Assembly: GCA_037139835.1 (NCBI GenBank) | Contig: JBAXFQ010000001.1 | Span: 12,780-76,779 of the forward strand | Length of the DNA: 64,000 nucleotides | Origin: Candidatus Nomurabacteria bacterium | GTDB taxonomy: Bacteria > Patescibacteriota > Minisyncoccia > Phycocordibacterales > UBA9973 | Direction: 5' to 3' | In this document: positions 1 to 64,000 of the stretch, piece after piece | Layout of the letters: every line of letters begins with the position of its first letter | How positions within the stretch are numbered: the first letter of the stretch is position 1 | Program-made: the position numbers and the translations under genes | Notes under the pieces: generated by a model | Told to the model about the DNA's origin: nothing | The model's database searches: none | What the model saw: the letters and a program-made list of their open reading frames with translations, nothing else

Positions 1-65
1 ATTGTTTTAATAGTTCTGACTTTAGTAAATTACCAAAGTGGAGATTGCTAGGGGAGTCAAAGGAA

Positions 66-971
66 ATGTCTTTAGTTTTTAAAGAACAGTTGTCAAAATT
101 TTTGGCGAAGTATGGATTAAATGATAGTGAAACATTTTTTAATAGTTGGATTGAATCAGATTATCAAAATAGTGGTAGTTGTATTGAAAAAAATATGAAC
201 CATGTCGTTTTATTAGAAAAACAAAAACCAGGTTCATCAAAAATATTATACGAAAATAACGGCATCACTCGTTTCGATAGAATGTCTCCAGATTTTTGGT
301 TAAAACAAATTGCAATTGGAGATACTCCTGGTAGGTTTGGAATGTTTATAGTTTCGCGTCATGATCATAATAATTCATTTGAATCAGAAGAGGCTGGACC
401 GAAACTTGAAAAAGTTTATGATAATTTGGAACAAAATAATTATATTACACGATATATAGAAGTTGCTAATAAAATAGACTTAGCTAAAAAATTGCTAAGA
501 CAAAATATTGTTTTAGGTGATCAAAATAAAATAGAATATGCACTCGTTTTTGCGCATGGTTCGCCTGATGGTATTGCCTTAACGCAAAATTTTGATGAGA
601 AAAGTCTAGAAGAGGTCGCATCTGCTAATTTTAAAAGAGCAAAAGATATTAAATATATAGATAAATCTGATTTTGAGGGAGATGGTTTCAAGAGCGCTAA
701 AAAGTTTTTTATTGATGAACCAACTGTTGGTTTTATTTCTTGTTCTGTTGGGGCTCCTGATGGTTTTGTACAGTCATTTTCTAAAACATATAATGCAAAT
801 TCAATTGGGGCTGATAAGCCTATTGGTTTAAAAGATGTATCAGTTGTTTTTAATAATGATAAGCCTGAATTTAATATAGAATATAGAGTAACAGAAGACA
901 CTTTAAAAAATACTTTTTCTGATGGAGAAATTATTCGACAAGAAAAAATATCTCCAGTTGAAGAAGAATAG
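66..971 (+). CDS. Hypothetical protein; possible caspase/CHAT-like (C14-fold) peptidase with a candidate His-Cys dyad (LVFAHGSPDG ... GFISCSVGAPDG)
   Basis: ORF 45..971. The ATG at 66 is preferred because it follows a purine-rich SD-like stretch (ggggagtcaaaggaa); position 45 is a TTG. The motifs 'hydrophobic-x-HG' and 'hydrophobic-SC-x-G' about 60 aa apart resemble the catalytic dyad of caspase-like peptidases. Confidence 0.45.
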   Translation: MSLVFKEQLSKFLAKYGLNDSETFFNSWIESDYQNSGSCIEKNMNHVVLLEKQKPGSSKILYENNGITRFDRMSPDFWLKQIAIGDTPGRFGMFIVSRHDHNNSFESEEAGPKLEKVYDNLEQNNYITRYIEVANKIDLAKKLLRQNIVLGDQNKIEYALVFAHGSPDGIALTQNFDEKSLEEVASANFKRAKDIKYIDKSDFEGDGFKSAKKFFIDEPTVGFISCSVGAPDGFVQSFSKTYNANSIGADKPIGLKDVSVVFNNDKPEFNIEYRVTEDTLKNTFSDGEIIRQEKISPVEEE

Positions 972-987
972 CATAATTTATTGTTTT

Positions 988-3174
988 TTATTCGAAATGT
1001 AATTTTAAATCCTTTTCTATTAGGTTTTTAGCTAGAAGAGGGGATGATTTTAGGTTTGTATCTATTTCTATTATTTTTATCGCTTCTGTTCTTGCGGCTT
1101 CTACCATTTTTATATTCTTGATTGCTTCCATTCCTAGATCTGTGATACCCCATTGTTTGTCTCCAGAAAGAAGTCCTGCTCCACGAAGTTGTAGATCTAG
1201 CTCTGCCAATTCAAAACCATTGGCAGCTTTTGTGAGAGCTTTGAGTCTATCCATAGTCTTGTCTGTTTTTGCGTCAGCAAATAGATAACAATATGATTGG
1301 TGTGTAGAACGAATAACTCTTCCTCTTAATTGATGAAGTTGAGCTAGTCCAAATCTCTCAGCTCCTTCTATGACTATAACTGTAGCATTTGGAACGTTGA
1401 CTCCAACTTCAATAACAGAAGTAGAGACTAGTATATCTATCTTCTTTTCTGCAAAATCTTTCATAACTTTTTCCTTCTTATCTTTAGTCATCTTACTGTG
1501 CATGATATCAATATTGTAATTTTGGAAGATATCTTTCTTTAGTCTTTTAGCTTCAGTGGTGACAGATTTAACATCAAGTTTTAATTTTTCTTCTTCATCA
1601 TCTCCATCAGCAATCTTCGGACAAATCACATATAGTTGTCGTCCAACTTCTAATTCTTTTTTTATTTTTTCATAAGACTCTGTCCTTTTATTTTCTCCTA
1701 CTATTTCTGTGATGACCTGCTTGCGACCCAAGGGCATTTGGTCGATGATACTTAGGTCTAAGTCTCCATAGATAGTGAGGGCAAGAGTACGAGGTATAGG
1801 AGTAGCCGTCATTGAAAGGTAGTGTGGAGCATGACCATCTTTTTTAGCGAGCTTCATTCTTTGATTAGTTCCAAAGCGATGTTGTTCATCTATAATCACT
1901 AGTCCTAAATCTTCAAATTCGACAGTCTTTGATATCAGAGCATGTGTTCCGATAACTATAGGTATTTCACCATTTTTAACCCATTTGAGCAGTTGATTTT
2001 TAGCTATAGGAGTCCAAGTTTTGATTTGTGAGCCATTCTCCCAGCGAGCACTCTTACTTGGGTATTTACGACAACCAGAGCCTGTCATGAGGGCTATAGA
2101 GATACCTGTGTGTTCGAAGTATTGAATAAAATTTTCATATAGCTGAGTAGCGAGTACTTCAGTCGGTGCCATATATGCGACTTGTAAATTACCAAAGTTT
2201 TGACCCAGTGGTCTATTCTTGATAACTGCATAAGCAACCGTAGCTGCGACAAAAGTTTTACCACTTCCTACGTCTCCTTCGACAAGACGAGACATAGGTT
2301 TATCCTTTACAAAATCTCCTAGGATAGTATCAATAGCATCTGATTGTGCCTTTGTTGGGGTGAAAGGAAAACGAGATATAAAGTCATCTACATCTTTATG
2401 TGGGATTTTCAATTTATAAGAAAATAGTGATTCATATTTTTTCTTTTCTTGCTGACGAGCAAGCTGTATAAAAAATACTTCTTCAAAAGCAAATCTTTTT
2501 CGTGCTATTTCTGCATGCTCTTTTTTTTGTGGCATGTGGACCCAAAATAGAGCTGTGTGTAAAGCTGGTAATTTATATGTGTTTAATATATCTAGAGGGA
2601 TATAGTCTTCTATACTTGTTACACAGTCTTGTTTAAGTATCTTCTGGATTGCGTGGTAAAACCATTTAGATGTTATTCCTCTCGATTCTCTGTATATAGG
2701 AAAGCCGTATTGGATCTGTGTACCCTTATTGTTAAATAAAGAGTCATGGATGTCTATCGGAAGTATATCCTCTTTTGTTATTTCAGGGTTAGTCAGTGTC
2801 AGACCGTATGTTTTACTGTTGGTCACTTTTCCTGTTACTCGCACAGTTGAGCCTTCCTTCAACATTTTAGCTAAGTATGGCTGGTGAAACCAAATGATGT
2901 TGATAGATCCTGTAAGATCCGACAGACGAGCCTCTCCCATAGGGATTTTACTTTTAAAACCTTTTTTAGTTTTTAGTCCTGTAATGTTTCCAAGAATGGT
3001 TACATTCTCTCCATCTTCTAGTGTATTTATGTTTCTTATTTCACTTATGTCACTGTATCTAGAAGGGAAGTGATAAAGAAGATCTTTGATTGTTTTTAAG
3101 CCAAGTGTAGAGAGTGCTTTTTTTTGATTTATATCAATTCTGAAATGGTTTTCTATTTTATCCTCTAATTTCAT
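988..3174 (-). CDS. recG: ATP-dependent DNA helicase RecG
   Basis: 728 aa with Walker A GDVGSGKT, a DEQHRFG box and a helicase C-terminal domain. Length and N-terminal wedge region fit RecG rather than Mfd. Confidence 0.85.
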   Translation of the reverse strand: MKLEDKIENHFRIDINQKKALSTLGLKTIKDLLYHFPSRYSDISEIRNINTLEDGENVTILGNITGLKTKKGFKSKIPMGEARLSDLTGSINIIWFHQPYLAKMLKEGSTVRVTGKVTNSKTYGLTLTNPEITKEDILPIDIHDSLFNNKGTQIQYGFPIYRESRGITSKWFYHAIQKILKQDCVTSIEDYIPLDILNTYKLPALHTALFWVHMPQKKEHAEIARKRFAFEEVFFIQLARQQEKKKYESLFSYKLKIPHKDVDDFISRFPFTPTKAQSDAIDTILGDFVKDKPMSRLVEGDVGSGKTFVAATVAYAVIKNRPLGQNFGNLQVAYMAPTEVLATQLYENFIQYFEHTGISIALMTGSGCRKYPSKSARWENGSQIKTWTPIAKNQLLKWVKNGEIPIVIGTHALISKTVEFEDLGLVIIDEQHRFGTNQRMKLAKKDGHAPHYLSMTATPIPRTLALTIYGDLDLSIIDQMPLGRKQVITEIVGENKRTESYEKIKKELEVGRQLYVICPKIADGDDEEEKLKLDVKSVTTEAKRLKKDIFQNYNIDIMHSKMTKDKKEKVMKDFAEKKIDILVSTSVIEVGVNVPNATVIVIEGAERFGLAQLHQLRGRVIRSTHQSYCYLFADAKTDKTMDRLKALTKAANGFELAELDLQLRGAGLLSGDKQWGITDLGMEAIKNIKMVEAARTEAIKIIEIDTNLKSSPLLAKNLIEKDLKLHFE

Positions 3175-3218
3175 AATAAGAGCATTATAACATATAAGAA
3201 AATAACACCAGGATGGTG

Positions 3219-3587
3219 TTATTTGAGTAGTATTTTATTTATGTATTCTACGAGTTCTTCAAGAGAGAAGTTTGACTTAATCATGAATCTGGTAGCTCCT
3301 AATCCGTTGGCTTTATCTATATCACTTTTTTCTGATAGGTTAGAAAATACAATTACAGGTATATTTTTGTTTAATTCTCCTTCCCTTATCTTTTTAAGAA
3401 TTTGAAATCCATCATAGTTAGGTAATAGCAAGTCCAATAGAACTAAATCAACTTTAGAGTCTGATATTCTTCTCATACCATCTTCTCCATTGATAGCAGT
3501 TATAACTTCATAGCCACTATTCTTTATTTTAGTAGCTTCAAGTCCTTGTAAGAATTCATCGTCTTCGATTATCAGTATTTTTTTCAT
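3219..3587 (-). CDS. Stand-alone response-regulator receiver domain protein (CheY-like)
   Basis: 122 aa with conserved receiver motifs (acidic pocket DD, LLDLLLP, a phospho-acceptor Asp context and K near the C-terminus). It lies directly downstream of a histidine kinase. Confidence 0.8.
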   Translation of the reverse strand: MKKILIIEDDEFLQGLEATKIKNSGYEVITAINGEDGMRRISDSKVDLVLLDLLLPNYDGFQILKKIREGELNKNIPVIVFSNLSEKSDIDKANGLGATRFMIKSNFSLEELVEYINKILLK

Positions 3588-3610
3588 ATATTTTTATTAT
3601 ATCATAGCTA

Positions 3611-4354
3611 TTAATCTATCGGTAGCAAGACAAAGAAAGTAGTTCCTTCCTTTTTGCTTTCGAACCATATTTTACCTTTATTCTTATCCACTAAACTCTT
3701 TGTTGTAAAAAGACCAAGTCCAGAACCCGTATTCTCTTTTTCTATAGCATTTGGGGCTCTGAAGAATTTACCGAATACTTTCGAAGCATCATCTTCTTTT
3801 ATGCCTATACCGTTATCTTCGATAGACACTAGAATTCCATTTTCTTTTTCATCTTTTTTAATGCGTATTATTATTTCTCCATTGTTGTGACTGTATTTGA
3901 TCGCATTTTCAACTAAATTCTCAAATACACTCGTGATCATATCCTCATCGCATTTGACTTCAAGATGTTCACTATCTTCTTTGTTGAATATTAGATTTAT
4001 ATTTTTATTTTTAATCTCACCTGAGAATATAAATATAATTTTCTCTAATAGGTTAAGTATATCTATCTTGGATAAATTTATGGATTCTTTTATTTCACCT
4101 GTATGGTTAGAAACAAGTACATAATTTATGAGCGATAAGGATTTTTCATTATTTTCAATAAGTTTTTCTAGATACTTTTTCTGTTCATCAGTTATTTCTC
4201 CCAAATCTTTATTTAAAAACATTCGAAGAGTCCACTTTAGAGCTGTGAGGGTAGTACGTATCTTATGCGAAGTCGTTGAAAGTATATCAGATTTGCTTTC
4301 GATCATCTTTTTTAAACTCTCATTTTCAGATTTTAATTTTTTGATCTCATCCAT
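3611..4354 (-). CDS. Soluble sensor histidine kinase (HisKA + HATPase_c)
   Basis: H-box SHKIRTTL, N-box, and G1/G2 boxes DNGIGI and GSGLGL. There is no TM segment, but a coiled-coil N-terminus. Confidence 0.8.
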   Translation of the reverse strand: MDEIKKLKSENESLKKMIESKSDILSTTSHKIRTTLTALKWTLRMFLNKDLGEITDEQKKYLEKLIENNEKSLSLINYVLVSNHTGEIKESINLSKIDILNLLEKIIFIFSGEIKNKNINLIFNKEDSEHLEVKCDEDMITSVFENLVENAIKYSHNNGEIIIRIKKDEKENGILVSIEDNGIGIKEDDASKVFGKFFRAPNAIEKENTGSGLGLFTTKSLVDKNKGKIWFESKKEGTTFFVLLPID

Positions 4355-4358
4355 ATAT

Positions 4359-4739
4359 TTATTTTTTCATTGTAGTATTCAAGGAGTTTATTTTCCCTAT
4401 ATCCATTTTTCCGATTTGCTCTTGGTCTATACGCATTAGCTTTACCCCTGCGTAGACTACTAGTGCAATCACAATAAAATCAATTCCGTTATTTAAGAAT
4501 CTTCCATAGAAGATTGATGTTTTGCCTATGTGATAAACTTCTGAATTTAAATCATTCACTCCACCCATGAGTCCGTTCATGATAGGGTATATAATATCTG
4601 CTACGAGAGATGATACAAATTTAGAAATTGCTCCTCCTAAGATAAAACCTATAGCTAGAGTAATAATACCTTGGTTTCTCAAGAATTCCCTAAAACCACT
4701 TAACCCTCTAAGTTTTTTAATTCTTTCTAATCTTTTCAT
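4359..4739 (-). CDS. mscL: Large-conductance mechanosensitive channel MscL
   Basis: GFREFLRNQGIITLAIGFILGGAISKFVSSLVADIIYPIMNGL matches the MscL TM1 signature. Start is moved to the internal ATG (MKRLERIKK). Confidence 0.8.
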   Translation of the reverse strand: MKRLERIKKLRGLSGFREFLRNQGIITLAIGFILGGAISKFVSSLVADIIYPIMNGLMGGVNDLNSEVYHIGKTSIFYGRFLNNGIDFIVIALVVYAGVKLMRIDQEQIGKMDIGKINSLNTTMKK

Positions 4740-4835
4740 TTTTTTAGTATAGCAAATAAATCGATATTTTTTAAGAGTCAACTGATTTGCTTTTATATTC
4801 ACCTTTATATAGTATAAAAGAAAAAAGGAGGAAAA

Positions 4836-5240
4836 TTGAAGAAAAAGAAAATTCTAAAAGTCGTACGGTTCTTTTCTGCTGGGATAATAAGCACAATTTT
4901 TGGTTTTTCAATGCTTTATGCTTTTACCGAATATATTGGAATCCATTATTTGTTATCATTTGTGATGTCGTTTATTATAAGTGATATTTTTAGTTTTGTA
5001 ATTAAGAAATTTTGGGTATTTGAAGAAAAAAATATTAAGGAAGCTAAGCTTCAAATATTTTTATATCTGGTATTATCCATTATGTATTTAATTACAAATA
5101 CGGGGCTTCTTCTTATAGGGGTAGAGTATTTACATATACATTATCTTATCATCCAAGCAGTAGTAATATTTTTATTGTTGATGCCTAATTATGTACTTTC
5201 TCAGAAGATCTTTATCGTACAAAAAATCCAACAGCGTTAG
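4836..5240 (+). CDS. GtrA-family membrane protein (polyprenyl-P-sugar flippase-like)
   Basis: 134 aa with four TM helices. The N-terminal pattern RFFSAGIISTIFGF ... EYIGIHY ... KFWVF is typical of GtrA (PF04138). Confidence 0.65.
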   Translation: MKKKKILKVVRFFSAGIISTIFGFSMLYAFTEYIGIHYLLSFVMSFIISDIFSFVIKKFWVFEEKNIKEAKLQIFLYLVLSIMYLITNTGLLLIGVEYLHIHYLIIQAVVIFLLLMPNYVLSQKIFIVQKIQQR

Positions 5241-5262
5241 ACGTTGTTGGATTTTTATTTTT
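5224..5262. terminator. Bidirectional rho-independent terminator hairpin between the GtrA-like gene and the minus-strand tRNA
   Basis: Inverted repeat atccaacagcg / cgttgttggat flanked by A- and T-runs. Confidence 0.5.
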
Positions 5263-5263
5263 G

Positions 5264-5350
5264 CGGAGCTGGCTGGATTCGAACCAGCGGGGGAAATTAC
5301 TCCCCGCCTCTTTAGCAAAGAGGTAGATTAAACCACTCTCCCACAGCTCC
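5264..5350 (-). tRNA. tRNA-Ser (anticodon GCU), type II with a long variable arm
   Basis: Hand-folded cloverleaf: acceptor GGAGCTG/CAGCTCC, anticodon stem CCTCT/AGAGG, loop TTGCTAA, long variable arm, T-loop TTCGAAT and discriminator G. Confidence 0.8.
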
Positions 5351-5570
5351 TTATAATATAAAGTATCATAATTATTCTTATTTCTCAATAATATTTTATT
5401 ATTAAAATAAATGTGCTAAGATAATCAAAGTAAATCACAAGGAGGCGTGGATATGAAATGTAAACTGCTTTACATTTCATCCGTTCAGATATTTTATCTG
5501 AAAAGCTATATGCTTTAAGCATAGCTTTAGGGAAGGGCCCGGGAGGGCACGAAGACACAACGACGAGTGA

Positions 5571-6977
<1,407 letters not shown>

Positions 6978-7012
6978 TTTTAAAAAATTATATTTTAAGA
7001 TACAATACAATC

Positions 7013-7189
7013 ATGGAAACAATACAAACATTTATACAAACTATTTGGGCTTCGGTCCTTTTACTTGGATGGTTTAAGGTAATTATTATTGTAGTAGCAA
7101 TAGCGCTGCTTTCAAAGTATCAGTATATATTAGGAATGTTGGCGGCTTTATTGTTCGTTGCATTTTTGGGACATTGGATATCTTTCTAA
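7013..7189 (+). CDS. Small hydrophobic protein (58 aa, two predicted TM helices), not in the ORF table
   Basis: ATG..TAA ORF with two clean hydrophobic stretches (WASVLLLGWFKVIIIVVAIALL and ILGMLAALLFVAFLGHW) immediately downstream of eno. Confidence 0.3.
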   Translation: METIQTFIQTIWASVLLLGWFKVIIIVVAIALLSKYQYILGMLAALLFVAFLGHWISF

Positions 7190-7334
7190 TTTATAGAATA
7201 TAGGGTGTAAAAGAAAATGAGTAAAGTAAGACTTTACTCATTTTCTTTTTGACAAAAAAACACAAAAGGTATAATATTTCTGCAAGTAATGTTGGCAATA
7301 TCAATTCAGATATTGCTTTTAAATTTTTTAAATT

Positions 7335-7733
7335 ATGGGGAAAAATATTGTAAAGCCTAACAGTGTGGCTACAACAGCACGTTATTCTGATGCGGATTTA
7401 GCCTATTTTGAGAAGATTATTAATCTCAAGCTTGAAAAAGCACGTCAAGACCTAGCTGTCTATAAAAGCTCAGGAACGAACGCGAATGGGACTGAAGATA
7501 CCAGCCCAACTTTCAAAGCGATTGATGAAGAATCATCTCCTACTGCACTTAAAAAAGAAAGAGATGATGCTATTTCAAGATTGAATAAGTTTATCTCCTA
7601 TTTAGAGGAGGCGCTTGTCCGTGTTAAAAATAAGAGTTATGGAGTTTGCCGCAAGACAGGAACTCTTATTCCTAAAGAACGTCTTATTGCTGTTCCACAT
7701 GCTTCATTATGCATTGAAATGAAGGCTTATTAA
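7335..7733 (+). CDS. DksA/TraR-family protein with a degenerate C4 zinc finger
   Basis: The C-terminus YGVCRKTGTLIPKERLIAVPHASLCIEMK aligns with the DksA/TraR finger YG.CE.CG..I...RL.A.P.A..C..C, but only two of the four Cys are kept. Confidence 0.5.
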   Translation: MGKNIVKPNSVATTARYSDADLAYFEKIINLKLEKARQDLAVYKSSGTNANGTEDTSPTFKAIDEESSPTALKKERDDAISRLNKFISYLEEALVRVKNKSYGVCRKTGTLIPKERLIAVPHASLCIEMKAY

Positions 7734-7935
7734 TTAAGTTAAATTAATTTAAAAAAAGAAAAAAGATGAAAATGTCAAAGAAGAGGGATCACTATTCCTC
7801 AAAAGAATTAACAGATTTTGCTTACAGCGAAAACCAAAATTCCCCAATTGATATTAAAGAAGATGAAAGAGAGGAAACTACTCAAGAGGATTTTGTAGCT
7901 GAAGAGTAATTAACTCGATAAAACTGTAAATTATA

Positions 7936-7975
7936 AAATGGCTCAGTCTTAATTAAGACAGAGCCATTTATTTTG
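7936..7975 (+). terminator. Rho-independent terminator
   Basis: aaatggctcagtctta / taagacagagccattt inverted repeat (one mismatch) followed by TATTTTG. Confidence 0.6.
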
Positions 7976-8158
7976 ATTAAAATCGATTTAAGGTATAATA
8001 TAAGTATATGAAACCACAATCTAATAAAATATGGTTTATTATAGCGGTTGTTATTATTGGTAACATTGCAATTTTTTATAACATGTCAAAAAAGTTAGAA
8101 AGTTATGTAGCAGATAGTATGATTGAAAATACAGTTATTGGTGGTATAAGTAATAATT

Positions 8159-8698
8159 ATGGACAAAAGTAAATTAACGACAAGTCAGAAAATAAAGAAA
8201 AATATCTGGAAGCATCTTTATAAATATTTTCCATGGGTTCAAAAGCATTTTTTGAAATGGCATTTAGTGTGGCATGAGAAGGGTCGTCAGCCTTACCACA
8301 TAGGATGGCTTGCTCCAGGGAAGACACTTGAAGAGCTAGAGAAGCACTTGCATACTGAATGGGGATTTGGTAATCATTTCGTAGCTTGGAAAGACAATGG
8401 CCAAGTTCTTTCTTGGCGTAAGCTTGAAGATTTCGACAATCAGTACCATCTTCGCGTTTTTAAAGATGGAGAAATAAGAGGGCACCATGAATTTACTCCT
8501 GAGAGTAAGCCATTCGAACATTTTGTGGAAATAAGTGAAGAATCACGAATAGATGAATTTAAAAAGTTTTTAGGGCATTATATCGTAGAAAAGAAACATA
8601 TTTCACATTTAAAAATGGATAGAAAAACTGCTCCAGATTCTGAGATTACAGTTGATGATCCACTAGATAAAAATGGAAGACATAAAAGAAAACAATAA
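8159..8698 (+). CDS. Hypothetical His/Trp-rich protein
   Basis: 179 aa with no recognisable motif and coding-like composition. Confidence 0.45.
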   Translation: MDKSKLTTSQKIKKNIWKHLYKYFPWVQKHFLKWHLVWHEKGRQPYHIGWLAPGKTLEELEKHLHTEWGFGNHFVAWKDNGQVLSWRKLEDFDNQYHLRVFKDGEIRGHHEFTPESKPFEHFVEISEESRIDEFKKFLGHYIVEKKHISHLKMDRKTAPDSEITVDDPLDKNGRHKRKQ

Positions 8699-9674
8699 GA
8701 TTATAAAAATTTTATCAGAATTACCAGATTTAGATAATAATTATAAAGAGATATCCGTAGAGATGACTCCAGATGGAACACCATTGGCTGTGGCTTTTTT
8801 TGATATAGATAAGACTCTGGCTGAATTAAAAAATATACATGGTAGGTCTATTAAAACTTTATTTAAAATTTTCTTTGATAAAGATTTTGAAGGAATAGAA
8901 GAAGTTTATTTTCGAGGTTTTAGACTTGGTAATTCATTTCGAGAATTTGATCGCATGAACGGTATATATAATTTGGGATACAAGGAGTGGATAGATGAAA
9001 ATGTTTATATAAAAGAAAGACTAAATCATAAAAAGAAAGAGATTGATAGTGAAGGGAATGAGACTCACGATACTGCCAAGATGTATCTCGAAAAGTATGT
9101 TGAAATAGCTTCTTCTGTCGCAGAGGATATATATAAAAATGACAAAGAAGAGTTTGAGCTTTCTAAAATAAAGCCTGTTTTTGCTTTAGCTAAATTTTAT
9201 AAAAGTATGGGTATTCCTATGTTTGGAATGACTGCAAATGGTAAAAAATTTGTATATACAATTTCAAAATACCTAAATTTGTTTGATTTTTTTATTGATA
9301 TAGCTACGGACGAAGATATGGTAGGGGGAGGAAAAGAGATCATAATACCAAAGCTAATAAAAAAGCTTGAAGACAAGGGAGTGAAAGTTTCAAAAGAAAA
9401 GCTTGTTATAGTTGGCGATTCTCTATCGGGAGACATAGGTAGTGGATATAGATATAAAGATGGAGAAAAAGAAGTTTTTATAAAAGGCATACTTGTTCTT
9501 AAGGATGTGATAGAGCTTAAGAAAATTAAGAATCAAATATCCCAAAATCCAGAACTTTCCAGAATCATAAAGAATACAGATACAGAAGCTTTTATAACTG
9601 ACAATGTAAAGATGGATATTCATGGATTACCTATGATTATGGGGGATAAAAGAAATTTCTTGGTCAAATTATAA
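8673..9674 (+). CDS. HAD-superfamily hydrolase-like protein
   Basis: Motif I FFDIDKTL (DxDxT) and motif IV VGDSLSGD. It overlaps the upstream ORF by 26 nt. Confidence 0.55.
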   Translation: MEDIKENNKIIKILSELPDLDNNYKEISVEMTPDGTPLAVAFFDIDKTLAELKNIHGRSIKTLFKIFFDKDFEGIEEVYFRGFRLGNSFREFDRMNGIYNLGYKEWIDENVYIKERLNHKKKEIDSEGNETHDTAKMYLEKYVEIASSVAEDIYKNDKEEFELSKIKPVFALAKFYKSMGIPMFGMTANGKKFVYTISKYLNLFDFFIDIATDEDMVGGGKEIIIPKLIKKLEDKGVKVSKEKLVIVGDSLSGDIGSGYRYKDGEKEVFIKGILVLKDVIELKKIKNQISQNPELSRIIKNTDTEAFITDNVKMDIHGLPMIMGDKRNFLVKL

Positions 9675-9702
9675 AATGCGTTAGGCTTTGCCTAACGCAT
9701 TT
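9672..9702 (+). terminator. Rho-independent terminator
   Basis: gcgttaggc ttt gcctaacgc hairpin followed by ATTTTAT. Confidence 0.6.
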
Positions 9703-9736
9703 TATAATTATTTTCTAATCACTAAAACCTAATTTA

Positions 9737-10939
9737 CTATTCACTAATTTTAGATTCTGGATAGATTACATCCCATAGTGCTCCTGCCACATTGTGTGGT
9801 TTTCCGACAAGAGGGAAGTGATGAAGATCAATAAATGGAGCAGAATTGCATTCTATGACTCCACTTTTTGGTTGGTCTTTCCACGATATAGATACATCGT
9901 CCATTATAAAGTCTACACCGATAAGTGGGTCGTCTAATACTTCTCCGATTTTTTCAAGCATTGCTATATTGTCTTTGTGTATTACTTCGGTCATATCTGT
10001 TATACCTCCTCCTACTGCACGACTAGTTTTTTGTCCGAGTGTTATTACTTCTTTGTCTTTTGGTATTGTTAATTCTGTTTTGTTCCAGTGTGTAAGTTCT
10101 TTGATTGCTTCTTCGTCTAAAGCAAGCTGATGAAATATTGGTCCATGACGTAGAGGATTTTTATTTTCTATTTCTATTAATTCTTTTACGTTGTGTATCC
10201 CATCTCCGATAACATAAGCTGGCTCACGTCGTAAACATGCGACAAACTTTTTACCAATGACAGTCCCTCTAAAGACGTAACCAGAAAGTTCTTCTTCAAT
10301 CATAACCCAAGGAGATAGTTGGTGTGCCTTTTTGTAAGAAGCTATTAGATTTGCTTCATCTGATATATGCGTTGTAGTATGACGACTTCTAGAACCTAGA
10401 TTTGGCTTTGTTATTACAGGTTTGTTTAGAGTATTGAATATTTTAACAGCTTGTTTTACACTACCTGCTATACCTCCGCTCGCTACTGGTATACCTTCTT
10501 TTTTAAAATGCTTTTTCATTTCATTCTTATTATCCATCCAGGAAAGACCCTTTGGGTTATAATTTTTTGTTCTAGGAAGTACATCAAAGAATCTTGTTTC
10601 ACCTTTGAATTTTGATATAAAAATATCACGACCAACACCAAATAAAAGGAACTCTTTCATAACGATTCCTCTTTTTATTGCTTCTTCCCATAAAACTCTT
10701 GCTCTTAGACTGTCTTTTTTTTCAGGTTTATCTATATATTTTCCTAAATGTAAAATTACTAAAATTCTTGTAATTATTGGTCCGATCCATTCTAGTTTAT
10801 CTTCAGGAATTATATTATCCATCCAGCTTGTCCATGGTTCTATCTTATTACTTAGCCATATTGATATATAAGCAAGATTATGATTTACCTGGGCACCTCC
10901 ACAATCTACACAATACTTTTTCTTTTTTTGTTCTGACAT
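9737..10939 (-). CDS. ATP-grasp domain protein (cyanophycin-synthetase/RimK-like) with an N-terminal Cys-rich ribbon
   Basis: 400 aa with YCVDCGG at the N-terminus. The ATP-grasp core motifs include GVIECNSAPFIDLHH, matching the ievNaaPgl..H box of CphA-type ATP-grasp enzymes. Confidence 0.55.
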   Translation of the reverse strand: MSEQKKKKYCVDCGGAQVNHNLAYISIWLSNKIEPWTSWMDNIIPEDKLEWIGPIITRILVILHLGKYIDKPEKKDSLRARVLWEEAIKRGIVMKEFLLFGVGRDIFISKFKGETRFFDVLPRTKNYNPKGLSWMDNKNEMKKHFKKEGIPVASGGIAGSVKQAVKIFNTLNKPVITKPNLGSRSRHTTTHISDEANLIASYKKAHQLSPWVMIEEELSGYVFRGTVIGKKFVACLRREPAYVIGDGIHNVKELIEIENKNPLRHGPIFHQLALDEEAIKELTHWNKTELTIPKDKEVITLGQKTSRAVGGGITDMTEVIHKDNIAMLEKIGEVLDDPLIGVDFIMDDVSISWKDQPKSGVIECNSAPFIDLHHFPLVGKPHNVAGALWDVIYPESKISE

Positions 10940-11091
10940 ATGTTTACAATATACCAGAAATTTACCTCCATACCTACTTTTTTATGGTTATTATTGTATT
11001 ATTGTATTATTTTTTAAATCAAATCATTAAAATATATAAATATATTTTCATTTTACAAAATGAACAATTACAAAAAAGTGGGTGTATGGTT

Positions 11092-11766
11092 TTAGTGTGC
11101 AACTGCAATGCCTACGACTTTCTTAGCCCCAGATTTTTTCAAAACTTTTATCGCTTCGAGCATAGTTCCACCCGTTGTTGTTACATCATCTATAACAATA
11201 AGAGTTTTACCTTTTATCGATTCACTATTTTTTATTTCAAAAGCTCCTTTTATATTTTTTAATCTTTTATTTCTGTTTGTTAGCCTAGCTTGTGGTATTG
11301 TATTTAATTTTTTATATAAAATATTTGTTTTTAAAATAATGATATTATCATTTTTCGTACAGCAGAAGGCTCTAGCAATAATTTCAGACTGATTATATCC
11401 TCTTTTATTGTATTTGTTTTTAGATATTGGTATTGGTATGACAAATATAGGTGATCCTTTTGAAAATGTTTTTATTGAATCAATTTCTTCTAGCATTGAT
11501 TCATATAGCATCTCTCCAAATTTTTTACCCAAGTAGGGAGAGTGATGGTATTTTAATTTCCATATAGCTTTTTTTATCAGAGGATCTCTGTAGTCATAAA
11601 GTGCTATTATATTTTCCTCTGTTTGTCTTTCTGCCAATTTCAGACTATCTATACAATTTGAACATATTATTTCGCCTCTGATATTGCACCCAATACATCT
11701 CGAAGGGAATAGGATTCCGAGGATTAGATTCAAACTTCTTCTCAATGTATATATTGTCTTTTCCAC
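11092..11766 (-). CDS. comFC: ComF-family protein (ComFC; double zinc ribbon + phosphoribosyltransferase domain)
   Basis: CIGCNIRGEIICSNCIDSL plus the PRTase P-loop LIVIDDVTTTGGTM. It is divergent from pilM. Confidence 0.75.
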   Translation of the reverse strand: MEKTIYTLRRSLNLILGILFPSRCIGCNIRGEIICSNCIDSLKLAERQTEENIIALYDYRDPLIKKAIWKLKYHHSPYLGKKFGEMLYESMLEEIDSIKTFSKGSPIFVIPIPISKNKYNKRGYNQSEIIARAFCCTKNDNIIILKTNILYKKLNTIPQARLTNRNKRLKNIKGAFEIKNSESIKGKTLIVIDDVTTTGGTMLEAIKVLKKSGAKKVVGIAVAH

Positions 11767-11810
11767 TTCTTAATTTTACAATATATATGTTATACTGGAT
11801 AGTAATTAAT

Positions 11811-12959
11811 ATGGATAAATCACTAAAGAATGTAATATCATCTGGACTAGCCAGCCTCTCTGAGATATTTTCCTCTGATAAATCTACGAAGAGCGTTTTG
11901 GGTATAGATATTGGTTCTTCTGCTATAAAAGTTGTCCAACTAAAAAAGAAAAATGGAAAAGCCGTCCTAGAGACTTATGGTGCTATTTCACTTGGTCCTT
12001 ATGGTAATACAGACATAGGTTCAGTGACTAACTTAAAAACAGAAGATATCGTTCGAGCTCTACTTGATGTTATGAAAGAATCAAATGTAACTGTTAAGAC
12101 AGGTATTTTAGCTATCCCTTCTTCTTCTAGTTTGATTTTTACAATTTCTCTTCCAGACAAGATTACTGAGGACAAGCTTTCAAGTGTAGTCCCTCTAGAA
12201 GCTCGTAAATATATCCCAGTTCCCATTACAGAAGTTTCTTTGGATTGGTTTGTTCTTCCAAAGGAGGCTGATTCGTCTGAGATAAACATAATGAATAATA
12301 CTGTTGCTCAAAAAATACCTGATCCCAAGACAGAAGTTCTAGTTGTTGCTATCCACAACGATATACTTGGACGCTATCAAGAAATCCTTAAAGATACAGA
12401 TATACATTCCGATTCATTTGAAATGGAAATATTTAGTAATATAAGAGCTTCTTTTTCTCATGATTTGGCTCCAGTCTTACTTATGGACTTTGGTGCTTCT
12501 AAGACCAAGCTTTCCATCATAGAAGAAGGAGTTGTTCACGTCTTCCATGTTGTAAACAGGGGAGGAGCAGATATTACAAAAAATATTGTCAGCTCTATGG
12601 GTATATCTTTTGCAGAAGCAGAAAAGTTAAAGAGATCTATTGGTCTAGATGCAAATAGTAATCCAGAAGTCGCAGATATCATAAGATTGTCTGTTGATTA
12701 TATCTTATCAGATACAAATAGTGTTGTGTTTGCATACCAGAAGAAGTATAATAAAAACATCAGCAAAGTTATTCTTACTGGCGGAGGCTCTCTCACGAAA
12801 GGATTGATAGAAAGAGCCGTTTCTAATTTTCACACAGAAGTAATTTACAGTAATCCTTTTTCAAAAACAGAAGCTCCAGCATTTTTACTTCCAATTCTAG
12901 AAATTAGTGGACCAGAATTTAGTGTTGCTGTTGGTTTGGCCTTGAGACAATTATTTTAA
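11811..12959 (+). CDS. pilM: Type IV pilus assembly protein PilM (actin-like ATPase)
   Basis: VLGIDIGSSAIKVVQL is an actin/ASKHA fold N-terminus. This is the first gene of the pilMNO block, with start set at MDKSLKNV. Confidence 0.8.
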   Translation: MDKSLKNVISSGLASLSEIFSSDKSTKSVLGIDIGSSAIKVVQLKKKNGKAVLETYGAISLGPYGNTDIGSVTNLKTEDIVRALLDVMKESNVTVKTGILAIPSSSSLIFTISLPDKITEDKLSSVVPLEARKYIPVPITEVSLDWFVLPKEADSSEINIMNNTVAQKIPDPKTEVLVVAIHNDILGRYQEILKDTDIHSDSFEMEIFSNIRASFSHDLAPVLLMDFGASKTKLSIIEEGVVHVFHVVNRGGADITKNIVSSMGISFAEAEKLKRSIGLDANSNPEVADIIRLSVDYILSDTNSVVFAYQKKYNKNISKVILTGGGSLTKGLIERAVSNFHTEVIYSNPFSKTEAPAFLLPILEISGPEFSVAVGLALRQLF

Positions 12960-12962
12960 ATT

Positions 12963-13631
12963 ATGGAGAATTCATTTCAAACATCGTTCATCCCTAAAAA
13001 GCCCATAGTGGCTAATAGTTCTGCATCTAATTCTGACAATAGTATAAGTATTACTATGGTTGTTTCTATTTTTATTTTGGTAGTAATGCTTGCTGCGACA
13101 GGAGGCTTGTATTTGTATAAGAATTATTTACAAAATAACAAAGCAGTGTTATCTGGAAACTTAAAAAAAATCAAGGATAGTTTTGACAAGAATACAATTG
13201 CCAACCTTGAAACGTATGATAAAACTTCTAGTGTTGCTAAACAGATATTAGAAAATCATATAGTATTATCTCCTTTATTTGAATTAATAAATGAGCTAAC
13301 ACTTTCTTCTATTCAATATACAAAGTTCGACCACAAGGTAGTCAACGGGGTATTTTCTGTAAATATGTCAGGTATAGCTCGTGATTATAAATCAATCGCT
13401 CTTCAGGCTGATGTTTTTAGCACTCCTAAAGGCCGTATGTTTCAAAATGTTATTTTTTCTAATTTAACAAAAGACAAGAATAATAATGTAACTTTTAACG
13501 TAGAATTTGATGTAGATCGTGCCTTACTTTCATATTCGAACAATATAACCAATGGCAACATAAAGACTTCAGCAAACAATACACCCTCGATAGACCAGCC
13601 AGCACAACAGGTAACTAATAATCCACAATAA
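12963..13631 (+). CDS. pilN: PilN-like bitopic pilus assembly protein
   Basis: One N-terminal TM helix followed by a periplasmic domain. Positioned after pilM. Confidence 0.55.
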   Translation: MENSFQTSFIPKKPIVANSSASNSDNSISITMVVSIFILVVMLAATGGLYLYKNYLQNNKAVLSGNLKKIKDSFDKNTIANLETYDKTSSVAKQILENHIVLSPLFELINELTLSSIQYTKFDHKVVNGVFSVNMSGIARDYKSIALQADVFSTPKGRMFQNVIFSNLTKDKNNNVTFNVEFDVDRALLSYSNNITNGNIKTSANNTPSIDQPAQQVTNNPQ

Positions 13632-13636
13632 TTATT

Positions 13637-14224
13637 ATGAAAATAATCATTCCAATTTTATTTATAGTTATAGCGGTCCTAGCTTTTATTTTCGGTGTGA
13701 ATCCGTGGTATAATGACGTTAATGCTCTAAGAGCTGAAATATTAGATTATAATACAGCACTAAATAATTCTGCTGAATTACTAAAAGCTGAAGATTCTTT
13801 GATTGGTACATATAATGGCATAAAACAATCAGACAAAGATCGTTTGAGTAGTTTAATCCCTAGTTCAGTAAATAATATCCAATTTATCCTTGAAGTGGAA
13901 CGCATTGCAAATCTTCATAACATGCCGATAAAAGATTTGAAGTTTGAGGCTAGCAGACAAACATCATCAGGAGGGGCTGTCGTCGCTCAAGTTGGGCCAG
14001 ATGATAAACCTTATGGAGTTTTTCCTTTAGAATTTAGCACCGAAGGTACTTATGATACATTTGTTCTTTTCTTAAAAGACCTCGAGTATAATTTGAGATT
14101 AGTTGATGTTAAGTCTATATCATTTACAGTTCCTACTGTGGATCCGTCAGTAAAAATTACAGATGGTTTAGATCCAAACGTATATAAATATTCAGTTAAA
14201 GTAGAGACTTATTGGCTTAAATAA
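13637..14224 (+). CDS. pilO: PilO-like bitopic pilus assembly protein
   Basis: N-terminal TM helix followed by a coiled coil. Positioned after pilN. Confidence 0.5.
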   Translation: MKIIIPILFIVIAVLAFIFGVNPWYNDVNALRAEILDYNTALNNSAELLKAEDSLIGTYNGIKQSDKDRLSSLIPSSVNNIQFILEVERIANLHNMPIKDLKFEASRQTSSGGAVVAQVGPDDKPYGVFPLEFSTEGTYDTFVLFLKDLEYNLRLVDVKSISFTVPTVDPSVKITDGLDPNVYKYSVKVETYWLK

Positions 14225-14226
14225 TT

Positions 14227-14871
14227 ATGCATAGAAAATACAATAAATTTTTAATAGTTTCACTTGTTGCTGTAGTAATACTAGGGGTTTATTCATATTT
14301 TTATAATGATTTAAAGTCAGAGGCTGCAGCCGGAGATAATGCTCTAACGTCTTCTTTGAATCCTACTGGCTCTCCTGTTGCGACAAGTACTAGTGGAACT
14401 TCAACTTTCAGTGAAGATTCAGCATTTTTGTTAAAATTAAATTCTCTAAAGAAGATAAAGATAGATGTTTCTATTTTTGATAGCCAGGCATTTAAGCTTT
14501 TAGTTAGTAATACCATAAAACTTGATCCAGTACCTTACGGAAGAATAAATCCTTTTTCTCCTACAGATAAACCAGTCGTAACCAATAAAGTAACTTATAC
14601 ATTGAAGACTAATCCCGTTTCTGCCTTAACAGCCAAGTCGGCAGTATTAAATGGATCACTAGAAGGTGCTGTTTCAAATAATATATATTTTGAATACGGC
14701 TTAGTGGAACCATTAGATAAAATGACACCTAAGGTCACTCCGTCTTCTATCGGTAGTTTTGCTTCGAATATAATTTCACTTACTCCAAAGACTACTTACC
14801 TATATCGTGCTGTTGCAAATATAAATGGTGCTCTTGTTTATGGAGATATAATTTCATTTAATACAAATTAA
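14227..14871 (+). CDS. Membrane-anchored hypothetical protein in the pilus operon (possible PilP analogue; beta-rich C-terminal domain)
   Basis: Signal-anchor followed by a Ser/Thr-rich linker. Located between pilO and pilB. Confidence 0.4.
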   Translation: MHRKYNKFLIVSLVAVVILGVYSYFYNDLKSEAAAGDNALTSSLNPTGSPVATSTSGTSTFSEDSAFLLKLNSLKKIKIDVSIFDSQAFKLLVSNTIKLDPVPYGRINPFSPTDKPVVTNKVTYTLKTNPVSALTAKSAVLNGSLEGAVSNNIYFEYGLVEPLDKMTPKVTPSSIGSFASNIISLTPKTTYLYRAVANINGALVYGDIISFNTN

Positions 14872-14874
14872 AAT

Positions 14875-16605
14875 ATGATATTACTAGAAGAATTAGTAAA
14901 ACATGGTCTTCTAACAGAAGATCAAGTACCTGAAATTGTAAAATCATCAGAAGAAAAATATGATGGTGATATAGAGCAGGCCTTAGTAAATTTCGGTATA
15001 AACGAGGATTCTATTCTTGAATTGAAAGGGTCAGTTTTTAATATACCAATTAAAAAAGTTGATCTAGGGCTTGTTACATCTTCTATTCTTAAAATAATTC
15101 CAGTAGAGACTACAAAGACTTATCATTTTGTTCCTATTGGAATTACAAATAATGTTCTTGAGATAGGTATTATTGATCCTGAAAACGTGCAAGCTATAGA
15201 TGTTTTGACATTTATTACGGCAAAGTTGGATAAGCCTTTTAAATTATATTTAATTAGTAGTTCTGTATATAGAAAATTATTAGAGAAATATGACGCACTT
15301 AGCAGTGAAGTCGATATGGCTCTTTCAGAGCTAGATCAAGAGATAGCTAATGCAGGAAGTGATAAATCAAAAGATAAAGAAAAAGCACTAAAACCCGGTG
15401 AGACCAGAGAAGAAGAAAAAATTACAGAAGATGCTCCTATAATAAAAATAGTTGCCGTTATCTTGAGACATGCTGTCGAGGGTAATGCTTCAGATATACA
15501 TATAGAGCATGTAGGGGATAGGATAAAAGTACGTTTCCGTGTTGACGGAATTCTTCATACATCTCTCACTCTTCCTGTTGCCGTCTACAATGGAGTAATT
15601 GCTCGTATTAAAATATTGGCCAAGTTAAGATTAGATGAGAAACGTAAACCACAAGATGGTGGCTTCTCTACAAAAATGGAAGGCCGAAAGATAGACTATC
15701 GTGTCTCCACAATGCCATCTTATTATGGTGAGAAGATAGTTATGCGTATTCTTGATTCACAGAGAGGTGTGAAGCCTTTGAATGATTTAGACATGTCTCC
15801 TTCAAATCTAGCTTTAGTTCGTGAAGCCTTAGACAAACCATACGGACTTATCTTGATAACTGGCCCTACTGGTTCTGGTAAAACGACGACTTTGAATTCG
15901 ATGATAAGTGAACTAGATCATGAAAAAGAAAATATAGTCACACTGGAAGATCCTGTTGAGTATCACATTGATGGTGTAAACCAGTCACAAGTCGCCCCAG
16001 AGATAGGATATACTTTTGCTTCGGGTTTACGTTCTATTTTAAGACAAGACCCAGATGTAATCATGGTGGGAGAGATCCGTGATAAAGAGACAGCTGAGCT
16101 CGCTATTCAAGCTGCTCTTACTGGTCACTTAGTATTTTCTACACTCCACACCAATAGTTCTGTCGGTGCTATCCCTCGTTTGATAGATATGGGAATCGAT
16201 CCATACTTGATAGCTCCTACTCTAATCCTTTGTATGGCTCAACGTTTAGCTCGTAAAATACAGGTAAATTCTAAACAAGAAATCCCAATAGATGAAGCGA
16301 AAAGATTATTGATAGACAAGCATTTTGCGGATTTGCCTGCTGAATATAAGTCAAAGATAAATTTCAATACATCCGTTTTTGAAGCTATCTCAACTCCTGA
16401 ATGTCCATCAGGAATGCTCGGACGTGTTCCTGTTTATGAAATGTTCAAGATAGATAAAGAAATGCAAAAAATAATATTAAGTAAACCTCAAGAACAGGAT
16501 ATCTATGCACTTGCACGTTCAAGAGGTATGCTCACTATTCGCGAAGATGCGATTATTAAAAGTATGGAAGGCTTAATTCCTTTTAAAGAGATATATAACT
16601 TCTAG
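14875..16605 (+). CDS. pilB: Type IV pilus assembly ATPase PilB (GspE family)
   Basis: N1/N2 domains, Walker A GPTGSGKTTT, Asp and His boxes, and a C-terminal tetra-Cys-like region. Confidence 0.9.
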   Translation: MILLEELVKHGLLTEDQVPEIVKSSEEKYDGDIEQALVNFGINEDSILELKGSVFNIPIKKVDLGLVTSSILKIIPVETTKTYHFVPIGITNNVLEIGIIDPENVQAIDVLTFITAKLDKPFKLYLISSSVYRKLLEKYDALSSEVDMALSELDQEIANAGSDKSKDKEKALKPGETREEEKITEDAPIIKIVAVILRHAVEGNASDIHIEHVGDRIKVRFRVDGILHTSLTLPVAVYNGVIARIKILAKLRLDEKRKPQDGGFSTKMEGRKIDYRVSTMPSYYGEKIVMRILDSQRGVKPLNDLDMSPSNLALVREALDKPYGLILITGPTGSGKTTTLNSMISELDHEKENIVTLEDPVEYHIDGVNQSQVAPEIGYTFASGLRSILRQDPDVIMVGEIRDKETAELAIQAALTGHLVFSTLHTNSSVGAIPRLIDMGIDPYLIAPTLILCMAQRLARKIQVNSKQEIPIDEAKRLLIDKHFADLPAEYKSKINFNTSVFEAISTPECPSGMLGRVPVYEMFKIDKEMQKIILSKPQEQDIYALARSRGMLTIREDAIIKSMEGLIPFKEIYNF

Positions 16606-16642
16606 TAGGAAAAGTATTGTAATTGTATTATAATATATTGGT

Positions 16643-17032
16643 ATGGATCAAAGTAAAAAAATTCTAATTATAGATGATGATAGTTTTCTTTTGGATATGT
16701 ATGCATTAAAATTTACTAAATCAAATTTTGATGTTACTGCGGCGTTGGGTCCAGAAATTGCCTTAGAAAAACTACATTTAGGTTTAAAGCCAGATGTAAT
16801 ACTGCTTGATATTGTAATGCCAGTTATGGATGGATTTGAATTGCTTGAGAAAATGAAAGAAGAAAGCTTATCTCAGGATTCCATCAAGATTATTCTTTCA
16901 AATAGAGGTCAAGCTTCTGATATTGCTAGAGGAGAATCTCTCGGAGCAGCTGGATATATAGTAAAAGCTTCAAGTACTCCAACAGAAGTTTTAGAAAAAG
17001 TTAAAAGTATTATTAATGAGAAAAAAATATAA
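16643..17032 (+). CDS. Stand-alone CheY-like receiver protein (PilH-like position)
   Basis: ILIIDDDSFLLDMY ... LLDIVMPVMDGFELL ... KIILSN. It sits between pilB and pilT. Confidence 0.75.
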   Translation: MDQSKKILIIDDDSFLLDMYALKFTKSNFDVTAALGPEIALEKLHLGLKPDVILLDIVMPVMDGFELLEKMKEESLSQDSIKIILSNRGQASDIARGESLGAAGYIVKASSTPTEVLEKVKSIINEKKI

Positions 17033-17034
17033 AT

Positions 17035-18093
17035 ATGGATTACAATAAATTTTTAGATGAAATATTAACAAGTTTAATTCACGAAGATGGATCAGACTTA
17101 CATCTCGGGGTAGGGCGTAAGCCAGCTATCCGTATCAATGGTCAGCTTGTTTTTCTAACAAATAAAGAGAACCTAAAGAGTGAAGATATGATTAGTATCC
17201 TAAGTATTATTCTTGGTAAAGAAAAAACTGAAAAATTCTTGGAAGATAAAGAAGTAGACTTCTCTTTTGCTTTCAAGGGGTTAGCACATTTGCGAGGCAA
17301 TGCTTATTTTCAGAGGAGTGGCATCTGTATTGCATTAAGACTTGTCCCCAAGGCTAAGAGTTTTGAAGATTTAAATCTTCCAGGTGTCCTTAAAACTTTT
17401 GCTATGAACAAGCAAGGATTTTTCCTTGTAGTTGGACCAGTAGGTCAAGGTAAGTCTACAACTCTTTCGACCATGATAAATTTTATAAATAAAGAAAGTA
17501 CAACTCATATAATAACTATTGAAGACCCTATAGAGCATGTATATACACAAGAAAGGTCTATTATAGATCAACGTGAAATAGGTCTAGATACAAAAGATTT
17601 CCCTGTAGCTTTAAAGTCCGCTTTTCGTGAAGACGTCAATGTGATCCTTATCGGTGAGATGCGTAACAATGAGACTATCTCTGCGGCAGTTACAGCTGCC
17701 GAGACTGGGCACTTGGTATTCTCAACGCTACATACGAACAATGCCCCCCAGACTATCGATCGTATCATCGACTCTTTCCCCGCTAATCAGCAGGATCAGA
17801 TAAGACTTCAACTCGCTTCTAGTTTGCTCGGTATTTTATCTCAGCGTCTTATCCCTCGTATTACAGGAGGACGTATACCTGCATTTGAATTACTTATAAA
17901 CAATAATGCTGTTTCAAATCTTATCAGAGAAAAGAGAACACACGAGATAAATACAGTCATAGAGACATCTTCAGAGCAGGGTATGATAGATATGAATCGG
18001 TATTTGATAGAATTAGTAGCTAAAGGAGAAATTTCTCTTGAAAGTGCTTATCAATATTCATTTAATCCAAAGGCACTTGAGAGAATGCTATAA
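17035..18093 (+). CDS. pilT: Twitching-motility retraction ATPase PilT
   Basis: Walker A GPVGQGKSTT and an AIRNLIRE-like box (AVSNLIREKRTHEI). Confidence 0.9.
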   Translation: MDYNKFLDEILTSLIHEDGSDLHLGVGRKPAIRINGQLVFLTNKENLKSEDMISILSIILGKEKTEKFLEDKEVDFSFAFKGLAHLRGNAYFQRSGICIALRLVPKAKSFEDLNLPGVLKTFAMNKQGFFLVVGPVGQGKSTTLSTMINFINKESTTHIITIEDPIEHVYTQERSIIDQREIGLDTKDFPVALKSAFREDVNVILIGEMRNNETISAAVTAAETGHLVFSTLHTNNAPQTIDRIIDSFPANQQDQIRLQLASSLLGILSQRLIPRITGGRIPAFELLINNNAVSNLIREKRTHEINTVIETSSEQGMIDMNRYLIELVAKGEISLESAYQYSFNPKALERML

Positions 18094-18098
18094 AATAT

Positions 18099-19304
18099 AT
18101 GATATTTAAATATGAAGCCATAACAAGTACAGGGGAGAAAAAAGTTGGGTCTATAGATGCTTCATCTAAAGATTCAGCTGTAGCAGCTATTCAACGTAGA
18201 GGGTTGATAGTCTCTTCTATACAAGAAGAAGGTATTAAAAATGGAATATTTAAATTATCCTTTTTCCAAAAAAGAATAAAAATGAAAGATGTTGTGATCA
18301 TGTCACGACAGATTTCTACTTTATTTGAAGCTCAAGTCTCAGCCTTGAAAGCTTTTCATCTACTCGCTTCAAATACAGAAAATCCTGCCTTGATCAAGGT
18401 CTTGAGTACTATCTCTTCAGATATAGAATCAGGTATCTCTATCTCAGAAGCTCTTTCCCGCCATCCAGATGTCTTCTCAGTTTTCTATGTAAACATGGTA
18501 AAAGCAGGTGAAGAATCCGGTAAGCTGACTCAGACCTTTTCTTATTTGGCTGAATATTTAGATAGACAGTATCAGCTAACTTCAAAGACAAAGAACGCTC
18601 TTATTTATCCTAGTTTCGTTATTGGAGTCTTCTTTGTAGTTATGATACTCATGTTCGTTTTTATTGTTCCTAGACTAGCTGCTATCATCAAAGATTCAGG
18701 TCAAGCCATACCATTTTCTACTAAAATCGTTTTCGCTTTAAGTGACTTACTTATCAATTACGGTTTATTTGTATTTATCGGAGTTTGTATTTTTGCTTTC
18801 TATTTATATAGGATGAGTAAGTCTGAGTCAGGAATGAAATACTTAGACAGAGTAAAGATTTCTATCCCTGTAATGAAAAATATTTTCATCAAGCTTTATC
18901 TTTCTAGAATTGCAGATAATCTAGATACATTACTTTCTTCTGGTGTTACTATTATTCGTTCGATGGAGCTTACTTCCGTTATTGTAGGGAATAGAGTCTA
19001 TGAAGATATTTTAAAAGATGCGACAGAGAAAGTGAAGAGTGGTAGTTCTCTATCTGAGGCTTTTGGTTCTTATCCAGAGATACCTCCTATCATGGTAGGT
19101 ATGATACACGTCGGAGAAGAGACAGGTTCTCTCGGAAATATCTTGAAAACATTGGGTAAATTTTACAATCGTGAAGTAAATGAAGCAGTCGATACTATGG
19201 TCTCTCTAATCGAGCCGATGATGATCGTTGCCCTCGGTCTTGGAGTTGGACTTCTTCTCACCTCTGTTCTCATGCCAATCTACAATATTGCAGGAGGAAT
19301 ATAA
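18099..19304 (+). CDS. pilC: Type IV pilus inner-membrane platform protein PilC (GspF family)
   Basis: 401 aa with two GspF repeats and three TM helices. Confidence 0.85.
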   Translation: MIFKYEAITSTGEKKVGSIDASSKDSAVAAIQRRGLIVSSIQEEGIKNGIFKLSFFQKRIKMKDVVIMSRQISTLFEAQVSALKAFHLLASNTENPALIKVLSTISSDIESGISISEALSRHPDVFSVFYVNMVKAGEESGKLTQTFSYLAEYLDRQYQLTSKTKNALIYPSFVIGVFFVVMILMFVFIVPRLAAIIKDSGQAIPFSTKIVFALSDLLINYGLFVFIGVCIFAFYLYRMSKSESGMKYLDRVKISIPVMKNIFIKLYLSRIADNLDTLLSSGVTIIRSMELTSVIVGNRVYEDILKDATEKVKSGSSLSEAFGSYPEIPPIMVGMIHVGEETGSLGNILKTLGKFYNREVNEAVDTMVSLIEPMMIVALGLGVGLLLTSVLMPIYNIAGGI

Positions 19305-19350
19305 GAATAATTGAGAATTAATAATTATTAATTAATAATTTAAACTCAAA

Positions 19351-19380
19351 AATACGTCGGCTCTGCCGACGTATTTTGTA
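19351..19380 (+). terminator. Rho-independent terminator after pilC
   Basis: acgtcggc tct gccgacgt followed by ATTTTGTATTT. Confidence 0.65.
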
Positions 19381-19480
19381 TTTATTATTAATACTATTCG
19401 CTAGAAACTAATCACTGATTATTAATCACTAACCCTTACTTGTCCACAGTCTATAAGTATTGTGCTTTTAATAATCTTAT

Positions 19481-19491
19481 ATGATATAATA
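19481..19491 (+). promoter_or_regulatory. Extended -10 promoter (TGATATAAT) for the major pilin gene
   Basis: ATATGATATAATAC lies about 65 nt upstream of the pilin ATG. A small hairpin (gtctttcataaaaaaagac) is present in the leader. Confidence 0.45.
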
Positions 19492-19557
19492 CATATATTA
19501 AAAAGTTAGGTCGCGTCTTTCATAAAAAAAGACAAATTATTAATTTAAATTTTAATC

Positions 19558-20067
19558 ATGAATAAAAATAAAGGTTTTACGCTTATTGAACTTTTGGTTG
19601 TTATTGCAATCATCGGTATCCTAGCTTCGGTCGTGTTGGCTTCTCTTTCTGGAGCAAGAACAAAAGCAAAGATAGCTGCAGTTCAATCAACATTAGCTTC
19701 AGCAAGAGCTCAAGCAGAGATTGGAATGGTAAATGGTAAATATATTCCAGATATTTGTCACTCAGGTTCAACGGGTTCTCTTAAGTTATTAATTGATTCT
19801 TTGAATAAAGTATCTTCTAAAGTTACTGAAATTAGATGTGGTTCTGATGCATCAGATTCATCAGGTTGGGCCAATAAATGGGCATTGGAAGCAGTAGTTG
19901 ATGGTAAATATTATTGTGCTGATAGTTCTGGATATTCTGGTCTTTCTGGTACGATTGGGTCAACTAGTGCTATCAGTCCAGCTTCAGTCACTATAAGTTC
20001 AAGCTCAGCTAATTCAATAACGGGTACTTATTCTTCTACTTCAGTAGACCTATCTTGTGCTTCTTAG
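19558..20067 (+). CDS. Type IV major pilin (class III signal peptide; Ser/Thr-rich C-terminal tail; 4 Cys)
   Basis: The sequence MNKNKG|FTLIELLVVIAIIGILASV is a prepilin leader with Glu+5. Confidence 0.85.
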   Translation: MNKNKGFTLIELLVVIAIIGILASVVLASLSGARTKAKIAAVQSTLASARAQAEIGMVNGKYIPDICHSGSTGSLKLLIDSLNKVSSKVTEIRCGSDASDSSGWANKWALEAVVDGKYYCADSSGYSGLSGTIGSTSAISPASVTISSSSANSITGTYSSTSVDLSCAS

Positions 20068-20105
20068 TTTTTTTTGCAGTAAATTATTAATTAATTTTAA
20101 AAATA

Positions 20106-20606
20106 ATGAATAAAAATAAAGGTTTTACACTTATTGAACTCTTAGTTGTTATTGCAATCATCGGTATTCTAGCTTCGGTCGTATTAGCTTCACTTTCTTC
20201 TGCTCGTGATAAAGGGAAGGACGCAGCCGTGAAGTCTCAGCTCGCAAGTATGAAGGCTCAGGCAGAATTGTTTTTTGCTAAAAGTGAAACATATGCTAAT
20301 GTTTGTGGTGATTCTCAAGTCAATAATGGCTTTGGAGGGGCATCAGGTCCAGGACTATTGTCTGCAGCTCATGCTTCGTCTGGTTCAGCAACTCCAGGGT
20401 CTACCGGTGTTGCGATAAATAATATATCATCAGCTCAAGTTTCTACTCAGACTGTTTGTAATGATTCAGATTCTGCTTGGGCAGTATCAGTGCCTTTAGC
20501 CACAAGTAGTTCTGGCTCACCATCTTATTACTGTTCTGATAATACTGGTTTATCAAAGGAAACTACTGTTCCTTTAGATAGCAAGACTGATTACGTTTGT
20601 AATTAA
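20106..20606 (+). CDS. Type IV pilin paralog
   Basis: Its N-terminal 31 aa are identical to the upstream pilin, and it has a divergent Ser/Gly-rich head. Confidence 0.85.
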   Translation: MNKNKGFTLIELLVVIAIIGILASVVLASLSSARDKGKDAAVKSQLASMKAQAELFFAKSETYANVCGDSQVNNGFGGASGPGLLSAAHASSGSATPGSTGVAINNISSAQVSTQTVCNDSDSAWAVSVPLATSSSGSPSYYCSDNTGLSKETTVPLDSKTDYVCN

Positions 20607-20626
20607 TTTATAGAGTATCTCTAAAA

Positions 20627-20661
20627 ACCAATCCACTCTATCGGATTGGTTTTTTGTTTGG
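20627..20661 (+). terminator. Rho-independent terminator after the second pilin
   Basis: aaccaatcc actctatc ggattggtt followed by TTTTTG. Confidence 0.7.
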
Positions 20662-20769
20662 TTGTGTGATAAAATAGTTAAAATAATATATTGATTTCAT
20701 TATTTTTTTGTTTTTTCAGATTTTACCAACAACAAATATTTTACTTAAAGAATTTATTAATTTTAATTT

Positions 20770-22326
20770 ATGGAATTAAATAAAAAAAGATTTTTATGCG
20801 CGAAGGCTTTATTTATCGCCCTGTTTTTTTTTATTTGGTTATTATTTTTGCGTTTTAATTCAATAAATTCTCCTTTTATGAGAGACGAGGGTGAGTATGA
20901 TTATGCAGCACAGCTATTGCACGACGGGGGAGTTCCATACAAGGAATCATTTATGCAGAAGCCACCAATGATTATTTATACTTATTCTCTGGCTCAGACT
21001 TTTGGTGATAGTGTTTCTTTTCCTCGAATATTAGCTTTGATTTCACTTTTTCTAGCAGGTCTAATTTTGGCTGATATTTTAAGAAAAGAATATAATCCAA
21101 AGACGGCTGTAGTCTTTTTATTTCTTTTTTCGTCCCTGATATCTTTTTATCCCTTAGAGGGATTTTTTGCTCAACCCGAAATATTCTTATTGTTACCCTT
21201 AGCTATTTCACTATGGTGCTATTTCAAATGGAAATATACCAAAAGAGAACCCTGGCTTTATTTTATTGGATTTTTTGGCTTAATTTCAATACTCTATAAA
21301 CCAATAATACTATTAGCTGTATTTTTCATATTCTTATATATACTTTTATTTGAAATATTAAAAAATAAAGCCACTTTTTTAAAAATTATTAAGTATAGTT
21401 CGTTAATTTTCTTGGGAGGGTTATCTGCTACTCTTATAGTTATATTACCCATCTTTTTGAAAGGCGGACTGACCTACATGTGGGATTCAGCTTTTTATTA
21501 TAATTATTATTATGCATCATTTGTCGGCCTAAATTTTAGTAGAATATTTTCATTATTTATTTATTTATGGCCATACCTCTTATTAGTTTTATATTTTTAT
21601 ATTAAAGATAAAAAAAATAATATATTTTTTTTAGGTATATTATTTGGTAGTTTCTTTGGATCTTTTGGAAGTTTGCAGTTGCACTATTATCTTGTAACGA
21701 TACCAGTATTAGCCATGATTAGTTCTATCTCTATCGTCAACCTAGAGGAAAATTATAGCTCTTTTGTAAATAAAAATAGAAGAATTTTAATTACATTATT
21801 AATTTGTTTTTTTCTATTTTTTTTATTATTTTTTCAATTTAGAGATTATCTTTTTATAAAATCGAGAAATTTTACAGATTATTTTTTCCCAGAATGTTCA
21901 TTTGGTCAATCTGTGTTACTAGGTCAAGAACTAAAAAAGATTACAAAAGAAAACGATGGGATTTTTATTTTTGGCAATGAACCTGAGATATTATATTATG
22001 CCCATAGGAAAAGTGTCACTAGATTTATGATAACTTATCCAATTATACTTAAAACTAAGTTATCAAAAAGGTATGCATTGGAAGCATTGTCTGATCTCAA
22101 ACTAAATCCCCCTAAAGCTATTATTACTAATAGTAAACTAGATTTAAATATAACGGATACCCAAGGAGGCGACATTTATAGAAATACAATTATTAGTACG
22201 ATAAAGAATGAATATTATTTCGCAGGCCAAGTATATTCTGCCAAAGAAAGTAATAATTATGAATTTGGTTTTCCAATTAAGGATAATAATCACAATATGA
22301 ACTTATCAATTTATATTAAAAAATAG
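20770..22326 (+). CDS. GT-C fold glycosyltransferase of the ArnT/PMT type (GT83/GT39-like)
   Basis: 518 aa with more than 10 TM helices. The first extracytoplasmic loop RDEGEYDYAAQLL...KPPMIIY aligns with the ArnT/PMT DE-x-RYAE ... KPP motif. Confidence 0.6.
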   Translation: MELNKKRFLCAKALFIALFFFIWLLFLRFNSINSPFMRDEGEYDYAAQLLHDGGVPYKESFMQKPPMIIYTYSLAQTFGDSVSFPRILALISLFLAGLILADILRKEYNPKTAVVFLFLFSSLISFYPLEGFFAQPEIFLLLPLAISLWCYFKWKYTKREPWLYFIGFFGLISILYKPIILLAVFFIFLYILLFEILKNKATFLKIIKYSSLIFLGGLSATLIVILPIFLKGGLTYMWDSAFYYNYYYASFVGLNFSRIFSLFIYLWPYLLLVLYFYIKDKKNNIFFLGILFGSFFGSFGSLQLHYYLVTIPVLAMISSISIVNLEENYSSFVNKNRRILITLLICFFLFFLLFFQFRDYLFIKSRNFTDYFFPECSFGQSVLLGQELKKITKENDGIFIFGNEPEILYYAHRKSVTRFMITYPIILKTKLSKRYALEALSDLKLNPPKAIITNSKLDLNITDTQGGDIYRNTIISTIKNEYYFAGQVYSAKESNNYEFGFPIKDNNHNMNLSIYIKK

Positions 22327-22327
22327 A

Positions 22328-22717
22328 ATGTTAAATATATTCAAGGAAAATAAAATAGTCAGATATATCTTCTCAGGCGGAGTTGCTGTCTTTGCAAATC
22401 TTACTATTCTTTTTGTTTTAACAAAATATTTACATATGTTTTATTTAATATCGGCAATTATAGCATTTTGTTTTGGAGTATTGGTTAGTTATTCTCTGCA
22501 TAAATTTTGGACATTTAAAAATTATCTTATAGGGAATATGTCATCTCAATTTTATATTTTCTTTATTTATTCAATTTTAATTTTATGTTTAAATACAATA
22601 CTGATGTATCTTTCTGTTGATATTTTCGGTCTTTGGTATATTTTTTCTCAAGTAATCATTACCATCATTACTTCATTTATAAATTATTTATATTTTAGTA
22701 GAACTATTTTTATCTAA
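22328..22717 (+). CDS. GtrA-family protein (flippase-like)
   Basis: 129 aa with four TM helices and the RYIFSGGVAVFANL...KFWTFKN pattern. Confidence 0.65.
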   Translation: MLNIFKENKIVRYIFSGGVAVFANLTILFVLTKYLHMFYLISAIIAFCFGVLVSYSLHKFWTFKNYLIGNMSSQFYIFFIYSILILCLNTILMYLSVDIFGLWYIFSQVIITIITSFINYLYFSRTIFI

Positions 22718-22719
22718 TT

Positions 22720-23853
22720 ATGTCTAAAAAAACATTTTATCTTATCATTGTTATCTCTTTCGTAGTTTCATTATTTTTCCAATGGACTAGATGGAAGGAT
22801 TTATATTTTATCGACTCACATATGTGGGCTAGTCAAGCACAGTATGTCCAAACAAACGATGCAAGAGAATTCGATGCCAAGATGGCCTATGGTCATCCTG
22901 GTGGCACGGTAGTAGAGGGGGCTATTATCTTCCATGATATATTTAAGGTACCATATGAAGACTCTTTGATAATATTTATAACTATTTTTAATAGTCTAAT
23001 TATTTCAATTATCTGTCTACTTTGTTTTATTTTATACAAAAATCACTTATGGTGGATTATTACTTTATCTACTCTGGCTATGAATTCTGCTTATGATAAT
23101 GCTACCCCAACTTCAGCGATTGTAAGTCCACTTATGGTCCTTTTGACACTTTTAACTTTATATTTTTATAAGAATAAAGAAAAGATTAATATACCTTTAG
23201 TTCTATTTTTTTCTTTAGTTGTTGGATTAGCTTCGTCAACTAGACTTGATATTGGTGTTTTCTGTTCAGTATTTTTTATTGGTTTTTTGAAATATACAAA
23301 TACAATTGATTGGAAAAAATTATTCTATATAATTTTAGGTTCATTTACTACTTTTTGTATATTTGATCCATTTATGTGGTTTATGCCATTTCAGCACATA
23401 AAGGATCTAATAGCAAAAATAATTTTTCATTATAGTGAATTTTTACCTTACCATCTAACCTTCATGAGTGTTTTTATCTTATCAATGCTCACTATCATTA
23501 GTATTTCATTGGCAATATCTATAGTTTTGTTGAAAAATAAAATAAAATTATTAGTACCAGAAAATTTTATTAAAACCTTGATTGTTATGACTATAATTTT
23601 ATATATTATTTTTTTAACTTCACATTATCAGGCAGAACGATATTTTCAACCAATTATTTTTATTTGGGAAGTTTTACTACCATTATTTATATTTAATTTA
23701 ACAACTTATATTTCTCATTCTTTATCTTTTAAAATAGATAAATATATCAAATTTATAAAAGTTCTAAATTTTTCAATTTTTTTACTTCTTGTCAGTTATC
23801 ACTCATTTTTATTTTATATATGGTTTATTTTTGATAGAATAAGACTTGTATGA
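22720..23853 (+). CDS. Polytopic membrane protein of the glycosylation cassette (possible second GT-C-type transferase; unassigned)
   Basis: 377 aa with about 10 TM helices, translationally coupled to its neighbours. Confidence 0.4.
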   Translation: MSKKTFYLIIVISFVVSLFFQWTRWKDLYFIDSHMWASQAQYVQTNDAREFDAKMAYGHPGGTVVEGAIIFHDIFKVPYEDSLIIFITIFNSLIISIICLLCFILYKNHLWWIITLSTLAMNSAYDNATPTSAIVSPLMVLLTLLTLYFYKNKEKINIPLVLFFSLVVGLASSTRLDIGVFCSVFFIGFLKYTNTIDWKKLFYIILGSFTTFCIFDPFMWFMPFQHIKDLIAKIIFHYSEFLPYHLTFMSVFILSMLTIISISLAISIVLLKNKIKLLVPENFIKTLIVMTIILYIIFLTSHYQAERYFQPIIFIWEVLLPLFIFNLTTYISHSLSFKIDKYIKFIKVLNFSIFLLLVSYHSFLFYIWFIFDRIRLV

Positions 23854-24620
23854 ATAAATTAAAAGTGATAGTTGTAATGCCTGCTTATAATGCTGAAGCT
23901 ACCTTAGCTAAAACAATCGGAGATATACCATTTGATTATATTGATGAGATTATATTGGTTGATGATGCCTCGAGCGATAAAACCTCTGAGTTAGCCAAAG
24001 GCATAGCCACTAAGCATGATTTGTTGACTTTGGATTTAAATGATTACCTTATAGATGATTCTAAAATTTTATTTACAATAAAAAAACTTATTAAAAATAA
24101 AGGTTACGGAGGTAATCAAAAGGAATGTTATGATATAGCCCTCAGTCACGGGGCAGATATCGTAGTTATGCTACATCCAGACTATCAATATGATCCAAAG
24201 CTTATAAAATATTTTATTGAATATATAGAAGATGGTTATTTTGATACAGTTTTAGGTTCTAGAATTCGTAGTCGAAAAGAGACCTTAGCAGGGGGTATGC
24301 CTTTATATAAATACTATTCAAATAGGTTTCTTTCTCTTATTCAAAATATATCGAGCGGTCACAATCTTTCAGAATGGCATACTGGGATGAGAGCTTACAA
24401 AAAAGAAGTATTAGAGAATATAAAATATGATAAATTCTCAGATGATTTTATATTTGATACTCAAATGTTATTTTCTATAATTAAAAAGGGTTATATGGTG
24501 GGGGATATACCAGTCCCAGTTCGGTATTTCAAGGAGGCTTCTTCTATTAATTTCAAAAGAAGCTTTAAGTATGGAGTTTATACTCTTTGGGAAACTATTA
24601 AATTTATACTAAATAAGTAA
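23850..24620 (+). CDS. GT2 glycosyltransferase (polyprenyl-phosphate sugar synthase, GtrB/DPM-synthase-like)
   Basis: VVMPAYNAEATL ... LVDDASSDKT ... and the DxD region, with an approximately 35-aa insertion after the first Rossmann strand. Confidence 0.75.
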   Translation: MNKLKVIVVMPAYNAEATLAKTIGDIPFDYIDEIILVDDASSDKTSELAKGIATKHDLLTLDLNDYLIDDSKILFTIKKLIKNKGYGGNQKECYDIALSHGADIVVMLHPDYQYDPKLIKYFIEYIEDGYFDTVLGSRIRSRKETLAGGMPLYKYYSNRFLSLIQNISSGHNLSEWHTGMRAYKKEVLENIKYDKFSDDFIFDTQMLFSIIKKGYMVGDIPVPVRYFKEASSINFKRSFKYGVYTLWETIKFILNK

Positions 24621-24715
24621 TAGAATTTTGTCTATATTAGTCTTTTGTTTGAATAAATAAAATAAGTTTTTTGCCTATACCAAAATTTACAACAGGATGG
24701 TATAATCAATGGTAT

Positions 24716-25528
24716 ATGAACATACTTATCTTCGTTTTTATTTTTTTACTCGGAACCATTATTGGTAGTTTTTTGAATGTTGTTATTTATAGATTTAATA
24801 CTGGTAAATCAATAGTAAGAGGTAGGTCTATCTGCATGACTTGCAATAGAACTCTCCGTTGGTACGAGCTCATCCCTGTCTTCTCTTATTTATTTCAGCT
24901 TGGTAAATGTCGTCGTTGTGCCGAGAAGATATCTCATCAATATCCGATAGTAGAGTTATTGACTGGTCTTTTATTTGTTTTAATTTCATATCATTTTTTA
25001 TCCATATTAATGTTTTCGCCTTTTTCTTATGTTTTTCTTGTTACTTTTTATGTTTTCATCTTCTCACTTCTTATTGTTATTTCTGTCTATGATCTACGTC
25101 ATAAAATAATACCAGATATTTTAGTATATTTATTTTCTTTTATTTCTTTTTTATCTATTTTTATAAGCCATTCTATTTTTGGTAGTTTATTTATTAAGCC
25201 AGACTTTTCTTCTCTTATAGCAGGACCGTTACTAGCTTTGCCTTTTGCTTTGATTTGGTTCGTTTCTAAGGGTAAGTGGATGGGATTAGGGGATGCCAAG
25301 CTCATGCTCGGTATCGGATGGATACTAGGTATATATCAAGGTTTAGCTGCGATAATTTTAGCTTTTTGGATAGGATCTATCATTAGTCTTACTTTTATGT
25401 ATATTTCAAAGAAGAAAATAAATATGAAGACAGAAATTCCTTTTGCTCCTTTCCTCATATTAAGTTTATTGATTGTATTTTTATTTAATATAAATGTTTT
25501 TTCATTGTCTGCATTGTTTCGATTTTAA
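24716..25528 (+). CDS. pilD: Prepilin peptidase PilD (A24 family)
   Basis: Zn-binding CMTCNRTL...CRRC tetrad and catalytic Asp-containing TM segments. Start is set at MNILIFVFIF; the listed ORF starts at 24671. Confidence 0.8.
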   Translation: MNILIFVFIFLLGTIIGSFLNVVIYRFNTGKSIVRGRSICMTCNRTLRWYELIPVFSYLFQLGKCRRCAEKISHQYPIVELLTGLLFVLISYHFLSILMFSPFSYVFLVTFYVFIFSLLIVISVYDLRHKIIPDILVYLFSFISFLSIFISHSIFGSLFIKPDFSSLIAGPLLALPFALIWFVSKGKWMGLGDAKLMLGIGWILGIYQGLAAIILAFWIGSIISLTFMYISKKKINMKTEIPFAPFLILSLLIVFLFNINVFSLSALFRF

Positions 25529-25543
25529 TTTTATTTACTTTTA

Positions 25544-26248
25544 ATGTATAAAAAAAATTACATAAAAATAATAAAAAATATTTCAAATATCAAGGGTTTG
25601 ACTTTGGTGGAGTTGATTGTAGTTATATCGATTTTTATGATTATTACATCGGTGGCGATTTTTAATTATGGTAATTTTAATTCAACAGTCTCACTTCAGA
25701 ATCTTACTGATGATATAGCATTATCTATACGTAAGGCTCAGGGCTTTGCTATTGGAGCTCGTGGAGTGGAGGAGGGTGTGGGACCTGATAAAGTATTTAA
25801 CTTCAATAATAGTTATGGTATGCATTTTTCTGTAGATCCTAATCCTACAGGATCTTTGTCTGGGTCCAATAAATCATTTCTAATGTTTACCGTACCGATA
25901 CCTGTAGATAAATCTACTGTATATGATAAAAAATATGTATATGATGAAAGTGCGAATGCAGTCTGTAACGATGGTGTGAATAAATGTGTAGAATTATTTA
26001 ACATAAATACCATAGATGAGATAAAAGATATAAAGATAGATGGTGTATCAAAAGCTTCAGGGTCTATAGATATTGTATTCACTCGTCCAGATCCTAGGGC
26101 TAATTTTTGCTATAGGACTAGCTTGTCTAGTTCTTGTAATTCCGATATTTCAGATGTAGAGATAGTTTTATCAAACGGTCAAACAGATGAACAATTTAGA
26201 ACCAAGACTATAACTATACAAAATACAGGACAAATAAGTATTCAATAA
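25544..26248 (+). CDS. Minor pilin / pseudopilin
   Basis: Prepilin N-terminus NIKG|LTLVELIVVISIF. Confidence 0.7.
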   Translation: MYKKNYIKIIKNISNIKGLTLVELIVVISIFMIITSVAIFNYGNFNSTVSLQNLTDDIALSIRKAQGFAIGARGVEEGVGPDKVFNFNNSYGMHFSVDPNPTGSLSGSNKSFLMFTVPIPVDKSTVYDKKYVYDESANAVCNDGVNKCVELFNINTIDEIKDIKIDGVSKASGSIDIVFTRPDPRANFCYRTSLSSSCNSDISDVEIVLSNGQTDEQFRTKTITIQNTGQISIQ

Positions 26249-26252
26249 TATT

Positions 26253-26912
26253 ATGATTAAAATTATTAGAAAAAATAAAAACGAAAGGTTTATTCAAACA
26301 TCAAATTTTAAAAATGGAACAAATTTGATATCGGGCTTTACTTTGATAGAACTGATGATAGCTACCACTCTATTTACTATTATCATGATGATGGGAGTAG
26401 GTTCATTGGTGGTCTCTTCTAACTCTGCTAAATCTGCTCAGAAGCTTAGAATTTCCGTCGATAATGTAAACTTTGCTATGGAAATTATGACACGCGAGCT
26501 TCGCATGGGGACTCATTATTATTGCGTAACTACTAATCAATATCTGATGGGGGAGACAACAAGAGAAGGTGACTGTGAAGAAGGTGGTAATGTAGTCGAG
26601 TTTGATTCTCCTGTTGATCAGTTGGGTTCGACTCACAGGATTGCGTATTATAAAGAGGAGAGATCTACTCCTGATGGTATAGGTACTTATACATTAAAAA
26701 GATGCGAAGGTGTAAATAAATGTGTAGATATAGTATCTAGAGATGTTAATATTGATATCTTAAAATTTTATGTAAGAGGTTCGAAATTTGACGATAATAT
26801 CCAGCCAAGTGTTCGAATATTGATAAGAGGTAAGGTTACAATTAAAGGAATAGAAAAGACATTTTCTTTGCAGACGATGGCTTCACAACGCTCAACAGAA
26901 ACAACATTATAA
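26253..26912 (+). CDS. Minor pilin / pseudopilin
   Basis: Prepilin motif LISG|FTLIELMIATTLF. Confidence 0.7.
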   Translation: MIKIIRKNKNERFIQTSNFKNGTNLISGFTLIELMIATTLFTIIMMMGVGSLVVSSNSAKSAQKLRISVDNVNFAMEIMTRELRMGTHYYCVTTNQYLMGETTREGDCEEGGNVVEFDSPVDQLGSTHRIAYYKEERSTPDGIGTYTLKRCEGVNKCVDIVSRDVNIDILKFYVRGSKFDDNIQPSVRILIRGKVTIKGIEKTFSLQTMASQRSTETTL

Positions 26913-26913
26913 T

Positions 26914-27519
26914 ATGAATTATTTTAATAGAAAAAATAAAAATAGCGGTTTTACAATCATCGAAGCGATGGTGGCTATATTTATTTTGTCCGTATCTGTA
27001 GCTACGATGCTCGGTATTACAGCTTCGAGTGCAGCTTCAGCTCGCTATGCGAACAATGAAATTACTGCAAATTATCTTTTACAAGAAGCAGTAGACTCTA
27101 TAAGGAATAGCCGAGATACTATGGTATTTCAGCATAAATTATCATGGACAGATTTTCTAAATAGATATGGTTATGCAGGTAATACTAAATGTTTTCCATA
27201 TGAAGGTAACGGTTGTTTTTTATTAATAGAGAATTTCGATCCAGCAAATGTTACAGGTGATGATGTAGAGAATTGCGATGCAGGTATTTGCCCGAATTTT
27301 TTTTACGATAATGAACCAAATAACAACAAGACATTTTATAATTATACTAGTTCGACAGGATACATAGGTGAATTCAGAAGAACTATAAATATGGATGTGG
27401 ATAGTAATGCCCCGGATCAGTTGAAAGTCACTGTAAATGTTGAATGGTATAACGGAAGTGAGACAAATAAAAGATCTCAATCTTTAACATTTTATTTATT
27501 GAATTGGCAGAAAAGTTAA
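26914..27519 (+). CDS. Minor pilin / pseudopilin
   Basis: KNSG|FTIIEAMVAIFILSV. Confidence 0.7.
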   Translation: MNYFNRKNKNSGFTIIEAMVAIFILSVSVATMLGITASSAASARYANNEITANYLLQEAVDSIRNSRDTMVFQHKLSWTDFLNRYGYAGNTKCFPYEGNGCFLLIENFDPANVTGDDVENCDAGICPNFFYDNEPNNNKTFYNYTSSTGYIGEFRRTINMDVDSNAPDQLKVTVNVEWYNGSETNKRSQSLTFYLLNWQKS

Positions 27520-27522
27520 TTT

Positions 27523-27999
27523 ATGAAAAATATTAAAGCCAAAAAAGAAAATAAAGGATATGCTATATTATTTACTGTCGTAGTGGTTGGTATTATTTCA
27601 GCTATTACTTTCGGACTTACAAATGCAGCCTATAAGCAAATGATGCTATCGTCAGTGGCTAGAGATTCCACTTCAGCTTTTTATCAAGCCGATATCGCTA
27701 CAGAGTGTGCTATGTATGCCGATAATTTGGATTTTTTAACAAGTACTAATAATTTAACTACTTTTACATGTGGTGGTACCACTATGAAATATTCTTATAC
27801 TGCAGGTACTACAAATAATACTTCACTTTATCAGTTGTCTCCTCAAAATGAGTCTTCGACTGGAAAATGCTTTAGGGTGGATGTGACTAAGACTGATAAT
27901 GATGTTTTGATTACTACAAAAGTTGAAGCCTTGGGTTATAATATATGTAATAAAAATAATTTCAGGACAGTTGAACGTGCAATTGAAGTTAATTATTAA
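27523..27999 (+). CDS. Pilin-like protein lacking Glu+5 (PilX-like)
   Basis: ENKG|YAILFTVVVVGIIS. It follows the minor pilin trio. Confidence 0.5.
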   Translation: MKNIKAKKENKGYAILFTVVVVGIISAITFGLTNAAYKQMMLSSVARDSTSAFYQADIATECAMYADNLDFLTSTNNLTTFTCGGTTMKYSYTAGTTNNTSLYQLSPQNESSTGKCFRVDVTKTDNDVLITTKVEALGYNICNKNNFRTVERAIEVNY

Positions 28000-28005
28000 A
28001 AATAG

Positions 28006-30135
<2,130 letters not shown>

Positions 30136-30153
30136 ATATGTTATTCTAAAATC

Positions 30154-30447
30154 ATGACCTTAGAAGATATTAAAAAATTAGCAGACTTAGCTCGTATAGA
30201 TATGAGCGATGAAGAGATGGAGGGTATGGCCAAAGATTTTGACCCTATTTTGGCATATGTTGGGCAAATCCAAGAAGTATCAAAGTTGGGCATTGAAGAT
30301 ACTATCCACTCTCCCGAAAATTATAAATTACAAAATATAATGCGTGAGGATGTGGCTACAAATACTAGAGGCGAATATACAGACTCAATTATGAAAAATG
30401 CTCCAGATACTGAGAATGGATTTATAAAAGTTAAACAAATACTATGA
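30154..30447 (+). CDS. gatC: Glu/Asp-tRNA amidotransferase subunit C
   Basis: 97 aa with LARIDMSDEE...; overlaps gatA by ATGA. Confidence 0.8.
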   Translation: MTLEDIKKLADLARIDMSDEEMEGMAKDFDPILAYVGQIQEVSKLGIEDTIHSPENYKLQNIMREDVATNTRGEYTDSIMKNAPDTENGFIKVKQIL

Positions 30448-31859
30448 TTGATTTAAGAAACCTTACAATTAAAAAAGCTCATGACCATTTTAAAAATGGT
30501 GATTTTACAGTCACAGATTTGGTAAATGAGTATTTGAAAGTTATAAAAGAAAAGAATGGAGATATCAATGCCTATTTAGAAGTTTATAATGATGTGCTCA
30601 ATCAAGCGAAAGAAGCAGAAGAAAAGTTTAAAAATGGTACTGCTACTTTGATGACAGGAATTCCAATCGCACTTAAAGATAATATGCTTTATAAGGGGCA
30701 TATAGCAAGTGCTTCTTCTAAGATATTAGAGAATTATGTTGCTACGTATGATTCATCTATTGTTAAACAGCTAAAAAGTCAGGGTGTAGTCTTCTTGGGT
30801 AGGACGAATATGGATGAATTTGCTATGGGTTCATCTACTGAAACGAGTGCATATGGAAATACTAAAAATCCAATAGATACAAGTAGAGTCCCTGGTGGTT
30901 CTTCGGGTGGTTCTGTCGCTGCTTTGGCTATGGATGGAGCATTGGTCTCACTAGGAAGTGATACTGGTGGTTCAATACGTCAGCCAGCTGCCTTTTGCGG
31001 TCTAGTCGGATTAAAGCCTACATATGGAGCTGTTTCTAGATACGGTATTATCTCTATGGGTAGTTCACTTGATCAAGTTGGAACTTTTGGAAAAAATGTT
31101 GAAGATGCCGAGATACTTTTCAATACAATAAATGACTATGATGAAAAAGATAGTACTTCAGTAAAAAAGGAAGAAAGACTATCTCCATCTCCATTAAAAA
31201 AGAAAATAGGCGTACCAAGATCTTTTCTTTCTGGGGACGGAATAGAAAGTGATATCCTTAAAAATTTTGAAGAGAATTGCAAAAGGTTAGAAAAAGCTGG
31301 ATATGAGATAGTAGATATATCTCTACCTCTTATTAAATATTCATTAGCTGTTTACTATATTATTTCTCCAGCAGAAGTATCTAGTAATCTAGCTCGTTAT
31401 GATGGTATTCGCTATGGTCTACATGAAGAAGCTGACAAACTTTATGAAGTATATACAAAAAGTCGCGGAAAAGGTTTTGGTAAAGAAGTTCGTCGCCGTA
31501 TCTTACTAGGTACTTATATTCTTTCTCATGGTTATTATGATGCATATTACAATACTGCTATTAAAGTAAGACATGCTATCAAAGAAGAATTAAAAAATGC
31601 CTTTAAAGAAGTAGATGCTATCATCACTCCGACTTCTCCTTTTATGCCTTTTAAATTCGGCGAAAAACTTGCGGACCCTGTAGGTATGTATCTATCAGAT
31701 TTATTTTCTGTTCCTGCCAATATTGCTGACATCCCGGCTATCTCTATACCATCAGGTAAAAATTCTGAAGGTTTACCATTTGGTCTTCATATAATGGCTC
31801 CTCTCTTCCGTGAAGATATTCTATTTACTATAGGTAAAGATTTTGAAAAATTGGTTTAA
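30444..31859 (+). CDS. gatA: Glu/Asp-tRNA amidotransferase subunit A (amidase)
   Basis: Amidase signature GGSSGGS and the Ser-cisSer-Lys triad context. Confidence 0.9.
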   Translation: MIDLRNLTIKKAHDHFKNGDFTVTDLVNEYLKVIKEKNGDINAYLEVYNDVLNQAKEAEEKFKNGTATLMTGIPIALKDNMLYKGHIASASSKILENYVATYDSSIVKQLKSQGVVFLGRTNMDEFAMGSSTETSAYGNTKNPIDTSRVPGGSSGGSVAALAMDGALVSLGSDTGGSIRQPAAFCGLVGLKPTYGAVSRYGIISMGSSLDQVGTFGKNVEDAEILFNTINDYDEKDSTSVKKEERLSPSPLKKKIGVPRSFLSGDGIESDILKNFEENCKRLEKAGYEIVDISLPLIKYSLAVYYIISPAEVSSNLARYDGIRYGLHEEADKLYEVYTKSRGKGFGKEVRRRILLGTYILSHGYYDAYYNTAIKVRHAIKEELKNAFKEVDAIITPTSPFMPFKFGEKLADPVGMYLSDLFSVPANIADIPAISIPSGKNSEGLPFGLHIMAPLFREDILFTIGKDFEKLV

Positions 31860-31908
31860 TTTTGTTAAAACTTTATTTAAGTTTTTTTACAGAGTATAAT
31901 AAAAAAGT

Positions 31909-32523
31909 ATGCAATTAACAAACGGAGTACAAGCCATAGTAGATAAACCTCTATTTGATCCAACCTATTTAAATATAGAGTATGTTTTCAATAAGATAGC
32001 AAGCTCTATCCAACCAACCATTAATCTTCTTACTAATCCGAGTACTTGGGGGACCTTGGGTACTGTATCGGCTATTGTTTCTATTATTTTTCTTTCGATA
32101 ATAATTTTTTCTTTAGTTCGAATGTATGAAATACAAGTTTTCGACAAGAAAGAAATTGAACATGAGATTAGTCATGCTTTAGCTAAGATTAAAGAGAGAG
32201 ATCGAGAATTAAACCCACGATGGAAATACATTTTAACTTTACTAGAAAGTCCCAATGAGTCTGACTGGAGAGTTGCCATAATAGAATCAGATACTTTACT
32301 TGAAGAAGCTTTTAGAGAGAGAGGTTTAGTGGGGAATACTATGTCTGAACTTTTAGAAGAAGCCAAGATGAATGGCTATGCAAGTATTCAAAGTGCTTGG
32401 GATGCACACTTGGTTCGTAATAAGATTGCTCATGAAGGTTTGAATTATCCTATAACTCAAGTAGAAGGAAGAAGAGTGATAAAATTATATCAAAATGTTT
32501 TTGAAGACTTACAGGTTATATAA
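31909..32523 (+). CDS. Hypothetical membrane-anchored protein
   Basis: 204 aa with one TM helix and no recognisable motif. Confidence 0.45.
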   Translation: MQLTNGVQAIVDKPLFDPTYLNIEYVFNKIASSIQPTINLLTNPSTWGTLGTVSAIVSIIFLSIIIFSLVRMYEIQVFDKKEIEHEISHALAKIKERDRELNPRWKYILTLLESPNESDWRVAIIESDTLLEEAFRERGLVGNTMSELLEEAKMNGYASIQSAWDAHLVRNKIAHEGLNYPITQVEGRRVIKLYQNVFEDLQVI

Positions 32524-32552
32524 AAAAGAGTAGCAAATGCTACTCTTTTTTT
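32524..32552 (+). terminator. Rho-independent terminator
   Basis: agagtagca aat tgctactct followed by TTTTTTT. Confidence 0.7.
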
Positions 32553-32570
32553 ATTTGCGCGGTCGACCGG
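32553..32570 (-). pseudogene. Fragment identical to the 3' acceptor end of tRNA-Asp (TCCGGTCGACCGCGCA in the tRNA sense)
   Basis: An 18-nt direct repeat of the tRNA-Asp 3' end, located 150 nt downstream of the intact gene. Confidence 0.5.
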
Positions 32571-32648
32571 AATCTTTCGCCCTACGGTCTTACCAATAAG
32601 TGATTCTGCTGAATCAGGTACTTTTCCATCTTCAATAAGGAAAAGTTT

Positions 32649-32716
32649 TTCAAGTCCGGTCGTTAGCAAAGCAGTTTGCTAACTCGACCTCATAAAAAGC
32701 CTCTTTCGAGGCTTTT
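32649..32716. repeat. Inverted tRNA-Asp T-arm fragment (TTCAAGTCCGGTCG) plus two perfect hairpins (gttagcaaa..tttgctaac and aaaaagcctc..gaggcttttt)
   Basis: Direct reading of the sequence. Confidence 0.5.
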
Positions 32717-32723
32717 TCTTTTG

Positions 32724-32797
32724 CGCGGTCGACCGGACTTGAACCGGCAACCTCTCACGTGACAGGCGAGTGCTCTAACCAGTTGAGCTACGACCGC
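32724..32797 (-). tRNA. tRNA-Asp (GUC)
   Basis: Hand fold: acceptor GCGGTCG/CGACCGC, anticodon loop CTGTCAC, T-loop TTCAAGT and G73. Confidence 0.8.
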
Positions 32798-32848
32798 AAA
32801 TTTTTCTAAACTATAACTTTTATAAACCAAACAATATAACTTTGCCAA

Positions 32849-32892
32849 GGCGAGTGCTCACTATATTCTAATTGAAGTTGAGCTACGACCGC
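32849..32892 (-). pseudogene. Degenerate copy of the 5' half of tRNA-Asp (acceptor + D-arm)
   Basis: GCGGTCGTAGCTCAACTTCAATTAGAATATAGTGAGCACTCGCC, compared with the tRNA-Asp 5' half GCGGTCGTAGCTCAACTGGTTAGAGCACTCGCC. Confidence 0.5.
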
Positions 32893-32941
32893 AAATACCT
32901 AACTAACATAACATAAAATAGAAAATAATTCTATCCTATTG

Positions 32942-33015
32942 TGTCGGTGGGAAGACTTGAACTTCCTACCTCGGGCTTATGAGTCCCGCGCTCTAACCAG
33001 ATGAGCTACACCGAC
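32942..33015 (-). tRNA. tRNA with CAU anticodon (elongator Met or Ile2-lysidine type; 1:72 paired)
   Basis: Hand fold: GTCGGTG acceptor, loop CTCATAA and T-loop TTCAAGT. Confidence 0.7.
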
Positions 33016-33061
33016 ATTTTCAGCTTGGGACATAGTTTGGGGCCTGTCACATGCCTACTTG

Positions 33062-33132
33062 TTGCGGGACTTGGAATCGAACCAAGGTCTTAAGGTTATG
33101 AGCCTTACGAGATACCATTTCTCTATCCCGCT
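33062..33132 (-). tRNA. Initiator-like tRNA-fMet (CAU) with an A1xA72 mismatch and A73
   Basis: AGCGGGATAGAG...CTCATAA...GGTTCGATTCCAAGTCCCGCAA. The unpaired 1:72 position and the CGCAAC 3' end resemble bacterial initiator tRNA. Confidence 0.65.
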
Positions 33133-33242
33133 ATAATAATAAGAGATTTTCTTATATCTGACTATTATACTTAAAAATGTAGAATATGCAAATTGAAAAT
33201 ATAGATTATATATAGTACTATGGATTGAGTTTGAACTTATTA

Positions 33243-33314
33243 GCCGTCATAGCTTAGTGGCAAAGCACTCCCTTGGTAAGGGAGAGAGCGTGAGTCCGAT
33301 TCTCACTGACGGCT
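33243..33314 (+). tRNA. tRNA-Thr (GGU)
   Basis: Hand fold: acceptor GCCGTCA/TGACGGC and loop TTGGTAA. Confidence 0.8.
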
Positions 33315-33340
33315 CAAAAGATACCTAAGTATCTTTAAAG

Positions 33341-33384
33341 GTGTATTGCTCCTGTAAAGAGAGATTCTCACTGACGGCTCAAAA
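33341..33384 (+). pseudogene. Truncated pseudo-tRNA: a second copy of the last 23 nt of tRNA-Thr(GGU) (GATTCTCACTGACGGCTCAAAAG) preceded by a decayed anticodon-arm-like stretch
   Basis: An exact 23-nt repeat of positions 33298-33320, abutting the next tRNA. Confidence 0.55.
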
Positions 33385-33457
33385 GCCATCCTAGCTCACC
33401 TGGTAGAGCAATCCCTTCGTAAGGGATAGGTACCGAGTTCGAGTCTCGGGGATGGCT
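33385..33457 (+). tRNA. tRNA-Thr (CGU)
   Basis: Hand fold: acceptor GCCATCC/GGATGGC and loop TTCGTAA. Confidence 0.8.
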
Positions 33458-33534
33458 CCCATTTTCTTATGAGGTAGTTCGAATTTTGAAAATGCAGTAC
33501 TGTAAGTACTCATATTTATTAATTAATAAATTTT

Positions 33535-34581
33535 ATGATGAAAAAAATATCTAATGGTTCTAAAGTTTTCGAAGGCAGTAATGCAGTTACAGATTTTCTA
33601 ACTCCAGGATCTTTAGGAATGACCCCATTGGTAGAACTTCCATCATCTCTCAATAAATTCTCAAAAGATGGTGTTAGGATATTTGTAAAACTCATGCAAT
33701 TCGTTCCACTAGGAAATATAAAATCTATGCCTTCATGGCAGATGCTTTCTGGTATGAGTAAAGAAGATTTGAAATCCACTAAACATCTAGTTGAATACTC
33801 TTCAGGGAATACAGTTCTTTCTCTTGCTATATTATCTCGTCATTTTGGAATTCCAAATCTTCATGCGATTATTACCCCCGATGTACCTGAACACAAGAAG
33901 CGTCTTTTGAAGTTAGTCGGTGCCGACCTTATGATATCTCATGGCCCTCGTAGTCCTGATGTTCATAGTAATAAAGGAGGAGTATATGAAGCTAAACAAT
34001 TAGGTAAAAAGAAGGGGTGGCACAATCTAAATCAATATATCAATCCTGGAAATATAGGAGCAGGGGAAGAGTATGTAGCCAAAGAGCTTTGGTCTCAGCT
34101 AGGCGACAGACTTTCTATTTTTGCTGCGACCATTGGTACAGCTGGTACTATCTATGGAGCAGGTTCATATCTTAAATCTAAAAATAAAGATATATATGTG
34201 GCAGGTTCATCTATTAAAAAAGGTTCTTCTATTCCAGGCCCTCGTGTAGATGAAGCTATACTAAAGCTCGGTATTCCTTGGTATGACGTTGTTGATCAAG
34301 TTATACCTATCGATGCAGTGTCTGCCTATGAACGAAGTCTAGCTCTTATAAGGCTTGGTTTATTTGTTGGACCTTCGACTGGTATGCAGTTGGCAATGAT
34401 AGAAAAGATGATTAAAGAAATGAAAAGTAAAAAGACTTTAAATAAATATAGGAATAAAGATAAAGAGATAGTTATAGCTTTTGTTGCTTGCGATATGATG
34501 CATCCATATATAGATGATTACTTTTCTATACTTCCAAAAAAGTATTTTAAAGATGAACACAATTTAGAAAATAATAAATAA
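33535..34581 (+). CDS. PLP-dependent cysteine synthase-family enzyme (CysK/CysM-like)
   Basis: The N-terminus TPLVELP and the lysine context NIKSM align with CysK SVKDR. A Gly-rich loop TIGTAGTIYG is also present. Confidence 0.65.
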   Translation: MMKKISNGSKVFEGSNAVTDFLTPGSLGMTPLVELPSSLNKFSKDGVRIFVKLMQFVPLGNIKSMPSWQMLSGMSKEDLKSTKHLVEYSSGNTVLSLAILSRHFGIPNLHAIITPDVPEHKKRLLKLVGADLMISHGPRSPDVHSNKGGVYEAKQLGKKKGWHNLNQYINPGNIGAGEEYVAKELWSQLGDRLSIFAATIGTAGTIYGAGSYLKSKNKDIYVAGSSIKKGSSIPGPRVDEAILKLGIPWYDVVDQVIPIDAVSAYERSLALIRLGLFVGPSTGMQLAMIEKMIKEMKSKKTLNKYRNKDKEIVIAFVACDMMHPYIDDYFSILPKKYFKDEHNLENNK

Positions 34582-34604
34582 ATATATTTTGTTATAATAA
34601 AAAT

Positions 34605-35492
34605 ATGGAAAGAGAGAAAGATGATCTAAAAAAAGAACTAGAAATCTTAGAGGCAGAGATGATTAAGAATGATTTCTGGTCTGACAAATCTAAAGCCCAA
34701 GCTACTATCAAAAGAATAGGGGAACTTAAGGACGAAATTCTAGGAGGAGAGAAATACGATAAAGGCAATGCCATCATTTCTATTCTTTCTGGTGCTGGAG
34801 GTGATGATGCTGAAGATTTCTCTTCTCTGCTTTTACGAATGTATTTAAAATATATAGAGAGGAAAGGTTGGCAAGTGACACTTCTCCATGAGAATAAGAA
34901 TGATGTCGGTGGTTATAGAAATATCTCACTCGAAGTCAGTGGTAAGGGTGTATATGGAACACTCAAGAATGAATCAGGCGTTCATCGACTTGTACGCATT
35001 TCTCCTTTTAATGCTAAGGCTCTTCGTCATACATCTTTTTCTTTAGTGGAAGTTGTTCCTAAATTACAGAAAGATGATACTGTCATTGAGATAAGACCAG
35101 AAGATATGAGAATTGAATTTTCAAAGTCAGGTGGTCCTGGAGGTCAAAATGTAAACAAAAGAGAAACTGCCGTCAGGATAATTCACTTACCTACGAACAT
35201 GTCAGTCCATGTCACGACAGAGAGATCCCAAGAACAGAACAGAGAAAGAGCAATGGAAATACTAAAAGGCAGGCTTTATAAGAAAAAATTAGAAGATAAA
35301 TTAAAAGAAAAGGCTGGTCTCTCGACGACTAAAACCACAGAGATAGAATGGGGGAGCCAAATACGTTCATATGTCCTTCATCCATATAAGATGGTCAAGG
35401 ATCATAGGACAGGAGTAGAAGTAAATGATGTTGACGGAGTGCTCGAAAGTGGCATGATTGATGATTTTATTGTTGCAGAAATGAATATGTGA
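34605..35492 (+). CDS. prfB: Peptide chain release factor 2 (short form, no programmed frameshift)
   Basis: SPF tripeptide (ISPFNAK), the GGQ motif SGGPGGQNVNK and a C-terminus ending ...SQIRSYVLHPY. The ORF ends TGA-TAA. Confidence 0.85.
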   Translation: MEREKDDLKKELEILEAEMIKNDFWSDKSKAQATIKRIGELKDEILGGEKYDKGNAIISILSGAGGDDAEDFSSLLLRMYLKYIERKGWQVTLLHENKNDVGGYRNISLEVSGKGVYGTLKNESGVHRLVRISPFNAKALRHTSFSLVEVVPKLQKDDTVIEIRPEDMRIEFSKSGGPGGQNVNKRETAVRIIHLPTNMSVHVTTERSQEQNRERAMEILKGRLYKKKLEDKLKEKAGLSTTKTTEIEWGSQIRSYVLHPYKMVKDHRTGVEVNDVDGVLESGMIDDFIVAEMNM

Positions 35493-35508
35493 TAAAATTG
35501 TAGAATCG

Positions 35509-36186
35509 ATGATCTATTTTGATAATGTTACAAAAAAATACAAAGAAAATACTTCGCTGGAGGAAGTGACACTTTCTATCGCTCCAGGAGAATTCGTTTC
35601 TATTGTTGGTCATTCAGGTGCGGGTAAGACCACTTTAACTAAATTGATATTGGCTGAAGAAGCTCCTACTTCAGGAACTGTCTTTTTTGAGTCTACAGAT
35701 ATCCATAAACTTTCTAAGAATGATTTGATGAATTTTCGTCGTAAAGTTGGTATCGTTTTCCAGGATTTCCGTCTACTTCCGAATAGAACTGCCTATGAAA
35801 ATATCGCTTTTGCTATGGAAGCTACAGGGAAGAAAGATGAAGATATCATGGAAGATGTTCCTCATGTACTTGAGCTTGTAGATCTTACCAATAGAGCCTT
35901 TCATTTTCCTCACCAACTTTCTGGTGGAGAAAAACAACGCCTAGCCATTGCCCGAGCTATCATTACTCAACCAGATTTGATTATCGCTGACGAGCCTACA
36001 GGCAATCTGGATCCAGCTAATGCCATAGAAGTTATCAATATTCTTAAAAAGATAAATGATTTAGGTACTACTGTTATTTTGACTACTCACAATAAAAGTC
36101 TAGTGGATGGTATTAAAAAACGCGTCATAACTCTAGAGAATGGACGTGTGATAAGAGATGATAAAGAGGGTAAGTATATGCTATAA
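35509..36186 (+). CDS. ftsE: Cell-division ABC ATPase FtsE
   Basis: Walker A GHSGAGKTT, signature LSGGEKQRLAIARA and Walker B IIADEPTGNLD. Confidence 0.88.
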   Translation: MIYFDNVTKKYKENTSLEEVTLSIAPGEFVSIVGHSGAGKTTLTKLILAEEAPTSGTVFFESTDIHKLSKNDLMNFRRKVGIVFQDFRLLPNRTAYENIAFAMEATGKKDEDIMEDVPHVLELVDLTNRAFHFPHQLSGGEKQRLAIARAIITQPDLIIADEPTGNLDPANAIEVINILKKINDLGTTVILTTHNKSLVDGIKKRVITLENGRVIRDDKEGKYML

Positions 36187-36195
36187 TCAAAATAT

Positions 36196-37116
36196 ATGTT
36201 AATACACGCAAAAAGAATAATAAGAACAGGTTGGAATAGTTTCGTACGTAGCGGATTTACTTCGATAGCTAGTATTCTCATCATGACCATTACTCTCTTT
36301 GTGATGACTTCTCTTATTTTTGTTCAAGCATCACTTAATGCATCTTTAAATGAAATTAAAGACAAAGTAGATGTCACTATTTATTTCGTTCCTGGAGCTG
36401 ATGAAACTTCTATTTTGAAAGTCGAGGATTCTTTAAAGAAATTACCTGAAATTAAAACTATATCTTACACTTCTGCTACAGAGGCATTGTCTAATTTTAA
36501 AGATAAGCATTCTAATGATTACCTTACTTTACAAGCTTTAGATGAGCTCAACGATAATCCACTAGGAGCATCTCTAAATATAAAAGCCAATGATCCTTCA
36601 CAGTATGAGAGCATTTCTAAATATTTTGAGAATGATAATGCATTATCAAAAGGCGCTCTAACTATCATAGACAAGATAGATTATAGTCAAAATAAAATAG
36701 TCATTGATAGACTTACTTCTATAATAACTGGAGCAAAGAATCTGGGATTTGCCGTTTCTATCGTTCTTATAATTATCTCTATAATCATAACTTTCAATAC
36801 AATACGCTTGATAATCTTTATGTCCAAAGATGAGATTGCTGTTATGAGGCTTGTCGGAGCAGGTACAAAATACGTCCAGGGTCCATTTATCGTTTCTGGT
36901 ATTTTAGTTGGAGTATGTGCGGCTCTTCTGACTATTCTTATTTTCATCCCAGTTTCTATATGGCTAGGTAATAATATGACTGACTTCATTGGAATTAATT
37001 TATATCAATATTATAAATCAAATTTCTTGCAGTTATTTATTATCATGTTAGGTTTTGGCATTGCGCTTGGAAGTATTTCAAGTTTCTTTGCTATTAGTCG
37101 TTATCTAAGAAAATAA
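36196..37116 (+). CDS. ftsX: Cell-division permease FtsX
   Basis: Four TM helices with a large first periplasmic loop; directly follows ftsE. Confidence 0.8.
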   Translation: MLIHAKRIIRTGWNSFVRSGFTSIASILIMTITLFVMTSLIFVQASLNASLNEIKDKVDVTIYFVPGADETSILKVEDSLKKLPEIKTISYTSATEALSNFKDKHSNDYLTLQALDELNDNPLGASLNIKANDPSQYESISKYFENDNALSKGALTIIDKIDYSQNKIVIDRLTSIITGAKNLGFAVSIVLIIISIIITFNTIRLIIFMSKDEIAVMRLVGAGTKYVQGPFIVSGILVGVCAALLTILIFIPVSIWLGNNMTDFIGINLYQYYKSNFLQLFIIMLGFGIALGSISSFFAISRYLRK

Positions 37117-37119
37117 AAT

Positions 37120-38811
37120 ATGGAAAAATCATCTGAATTAAAGCTAGAGAGTAAATTATCTAACTGTAAGTATATTTTCGTTGTAGGTGGAGTTATATCA
37201 GGAGTGGGGAAGGGTATTACTGCTTCATCTATTGCACGTATTCTTTCAGATAGAGGCCAACGTGTCACAGCTATCAAGATTGATCCATATATCAATATAG
37301 ATGCAGGTACGATGAATCCTACTGAGCATGGCGAAGTTTTTGTACTTGATGATGGAGATGAGACAGACCAAGACATGGGTAACTATGAAAGATTTTTAGG
37401 AGTTGACCTATCTCGTGCGAATTATATGACGACTGGGCGAGTCTATCAAAGCGTTATCGAACGCGAGAGGAATCTAGAGTATAAAGGAGCTTGTGTGCAA
37501 GTCGTTCCTCACATACCACTTGAGGTTATTCATCGTATTGAGAATGCTCGCGATAAGGCCAATGCCGATGTTGTCTTGATAGAGATAGGTGGTACTGTCG
37601 GTGAATATGAAAATATTCTTTTCCTTGAAGCCGCTCGTATTATGAAACTTCGCAAGCCAAATAGTGTTTTCTTTGTGATGGTTTCTTACTTACCTGTACC
37701 TGGAAATATCGGAGAGATGAAGACAAAGCCTACCCAGCATGCAGTGAGAACTTTAAATTCTTCTGGAATTCAACCAGATATTATAATAGCCAGAAGTAAG
37801 ATGCCACTAGATGATAAGAGAAAGGAGAAGCTTTCTATGTTTTGTAATGTTCCTGTTGATCACGTCATTTCAGCTCCAGATGTAGATAGTGTTTATGATA
37901 TTCCTATAAACTTTGAGAAGGAAGGCTTGGGGGATATGATCTGCGGCACTGTCGGTATGACTTGTGGTCCAGCCATAAATGAAGGATCGGCAAAGTGGAA
38001 AAAGTTTGCAAAATCAACCCATGTAAAAAATAATGAGATAAAGATAGCTATAGTTGGTAAATATTTTAATACAGGAGACTTCACTCTTTCTGATTCATAT
38101 CTTTCTGTTATAGAAGCTATTAAATATTCTGGATATGCAGCTGGTAGTAAGCCCACTCTTACTTGGATATCATCTATGGACTTCGAGAAGGATCCAAAAA
38201 AAATAAAAGAACTTTCTAAATATGATGGTATTATAGTCCCTGGTGGATTTGGCTCTCGTGGAATAGAAGGTATTCTAAAAACAATTGAATATGCTCGTAA
38301 GAACAATATACCTTATTTCGGTTTGTGCTATGGAATGCAATTGATGGTTATCGAATATGCTAGAAATGTACTAGGACTTAAAGATGCAAATACTCGCGAG
38401 GTAGATCCTAGTTCAAAGAATATTGTTATCGATATAATGGAAGATCAAAAAGATAAATTAGAAAAGAAAAATATGGGAGGTAGTATGCGCTTAGGTGCAT
38501 ACCCTGCAAGTTTAAAGAAGGGTACTGTTGCTCATAAGGCTTATGGTGCTGCAGAAATATCAGAACGTCATAGACATCGCTATGAGGTCAATAATGCTTA
38601 CAGAGAGGCCATAGAGGGTGCTGGATTAGTGTTCTCGGGGCTTTCCCCAGACGGAAAGCTTTGTGAAATAGCCGAACTTCCTGCAGGTAAGCATCCTTTT
38701 TTCTTGGGTACACAATTCCATCCAGAGTTTAAAGCTAGACCTCTCTCTCCACATCCTTTATTTACGGCTTTTATAAAAGCTTGTCAGAAAAAAATAGGTT
38801 CTAGTAAATAG
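37120..38811 (+). CDS. pyrG: CTP synthase
   Basis: YIFVVGGVISGVGKGITASS N-terminus and a glutamine amidotransferase C-domain with GLCYGMQ. Confidence 0.92.
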   Translation: MEKSSELKLESKLSNCKYIFVVGGVISGVGKGITASSIARILSDRGQRVTAIKIDPYINIDAGTMNPTEHGEVFVLDDGDETDQDMGNYERFLGVDLSRANYMTTGRVYQSVIERERNLEYKGACVQVVPHIPLEVIHRIENARDKANADVVLIEIGGTVGEYENILFLEAARIMKLRKPNSVFFVMVSYLPVPGNIGEMKTKPTQHAVRTLNSSGIQPDIIIARSKMPLDDKRKEKLSMFCNVPVDHVISAPDVDSVYDIPINFEKEGLGDMICGTVGMTCGPAINEGSAKWKKFAKSTHVKNNEIKIAIVGKYFNTGDFTLSDSYLSVIEAIKYSGYAAGSKPTLTWISSMDFEKDPKKIKELSKYDGIIVPGGFGSRGIEGILKTIEYARKNNIPYFGLCYGMQLMVIEYARNVLGLKDANTREVDPSSKNIVIDIMEDQKDKLEKKNMGGSMRLGAYPASLKKGTVAHKAYGAAEISERHRHRYEVNNAYREAIEGAGLVFSGLSPDGKLCEIAELPAGKHPFFLGTQFHPEFKARPLSPHPLFTAFIKACQKKIGSSK

Positions 38812-38825
38812 TTTCTAGTGAGTAG

Positions 38826-38862
38826 TAAAATCCCCGCAAACTTCGTTTGCGGGGATTTTAAG
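38826..38862 (+). terminator. Rho-independent terminator after pyrG
   Basis: aaaatccccgcaaac ttcg tttgcggggatttt. Confidence 0.75.
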
Positions 38863-38899
38863 GATTTTTACTATTCACTAATCACTAACTTACAAATCA

Positions 38900-39625
38900 C
38901 TAATTCAGTTCATCTGCACCGTCTCTTATTTTACTCGTACGAACTATTTCTAATATTTTATCTACATCATCAGTAATTATAAATCTTTCTAAGTCAGAAG
39001 GAGATATAGTTTTATATTTTTCCACCATCGATTCTTCAAGTAACTTTTTGATAGGATTCCAGAATTCTGTTCCAAATAGTATTACTGGTATTGGTCCTAC
39101 TTTTCCAGTCTGTAGGTGTGTGAGCATTTCGAAGAATTCATACATTGTTCCTGTTCCTCCTGCACAGTAGACTACTGCTTCTGTCGTATATTGCATTGAT
39201 ACTTGTCTAGCAAAGAAGAAATGAAATGGTACTTCTTTCGTTACATATTTGTTTGTATTTTGTTCTTTTGGAAGTCTGATTGTTAATCCGACGGATTCTA
39301 TTCCAGCATCAAACGCACCTTTGTTAGCAGCTTCCATGATTCCTCCACCTCCGCCAGATATTATCACATAGCCTAATTCTTTTGCTATTCTGTATGACAA
39401 ATTGTAAGCGTTCATGTAGTCAGGGTGATCGGGCTTAAGTCTAGCTGATCCGTAGAAAGTAACTGAAGGTCCAAGTTCTTTTACAGTATCTATTCCTTCA
39501 CGAAACTCTTCTTGTATCATACATAGCTTTGTCTCTTCTCCGTCTCCACCTGTAAGAGTCATACACCCATTTTTAATATCATCTGTGGTTATATGTCTAG
39601 GTTCATATTTTATTTCTGTATTCAT
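38900..39625 (-). CDS. LOG-family protein (cytokinin riboside 5'-monophosphate phosphoribohydrolase / nucleotide 5'-monophosphate nucleosidase-like)
   Basis: GGGGGIMEAANKGA and PGGTGTMYEF, the LOG/TIGR00730 signatures. Confidence 0.78.
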   Translation of the reverse strand: MNTEIKYEPRHITTDDIKNGCMTLTGGDGEETKLCMIQEEFREGIDTVKELGPSVTFYGSARLKPDHPDYMNAYNLSYRIAKELGYVIISGGGGGIMEAANKGAFDAGIESVGLTIRLPKEQNTNKYVTKEVPFHFFFARQVSMQYTTEAVVYCAGGTGTMYEFFEMLTHLQTGKVGPIPVILFGTEFWNPIKKLLEESMVEKYKTISPSDLERFIITDDVDKILEIVRTSKIRDGADELN

Positions 39626-39855
39626 CCCGTTTAGAAGCAGGTCGTGGTCATTATTTTAATAAAGACTAACGTGCTTATTTTATTATAAGTAATTAAATAA
39701 TATTACAATCCACATTATTCACCATGACCGCGGCTTCTAACGGGATTCATAACCCCAATTCTACCTTAAAAATCTGATGTTTCCAAACTGTATTTTTGTA
39801 TAAGAATAATGGTCTAATGGTAGGAAAAATATCTCATTATTGATATAATATAAAT

Positions 39856-40557
39856 ATGCCAAGTAATTGGAATAGGGGATTAACTAAAGAAAATAATAAT
39901 TCTGTTAAGAAAATATCTGAAACAATGAAAAATAAACACATTGATAATTTTTACCATTGGAGAGAAAAAATGAAAAAAGAAGGTAAAATTAAATCAATTT
40001 ATCTACCTTTTAAAAAGAATGGAGATTTAGCAGAATTAATTGGTGTGACGCTAGGAGATGGTCATCTTTGTGTATATCCAAGAACAGAAGAATTAAGAAT
40101 AATATCAAATTCAAAAAATACTGGTTTTATTGAAAGATACTCAATTATTTTAGAGAAAGTTTTTAAGAAAAAACCTTATATTATAAATTCAAAAATTAGT
40201 AATTCAACAAGAATTGGTCTTTACGAAAAGAACATTAGTGAAAGAATACAAATTCCTACAGGAGCACGTAAAAATATAGTTATTATTGTTCCTGACTGGA
40301 TTTTAAGAGATAAAAAGTATATAGTAAGGTATCTGCGAGGTTTATACGAAGCAGAGGGAAGTTTTAATGTTCATAGCTCTACTTATACTTATAAATTTTC
40401 ATTTTCTAACAGTAATGAATCAATGCTCAATAATGTATTTGATTTAATGAAAGTTATTGGTTTTAACCCGCATAAAAGTAAAAACCAGATTCAAATTTCA
40501 AGGAAAGAAGAAGTGTATAAGGCAATGAAAATATTAAAATTCAGAGACTATAAATAA
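39856..40557 (+). CDS. Free-standing LAGLIDADG-family homing endonuclease-like protein
   Basis: Two LAGLIDADG-type motifs, LIGVTLGDGHL and LRGLYEAEGSF, about 100 aa apart. A TATAAT lies 6 nt before the ATG. Confidence 0.6.
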   Translation: MPSNWNRGLTKENNNSVKKISETMKNKHIDNFYHWREKMKKEGKIKSIYLPFKKNGDLAELIGVTLGDGHLCVYPRTEELRIISNSKNTGFIERYSIILEKVFKKKPYIINSKISNSTRIGLYEKNISERIQIPTGARKNIVIIVPDWILRDKKYIVRYLRGLYEAEGSFNVHSSTYTYKFSFSNSNESMLNNVFDLMKVIGFNPHKSKNQIQISRKEEVYKAMKILKFRDYK

Positions 40558-40563
40558 ATATTT

Positions 40564-40634
40564 TGCTGGTTGGTGTAATGGTAGCACGTCTCCCTCTGGA
40601 GGAGAAAATTGGGGTTCGAGTCCCTGACCGGCAG
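40564..40634 (+). tRNA. tRNA-Gln (CUG)
   Basis: Hand fold: U1-A72 acceptor TGCTGGT/ACCGGCA, G73, and anticodon stem TCTCC/GGAGA with loop CTCTGGA. The listed ORF 40563..40802 is spurious. Confidence 0.75.
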
Positions 40635-40643
40635 CAAAATGAA

Positions 40644-40677
40644 AATCCGCTTGTTAAAGCGGTATTTTCTTTTTTTG
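40644..40677 (+). terminator. Rho-independent terminator after tRNA-Gln
   Basis: ccgctt gtta aagcgg followed by TATTTTCTTTTTTTG. Confidence 0.6.
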
Positions 40678-40794
40678 TTACCGGTAACGAGCAAACTTCT
40701 TTGCTCGTGTCAGGGACGAGAAAGACTTTTCTGTGGTTTGTTTACAAACCTAGAAAAGTACCAGCGACCGTAGGGCGAGAGAAGTGTATTCACA

Positions 40795-40839
40795 GTCCCT
40801 GACCGGCAGCAAGGGTTTTAAATATTAATTTGGTATAAT
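40795..40839 (+). promoter_or_regulatory. Box P0: an exact 17-nt copy of the tRNA-Gln 3' end (GTCCCTGACCGGCAGCA), then 22 nt, an extended -10 TGGTATAAT, 6 nt and the ATG of the downstream gene
   Basis: Direct comparison with tRNA positions 40618-40634. Confidence 0.6.
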
Positions 40840-40845
40840 ACAATA

Positions 40846-41325
40846 ATGATAATTTTTATTAATGGTTCAATAAATTCTGGCAAAACTACAGTCTCTAAAA
40901 TATTAGCTTATAAACTTTCTAATGTAGCTTTAATAGAAATTGATTCACTTAGAGAAATGATTGATTGGATGCCACTCAATGAAGCAATTCCTATTAATTT
41001 AGAAAATACAATTTCATTAATCAAAAATTTTTCTAATAAAAATTTAAATACAATTATTCCATATCCTTTATCTAAGAAAAACTACGATTTCATTTTAAAT
41101 GAACTTAAAGATATAAATACGAAAATCTATACCTTCACATTAGCTCCAAAACTTGAGACGGTTCTCATTAATAGGGGAACCAGAGAATTAGATGACAGTG
41201 AACGTGAAAGAATTAAGTATCATTATAATATAGGAATACATAAGCCTATTTTTGGAGAAATTATAGATAACAGTAATCAAACACCTGAAGAAACCGCTAA
41301 TTTTATCTTATCTAAAATATCTTAA
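40846..41325 (+). CDS. P-loop NTPase / small-molecule kinase-like protein
   Basis: Walker A GSINSGKTT within 10 aa of the N-terminus. At 159 aa it resembles shikimate/chloramphenicol-phosphotransferase-type kinases. Confidence 0.55.
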   Translation: MIIFINGSINSGKTTVSKILAYKLSNVALIEIDSLREMIDWMPLNEAIPINLENTISLIKNFSNKNLNTIIPYPLSKKNYDFILNELKDINTKIYTFTLAPKLETVLINRGTRELDDSERERIKYHYNIGIHKPIFGEIIDNSNQTPEETANFILSKIS

Positions 41326-41351
41326 TTTTATCCTCATTTTCTATCAAAATA

Positions 41352-41409
41352 GGTTCCAACTTCGTCCCAGACGGTCAGCAACGACTTTTTGAACTAGGTT
41401 TGATATAAT
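41352..41409 (+). promoter_or_regulatory. Box P1: a tRNA-Gln-3'-end-like element (GGTTCcaacttcGTCCCAGACGGTCAGCA), then 23 nt, TGATATAAT, 6 nt and ATG
   Basis: It matches the tRNA 3' end at 14 of 17 positions and shares a GGTTC T-loop start. Confidence 0.55.
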
Positions 41410-41415
41410 AATTGT

Positions 41416-42066
41416 ATGGAAAATAATAAAAATTTTAATAAACTTTCAGTTGTCTCATTAATTTTAATACTAGTAGGTCCATTATTTATAATCCTAGATA
41501 AATTACATATTTATTTACCCAAAGGAGATTTTTGGGAAATATATTTGGTAATAATATCATTTATTCTTGGATTTATTTTTGCAATTATTTCATTATATAA
41601 AATTAAACAATCTGCTGAAAAAGGAAGAATTTTATCTATCGCAACAATAACAATATTTATTATATTATCATTATTAATTTCTTATGCTTTACTTTTTAGC
41701 CAGTCAGATCCCATAAAACCAAATTCAAGAATGAAATCACAATTAGCAAGTGTAAGAGCACAAGCAGAATCATATTATCAATCATCAAATTATTCTTATG
41801 ATGGTTTGTGTGAAGCCACACAAGATAAAAATGGTTTAGGTGGTAATTCTAACTCTGGACTTTTAATGGCAATCTCTGCAGCTTCAGCTAAAAATACAAC
41901 TAAATGTTTTAGTGGTAGCAGTAGTTGGGTTGTAACATCTGGATTGGTTGATATTACAAAGCCATATACACATTATTGTACAGACATGACAGGAGTTTTT
42001 GAACCAATAACAAAAGCTCAAAATGATTCAATTACAAACGCCGATACTCTTTGCCCTCAGCAGTAA
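41416..42066 (+). CDS. Pilin-headgroup homolog on a polytopic anchor (3 TM helices; no prepilin cleavage motif)
   Basis: The C-terminal 120 aa (KSQLASVRAQAE ... NGLGG ... GLLMA ... HYCTDMTG, 4 Cys) are homologous to the globular domains of the two major pilins at 19558 and 20106. Confidence 0.6.
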   Translation: MENNKNFNKLSVVSLILILVGPLFIILDKLHIYLPKGDFWEIYLVIISFILGFIFAIISLYKIKQSAEKGRILSIATITIFIILSLLISYALLFSQSDPIKPNSRMKSQLASVRAQAESYYQSSNYSYDGLCEATQDKNGLGGNSNSGLLMAISAASAKNTTKCFSGSSSWVVTSGLVDITKPYTHYCTDMTGVFEPITKAQNDSITNADTLCPQQ

Positions 42067-42067
42067 A

Positions 42068-42109
42068 GGTTCCAACATTGTCCCAACAGTAATCAAATTA
42101 TGGTACAAT
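42068..42109 (+). promoter_or_regulatory. Box P2 (GGTTCcaacattGTCCCaacagtaatca) fused to TGGTACAAT, then 6 nt and ATG
   Basis: Same family as P1 and P3, with an internal deletion. Confidence 0.5.
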
Positions 42110-42115
42110 TAAATT

Positions 42116-42385
42116 ATGAATCTACTAGCCGGTATAATTGTTGGTTTCTTATTTTTTAAATTATTCGCGGGAAAATACGAAGGAGATAAAATTGAAAGAT
42201 CTTTGCGCTTTTCTATCAAAAATAATTATCTACATATCCATCATTGGATTTTTTGTTTAACATTACTAATAATTATTTTAATTCTAGGTTTTAAGAATGA
42301 ATTAATTATTGGATTACTTATAGGTTCTATAGTGCAAGGTTTAACTTATAAAGATAGATTTTTAATTATCTACTCTAAAAGTTAA
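42116..42385 (+). CDS. Small membrane protein (89 aa, 2-3 TM helices)
   Basis: Hydrophobic profile, and it has its own P-box promoter. Confidence 0.4.
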   Translation: MNLLAGIIVGFLFFKLFAGKYEGDKIERSLRFSIKNNYLHIHHWIFCLTLLIIILILGFKNELIIGLLIGSIVQGLTYKDRFLIIYSKS

Positions 42386-42408
42386 TCTAAATATTTCCAA
42401 TAAAAAAT

Positions 42409-42465
42409 GTTCCAACATCGCCCCAGACAGTCAGATAGTTCATTCAAGGTTTTACGTGATATAAT
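42409..42465 (+). promoter_or_regulatory. Box P3 (GTTCcaacatcGCCCCAGACAGTCAGA), then 23 nt, TGATATAAT, 6 nt and ATG
   Basis: 27 of 31 positions identical to P1. Confidence 0.55.
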
Positions 42466-42471
42466 CATTCC

Positions 42472-43458
42472 ATGGAATCAAACCTTGAAAAAATAAATTC
42501 AACAGTACATTTTAAAAACCAGCCAAAACTCTCTGGCGCAGAGGTTGATAAGAATCGAGATGAAAGACGATTGTCGTTATTTTCTTCTATTGAGAATTTT
42601 TTGTTGAATGATGATTTATTTAAGGGAAAAGAAATTGAAGTTGAATTTTCCCATGAAGGTATTTCTTCATTAGTTTGTTTTATTGAAGGAGGAGAGAAAA
42701 AAATGGTTCTTAAAATTGCTGTAGATAATACCGTAACCGAAGGTAGTGAAGCATTGTTTCTAAGAACGTGGAAATCTATCGGCATCTCAACACCACATAT
42801 TTACAAAGAGGGTAAACTTGCAGGTAGGCCATTTGTTTTGATGGAATATATCGATGCACCTACTGCAGGAGAGAAGTATAATGAGGATAAAGAAGGCAGG
42901 GAGAGTATGCATCTTGAAGTAGGGAGAATTTTACGCAAAATGCACAAACCAGAATCTATTGGATTTGGTAAGGTTATAGACGGCAAAGGAGAGTATACTT
43001 CTTTTAGAGAATGGATTGATACTCCAGATATGAGCAACAGAGTAAAGTATATAGAAGAAAATAATTTATTAACTTTAGAGCATGGAACATTTTCTCAAGC
43101 TAGAAATATTCTGGTTGATTATGTAGGTGATAGTAATAAAAGCAGTTATTGCCATTTTGATTATAGTGCTGGGCATCTTTTTGCCACAGAACCTCTAACC
43201 GTCTTTGATCCGAATCCTCTTTTTAATAATGGATATATAGATTTGGGGCGTACTTTAGTAAATTATATCGCTGCTAGTGGAACATATCCTAAAAAGATTG
43301 TGGAGGGTTATTTTGAAGAAGGTGGATTAGATGAAAAAGTTTTGCATGCCTCAATATTTATCAATATAATCTACAAGTTACCATACCAGTATCAGAAAGG
43401 AAAATCACAAACTATACAAAACTTCCAAAATTATCTTTCTCAGAATAAATTTCTCTAG
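42472..43458 (+). CDS. Phosphotransferase-family protein (APH/choline-kinase-like fold)
   Basis: Brenner-like catalytic region CHFDYSAGHL and an IDLGRT motif resembling the APH IDxGR(x)G box. Confidence 0.5.
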   Translation: MESNLEKINSTVHFKNQPKLSGAEVDKNRDERRLSLFSSIENFLLNDDLFKGKEIEVEFSHEGISSLVCFIEGGEKKMVLKIAVDNTVTEGSEALFLRTWKSIGISTPHIYKEGKLAGRPFVLMEYIDAPTAGEKYNEDKEGRESMHLEVGRILRKMHKPESIGFGKVIDGKGEYTSFREWIDTPDMSNRVKYIEENNLLTLEHGTFSQARNILVDYVGDSNKSSYCHFDYSAGHLFATEPLTVFDPNPLFNNGYIDLGRTLVNYIAASGTYPKKIVEGYFEEGGLDEKVLHASIFINIIYKLPYQYQKGKSQTIQNFQNYLSQNKFL

Positions 43459-43478
43459 ATATAGTATGTTTTCTATAT

Positions 43479-43508
43479 CTGTCTATCACTTTGGAACTTT
43501 GTTATAAT
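43479..43508 (+). promoter_or_regulatory. Box P4 (TGTCTATCACTTTGGAACTTTGTTATAAT) for the HIT gene; a second promoter-box family
   Basis: Nearly identical to P5 (45513..45541), and preceded by the terminator hairpin agatatag..ctatatct. Confidence 0.5.
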
Positions 43509-43515
43509 CAAAACT

Positions 43516-43992
43516 ATGAATAAAGAAATATTTCAAACGAAAAATTTTACTGTAGAATCAGTAGAAAAACCACATATAACTAGGATAGATGGTGGTCATA
43601 TCATGATTAGACCGAAATCAAGGATTGTTGATAGGACTAAACTTACTCCAGATGCGGCGATAGAATTGATGAAATTGACTATGATAATAGGTGAAGCGAT
43701 GGCAAATGGACTTAATAAGGCGGGTATTGATATAGGAAGAATCAATTACCAAGATAATGGGAATTGGAGTGTATTTAAACCTGAAGGTCCTTATTTTCAT
43801 ATCCATTTATATGGTAGAGCAAAAAGTGCTAAGATTCAAAAATATGGAGATGCTTGTTATTTTCCACATATAGATACTGGTTTCTATGATTCATTTGAAC
43901 CATTAAATGATAATGATATAGAAGAAATTAAAAAAGAGATTGAATTAATAATTAAACAAGAAAAATACCAAGATAAAAATTGGCATATTTAA
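43516..43992 (+). CDS. HIT-family (histidine triad) hydrolase-like protein
   Basis: HFHIHLYG matches the H-phi-H-phi-H-phi-phi HIT motif. Confidence 0.5.
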   Translation: MNKEIFQTKNFTVESVEKPHITRIDGGHIMIRPKSRIVDRTKLTPDAAIELMKLTMIIGEAMANGLNKAGIDIGRINYQDNGNWSVFKPEGPYFHIHLYGRAKSAKIQKYGDACYFPHIDTGFYDSFEPLNDNDIEEIKKEIELIIKQEKYQDKNWHI

Positions 43993-43999
43993 TAAAAAA

Positions 44000-44635
44000 A
44001 TGGAAAAACAAAATTATTGTAATTTATATTTAGTTCGTCACGGAGAAACTGAATGGAATGTAAAAAATATTATTCAAGGACAATCAAATTCCAATCTAAC
44101 CGAGAAGGGTATAGAGCAAGCCATGAAAACAGGGGATGAATTGAGAGATATTAAATTTGATGCAATTTTTTCTTCAGATTCAACTCGAGCACACAATACT
44201 GCGGAAATAATCAAATTAGACAGAGAATTAATAATAGAAACGTCTCATTTATTAAGAGAAAGAAATTTTGGTAGTTTTGAAGGTAGACATGCAAGTGAAT
44301 TCCTTGAAGCTTTTAGAGAAAAATTAAAAGAAAAAGAAACTTTATCAGGTGAAGAAGGATGGAATTTCACTGTTGCCTCTGATATAGAAACTGATGAAAT
44401 GATTGTATCAAGATTCATTACTAAATTACGTGAAATAGCTGTTGCTTATCCCAATCAGACGGTGTTAGTAGTTAGTCATGGTGGACCAATAAGAATGTTT
44501 CTAGCAAAAATAGGATATGCAAAAAGAGAAGAACTCGTTGGTGGTTCTTTAAAAAATGCTGGATGTGTCAATGTTCTTTCTGATGGTGTTGATTTTATTC
44601 TTCAAAGTGTAAAAGGAGTGGAATTATCTAAATAA
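44000..44635 (+). CDS. Histidine phosphatase-family protein (phosphoglycerate-mutase-like)
   Basis: LYLVRHGETEWN (RHG motif) and a later SHGG. Confidence 0.7.
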   Translation: MEKQNYCNLYLVRHGETEWNVKNIIQGQSNSNLTEKGIEQAMKTGDELRDIKFDAIFSSDSTRAHNTAEIIKLDRELIIETSHLLRERNFGSFEGRHASEFLEAFREKLKEKETLSGEEGWNFTVASDIETDEMIVSRFITKLREIAVAYPNQTVLVVSHGGPIRMFLAKIGYAKREELVGGSLKNAGCVNVLSDGVDFILQSVKGVELSK

Positions 44636-44809
44636 TCATATTCTCAAACTAAAAGTTACCATCATCGTCTCTGTAATTATATACAAAAAATGACCTCGCA
44701 CTTACGTCGAGGTCATTCACATTCCAGAGTTATCTACCAGATAAGGGCCTTTGTTTCTAGAGGTTTTAATTTCAACCTCGAACTGTCTTGTGGTAGCGCA
44801 TTCTGTTAA

Positions 44810-45445
44810 CTAATTTAAACATAAAATTCTGAGTGCTTCCCTGTAAGCAGGTCCATCGCACATAGTCTTCATTTTTTCCTGATGTTCTTGTGGAGTAATA
44901 CCAACTTCCACAAGAAGTGGATCAGAAATATAAATAATTCTTCCGCAATCAACCTCTTTTTCAACGAAGTGGATTGTAGAAGCTGTATATTTCTCTCCAG
45001 CCTCTATAGCCATTCTAACCGCATCATCACCAGTATACTTTGGTTTTCCTTCTTCATTCTTGATACTTAAATCAGCAGGGTGGACATTGATAATCGGACA
45101 ATAGCCAAGCAGGGGTTCTGTTATCTCTAACATAAATCCTGAGAGTATAATAATATCAGGATTAAACGGCTTAATGAGATCCAGCATCTCTTTGAAATAA
45201 TCCCTTCTTACCCAGATTGGCATATCCCTAAGTTTTCCATCAAATCCAGAGTCAAAGCAAAAATGTCTTGTATTTAATCCTATAAAAGGAATATCTTTCT
45301 CTTTACAAAACTTTTCACCCTTAGTATCTTTCTTGTTTGAGATACAGCACACAACCTCGTAACTCTTCCCATAATTTTTGTCTTTTTCAAACAAATACCT
45401 GAGAGAACTTGCACTTCCTGAGAATAAAACAGCGATTCTTTTCAT
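44810..45445 (-). CDS. Formyltransferase (PurN / GAR-transformylase-like fold)
   Basis: N-terminal Rossmann MKRIAVLFSGSASSL, then SGFMLEI and the NVHPADL motif (compare INIHPSLLP). Confidence 0.6.
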   Translation of the reverse strand: MKRIAVLFSGSASSLRYLFEKDKNYGKSYEVVCCISNKKDTKGEKFCKEKDIPFIGLNTRHFCFDSGFDGKLRDMPIWVRRDYFKEMLDLIKPFNPDIIILSGFMLEITEPLLGYCPIINVHPADLSIKNEEGKPKYTGDDAVRMAIEAGEKYTASTIHFVEKEVDCGRIIYISDPLLVEVGITPQEHQEKMKTMCDGPAYREALRILCLN

Positions 45446-45512
45446 ACGTTTAATTGTTTAAAATGTTCATTATTTAAGAACATATTACTTAAAAATGAAT
45501 ATTAAGCAAGCC

Positions 45513-45541
45513 TGTCTATCACTTTAGAACTTTGGTATAAT
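45513..45541 (+). promoter_or_regulatory. Box P5 (TGTCTATCACTTTAGAACTTTGGTATAAT), then 6 nt and ATG
   Basis: 28 of 30 positions identical to P4. Confidence 0.5.
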
Positions 45542-45547
45542 ATAATT

Positions 45548-45757
45548 ATGCAAAAAATATCAACAAGAATTTTTATCTATTCATCTATAGTTTTTGGAAT
45601 TATCGGTATTTTAGTTGTGATAACCGGCTCTGGACCGGATTCACCTGATTCTTATATTAGCAAAATACTAATTAGGCTTTTGTTTGCAACTGTATTTGTC
45701 ATACTGCCTTCATTTGCTTTAAGCGTTGCTGGTAAGTACTTAAACGATAGGTCTTAA
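45548..45757 (+). CDS. Small membrane protein (69 aa, 2 TM helices)
   Basis: Hydrophobic profile, with the P5 promoter upstream. Confidence 0.4.
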   Translation: MQKISTRIFIYSSIVFGIIGILVVITGSGPDSPDSYISKILIRLLFATVFVILPSFALSVAGKYLNDRS

Positions 45758-45831
45758 TTCTAGATAAAGTTTTTGTTTTAATCCTGATCTTAAGATAGGG
45801 TTTTTAACTATTATTTTGATATAATTAGCAA

Positions 45832-46134
45832 ATGACAAAATACAACAAATTAGTAAGAGATAAAATACCAGAAATGCTAGATAATAAAGGTATTTCGTAT
45901 GAAAAAAGAATAGCTTCAGATGATGAATATAAAATAGAACTAATTAAAAAACTAGACGAAGAAGTAAAAGAATTTTTAGAGGAAAATATTACAGAAGAGT
46001 TGGCTGATATTATAGAAGTAGTCGAAGCACTAAAAAGATTACCTGAGTATAGTGATGTAGAAGAAGTTCGTATTCAAAAATTAAAAGATAGGGGAGGATT
46101 TGATAAAAAGATAATACTTAAAGGAGAAAAATGA
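45832..46134 (+). CDS. MazG-like nucleoside-triphosphate pyrophosphohydrolase (small all-alpha NTP-PPase)
   Basis: N-terminus KLVRDKIPE plus the EExxE/D acidic helix EELADIIEVVEAL. TGATATAAT lies 6 nt before the ATG. Confidence 0.55.
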   Translation: MTKYNKLVRDKIPEMLDNKGISYEKRIASDDEYKIELIKKLDEEVKEFLEENITEELADIIEVVEALKRLPEYSDVEEVRIQKLKDRGGFDKKIILKGEK

Positions 46135-46559
46135 TATATCTAGAAAAACCAGAAAATTTTAATCCTAAATTTGAAGTTGTGAGTTGCTTTTTTAAGCAAG
46201 AAGGAAAGTTTCTATTGCTCCATCGTTTAGATTCAAAACCACAAGGAGATACTTGGGGTGTTCCAGCAGGGAAGGTTGAGAAAGGTGAAAGTTCTATCGA
46301 TGCTATTTGTAGAGAGATTATGGAGGAGACAGGGTATAATAATTTTAAGATATTACCTGAATTAACTCATACTATTTTTGTTAAGTATTCTGATTATGAT
46401 TTCATCTATTATATTTATGGTTTAGATATAGATAAAGATTACTTAATTAAAATAGAAACTAACGCTCATAAAGGATTTAGGTGGGTTAATAAAGAAGAAG
46501 CTTTGAAGATGAATTTAATCCAAGACCTGGATTCTTGTATTGATCTTTATTTCAAATAA
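46131..46559 (+). CDS. NUDIX hydrolase
   Basis: Nudix box GKVEKGESSIDAICREIMEETG. Overlaps the upstream gene by ATGA. Confidence 0.8.
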   Translation: MIYLEKPENFNPKFEVVSCFFKQEGKFLLLHRLDSKPQGDTWGVPAGKVEKGESSIDAICREIMEETGYNNFKILPELTHTIFVKYSDYDFIYYIYGLDIDKDYLIKIETNAHKGFRWVNKEEALKMNLIQDLDSCIDLYFK

Positions 46560-46609
46560 AGTATTTAATTAAAACCCTGAAATAGTTTCTAATATTGCTT
46601 AAAATCACT

Positions 46610-46642
46610 ACCAACGACTTTTTGAGATTGTTCTGGTATAAT
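46610..46642 (+). promoter_or_regulatory. Box P6 (ACCAACGACTTTTTGAgaTtGTTcTGGTATAAT), then 6 nt and ATG
   Basis: It shares the promoter-proximal half (CAACGACTTTTTGA...TATAAT) with P1. Confidence 0.5.
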
Positions 46643-46648
46643 TTAATT

Positions 46649-47014
46649 ATGGATGAATTGAAGAAGATTATATATAAATTAGAAACAGACTTGCTTAAAC
46701 CAGAAGTTAGAAGTTCATTTAAAACGCTTGATGAAATTATAGCAAATGATTTTATTGAATATGGGAGTTCTGGTCTTATTTATAATAAAGATATGATTTT
46801 AGAAAGATTACCAAAAGCAATTTCTCCTTCTTATTCTTTGTATGATTTTGAGGTTATTTTTTTAGCAGAAAATATAATTCAGACAAGATTCAAAACAGAT
46901 AGGATAAATCTAAATAATACCAAAACAACTTCTTTTAGAAGTTCTATTTGGAAAAATACTGGAAAAAAGTGGCAAATAATATTTCACCAAGGAACACCAA
47001 TTAATTATTTATAA
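46649..47014 (+). CDS. NTF2-like / DUF4440-like small protein
   Basis: C-terminus ...KKWQIIFHQGTPI, typical of SnoaL/DUF4440 folds. Start is set at the ATG 6 nt after TATAAT; the listed ORF begins at 46595. Confidence 0.45.
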   Translation: MDELKKIIYKLETDLLKPEVRSSFKTLDEIIANDFIEYGSSGLIYNKDMILERLPKAISPSYSLYDFEVIFLAENIIQTRFKTDRINLNNTKTTSFRSSIWKNTGKKWQIIFHQGTPINYL

Positions 47015-47017
47015 ATT

Positions 47018-47359
47018 ATGAAAGATAAGATAATTGATTTTTGGGCTGTAAATATTCTTTTTATTTTACATTTTATCTTTGTAATTATAATATTTTTTGG
47101 TTGGGTATTTCCTAGTATCCATTTCATATATGTCTTGATCTTATCGGGGACACTGCTATGCTGGGTTGTTTTAGGATATTGTCCTATAACAAGATGGGAA
47201 TTTAATATCAGGAGAAAATACGAACCAAATCTTAATTATAAGAATGAATATTTAGAATATTATTTTAGCAAATTTTTAAAAATAAATATTCCTGTAACTT
47301 ATATTAGATTTTACGGAACTTTGTTTATCATTTTGTCTTTATTGATTTCAACTATATAA
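47018..47359 (+). CDS. Hypothetical membrane protein (3-4 TM helices)
   Basis: Hydrophobic profile. Confidence 0.4.
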   Translation: MKDKIIDFWAVNILFILHFIFVIIIFFGWVFPSIHFIYVLILSGTLLCWVVLGYCPITRWEFNIRRKYEPNLNYKNEYLEYYFSKFLKINIPVTYIRFYGTLFIILSLLISTI

Positions 47360-47371
47360 TATCTAAACTAT

Positions 47372-47689
47372 ATGCTTACTTTTTCTGAACGTGTTATTAA
47401 AATAGCCCTTGCGATTCCTCCTGGTAGGGTGACCACTTATGGGCGTATTGCTCGTGCGGCAGGAGCAGGGCCTATGGCATCTCAGAGTATTACTACTATT
47501 TTAGGTAAAGCTTATTTTTCTGGTATAAAAAATATTCCTTTTCATAGGATAGTATATGCCGATGGAAAAGTATGGCTAAATGATGAGTATGGTAAAAAAA
47601 GATTAGCATTATACAAAAAAGAAGGTATTAAGCTCGATAAGAATAACAGAATTATTAATTTTAGAGATGTTTTGTTTGAGTTTAAATAA
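47372..47689 (+). CDS. Alkyltransferase-like protein (ATL; MGMT DNA-binding domain lacking the acceptor Cys: IPFHRIV instead of IPCHRV)
   Basis: AIPPGRVTTYGRIA helix-turn-helix and the Asn-hinge context match the O6-alkylguanine transferase C-domain. The PCHR cysteine is replaced by Phe. Confidence 0.6.
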   Translation: MLTFSERVIKIALAIPPGRVTTYGRIARAAGAGPMASQSITTILGKAYFSGIKNIPFHRIVYADGKVWLNDEYGKKRLALYKKEGIKLDKNNRIINFRDVLFEFK

Positions 47690-47707
47690 ATTTGGTATAA
47701 TGGATAT

Positions 47708-47944
47708 ATGAAAACAAAAAATTGTGAGAGTTGTATGATGCCTTTTAATAAAGACACTGGAGTAAGAGAGTCAGATAAATACTGTAGTCTTTGTTATAAA
47801 GATGGCAAGCTTTGTTATGAAGGAAATGATATAAAAGAGTTTCAGAGGGTTTGTTACAAGTCCATGTTGGATAAGGGTATAAATAAATATCTAGCTAAAT
47901 TTTATACTTGGATGATAAAGTTTGCTCCTCGTTGGAAGAAATAA
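47708..47944 (+). CDS. Small zinc-ribbon protein
   Basis: CESC...CSLC pairs. TGGTATAAT lies 6 nt before the ATG. Confidence 0.45.
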   Translation: MKTKNCESCMMPFNKDTGVRESDKYCSLCYKDGKLCYEGNDIKEFQRVCYKSMLDKGINKYLAKFYTWMIKFAPRWKK

Positions 47945-47949
47945 AATAT

Positions 47950-48510
47950 ATGAAAATAATCAGAATTATACTTCTCATTTTAATAATCATAGGGCTAGCT
48001 CTTTTGGCTACACAAAAAATTTGGGTGCCTAAATTAGTTGATAGAATTATTTCATCAGAAACTAAAACAAATGTTATACATATAGATAATAAGTCTACTA
48101 TGCTTGCACCTAAAGCAAATATTTCTTTGGTAGATGGTAGACAGTGCTATACTTATAATCACGAAGCAACTAAGACTGAGCCATATAAGGTCAGTGAATT
48201 TATGGATATAACCATTAAAGGCGAATCCGTAATTGGAACTAAAAAGGGGACACAAAGTGGCCCAGACCTTACAAATGGATACACTGGAAGTATCATAGGG
48301 ACTTTGAACAAAGATACTATCACATCAGTACTTTCATATACAGTAGAAGGATCGAAAGGTAAAGAGAAAGAAATATATAAAGCAGATAAAACTGGTATTG
48401 AGAAATTGCGATACCCACTTATCGAAGAAAAAGGAGTACTAGTACCAGATATAACTAAAGAATTTAAGATAATGCATTATTCTCGTGTTGGATGCGAATC
48501 TGCTAATTAA
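47950..48510 (+). CDS. Membrane-anchored / secreted hypothetical protein
   Basis: N-terminal signal-anchor MKIIRIILLILIIIGLALLA. Start is moved to the internal ATG. Confidence 0.45.
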   Translation: MKIIRIILLILIIIGLALLATQKIWVPKLVDRIISSETKTNVIHIDNKSTMLAPKANISLVDGRQCYTYNHEATKTEPYKVSEFMDITIKGESVIGTKKGTQSGPDLTNGYTGSIIGTLNKDTITSVLSYTVEGSKGKEKEIYKADKTGIEKLRYPLIEEKGVLVPDITKEFKIMHYSRVGCESAN

Positions 48511-48574
48511 TTTGTATCATTTGTAAATATTAGAAATTTATATAATTGGTCTATAAATATGGTAATATATAATC

Positions 48575-49561
48575 ATGGAAAAAAATGAACATTTTTTGGG
48601 TTGGGATGCACTTATTCGTATTGTTATAATGGGGGTTTTAATTTTTCTTTGTTGGAAAGTCCTTCCTATTATGCCAGTTGTTTTAGTCTCATTAGCATTA
48701 ACAGCCGCTTTCTATCCTACAGTAATTAAAGTCCAGAAAAAGACAAAAATACCAATGATTATTTGTATTTTTTTGATTTTAGTTATACCTATCGTTCCTT
48801 TTGTTGTTTTAGGTTTTATTTTCATTCCTCGTATTATAAAAGAGATTCCTGTCTTATTAGGTAGTATAAATAATGTTGTAGGCCACTCATCATTTCTTTC
48901 TTCTTTTTTGAAAGATTTTAATATTGTTACTTACTTAAAAACTCATCTAGACTACACGACTGCCACAGTTAATATAACTTTTATAATTGTTTCAATAATT
49001 ACGACTATAATTCTGACTTTTTTCCTTATGTATGATATGAAAAGATTATCAGAATTGTTTTTAAATAACTTACCTTTAAAAGAAAAAGATAGTGTAAAAG
49101 AATTGATAGAAGAGATAGCAGTAGTAACAGGTAAATATATAAGAGGGAATGTTATCATTTCTATAATATGTGGAGTTGTTGTCTATACTGGACTTACACT
49201 TTTAGGTGTTCCTTTTGCTTTGCCCTTAGCTTTGTTTGCAGCAATTTTTGATTTGTTACCTTTGGTCGGACAGACCATAGGCGCAATACCTGCGGTTATC
49301 ATTGGCTTTGGTGTATCACCAACGATAGGTATATTAGTTGTCATTTTACATTTCCTTTACCAGCAAATCGAGAATAATATAATCTCGCCTTTGATTTACA
49401 ATAAGGCACTCGATCTTTATCCTTCAGTTGTTTTTCTGTCTGTGTTGATAGGAGCAAGCCTATTTGGTATCTTAGGAGCATTTTTATCTCTCCCCGTTGC
49501 TGCTAGTATTCCTGCTATGATTAACTATCGAAAAAATTATAAAATTAGACATAGTGCTTAA
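48575..49561 (+). CDS. AI-2E family transporter (PerM/UPF0118)
   Basis: Eight TM helices and a conserved C-terminal block LLGVPFALPLALFAAIFDLLPLVGQTIGAIP. Confidence 0.65.
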   Translation: MEKNEHFLGWDALIRIVIMGVLIFLCWKVLPIMPVVLVSLALTAAFYPTVIKVQKKTKIPMIICIFLILVIPIVPFVVLGFIFIPRIIKEIPVLLGSINNVVGHSSFLSSFLKDFNIVTYLKTHLDYTTATVNITFIIVSIITTIILTFFLMYDMKRLSELFLNNLPLKEKDSVKELIEEIAVVTGKYIRGNVIISIICGVVVYTGLTLLGVPFALPLALFAAIFDLLPLVGQTIGAIPAVIIGFGVSPTIGILVVILHFLYQQIENNIISPLIYNKALDLYPSVVFLSVLIGASLFGILGAFLSLPVAASIPAMINYRKNYKIRHSA

Positions 49562-49581
49562 TAATTAATTATATCTATAAA

Positions 49582-50304
49582 ATGAATAAAATAAGAAATC
49601 CGATTACTCACGTAGAGTTAAGTGACTCAATGAGTAATAATAAATTGAATTGGTTGAGGGCTGCAGTCTTAGGAGCCAATGATGGTATTGTCTCAACTTC
49701 TGCTGTTATTGTTGGGGTTGCTGGAGCTTCTAACTCGAAGAGTTTTATATTGACGGCTGGTGTAGCTAGTTTAGTTGCTGGGGCTCTTTCTATGGCTGTA
49801 GGAGAGTATATATCTGTAAGTACACAAAGAGATACAGAGAAATCATTACTTGAAAAAGAACGTATAGAGCTTGCCACTGTTCCAGATGAGGAATTAGAAG
49901 AGCTTACTGGTATATATGAGAAAAAAGGTTTATCTAGAATTACGGCTGAAATAGTAGCAAAAGAATTAACAGCTCATGATGCCTTTAGTGCTCATGTTGA
50001 AGCCGAACTCGGTATAGATCCAAATAACCTCACCAAGCCTTTAAACGCAGCTTATGCTTCAGGGCTAGCTTTCTTTTCTGGAGCTATCATTCCTATTGTC
50101 CTAATAATAATTTCACCTGTAGCTTACTGTATACCTGTTACATTTATAGCTGTCGTTCTAGCTCTCGTAGCCACTGGGACACTTAGTGCTCATGCTGGAG
50201 GCTCTAGTAAGTCTAAGGCGGTAATACGTGTAGTGGCTGGAGGCTTGATAGCTATGGTAGTCACTTTTGGTATAGGCAAACTATTCGGAGTTGCTGGTAT
50301 ATAA
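49582..50304 (+). CDS. VIT-family (CCC1/MbfA-like) membrane iron/manganese transporter
   Basis: NWLRAAVLGANDGIVSTSAVIVGVAGA is the VIT1 signature. Five TM helices. Confidence 0.65.
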   Translation: MNKIRNPITHVELSDSMSNNKLNWLRAAVLGANDGIVSTSAVIVGVAGASNSKSFILTAGVASLVAGALSMAVGEYISVSTQRDTEKSLLEKERIELATVPDEELEELTGIYEKKGLSRITAEIVAKELTAHDAFSAHVEAELGIDPNNLTKPLNAAYASGLAFFSGAIIPIVLIIISPVAYCIPVTFIAVVLALVATGTLSAHAGGSSKSKAVIRVVAGGLIAMVVTFGIGKLFGVAGI

Positions 50305-50349
50305 AATACCATTGTTTGAATAATATCAACTATTTGTTAAAATAAAAGT

Positions 50350-50913
50350 ATGATAAATATAAATTCAACAGTCCCTGATTTTGAGTTAGATTCATATCAG
50401 GATAATAATATTAAAAAAATTAAGCTTTCAGATTACAAAGGCAAGTGGGTAGTTCTTATTTTTTACCCAGCTGATTTCACTTTTGTTTGTCCTACTGAAT
50501 TAGAAGATGCAGTGACACACTATGAAGAAGTAAAAGCATTAGGAGGGGAGATTATGAGTATCAGTACAGATACTGCTTTTTCTCATAAAGCTTGGCATGA
50601 TGAATCACCTGCAATAAGTAAGATAAATTATCCTATGTTGGCAGATCCTACAGGCAAAGTCTCAATGATGTTTGGAACATATATAGAGGAAGAGGGTCTA
50701 TCTTTAAGAGGTACCTTTATAATTGATCCTGATGGAGTTCTAAAAACAATTGAGATTCACGATAATAATATAGGACGAAGTGCAAAAGAAATGGTTCGTA
50801 AACTAGAAGCTGCAAAATTTGTCAGAGAGCATGATGGAAATGTTTGTCCTGCAAGTTGGGAACCTGGTAAAGATGTCTTAACTCCTGGTATAGATCTTAT
50901 AGGTAAGATATAG
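50350..50913 (+). CDS. Peroxiredoxin (typical 2-Cys, AhpC/Prx1 subfamily)
   Basis: Peroxidatic FTFVCPTE and resolving GNVCPASWEPG motifs. Confidence 0.85.
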   Translation: MININSTVPDFELDSYQDNNIKKIKLSDYKGKWVVLIFYPADFTFVCPTELEDAVTHYEEVKALGGEIMSISTDTAFSHKAWHDESPAISKINYPMLADPTGKVSMMFGTYIEEEGLSLRGTFIIDPDGVLKTIEIHDNNIGRSAKEMVRKLEAAKFVREHDGNVCPASWEPGKDVLTPGIDLIGKI

Positions 50914-50937
50914 AATATATTTTTAAATTTGCTAAAT

Positions 50938-50968
50938 GAAAAACCGACCAATTGGTCGGTTTTTCATT
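50938..50968 (+). terminator. Rho-independent terminator
   Basis: aaaaaccgaccaa ttgg tcggttttt. Confidence 0.7.
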
Positions 50969-51138
50969 TAGCAAAGTTACTTCTTTTTAGCCGTCTTTTT
51001 TGCTTTTTTCTTTTGAGGCATAAAGTATATTTAGATTTAATTAGTATTAAAATCGACCTTCTTAATTCTATTTGTCTCTGCATATTATACACCTACAAAA
51101 ATTTCAAGAGAAGGACTTATACACTTTAAATATTTAAA

Positions 51139-51567
51139 TTAACTTGCTTGGGATCTTCTACTTGGTGACTGTACTACTGTTTGAGTTTGGGTCTGAGCCA
51201 AAGCTTGTGCCTTTTGGTTAGCTAAGGCTTTTGCTTTTTGTAAGGCTAAAGCTCTAGTTTCAGCTTGTTGATTTGCTAATAAAGCAGCTTGTTCTTTAGC
51301 TAGGTCTATTTGCTGTTGATTGTATAAGGCTTGGTTAGAATCATTTTGTGCTTGAGATGCTGCTAATTCTTGTTGCGCCCTTAACGCTTCTTGCTGTGCT
51401 GTTATCTGGGCTAATTTATTTTGTTCTAGTTTGATAGCTTTTTCTTGATTTGCAACCAAAACGGCATTTTCTTTTTTAACTTTATCTTGATATGCGGAAG
51501 AACCTTGGGCAAAAACTAAGCCTATTAATCCGAAGGTTATTATTACATTTTTAAGGTCTTTTATCAT
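51139..51567 (-). CDS. Secreted low-complexity Ala/Gln-rich coiled-coil protein
   Basis: Signal peptide followed by an AQ-rich repetitive sequence. Confidence 0.4.
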   Translation of the reverse strand: MIKDLKNVIITFGLIGLVFAQGSSAYQDKVKKENAVLVANQEKAIKLEQNKLAQITAQQEALRAQQELAASQAQNDSNQALYNQQQIDLAKEQAALLANQQAETRALALQKAKALANQKAQALAQTQTQTVVQSPSRRSQAS

Positions 51568-51604
51568 ATCTAATTAAAATTCTTATTATTATAAAATAAT
51601 TGGT

Positions 51605-51775
51605 CTAATCAATTTTTTGCCACATATGTGTATCACTTTTTCTTATGCTACATTCTGCGCATTTAAAATCCATGGGAAGTGTTTCCCATTTTGTTCCTGG
51701 AGGTATTCCTCTTGCAGGATCTCCTTTTGCTTCGTCATATATCCATCCACATTCTAAACATACATATTGTGCCAT
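51605..51775 (-). CDS. Rubredoxin (56 aa), not in the ORF table
   Basis: Minus-strand ORF MAQYVCLECGWIYDEAKGDPARGIPPGTKWETLPMDFKCAECSIRKSD... with the two CxxCG knuckles and a Trp/Tyr aromatic core. Confidence 0.7.
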   Translation of the reverse strand: MAQYVCLECGWIYDEAKGDPARGIPPGTKWETLPMDFKCAECSIRKSDTHMWQKID

Positions 51776-51859
51776 AATTATTTATACCTTCATTATTCTT
51801 AATGATAGTATTATATATTAGAATTATGAAAACTAGATGAATATAAATATGCTTTAAAT

Positions 51860-52891
51860 TTATATACTAGATAGGGTTACAGTAAAGGTTGTTCCTTTAT
51901 CTATTTGGCTATTTACTTCAATTAGGCCATGGTGTTCGTCGATAATCTCCTTTACGATAGAGAGTCCTAACCCTGTACTTGAAGAATTCTGAGTTCTGGA
52001 ATTATCTGCCTTATAGAATCTTTCAAATATCTGATTTATATCTTCTTTCTTTATGCCTATACCTGTATCTTCGATGGAAAGGATTATTTTATTATTTTTC
52101 TTTTTAAGAGAAATTATTATTTTTCCTCCTTGTTTGTTGTAGTCAACAGCATTTTTAAGTAAATTTATAATTAGACGAGTTAAGTCTTCTTTTTCTCCTT
52201 CTAATATCAAATTATCTTCGATATTGTCTTCTATTTTTATATTTTTTACATTCGCATATGCTCTCATTATTTCTATTTGTTTCTTGCATATTTCTCCTAT
52301 GTTTACCTGTGTATTTGATTTAACTTTCTTTTTATTATTACTAGCTAGAAATAAAAGATCGTTTGAGAGGGTAGTCAATCTATCAACTTCCTCGAGAGAT
52401 TCTTTTATATACTTTGTGTATTCATCTTTAGATCTATTACTTCTTAGTATAACTTCTCCACCTGCTTTCATGACAGAGAGAGGAGTTCTTAATTCATGAG
52501 CAGCATCTGCTACAAATCTAGATTGTTTTTTATAGGCTTCTTCCAAGGGTTTGAGTGTCCTTTTCGAAGAAAGATAAGCTACAAGTAAAGTTATTATTAG
52601 TATAACGGCATCTGATGTAAGAAGAATATTTAGAAGATTATCTTGCATTTCTTTTGCGCTACTCTCTTTAATTTTAATACCATTTATCTGCTGATTAATT
52701 TTCTCAGCTCTTTCGTTATCTCCAGTCTTTATGCTATTTGTGAATAAACCATATACCATAAGGTTGAAAATAGCTAAAACTATAAAAACACCAGTTGTAT
52801 AGTAAATAGTTAACAGGATAACAGCTTTCTTAAAGTTACTTTGTTCTGAAGGTGTATCCCACCCCTCGAATTGTTTGGATATATTTTTCAT
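51860..52891 (-). CDS. Sensor histidine kinase (2 TM, HisKA, HATPase_c)
   Basis: H-box ADAAHELRTPLS, N-box NLLKNAVDY, and G1/G2 boxes DTGIGI and GLGLSIV. Confidence 0.8.
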   Translation of the reverse strand: MKNISKQFEGWDTPSEQSNFKKAVILLTIYYTTGVFIVLAIFNLMVYGLFTNSIKTGDNERAEKINQQINGIKIKESSAKEMQDNLLNILLTSDAVILIITLLVAYLSSKRTLKPLEEAYKKQSRFVADAAHELRTPLSVMKAGGEVILRSNRSKDEYTKYIKESLEEVDRLTTLSNDLLFLASNNKKKVKSNTQVNIGEICKKQIEIMRAYANVKNIKIEDNIEDNLILEGEKEDLTRLIINLLKNAVDYNKQGGKIIISLKKKNNKIILSIEDTGIGIKKEDINQIFERFYKADNSRTQNSSSTGLGLSIVKEIIDEHHGLIEVNSQIDKGTTFTVTLSSI

Positions 52892-53504
52892 TTGTATCTT
52901 TTAATTTCTTTCTTAGTTGTTTTATATAAACATCTGTTATGTTGCTAAATGCACTATAGGCGAAATCCCAACAATGTTCAAGTAGTTGTTCTCTTGTTAT
53001 GACACTACCAGCATTCATCATCAAGTATTCTAAGATAGCATACTCTTTAAGAGTTAAAGATATTGTTACTCCTTTTTTAGTCACTACATGCTTACTATTA
53101 TCAAGCACAATATCTTTGACTTCCAGTTTAGTTAATATCTTTTCTTGAGGTCGGCGGAGTAATGCTCTAACTCTAGCAAGTAATTCTTTCATATCATATG
53201 GTTTGACTAGGTAATCATCAGCTCCACTATCTAGCCCCATAATTTTATCTTCAACTTCTCCTTTGGCTGTAATCATTATTATAGGTATATTTATATTGTC
53301 ATCCCTCAAACTTTTACAAACAGAAATACCATCTTTTTTTGGTAGCATTATATCTAAAATGACTAAGTCATGGTTCTTTGATCTAGCTTGTCTTTCTCCT
53401 GTTTCTCCATCGTGAGATACATCTACAGCGTAGCCTTCTTCTTCGAGCATTTGTTTTGTGTATTTAGCTAATTTTTCATTATCTTCTACTATTAGGATTC
53501 TCAT
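52836..53504 (-). CDS. OmpR-family response regulator (receiver + winged helix)
   Basis: MRILIVEDN ... LDIMLPKKDG ... and a C-terminal trans_reg_C domain (VYIKQLRKKL, GVGYTF). Confidence 0.85.
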   Translation of the reverse strand: MRILIVEDNEKLAKYTKQMLEEEGYAVDVSHDGETGERQARSKNHDLVILDIMLPKKDGISVCKSLRDDNINIPIIMITAKGEVEDKIMGLDSGADDYLVKPYDMKELLARVRALLRRPQEKILTKLEVKDIVLDNSKHVVTKKGVTISLTLKEYAILEYLMMNAGSVITREQLLEHCWDFAYSAFSNITDVYIKQLRKKLKDTNEKYIQTIRGVGYTFRTK

Positions 53505-53561
53505 ATTTATATTATATATCTATTCATGGATTATTCATCTCTTTCTTGTATTATATAAAAC

Positions 53562-54464
53562 ATGATAGAAGAATTTGAATATAATGGCAAGGCGATGGGA
53601 ACAGAATATTCTATTGCAATTGTTTGTAAAAACAAAGAACTTGCCTATAAAATGCATGAAATAGGCAAGAATTATATAGAGGAGTATGAATCAATATTTT
53701 CTAGATTTTTACCAAATAGTGAACTTTCTATACTAAATAAAAAGAAAAGTATGGTTGTTTCTTCAGTATTTCTTAGAGTGACTCTAAAAGCTTATCAATT
53801 ATTTAATAAAACGAAGGGGATATTCAATCCTCTTGTATCTATTTCAAGACTAGGCTATGATAAAAACTTTTCTGATTTAGATGATAATAAAAATACAAAA
53901 GATGATGATCCGTATGATATAGATTTCTCTTCAGTTTTAATTGATAAAAATAAATCATATATTCAATTGGGTGAAGGGCAGAATCTTGACTACGGTGGAT
54001 TTCTAAAAGGATATTTAGCAGAGGTTATAGCCGAAAAGATAAAATCATACTCGTCCGATATCAAAGGGGTTATAGTAAATATAGGAGGAGATATTCATAC
54101 AAAAGGTTTAGATAAGAATGGAGATAGATTTGTATTTAGTATTTATAACCCGATTTTAAAAAATGAAGATATTGTAGTGACTTTGTACAATCAAAGTTTG
54201 GCTACTAGTGGAAGTTATAAAAGATCGTGGTTTAATTTTAGTAAAAAAATACATCACATTTTAGATACATCTGGATCTAGTAATCCAGAGGGTGATATAA
54301 TTTCTGCCAGTGTGATTCATAAAGATGGTAGCTTTTCAGAGGCTTACACTAAAGTTTTTTTTAATGTTGAACATAAAAAAGCATTACTATTGCTAGAAGA
54401 AGATAATCTTGGCTTTATAATTATTAAAAATAATGGAGATGTAATTAAAAGCAATACAATTTAA
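53562..54464 (+). CDS. ApbE-family FAD:protein FMN transferase
   Basis: LDYGGFLKGY (ApbE LDLGGIAKGY) and TSGSYKRSW (ApbE TSGDYER). Confidence 0.6.
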   Translation: MIEEFEYNGKAMGTEYSIAIVCKNKELAYKMHEIGKNYIEEYESIFSRFLPNSELSILNKKKSMVVSSVFLRVTLKAYQLFNKTKGIFNPLVSISRLGYDKNFSDLDDNKNTKDDDPYDIDFSSVLIDKNKSYIQLGEGQNLDYGGFLKGYLAEVIAEKIKSYSSDIKGVIVNIGGDIHTKGLDKNGDRFVFSIYNPILKNEDIVVTLYNQSLATSGSYKRSWFNFSKKIHHILDTSGSSNPEGDIISASVIHKDGSFSEAYTKVFFNVEHKKALLLLEEDNLGFIIIKNNGDVIKSNTI

Positions 54465-54479
54465 CGTAATAAAAAACAT

Positions 54480-55184
54480 ATGAAAAAATATTTTAACATA
54501 ATCAAATATACTCAAGAAACATTATTAGTCATTTCAGTCTTGATTTTGATGGTACTTCCTTTGCTTATCGTTTTTTATCCAAACATTATAAATTCAAATG
54601 TAACTTTGAATCTTTATTTTATTTCACATATCTTTTTATTTTTTGTGATGATAATAAGACCACTGGCGGATATCTTTACAAAAGTTAAATGGTTGAGACC
54701 TTTAGTTATTCTAAGAAAGGGGACGGGGGTTATATCTGCTTCTATTATAGTGTCTTTTATACTTTCCAAGCTTATGATTGATCCATCTGGATACTTTGCA
54801 GCTTTTGGTACTTATAAATATTGGTCTATGACACATTACGCTTTATTGGCACACCTAGCTGATATATCTGCTGTAATTCTTATAATAACTTCCAATAATT
54901 TATCTAAAAAAATATTTGGGACTTGGTGGAAAAAAATTCAGCAATTATCTTATGTTTACTTTTATGCTAGTGTATTATATGTTTATCTTTCGTATGGGAA
55001 TAATGATCTATTATATGCATTAATTATAATTACTCTAATAACTTATGTAGCTTCTGTTAGAAATAAAAAAAGATTAATGCAAAGTCCTGTATCTGCACCT
55101 ATTCCTAATATAGTTGTCCCGTCTCAAGTGCAGGTAGATATTAATAAAATACCAGATAAAAGAAAATTATTAAAAAATATATGA
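54480..55184 (+). CDS. Polytopic membrane protein, possibly a ferric-reductase-like / MsrQ-like heme-binding domain
   Basis: Six TM helices, conserved His in TM segments (ISHIF..., HYALLAH), and an RP motif. It is translationally coupled to the downstream FNR-like gene. Confidence 0.35.
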   Translation: MKKYFNIIKYTQETLLVISVLILMVLPLLIVFYPNIINSNVTLNLYFISHIFLFFVMIIRPLADIFTKVKWLRPLVILRKGTGVISASIIVSFILSKLMIDPSGYFAAFGTYKYWSMTHYALLAHLADISAVILIITSNNLSKKIFGTWWKKIQQLSYVYFYASVLYVYLSYGNNDLLYALIIITLITYVASVRNKKRLMQSPVSAPIPNIVVPSQVQVDINKIPDKRKLLKNI

Positions 55185-55882
55185 ATATAAAAAAAATTAC
55201 AGGTAAAATAATAAAAATAACTGATTTATCTAAAACTGCCAAGGAGATAAGCATTGATTTGTCAGAACCTTTGGAATTTATTCCAGGTAGTTTTGTTAAT
55301 GTTTTCTTTGATGTAAATGGTGAAAAAGTTAGGCGTGCATATTCGATATCTTCAACCTCAAAGAATAATGAAAATATCTCTTTGAGTATTCGATTGAGTC
55401 CTACTGGGGCTATCACTCCTATATTCTGGGAGAAAGATATGACAGGCGAACAGGTAGAACTTATGGGCCCTCTTGGTTTAAATACTGTAAATAAAATGAA
55501 TCAAAATAAAGTATATTTATTTGCATTTGGTATTGGTATTGGGGTAGTCAAATCCATAGCTGATTATTTTACTGAAACAAGAAGGGTTGATAGTTTGACT
55601 ATTATTTCTGGAAGTAGATGTGAAGATGAGATTCTCTATAATGATTATTTTAAAGGGATGTCAGACAAATACAAAAATGTTTCATTTTCAAATGTAGTCT
55701 CTAGGGGAGGATCAGAATCAAAAATTCGAGTAGGGTACATACAAGACTTTATAAGTGATTTTGACTTCAATGATTCAGATGTCTATGTTTGTGGACAAGA
55801 AAAGGCTTGTAATGATCTTGTATCAAAAGTTAATTCACTTAATCACTCAAATTGTAATTTCTTTATTGAAGGATTTCATTAA
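55181..55882 (+). CDS. FAD/NAD(P)-binding oxidoreductase (ferredoxin-NADP reductase-like fold)
   Basis: FAD-binding RAYSISS (RxYS) and a Gly-rich NAD(P) loop FAFGIGIGV. Confidence 0.55.
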   Translation: MNIKKITGKIIKITDLSKTAKEISIDLSEPLEFIPGSFVNVFFDVNGEKVRRAYSISSTSKNNENISLSIRLSPTGAITPIFWEKDMTGEQVELMGPLGLNTVNKMNQNKVYLFAFGIGIGVVKSIADYFTETRRVDSLTIISGSRCEDEILYNDYFKGMSDKYKNVSFSNVVSRGGSESKIRVGYIQDFISDFDFNDSDVYVCGQEKACNDLVSKVNSLNHSNCNFFIEGFH

Positions 55883-55915
55883 ATAAAAAACACTGATTAA
55901 TTTAATCAGTGTTTT

Positions 55916-56554
55916 TTATTTAAGATCAAACATTTCTTTATCTTTTTTGAATAGATATAAAGATATGTGGTAGATAGAGTAGGTGATGAAGAATGCAGCT
56001 AAGACATCAATAGAATAATGGTAATGTCCGAGTAAAACAACTGTTCCCATAAATAATGAATCCAATATAAATAAATATCTTAATGGTTTGTAATTCCAGA
56101 ATATTAAAGCCATTAAAAATGGAATACCTGTATGTCCAGAGAAGAAGAGGTCTCCACCAAATGTGAATTTGCTAATAAAATTTGTTGCACCTGTTACCGC
56201 TTGTGTTGGGAAAGGACCTAGATGGGTTAAGCTTATAAATATAGAACGTATAACAGTAAATAGAGCTATATTCTTTGTAATAAAAGGAAGTTTTTTGGGA
56301 TTGTAAAGAGATATTATTAATACAATTGTAAATAATAAAATTGGTCCGTAAATAAAAAATAGGTCTACATCAAATACTCTAATGTTGCTCAAGATAATAT
56401 CTGTAACAGGGAGACTAGCACTCTCAGTCGCATAATTGCCAGCTCTAAAATTTATATAAAGACTCAACAAAAGAAATAAAGCTGAAACAAGTAAAGATTG
56501 TATAAAATCTTTACTTTTCAATAATTCTCTCCATTTTTGTGTCCATATCTTCAT
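55916..56554 (-). CDS. PAP2-family phosphatase (type-2 phosphatidic acid / undecaprenyl-PP phosphatase-like)
   Basis: SGHT and HYHYSIDV, the PAP2 motifs 2 and 3. Confidence 0.55.
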   Translation of the reverse strand: MKIWTQKWRELLKSKDFIQSLLVSALFLLLSLYINFRAGNYATESASLPVTDIILSNIRVFDVDLFFIYGPILLFTIVLIISLYNPKKLPFITKNIALFTVIRSIFISLTHLGPFPTQAVTGATNFISKFTFGGDLFFSGHTGIPFLMALIFWNYKPLRYLFILDSLFMGTVVLLGHYHYSIDVLAAFFITYSIYHISLYLFKKDKEMFDLK

Positions 56555-56674
56555 ATAATAATGAGTAACAATATAATACTACGAAGAAATTTTATAATCA
56601 ATTATTTATAATAATAAAAAAAGGACTAGCGATTGTATCGCTAGTCCTAATCTTTAAATTTTCATCCAGTATGA

Positions 56675-56908
56675 TTAAATCTTTTTCCTACCTAGGTAAA
56701 AAACTATAAAACTTACCAACCCAATAATGTTTGTTACCACGAATGTATTTTTCTCTATGGTACTATTCATTGGAAATTGGTTATTTATAATTAAAAATAT
56801 AATGTCTAGAAAGATTACTAGAAAAAATATTGAAATACAATAAATAACTAATTTTTTCATTTTTAAAATTTTAAGTGAAAAATCAAAATGTCTACTAAAC
56901 AGTAGCAC
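56675..56908 (-). CDS. Small membrane protein (77 aa)
   Basis: Two TM helices. Confidence 0.3.
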   Translation of the reverse strand: MLLFSRHFDFSLKILKMKKLVIYCISIFFLVIFLDIIFLIINNQFPMNSTIEKNTFVVTNIIGLVSFIVFYLGRKKI

Positions 56909-56943
56909 ATTTTATATAAAAAGTCAATATGAGATAATAAGTT

Positions 56944-57756
56944 TTAATTTAATTTCTCTAAAAATTCTTTCATCGCATTGGATATTTTTTCGATTGTGAC
57001 TAATGAGTCTTTTAACTCGTGGCTTACATTATCGAGTTTTACAATCTTAGAATCAGCTATCTTACTAGCCATCAGTTCTCCATATTTGATAGGGAAGATA
57101 GAGTCTTTCTTACCATGAACGATTAATACAGGGAAATTTATTTTATTTAATACCTCTTCTCCATTAAATGAATATGCTTGATTCATACAATACAAGTATG
57201 TTCTTAGGCTTGTATTTGAAACATCTGCATAAGTTCTCTTTAAATTAAAGTCGCCTGAGTTTGGAAAATCTTTTAAATAGTCGAGATGTTTTCTCTTTTT
57301 TGTCTTTGATATAGGGAATTTAATTTTAGAGATTAAATTAAAGAAAGGTTTTACCATCTTAGCTTCAGGCATGATACCAGCATTAAAGTTTGGACTTAAG
57401 AATATTGAAGCTTTTACATATTCAGGATATTTATCAATAAAATCAAGAGATATGAAAGTTCCGAATGAGTGTGATATTAAAACAAATTTTTTAATGTTTA
57501 GAAAGTTTACTAATTCAAGGACATCATTTGAAAAATTTTCGATTTTATAATCATCGTATTCTGTAAATCTTTTTGATTTACCATGACCTCTTATGTCCAT
57601 AGCGACTAGGTTGTATTTATCAGTAAGTCTTTTTTCAAATTCCCACCAAGCTGAAGAACTACCGCATGCACCATGTATCAAGACTAGAGTTAGTCTATCC
57701 GATTTAAATTCATTTGTACGATAATATATTTTATTTTCAAAAATTGATTCAGTCAT
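56944..57756 (-). CDS. Alpha/beta-fold hydrolase
   Basis: Nucleophile elbow ISHSFGT, an HGxxG-like oxyanion region LIHGACGS and a C-terminal His. Confidence 0.65.
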   Translation of the reverse strand: MTESIFENKIYYRTNEFKSDRLTLVLIHGACGSSSAWWEFEKRLTDKYNLVAMDIRGHGKSKRFTEYDDYKIENFSNDVLELVNFLNIKKFVLISHSFGTFISLDFIDKYPEYVKASIFLSPNFNAGIMPEAKMVKPFFNLISKIKFPISKTKKRKHLDYLKDFPNSGDFNLKRTYADVSNTSLRTYLYCMNQAYSFNGEEVLNKINFPVLIVHGKKDSIFPIKYGELMASKIADSKIVKLDNVSHELKDSLVTIEKISNAMKEFLEKLN

Positions 57757-57761
57757 ATGTT

Positions 57762-58937
57762 TTATAATATTGAATAATAAACTTGCTCTAATTTTGCGAC
57801 GCTATTATTGATGTCATAATCTTTACTTTTTTCTATGCTTTTCTTTCCCATTTTTTCTCTTAGTTCACTATCTTTTATAAGCATTAATATTTTTTCTGCT
57901 AGATCTATTGGATTTTTAGATTCAAATAGAAAACCATTTTCATCAACAAAGAATCTTGAGGCACTCATCTCGGAGTCTCCGATAATGATAGGCTTGCCGC
58001 AAGACATCGCTTCTAGGACTACCATGCCTTCAAGTTCTGCAAGAGAGGGGAGTATGAAGATGTCGCTGGCATTATAAGCAAGTATTTTGTCTTCCTCACT
58101 AACTAGCCCCAAGAAAGTAATATGTTCATTTATTTTTAGATCCGAAACCATTTTTTTTAATTTTGATTCTAAATGCCCTCCTCCTACAATCATTAGATGT
58201 GTATTTGGATATTCTTTTACAACATGAGGAATGGACTTTATCAGTGTATCTATAGACTTTTCGGGGAAAAGCCGTCCTACAAATAATAGTTTTGTTTTAT
58301 CTTCTGGTATATTAAATCTCTCGTGAAAATCACCGACGGAAATTATTTTAAATTCTTGTGTATTAATACCATTACTAATCACATGTGATTTTTGGTTTTT
58401 CTTACTTAATTTATCTAGAAGTGTGCGAGCCATCTCGGTTGGATATATAAGTGACTCAGCTTTATCATAAGTCCAAGATAAATATTTATTCCATAGATTA
58501 TTGAGTGCTGGTTGAATAGCTTTAGGCATATCCATAAAAAGATTTTCAGGCTGTGAATGAGAGTGTGCAACAATTTTAATATTTAAAGAACGAGCAGCTT
58601 TAATAGCTACGATAGAAGCAGACATTGGAAGAATGATATGAACTATATTTATATTTTCTTCCTTAAATATTTTTTTAAGTTCTTTGACAGTAGGGAATGC
58701 TAGATTCCATCCTCCCGATTTTGGTATAGGTATACTTCTAAATCTATATGCTTTTATTCCGTTGTGATAGCTATGATCTTTATGCTCTTGAGAGCGAGCG
58801 GCAATAAAAATAACATTGTGACCTTTTTCTTTTAATAATTTAGCAAAACGCAAAGTGGAAACAACAACTCCAGATTTATTATTACCGATAGGATCACAAA
58901 TCATTGCTATTCTTAACTTGTTATTATTTTCATTCAT
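57762..58937 (-). CDS. GT4-family (GT-B) glycosyltransferase
   Basis: EGMVVLEAMSCGKPII, the E-x7-E retaining GT-B motif. Confidence 0.75.
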   Translation of the reverse strand: MNENNNKLRIAMICDPIGNNKSGVVVSTLRFAKLLKEKGHNVIFIAARSQEHKDHSYHNGIKAYRFRSIPIPKSGGWNLAFPTVKELKKIFKEENINIVHIILPMSASIVAIKAARSLNIKIVAHSHSQPENLFMDMPKAIQPALNNLWNKYLSWTYDKAESLIYPTEMARTLLDKLSKKNQKSHVISNGINTQEFKIISVGDFHERFNIPEDKTKLLFVGRLFPEKSIDTLIKSIPHVVKEYPNTHLMIVGGGHLESKLKKMVSDLKINEHITFLGLVSEEDKILAYNASDIFILPSLAELEGMVVLEAMSCGKPIIIGDSEMSASRFFVDENGFLFESKNPIDLAEKILMLIKDSELREKMGKKSIEKSKDYDINNSVAKLEQVYYSIL

Positions 58938-58939
58938 AA

Positions 58940-59527
58940 TTATATATTTTTATTTTTGAGATATTTATTAGCATATCTTAGGCCTAATACAAATGCAATA
59001 AGAATAAAGAATACGAAGACTATTTTAAGTGTACCAGGAATTATAAGGAAAATATTTCCTAAGAAGAATCCAATGGCAATAAGAAAAGCTGTCCAGATAA
59101 AACCACCAACCAAGTTTAATATTACATAATTTTTAAATGGTACTTTGAACATTCCAGCTACTACAAGTATAACTGCAGCAAAACCTAATCCCATAGTAAG
59201 CTTGGATATAATAAGAATTTTTTGATGGAATTTAATAAATTGATTTTCTACTCTTTCTATTGTCTCTGGTGTTACCCCTACATAATGTCCATATTTATAA
59301 ATTGCGTTTCTTGTTCCATATCTACCAAGACAATACCATAGTATATCAGCCACAAAGTCTCCTAGGACTAAAGCTAAGTACATGGGAAAGAAACTGAATG
59401 ATCCTAATCTGTATAGGAAGCCACTAGCCATCATTACAACTGGACCTTCTAGTATAGTACCTATAAACAACAAAATATATTTTGAGGATTCTAACCAAAT
59501 GATTATATTATGCAAGAAGAGGCTCAT
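58940..59527 (-). CDS. DedA / VTT-domain membrane protein
   Basis: FIGTILEGPVVMMASGFL resembles the DedA re-entrant loop motif. Confidence 0.5.
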   Translation of the reverse strand: MSLFLHNIIIWLESSKYILLFIGTILEGPVVMMASGFLYRLGSFSFFPMYLALVLGDFVADILWYCLGRYGTRNAIYKYGHYVGVTPETIERVENQFIKFHQKILIISKLTMGLGFAAVILVVAGMFKVPFKNYVILNLVGGFIWTAFLIAIGFFLGNIFLIIPGTLKIVFVFFILIAFVLGLRYANKYLKNKNI

Positions 59528-59573
59528 ATTTATATTAAAATTATAACATAATTTTAATTATTTTATTTAGGTT

Positions 59574-60584
59574 TTAATTTATCTCTATATCTACGTAAGC
59601 TATCTCTGGAAATTTTTCTTTTATTCTTTTTTCTATTTCATCTATTCGTGTGCCCACAAGACGGGGTATGCGATCTGTAGTTTTGAACATAAGTTTTGTA
59701 AATTCTTTAAAACTATTTTTTATCTTATCGAATTCTTCTTTTAAATCTCCTGCATCATAGATCTCTTCATAGAGAGGAGTGCCGTTCCATTCAACCGTTG
59801 TATATATTCTATATTTATTAATATCAACTGCTACTGATTTAAATTCTGAGATATTTTCTATACAAGGGTCTGCTAATAATAATTCAGTTATTTCTTCTGT
59901 TGTTTCTTCACTCAAAGATTTACCTATTATATATTGATGATTTTTAAGGATTAATAATACAGCTAAAAAGCCTAAGATGAGGCCGACTAGGATACCCCCT
60001 ATAGAGTCATATATATTATTACCTGTTAGATGCATTAATACTTGAGCTCCAAGTGCTACAAAGACACCAAGAACGGCAGCTCCATCTTCGTAAACTACAG
60101 CTAGAGTTACTGGGTCAGCTTCTGCAAAAATTTCTTTTGAAAGTTTTTGTTCACCTTTTAATTCTTTAATAGCAATAAATAGAGTTATACTCTCAACTAT
60201 TAAAGATATAAATAAAACTGAAAGAGTAAAATAATTATAATTATGAGTTGTATTAGTTATTCCATTTTTGATAAGTGAGTCTATTGAATGATAAACAGTT
60301 ACTCCGGCTCCTATGAAAAGAATTCCACAAGCAGAAATAAGAGACCAAAAGAATCTTTCAATACCATATCCGTACCCTCTAGATTCATCTGCTGGCCTCT
60401 TTGATCTCTTAAGTCCGATAAGTAGCAGAGATTGATTTAAAGTATCAGCCAAACTATGTACACTTTCAGCAAACATCGAAGTGGAACCAGATGATATTGC
60501 TACAAAAGTCTTTATAATTGTGACAAAAATATTACCAAAAAATGCTGTAACTACTGAATGATTTCCTTCCTTTTTGTGTGGCAT
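59574..60584 (-). CDS. Cation diffusion facilitator (CDF) family transporter
   Basis: Six TM helices with an HSLADT-type motif and a C-terminal cytoplasmic domain. Confidence 0.75.
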   Translation of the reverse strand: MPHKKEGNHSVVTAFFGNIFVTIIKTFVAISSGSTSMFAESVHSLADTLNQSLLLIGLKRSKRPADESRGYGYGIERFFWSLISACGILFIGAGVTVYHSIDSLIKNGITNTTHNYNYFTLSVLFISLIVESITLFIAIKELKGEQKLSKEIFAEADPVTLAVVYEDGAAVLGVFVALGAQVLMHLTGNNIYDSIGGILVGLILGFLAVLLILKNHQYIIGKSLSEETTEEITELLLADPCIENISEFKSVAVDINKYRIYTTVEWNGTPLYEEIYDAGDLKEEFDKIKNSFKEFTKLMFKTTDRIPRLVGTRIDEIEKRIKEKFPEIAYVDIEIN

Positions 60585-60704
60585 GAGATGGATTATAACA
60601 TATATAATAGTAGTCTTCCATGTAAGTAATCTTTATAGATTGATTACAATCTAATAAAACTGGAGTATAATATCGTTATATATAATTAATAGTAAAATAT
60701 TCTT

Positions 60705-62024
60705 ATGAAAATATATTACGGAGATGAAACTAAAAAGGCTTTGAAAAATTTTCCTTTTTCTAATCATAAAACAAATATAGACTTTATTATGTCTATTGTT
60801 TTGTTAAAAAAAGTTGCAGCGATAGCAAATTATAAATCTGGGAATCTAAATTTAAACATCAAGGATGCTATTGTTAAATCTTGCAACATTATTCTACTAG
60901 GCGGTTATGAAAACCAATTCCTTATATCTTACTTGCAAGGAGGAGCTGGTACTGCAAGTAATATGAATGTGAATGAGGTTATTGCAAATATGGCCAGTGA
61001 AATTTTAAAAGGAAAGATCAAGGTTCATCCAAACGATCATGTAAATATGAGCCAGTCGACAAATGATATAAATCCTTCAGCTCTTAAAATATCTACTTAT
61101 AATTTACTGAAAGAGCTCAATATTAAATTGTTGTCTTTAGTTTCTTCCTTGAATATAAAGTCCAAGGAATTTAAAAATATAAAAAAGCTTGGTCGTACAC
61201 ATTTACAAGATGCTGTTCCTACTACAATGGGAGCAGAATTCCTAGCTTATTCAGAAAATCTAAAAAGACATATTCCTTTAATAAAATTATCAGAAAATTT
61301 ATCTAAGGTTTTAAATTTGGGAGGTACTGCTATAGGGAATTCTATAAATGCAAATAATATATATATAAAAGAAGTTTATAAAGAATTAAATAATGAGACC
61401 AAAACCAAATTTTTGAAAGCAGATAATCTAATGTCTAAAACAAGCAGTCAGGTTGATTTTTTGATTATATCCCAGACAATAACGTCATTGTGTGTAGATC
61501 TTTCAAAGATTGCCAATGATCTCCGCTTCATGTCATCAGGGCCTAATGGAGCAATAGGAGAAATAATTTTACCAGAATTACAAAAAGGTTCTTCTATAAT
61601 GCCTGGTAAAGTAAATCCAGTTATACCAGAAACTGTAAATCAATTATATTATTTAGTTTCAGGTAATAATGTTTCGATAGAAAAGGCTGTTGAGAGTTCT
61701 CAAATGGAACTGGGTGTGATGCTTCCTATTATTGTCGATAAGCTGATTGATTCTATTAAAATTACAGGAGAGGTAATCAATCAATTTGATTTCTTGTGTA
61801 TAAGAGGAATAAAAGTAAATAAAGAAAAATGTATATATCACCTAGAATGCTCAACTGCTTATGCTACATTATTAGTCCCTCGTTTGGGATATGATTTAGT
61901 TTCTTCTCTTGTTAAAAAATCATTAATTAATAATAAAACATTGAGAGAAATGGTAGTAAGCGAAAAATACTTAAGTGAGGAAGAATTCAATAATATTATA
62001 AATTATAAACATTTATTGGGATAA
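60705..62024 (+). CDS. Aspartate ammonia-lyase / class-II fumarase family lyase
   Basis: Fumarate-lyase signature GSSIMPGKVNPV. Confidence 0.75.
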   Translation: MKIYYGDETKKALKNFPFSNHKTNIDFIMSIVLLKKVAAIANYKSGNLNLNIKDAIVKSCNIILLGGYENQFLISYLQGGAGTASNMNVNEVIANMASEILKGKIKVHPNDHVNMSQSTNDINPSALKISTYNLLKELNIKLLSLVSSLNIKSKEFKNIKKLGRTHLQDAVPTTMGAEFLAYSENLKRHIPLIKLSENLSKVLNLGGTAIGNSINANNIYIKEVYKELNNETKTKFLKADNLMSKTSSQVDFLIISQTITSLCVDLSKIANDLRFMSSGPNGAIGEIILPELQKGSSIMPGKVNPVIPETVNQLYYLVSGNNVSIEKAVESSQMELGVMLPIIVDKLIDSIKITGEVINQFDFLCIRGIKVNKEKCIYHLECSTAYATLLVPRLGYDLVSSLVKKSLINNKTLREMVVSEKYLSEEEFNNIINYKHLLG

Positions 62025-62063
62025 ATTGGTTATATATTGCGTATTAGATGTATAATACAAAAC

Positions 62064-62639
62064 ATGATAGATCATAGTCTTTGTGGAGATAAAACAGATA
62101 ATGAATTAGTTGGTATGTCTTTAAAAGAGCCCGACCATTTTCTTTGTTTGTCTAAAAGATATGAGGACAAACTCTTAAGATATATTTTAAGAATTTCCAA
62201 ATTTAGTCGTGAGGATGCAGAAGATGTATTGCAAGATGTTTTTATTAAGACTTATTACAATCTAAATGGTTTTGACAAAGATTTACAATTTTCTTCTTGG
62301 GTGTATCGAATAGCACACAATGAAACAGTTAGTGCTATAAGAAAAAAAGTAGTAAGACCAACGATAGCATTGGAAGTTGAAGACTTAGAAAGATTTGGAG
62401 ATGCTTTTGATATGACAAAAGATATCGATAACTCATTTGATAGAAAGTATATCGATGAAGCACTTTCTAAGTTAGATGAAAAATATCGTGAAGTTTTAGT
62501 GTTAAGATTTTTAGATGAAAAAGATTATATAGAAATTGCTGATATCTTAAAAAAACCTGTAAGTACTATAGGAAATCTAATATTGCGGGGAAAGAAAATT
62601 TTTAAAGAAGAATATGAGAAATTAGTAATTAGTAAATAA
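62064..62639 (+). CDS. ECF-type sigma-70 family RNA polymerase sigma factor
   Basis: Region 2 (DVLQDVFIKTYYNL...FSSWVYRIAHN) and region 4 (YREVLVLRFLDEKDYIEIADIL). A TATAAT lies 7 nt before the ATG. The listed ORF starts at a TTG at 62037. Confidence 0.7.
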   Translation: MIDHSLCGDKTDNELVGMSLKEPDHFLCLSKRYEDKLLRYILRISKFSREDAEDVLQDVFIKTYYNLNGFDKDLQFSSWVYRIAHNETVSAIRKKVVRPTIALEVEDLERFGDAFDMTKDIDNSFDRKYIDEALSKLDEKYREVLVLRFLDEKDYIEIADILKKPVSTIGNLILRGKKIFKEEYEKLVISK

Positions 62640-62640
62640 T

Positions 62641-63378
62641 ATGGAAAACAAAAATATAAGCCAAATAGTTTTAGAAAGAATAAAAGGAGAAGGTATCAAA
62701 CCTATCTCTAAAAAAGTTTTTAATATAAAACGTGTTTTATTCTGGTTAGCAGTTGCTTTTTCTCTTGTTATTTCGGCTCTTGCTTTTTCATTGATTTTGT
62801 CTGCTTTGTTTAATAATGATTGGGATTTATATGGTAAATTCGGTTTTAGTTTTATATTAAAAACCTTACCATACTTTTGGTTAGTATCACTTCTTGTATT
62901 TATAATATTAGGAGAGTTTTACTATAGAAAAACTTCACTTGGTTATCGTAGAAATTTATCAATAATACTAGGTTTTTATCTTTTATATACAATCATTTTC
63001 GGTATAATGTTTTATTTTGTAGGAATTGGTAATTTTATAGAGCAGTCATTATTAGATAACGCACCCTCTTATAGTAATTATATTCTCAATAGGCATGAGG
63101 TTTGGCTTCATCCAGAAGAGGGACTACTTTCTGGAGAGATTGTTTTACTTGGAGATAATGAATTAGAATTAATTGATACAAATGGTTCTGTTTGGGTTAT
63201 AAATACAGAAGAAGCTTTTACTAATGGCGATGTTAAACTAGAAGTAGGGGAGAAAATAAAAATATTAGGAGATAAAGTAGAAGAAAATATATTTAATGCT
63301 GAAGAAATAAGGCCTTGGGTTGGTATCGGAATGAATAGTAAAAGAAAAGCTTTAAATATAACACCTGTTATACAATGA
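62641..63378 (+). CDS. Membrane protein co-transcribed with the ECF sigma factor (candidate anti-sigma / partner)
   Basis: Polytopic N-terminus followed by a soluble C-domain. Start is 2 nt after the sigma-factor stop. Confidence 0.4.
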   Translation: MENKNISQIVLERIKGEGIKPISKKVFNIKRVLFWLAVAFSLVISALAFSLILSALFNNDWDLYGKFGFSFILKTLPYFWLVSLLVFIILGEFYYRKTSLGYRRNLSIILGFYLLYTIIFGIMFYFVGIGNFIEQSLLDNAPSYSNYILNRHEVWLHPEEGLLSGEIVLLGDNELELIDTNGSVWVINTEEAFTNGDVKLEVGEKIKILGDKVEENIFNAEEIRPWVGIGMNSKRKALNITPVIQ

Positions 63379-63493
63379 GATAAAAATTTGTATTTTGCGT
63401 ACTAGTAAGTGTAAGCAATTGGATTGCTTATTAAAATTATAAATCTAAACATATTTATTTTGTAGTGTAAAACAAAATAAATTTTACAAAATT

Positions 63494-63817
63494 ATGAAAA
63501 ATAGAAATTCACTTATTATGAGCGGTTTATTAGCATTAACTTTAGGATTGGGTGTCTCAGGAACAGCATTTGCGGCTCAAGATTTTTCTAAAAAAAGTCC
63601 TTCATATAACCAAGTTTTTGATTCACAGATGGAGCAAGTTATGGCAAATGTTGATTATGATGGATGGAAACAATTGGTACTAAATACCACTGGTAATATT
63701 GACCCTATTATTACAGCAGATAATTTTCCTCAATTTGTAGAAGCATGGAAATTAGCAAAAGAAGGAAAGATAAAAGAAGCTAATAAAATAAGGAAAGAAC
63801 TAGGAATGAATAATTAA
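63494..63817 (+). CDS. Small secreted protein (signal peptide)
   Basis: MKNRNSLIMSGLLALTLGLGVSGTAFA. Confidence 0.4.
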   Translation: MKNRNSLIMSGLLALTLGLGVSGTAFAAQDFSKKSPSYNQVFDSQMEQVMANVDYDGWKQLVLNTTGNIDPIITADNFPQFVEAWKLAKEGKIKEANKIRKELGMNN

Positions 63818-63850
63818 GTAAAATAAAAATATTGTGTGTTTAAAAATAAG

Positions 63851-63884
63851 GCTATAATAGGCCTTATTTTTAGATTCACCCAAT
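63851..63884 (+). terminator. Rho-independent terminator
   Basis: aaaataaggc tataatag gccttatttt. Confidence 0.6.
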
Positions 63885-64000
63885 CTTAATGTATTGGTGT
63901 TATAATGTACCTATTATAAATAATAAATAGAATTATGGATTTAAATCGATGTAAGGTTAACTTCTGCGATATAAATTTATTTTTTAAAAATCATATATGA

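Follow-up and report, generated by a model that had tools for sequence, protein, structure and literature searches.

In the CPR/Patescibacteria, type IV pili serve as the main organelles of host contact and DNA uptake. These bacteria are ultrasmall episymbionts, most of them uncultured (no culture of a Nomurabacteria species exists), and their pilin repertoires are large and mostly unannotated. The type IVa major pilins of these bacteria have a class III signal (KGFTLIELLVVIAIIGILA...) and a head with the pattern C...C...CVDSTG...C. Examples are P0025 and the pilin encoded at 20106..20606 of the window, that is, the whole stretch of 64,000 nucleotides of Candidatus Nomurabacteria DNA that was analysed. 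Minor pilins and pseudopilins of the GspK/PilK type, which are found at the filament tip, have the pilin fold, lack Glu5 and do not homopolymerise. Their leader is short and normal, ends in Gly-1 and is removed by the prepilin peptidase, and they contain no extra transmembrane (TM) helices. A type IV pilin is recognised by its N-terminal motif G|F(M)TLIE with Glu5, to which the models PF07963 (N_methyl) and TIGR02532 correspond, and by a hydrophobic alpha1-N helix of about 21 residues, a TM segment until the subunit is assembled. In the head, an amphipathic alpha1-C packs against an antiparallel beta-sheet, and the C-terminal region is disulfide-bonded. The prepilin peptidase both cleaves and N-methylates the protein, which polymerises into a filament.

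In general, the leaders of prepilins consist of 6–26 hydrophilic residues and end in Gly-1, the one residue that is critical for cleavage by prepilin peptidases, which cut at the cytoplasmic face (PMC4471445). Glu5 is dispensable for cleavage, and pilins without it are able to co-assemble with wild-type subunits (PMC4471445). ArlF and ArlG (FlaF/FlaG), of the type IV filament superfamily, carry archaellin domains but no class III signal; they remain associated with the membrane, with the domain outside, as membrane or periplasmic parts of a static stator or anchor and not as filament subunits (PMC10117864). They have a beta-sandwich archaellin head and a single N-terminal TM helix and are encoded by essential core genes of the arl operon. 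In the Pam pilus of a CPR bacterium without an outer membrane, the membrane-anchored and subunit-compatible PamR has been proposed to act both as a pilus terminator and as a tether to the cytoplasmic membrane (bioRxiv 10.64898/2026.03.03.709456).

The gene studied here (41416..42066, forward strand, stop codon included) starts with ATG and encodes a protein of 216 residues, in which a pilin head follows three TM helices. Its product has exactly the sequence listed at NCBI as [quoted passage not shown]; the DNA comes from a MAG. Three hydrophobic segments are seen at about residues 12–28, 42–61 and 72–94 (Kyte-Doolittle, 19-residue peaks). The AlphaFold2 model of the protein has helices at 9–29, 40–62 and 68–94 with a mean pLDDT of 87, and the structure models were confident (pLDDT 87 and 92). 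The charge distribution, with +2/-1 in the N-terminus, +2/-3 in the loop at 28–41 and +4/-1 in the loop at 61–71, predicts an N-in/C-out topology. TM1 (~12–28), an external loop (29–41) and TM2 (~42–61) form an added N-terminal membrane hairpin (41449..41598, +). This hairpin is weakly conserved among homologues and weakly resembles the two-TM hairpin of DUF4190 (PF13828), with a score of 13.7 bits and E=0.053, below the Pfam gathering threshold of 35 bits. Four of 36 relatives also matched (best E 1.1e-5, all under the gathering cut-off), which TM composition may explain. To our knowledge, DUF4190 has no link to pilins. Scans of the protein against Pfam, NCBIfam and PADLOC gave sub-threshold matches to the TM region only. 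The N-terminus, MENNKNFNKLS, was considered as a second decayed pilin leader arising by internal duplication, on the basis of a few residues in alignment A1.

The hairpin is followed by a cytoplasmic loop of ten residues, KIKQSAEKGR (41599..41628, +), which is net positive by charge count and contains Gly70. When aligned to NKGFTLIE, it resembles the end of a pilin leader, in which NKG precedes the Phe of the mature protein. Comparison by BLASTP, hhalign and relatives identifies the next segment, TM3 (residues 72–94; 41629..41697, +), as a degenerate alpha1-N helix. It is hydrophobic, helical and positionally aligned with alpha1-N, and Ile75 takes the place of Glu at position +5. TM3 is separated from alpha1-C by a non-helical, Pro-containing linker, SQSDPIK (41698..41718, +), which corresponds to a helix break at 95–101 in the AlphaFold model. 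Its Pro99 is nearly invariant in the head clade, being kept in at least 90% of alignment A5. The first internal Met does not occur before residue 106, so there is no internal start that would yield a normal prepilin.

The rest of the protein is a predicted extracytoplasmic pilin head (41719..42063, +), recognised by homology and in the AlphaFold model. It comprises alpha1-C (residues 102–123, KSQLASVRAQAESYY), the alpha-beta loop, a four-stranded sheet (163–198) and a C-terminal tail with the last Cys, so that the predicted order of secondary-structure elements is that of pilins. The four cysteines (132, 164, 188 and 213) are invariant in 36 family members and also in 35 mixed family and pilin sequences. 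With BLASTP, residues 100–216 alone match the canonical GFTLIE-signal major pilin of the window (20106..20606, +), the closest relative of the head in the genome at about 33% identity, with E=3e-13. They match the canonical GFTLIE pilin P0025 with E=8e-17. The full-length protein matches the window pilin with E=1e-13, and this alignment extends into TM3. In each pair, the KSQLASxxAQAE helix and the cysteines common to both proteins are aligned, so the similarity is not limited to Ser/Gly low-complexity runs. A metagenome scan also found the same type of head on bona fide GFTLIE pilins. Profile-profile comparison of the family with canonical pilins (hhalign) gave a probability of 99.9% and E=7.6e-35 over target residues 71–215. 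In this alignment, TM3 falls over alpha1-N and remains collinear through to the C-terminal Cys; the TM3/alpha1-N part has low per-column confidence, with a register uncertain by about 2 residues. Foldseek searches ranked pilins first, with matches to solved pilins that were not significant (E 0.15–7). Because of this, the claim of a pilin fold rests on sequence homology and predicted topology. The alignments show that the C-terminal 146 residues, TM3 and head together, run collinear with the lineage's own canonical class-III-signal pilins, and that homology extends from alpha1-C to the end. The initial annotation had described a pilin globular domain on a three-TM anchor, and this description is supported.

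The absence of a prepilin signal, also claimed there, holds as well. The motif G[FM]T[LI][IL]E is absent from the 216 residues, Pfam N_methyl (PF07963) has no match at E<=1 in the protein and none in any of the 36 family members, and TIGR02532 has no match in the protein at E<=0.01. Where a class III leader would be expected, 70 residues with two TM helices precede the alpha1-N-like helix. It had further been proposed that the anchor replaces alpha1-N, which the collinearity of TM3 with this helix contradicts. In particular, four relatives (P0016, P0017, P0019 and P0050) have kept both the Glu at +5 and the stretch "ASLNxAR(S/N)KG", exactly in register with pilins. As read from these alignments, what has really changed is that two TM helices were added at the N-terminus and that the Gly-1/Phe1/Glu5 motif has decayed.

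The genomic setting of the gene differs from that of the pilus genes. The type IV pilus cluster of the window encodes PilD, and the window also encodes PilB, PilC (18099..19304) and PilT, the major pilin and a second pilin (19558..20067). The gene lies about 15 kb from this cluster, among unrelated accessory cassettes that include antibiotic-kinase-like and other accessory genes. The array of cassettes is anchored at a tRNA-Gln(CTG) gene (40564..40635, +; ARAGORN; Rfam tRNA, 57 bits), the last 19 nt of which (40619–40637) are repeated exactly at 40794–40812. The boundary upstream of the gene (41351..41381, +) is a degenerate repeat of the tRNA-Gln 3' end (AGGTTCCAACTTCGTCCCAGACGGTCAGCAA), after which comes CGACTTTTTGA; this pattern occurs three times in the window against 0.03 expected. 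The downstream boundary is the next degenerate copy (42067..42097, +), which directly precedes the putative promoter and ATG (42116) of the next cassette. Fuzzy and nhmmer matches concur on these repeats. Additionally, nucleotide homology with the locus of a homologue (L001) spans 41346–42089, from repeat to repeat, with unrelated flanking genes, and the closest relatives likewise lie in single-gene cassettes between tRNA-Gln 3'-end repeats. The location in a tRNA-Gln-associated cassette, noted from the start, is thus confirmed by the boundary repeats and by the limits of homology with L001.

An extended -10 promoter-like box, TGATATAAT (41401..41409, +), was read from the sequence, ending 6 nt before the ATG. 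No Shine-Dalgarno sequence precedes the start codon, so the mRNA is probably leaderless. The arrangement TGnTAnAAT-N6-ATG is found at 10 genes between 39856 and 47708, and also upstream of the homologues in L001, L002, L003 and L005. A generic sigma-70 promoter scan was uninformative in this AT-rich DNA (11 sites against 12.6 expected), and an Rfam scan of 39.6–48 kb returned the tRNA-Gln only. Integron gene cassettes have an attC recombination site at their 3' end, and their array is headed by an IntI integrase with attI and Pc. The cassettes here differ from them in that their boundaries resemble the tRNA-Gln 3' end rather than attC and in that each has its own putative promoter. Among the ORFs scanned between 36.2 and 53.5 kb, no integrase or recombinase was found, the only candidate being a LAGLIDADG-type ORF. 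Judged by this organisation, the gene is an accessory trait in its lineage and moves in a cassette of which it is the only gene, under a putative promoter of its own.

An exhaustive profile search of the family gave 1102 matches. When these were clustered at 50% identity, the 150 best-ranked cluster representatives included about 39 with three or more TM segments and no motif, alongside 1-TM variants without the motif and canonical pilins with the same head. Intact full-length homologues of the three-TM protein are 39–55% identical to it. dN/dS among 5 close homologues is 0.3–0.7; the family-wide alignment was too divergent for back-translation. A scan of genome contigs found a single relative, at the P0005 locus. 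Elsewhere, P0031 lies directly downstream of a PilB/GspE ATPase, P0122 is followed by a response regulator and then PilT, and P0016 and P0017 are tandem three-TM paralogues; several other relatives have no pilus genes nearby. Two candidates for the three-TM part as an independent module were rejected. P0006 (99 aa) has three TM helices and no head and appears to be truncated, and the three-TM protein downstream of the L001 homologue has no significant similarity (E=0.13). Literature searches turned up no account of a pilin-like protein that has gained TM helices, and the roughly 39 clusters sharing this layout would constitute a recurrent, previously undescribed family.

On balance, and with slightly better than even confidence, we regard the protein as a degenerate paralogue of the organism's major type IV pilin that has become a polytopic, membrane-fixed protein acting at or near the pilus machine. 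It would insert N-in/C-out and display its disulfide-bonded head outward on the flexible, Pro-containing linker. TM3, which lacks Phe1 and Glu5, would be tied by the ten-residue cytoplasmic loop to two further helices. Because of this tether and the two missing residues, PilB and PilC should be unable to extract the protein into a filament, and it would stay in the membrane. The earlier reading of a non-polymerising pilin mimic or regulator is in this respect a reasonable one, non-polymerisation being the expected consequence. A membrane-held protein of this type would most likely use pilin-like contacts to act on the type IV pilus system or next to it, possibly as a static partner, as an anchor or terminator at the pilus base, or as a modulator of the membrane pilin pool. 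It is equally conceivable that a head held at membrane level, underneath the cell wall, does something that has nothing to do with pili.

It had also been stated that the protein cannot be processed by PilD, and this goes too far. Cleavage at Gly70 is possible, because this Gly is conserved at the cytoplasmic edge of TM3. The three closest homologues all have it, "[EQ]KG" precedes TM3 in at least 8 family members, and an ungapped residue count back from the KSQLAS motif of alpha1-C places Gly70 at -1. The predicted topology sets it on the cytoplasmic face, where prepilin peptidases cut, Gly-1 alone is critical for cleavage, and Glu5 mutants can co-assemble (PMC4471445). The A24-family prepilin peptidase itself, PilD, is encoded in the window's pilus cluster (24671..25528, +; Pfam A24_N_bact 1.6e-33, Peptidase_A24 5e-11). 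The protein could then be a true substrate of PilD whose giant leader (residues 1–70) is embedded in the membrane. Cutting after Gly70 would release a 146-residue pilin starting Arg-Ile-Leu-Ser-Ile. Lacking Glu5, this pilin would enter filaments only as a minor subunit, for example to prime them, at their tip, or by assembling together with the major pilin. We nevertheless consider this improbable. Known leaders are short and hydrophilic, and literature searches turned up none that contains TM helices. The Gly of the subfamily with Glu5 stands at +1 to +3 and not at -1, so the site is not conserved family-wide, and the hhalign register of TM3 differs by 2 from the ungapped count. Moreover, the nearly invariant Pro-rich break lies where the assembly helix would continue as "SLNSAR", and the 1-TM relatives P0007 and P0010–12 begin with "MKK" and a TM helix, without a Gly-containing leader, as simple anchors would.

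Two further readings take the protein as fixed in the membrane and differ in what it does there. A cassette-borne, dominant-negative pilus blocker or exclusion factor would be a non-extractable mimic that docks on PilC or on pilins and stops assembly, the gain being protection from pilus-dependent phages or competitors, or a switch of lifestyle. The shuffled array of single-gene cassettes with its accessory neighbours, the close kinship of the head to the host's own pilin and the fast evolution (dN/dS 0.3–0.7) agree with such a factor, and the alpha1-N relic in TM3 could pair with pilin alpha1-N in the membrane. Against it, the relatives adjoining pilB or pilT resemble components that work with the machine more than inhibitors of it, and the PADLOC match is marginal and confined to the TM region (E 0.007). 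There is also no phage link, although a phage-related receptor was among the initial suggestions. PHROGs gave two weak matches (E 5.8e-5 and 1.9e-4), both to families whose function is not known; a tblastn search against 50,697 GenBank phage genomes, an IMG/VR scan and a BFVD fold search did not corroborate them, and the idea of a phage origin was dropped. A blocker is accordingly unlikely. Doubtful to a similar degree is a pilus-independent binding protein, in which the pilin head has been re-used outside the cytoplasm as a generic module for binding ligands, DNA or a host, on an anchor inserted by Sec and no longer connected with the pilus machine. In its favour, pilus genes are missing from the neighbourhood of many relatives, one TM or three TM helices are interchangeable as anchors of the same head, and the flexible linker suggests a tethered domain. 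This is set against the adjacency to pilB or pilT in two lineages, the pilin-register features (E5, ASLNxAR) kept in TM3 of some members, and a head that is still about 33% identical to the co-resident major pilin.

The membrane-fixed pilin paralogue may also be thought of in a bolder form, to which we give little weight: a new CPR-specific component of type IV filaments, namely a hairpin-locked pilin, either permanent or conditional, that is horizontally exchangeable through the tRNA-Gln cassette. In the permanent version, it would sit at the base as an anchor or terminator and tether the pilus of a bacterium that has no outer membrane. In the conditional version, the hairpin would be a membrane-embedded "pro-leader" without precedent, whose removal by PilD at Gly70 would license a Glu5-less priming subunit. 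A cassette moving between Nomurabacteria genomes would make pilus behaviour horizontally exchangeable.

What is new here is a recurrent family in which membrane helices have been added to a pilin head with its alpha1 helix and the assembly signal has been removed. The family offers a natural series from the canonical signal through the 1-TM anchor to the 3-TM anchor, with and without Glu5; consequently, the rules for prepilin peptidase recognition and pilin extraction are open to direct testing. Pilin finders keyed to the class III motif miss the family, and for this reason inventories of CPR pilin domains are under-counted. If the protein is merely a decayed, membrane-tethered paralogue, the gain is a modest improvement of annotation. 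If it is a component of the machine, it would parallel in bacteria what ArlF and ArlG do in archaea, and would be a candidate for the way in which a pilus is anchored or terminated in a single-membrane cell.

Compared with type IVa pilins, the protein is homologous from alpha1-C to the C-terminal Cys, with the same four cysteines and the KSxLAxxRAQAExYY helix. Unlike them, it has no Gly-Phe-Thr-Leu-Ile-Glu motif, carries about 70 extra N-terminal residues with two TM helices and has a Pro-rich break where pilins carry "SLNSAR", and its gene is cassette-borne, outside the pilus cluster. Like GspK/PilK-type proteins, it lacks Glu5, but it has extra TM helices and no normal short leader. The likeness to PamR is one of concept only, since that protein belongs to a donor-strand-exchange pilus, with FnIII folds and a C-terminal TM helix, and has no homology to the protein described here. 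With ArlF and ArlG, it shares a subunit-type domain, the absence of a class III signal and a membrane anchor (PMC10117864). This likeness would be functional and evolutionary only, as there is no sequence relationship. As to placement within the filament operon, as for arlF and arlG, the picture is mixed: the gene of the window lies outside the pilus cluster, the relatives P0031 and P0122 adjoin pilB or pilT, and others do not. A role of the membrane-fixed pilin paralogue at the pilus machine would, by analogy, resemble that of ArlF and ArlG as a membrane-anchored stator.

The open reading frame at 41416..42066 (+) begins with ATG and encodes a protein of 216 residues, which is identical to a GenBank hypothetical protein of a Candidatus Nomurabacteria MAG. 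The protein shows three hydropathy peaks (residues ~12-28, 42-61, and 72-94), and the positive charge at its N-terminus and in the loop 61-71 (+4/-1) predicts an N-in/C-out topology. The AlphaFold2 model, built with a 36-sequence family alignment, is confident (mean pLDDT 87.2) and consists of helices at 9-29, 40-62, and 68-94, a break at 95-101, a helix at 102-123, and four strands between residues 163 and 198. Neither the motif G[FM]T[LI][IL]E nor a match to TIGR02532 was found in the protein, and PF07963 did not match it even at E<=1. The sequence also lacks any internal Met ahead of residue 106 from which a normal prepilin could be translated. The initial annotation described a three-transmembrane (three-TM) layout without a recognisable class III signal; this observation is confirmed by the ORF call, hydropathy, the model, and the motif searches, and its interpretation is supported in part. 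No Pfam, NCBIfam, or PADLOC model scored above its own threshold on the protein, and PHROGs gave two weak matches only. The added N-terminal hairpin (TM1 and TM2) is poorly conserved, with nothing beyond sub-threshold matches to DUF4190.

The pilin-type nature of the head, also proposed initially, is borne out by sequence comparison. The head alone (residues 100-216) matches that of the window's major pilin at 20106..20606 with E=3e-13 and 32% identity, and that of P0025, a canonical pilin from another genome, with E=8e-17. Besides the alpha1-C motif KSQLASxxAQAE, the matched stretches take in 'KCFS..SWVV', 'HYC.D..G', and, at the C-terminus, 'DTLCP'. All four head Cys are invariant in 36 family members and in a mixed alignment with canonical pilins. 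In a profile-profile comparison, the three-TM family matched canonical pilins across residues 71-215 of the target (probability 99.9%, E=7.6e-35). Taken together, the motifs, the Cys, and this score show that the resemblance is not a low-complexity artefact, the outcome that was to have spoken against a pilin fold. The hydrophobic alpha1-N is present and the head is homologous, but the leader and the motif that define a type IV pilin are both missing, so the protein is better called a pilin-derived or pilin-like membrane protein than a pilin.

The anchor was thought to replace alpha1-N, and this part of the earlier interpretation is wrong. The BLASTP alignment with the window pilin extends into TM3 ('EKGRILSIATITIFIIL...' versus 'NKGFTLIELLVVIAII...'), as does the hhalign alignment, in which the hydrophobic part has low per-column confidence; the register between TM3 and alpha1-N differs by two residues between the two methods. 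In four distant relatives from the profile search (P0016, P0017, P0019, and P0050), TM3 ends in 'ASLN(S/T)(A/T)R(S/N)KG', the canonical alpha1 sequence of CPR pilins, and a Glu stands exactly at +5, counted back from the motif Arg. Elsewhere this residue is Lys (P0072 and P0133) or His (P0110). The retention of motif and Glu identifies TM3 as a relic of alpha1-N. As judged from these alignments, the anchor is made of two helices put ahead of this relic, together with a decayed Gly-1/Phe1/Glu5 signature. In the target's head clade, a Pro-containing 'x-G-R-P-K-S' linker takes the place of the 'SLNSAR' segment; P99 is at least 90% conserved there, and the linker forms a helix break in the models.

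A word-indexed search returned the target itself and only two full-length homologues (~54% identity). When 1.84 billion cluster representatives were searched exhaustively with a profile (E<=1e-3), 1102 matched. Among the best 150 of these, ~39 are proteins of 190-390 aa that lack the class III motif and have at least three TM segments. Several others, of ~135-145 aa, also lack the motif and are anchored by 'MKK' and one TM helix (P0007, P0010-12, P0022), and ~90 are canonical GFTLIE pilins, 140-170 aa long. Scanning metagenomes for the head motif gave mainly bona fide GFTLIE pilins of the same head type, along with 1-TM variants and one 342-aa three-TM protein (L020). One head type is thus carried on three kinds of N-terminus. 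By sequence criteria, the three-TM form is a conserved family, and an annotation or assembly artefact is excluded. The intact ORF and a dN/dS of 0.3-0.7 (Nei-Gojobori, five close homologues), in which AT bias probably deflates dS, indicate a coding but fast-evolving gene. Some three-TM members carry C-terminal extras after the pilin head (P0003, at L002 64..852; P0004, on L005; P0027; and L020 5755..6783), one being a Cys-rich tail of ~45 aa and the others 130-170 aa long, reminiscent of modular pilins.

The gene is the second in a row of small units after tRNA-Gln(CTG) (40564..40635). The last 19 nt of the tRNA (40619-40637) are exactly repeated at 40794-40812, and degenerate copies of its 3' end (consensus AGGTTCCAACATCGACCCAGACAGYCAGCAA) occur at 41351, 42067, and 42407, directly upstream of the genes at 41416, 42116, and 42472. 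Nucleotide homology to the homologue locus L001 covers 41346-42089, that is, repeat to repeat, and the genes on both sides of the homologue have no counterpart in the window. The target therefore behaves as a single-gene cassette in this lineage, which bears out its proposed association with tRNA-Gln. The same repeat and promoter elements are present in L001, L002, and L005. The array spans 40564..42437 and probably continues to ~47.7 kb. In ten consecutive genes (39847..47710; starts 39856, 40846, 41416, 42116, 42472, 43516, 45548, 45832, 46649, and 47708), an extended -10 box, TGnTAnAAT, ends 6-7 nt before the ATG with no Shine-Dalgarno sequence, which implies individually promoted, putatively leaderless mRNAs. 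Over the remaining 56 kb of the window it turns up only sporadically (34605, 50350, and 60584 on the minus strand). No integrase was found between 36.2 and 53.5 kb; with no attC-like boundary and a promoter for each cassette, these are strictly not integron cassettes. The array suggests either serial site-specific insertion at a tRNA or an integron-like system that lacks attC.

Several further features of the array can be described. Directly upstream of the tRNA-Gln is a free-standing LAGLIDADG-type homing-endonuclease-like ORF (39856..40557 (+); PF14528, E=4.4e-7). It has a leaderless-type promoter of its own and may have a part in cassette turnover. The 156-bp non-coding insert between this tRNA and its exact 3'-end duplicate (40638..40793), in which Rfam finds nothing, has a strong hairpin that resembles a terminator (40647-40662, CCGCTTGTTAAAGCGG, then a run of T) and may be an empty or decayed cassette. 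Two neighbouring cassette genes have products that resemble small-molecule kinases. The gene at 40846..41325 encodes a 159-aa P-loop kinase weakly similar to (d)CMP kinase and Gar/GrdA gentamicin-resistance ATP-binding proteins (E=1.7e-4), as well as to the Zeta-toxin/CPT families, and that at 42472..43458 encodes an APH-family phosphotransferase (PF01636, E=2.8e-6); these predicted kinase-like neighbours resemble integron-like accessory gene content. A second junction repeat, CTGTCTATCACTTTRGAACTTTGKTATAAT, at 43479..43508 and 45512..45541, upstream of the genes at 43516 and 45548, is a boundary or promoter module distinct from the tRNA-like one. At 46585-46625, a junction of the tRNA-like kind occurs in degenerate form, with CGACTTTTTGA. 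The ORF 46595..47014 was assigned its TTG start (46595) mechanically, and this start is probably incorrect; the ATG at 46649 sits 6 nt after TGGTATAAT, as in other cassette genes, and would give a 121-aa DUF4440 protein. Outside the array, ARAGORN reports a tRNA-Ser with the unusual anticodon ACT (5576..5663 (+)), which overlaps the start of the ORF 5586..6977, lies opposite tRNA-Ser(GCT) (5263..5350), and may be a false positive or pseudo-tRNA.

A complete type IV pilus cluster lies within the window, with PilB (start 14875), PilT (17035), PilC (18099), two GFTLIE major pilins (19558..20067 and 20106..20606), PilD (24671..25528), and minor pilins (starts 25544, 26253, and 26914). Two glycosyltransferases are encoded between the major pilins and PilD, one of the PMT_2 type and rich in TM helices (20770..22326) and the other a GT2 enzyme (23850..24620), which suggests that the window's pilins are glycosylated. 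Among the distant relatives, P0016 and P0017 form a tandem of three-TM paralogues adjacent to fmt-def, and no pilus genes lie close to P0005, P0081, or P0086. The two three-TM pilin-like paralogues that stand in tandem at fmt-def in another CPR lineage (L009 3547..4140 and 4197..4877; L007 1..977) both have a Glu within TM3. Such a pair is apparently a stable chromosomal arrangement, unlike the cassette-borne target.

We lean towards the view that the target is a pilin paralogue that does not polymerise but stays tethered to the membrane, and that it acts at the pilus machine or close to it. Its head would be extracytoplasmic, in keeping with the positive-inside rule and with the four conserved Cys, which secreted pilin heads also have. 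TM3 would be bound through a 10-residue loop to two further helices, and with Phe1 and Glu5 absent as well, the assembly ATPase or platform would be unable to lift the protein from the bilayer. The link to the machine is supported in two lineages, where P0031 lies directly downstream of a PilB/GspE ATPase and P0122 is followed by a response regulator and PilT.

The initial claim that the protein cannot be processed by PilD is unproven. The conserved Gly70 is predicted to lie on the side of the membrane where the peptidase acts. Cleavage depends critically on Gly-1 alone, Glu5 is dispensable for it, and pilins without Glu5 can co-assemble (PMC4471445). Cleavage after Gly70 is nevertheless unlikely: it would make the hairpin an unprecedented 70-residue membrane-embedded leader, whereas known leaders consist of 6-26 hydrophilic residues, a Gly at -1 is not conserved across the family, and the 1-TM relatives have no Gly-containing leader. 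It is similarly doubtful that the protein is a cassette-borne dominant-negative blocker of piliation, since a search for a phage or defence link found none, and there is an equally small chance that the head now serves as a tethered binding domain independent of the pilus. A decayed tethered paralogue is a more mundane possibility.

In the literature searched, pilin-like proteins that have gained extra TM helices were not found described. For a tethered paralogue acting at the pilus machine, the closest precedent is the archaeal ArlF/ArlG pair, in which a filament-subunit domain has lost its class III signal and is held at the membrane; these archaellin-domain proteins are membrane-associated and act as a stator or anchor (PMC10117864). 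A TM-anchored terminator has been proposed for a CPR pilus unrelated to type IV (bioRxiv 10.64898/2026.03.03.709456). A conserved pilin family that bears an added hairpin and no signal, and whose members are found in part next to pilB or pilT and in part on mobile cassettes, should be moderately surprising to pilus specialists.
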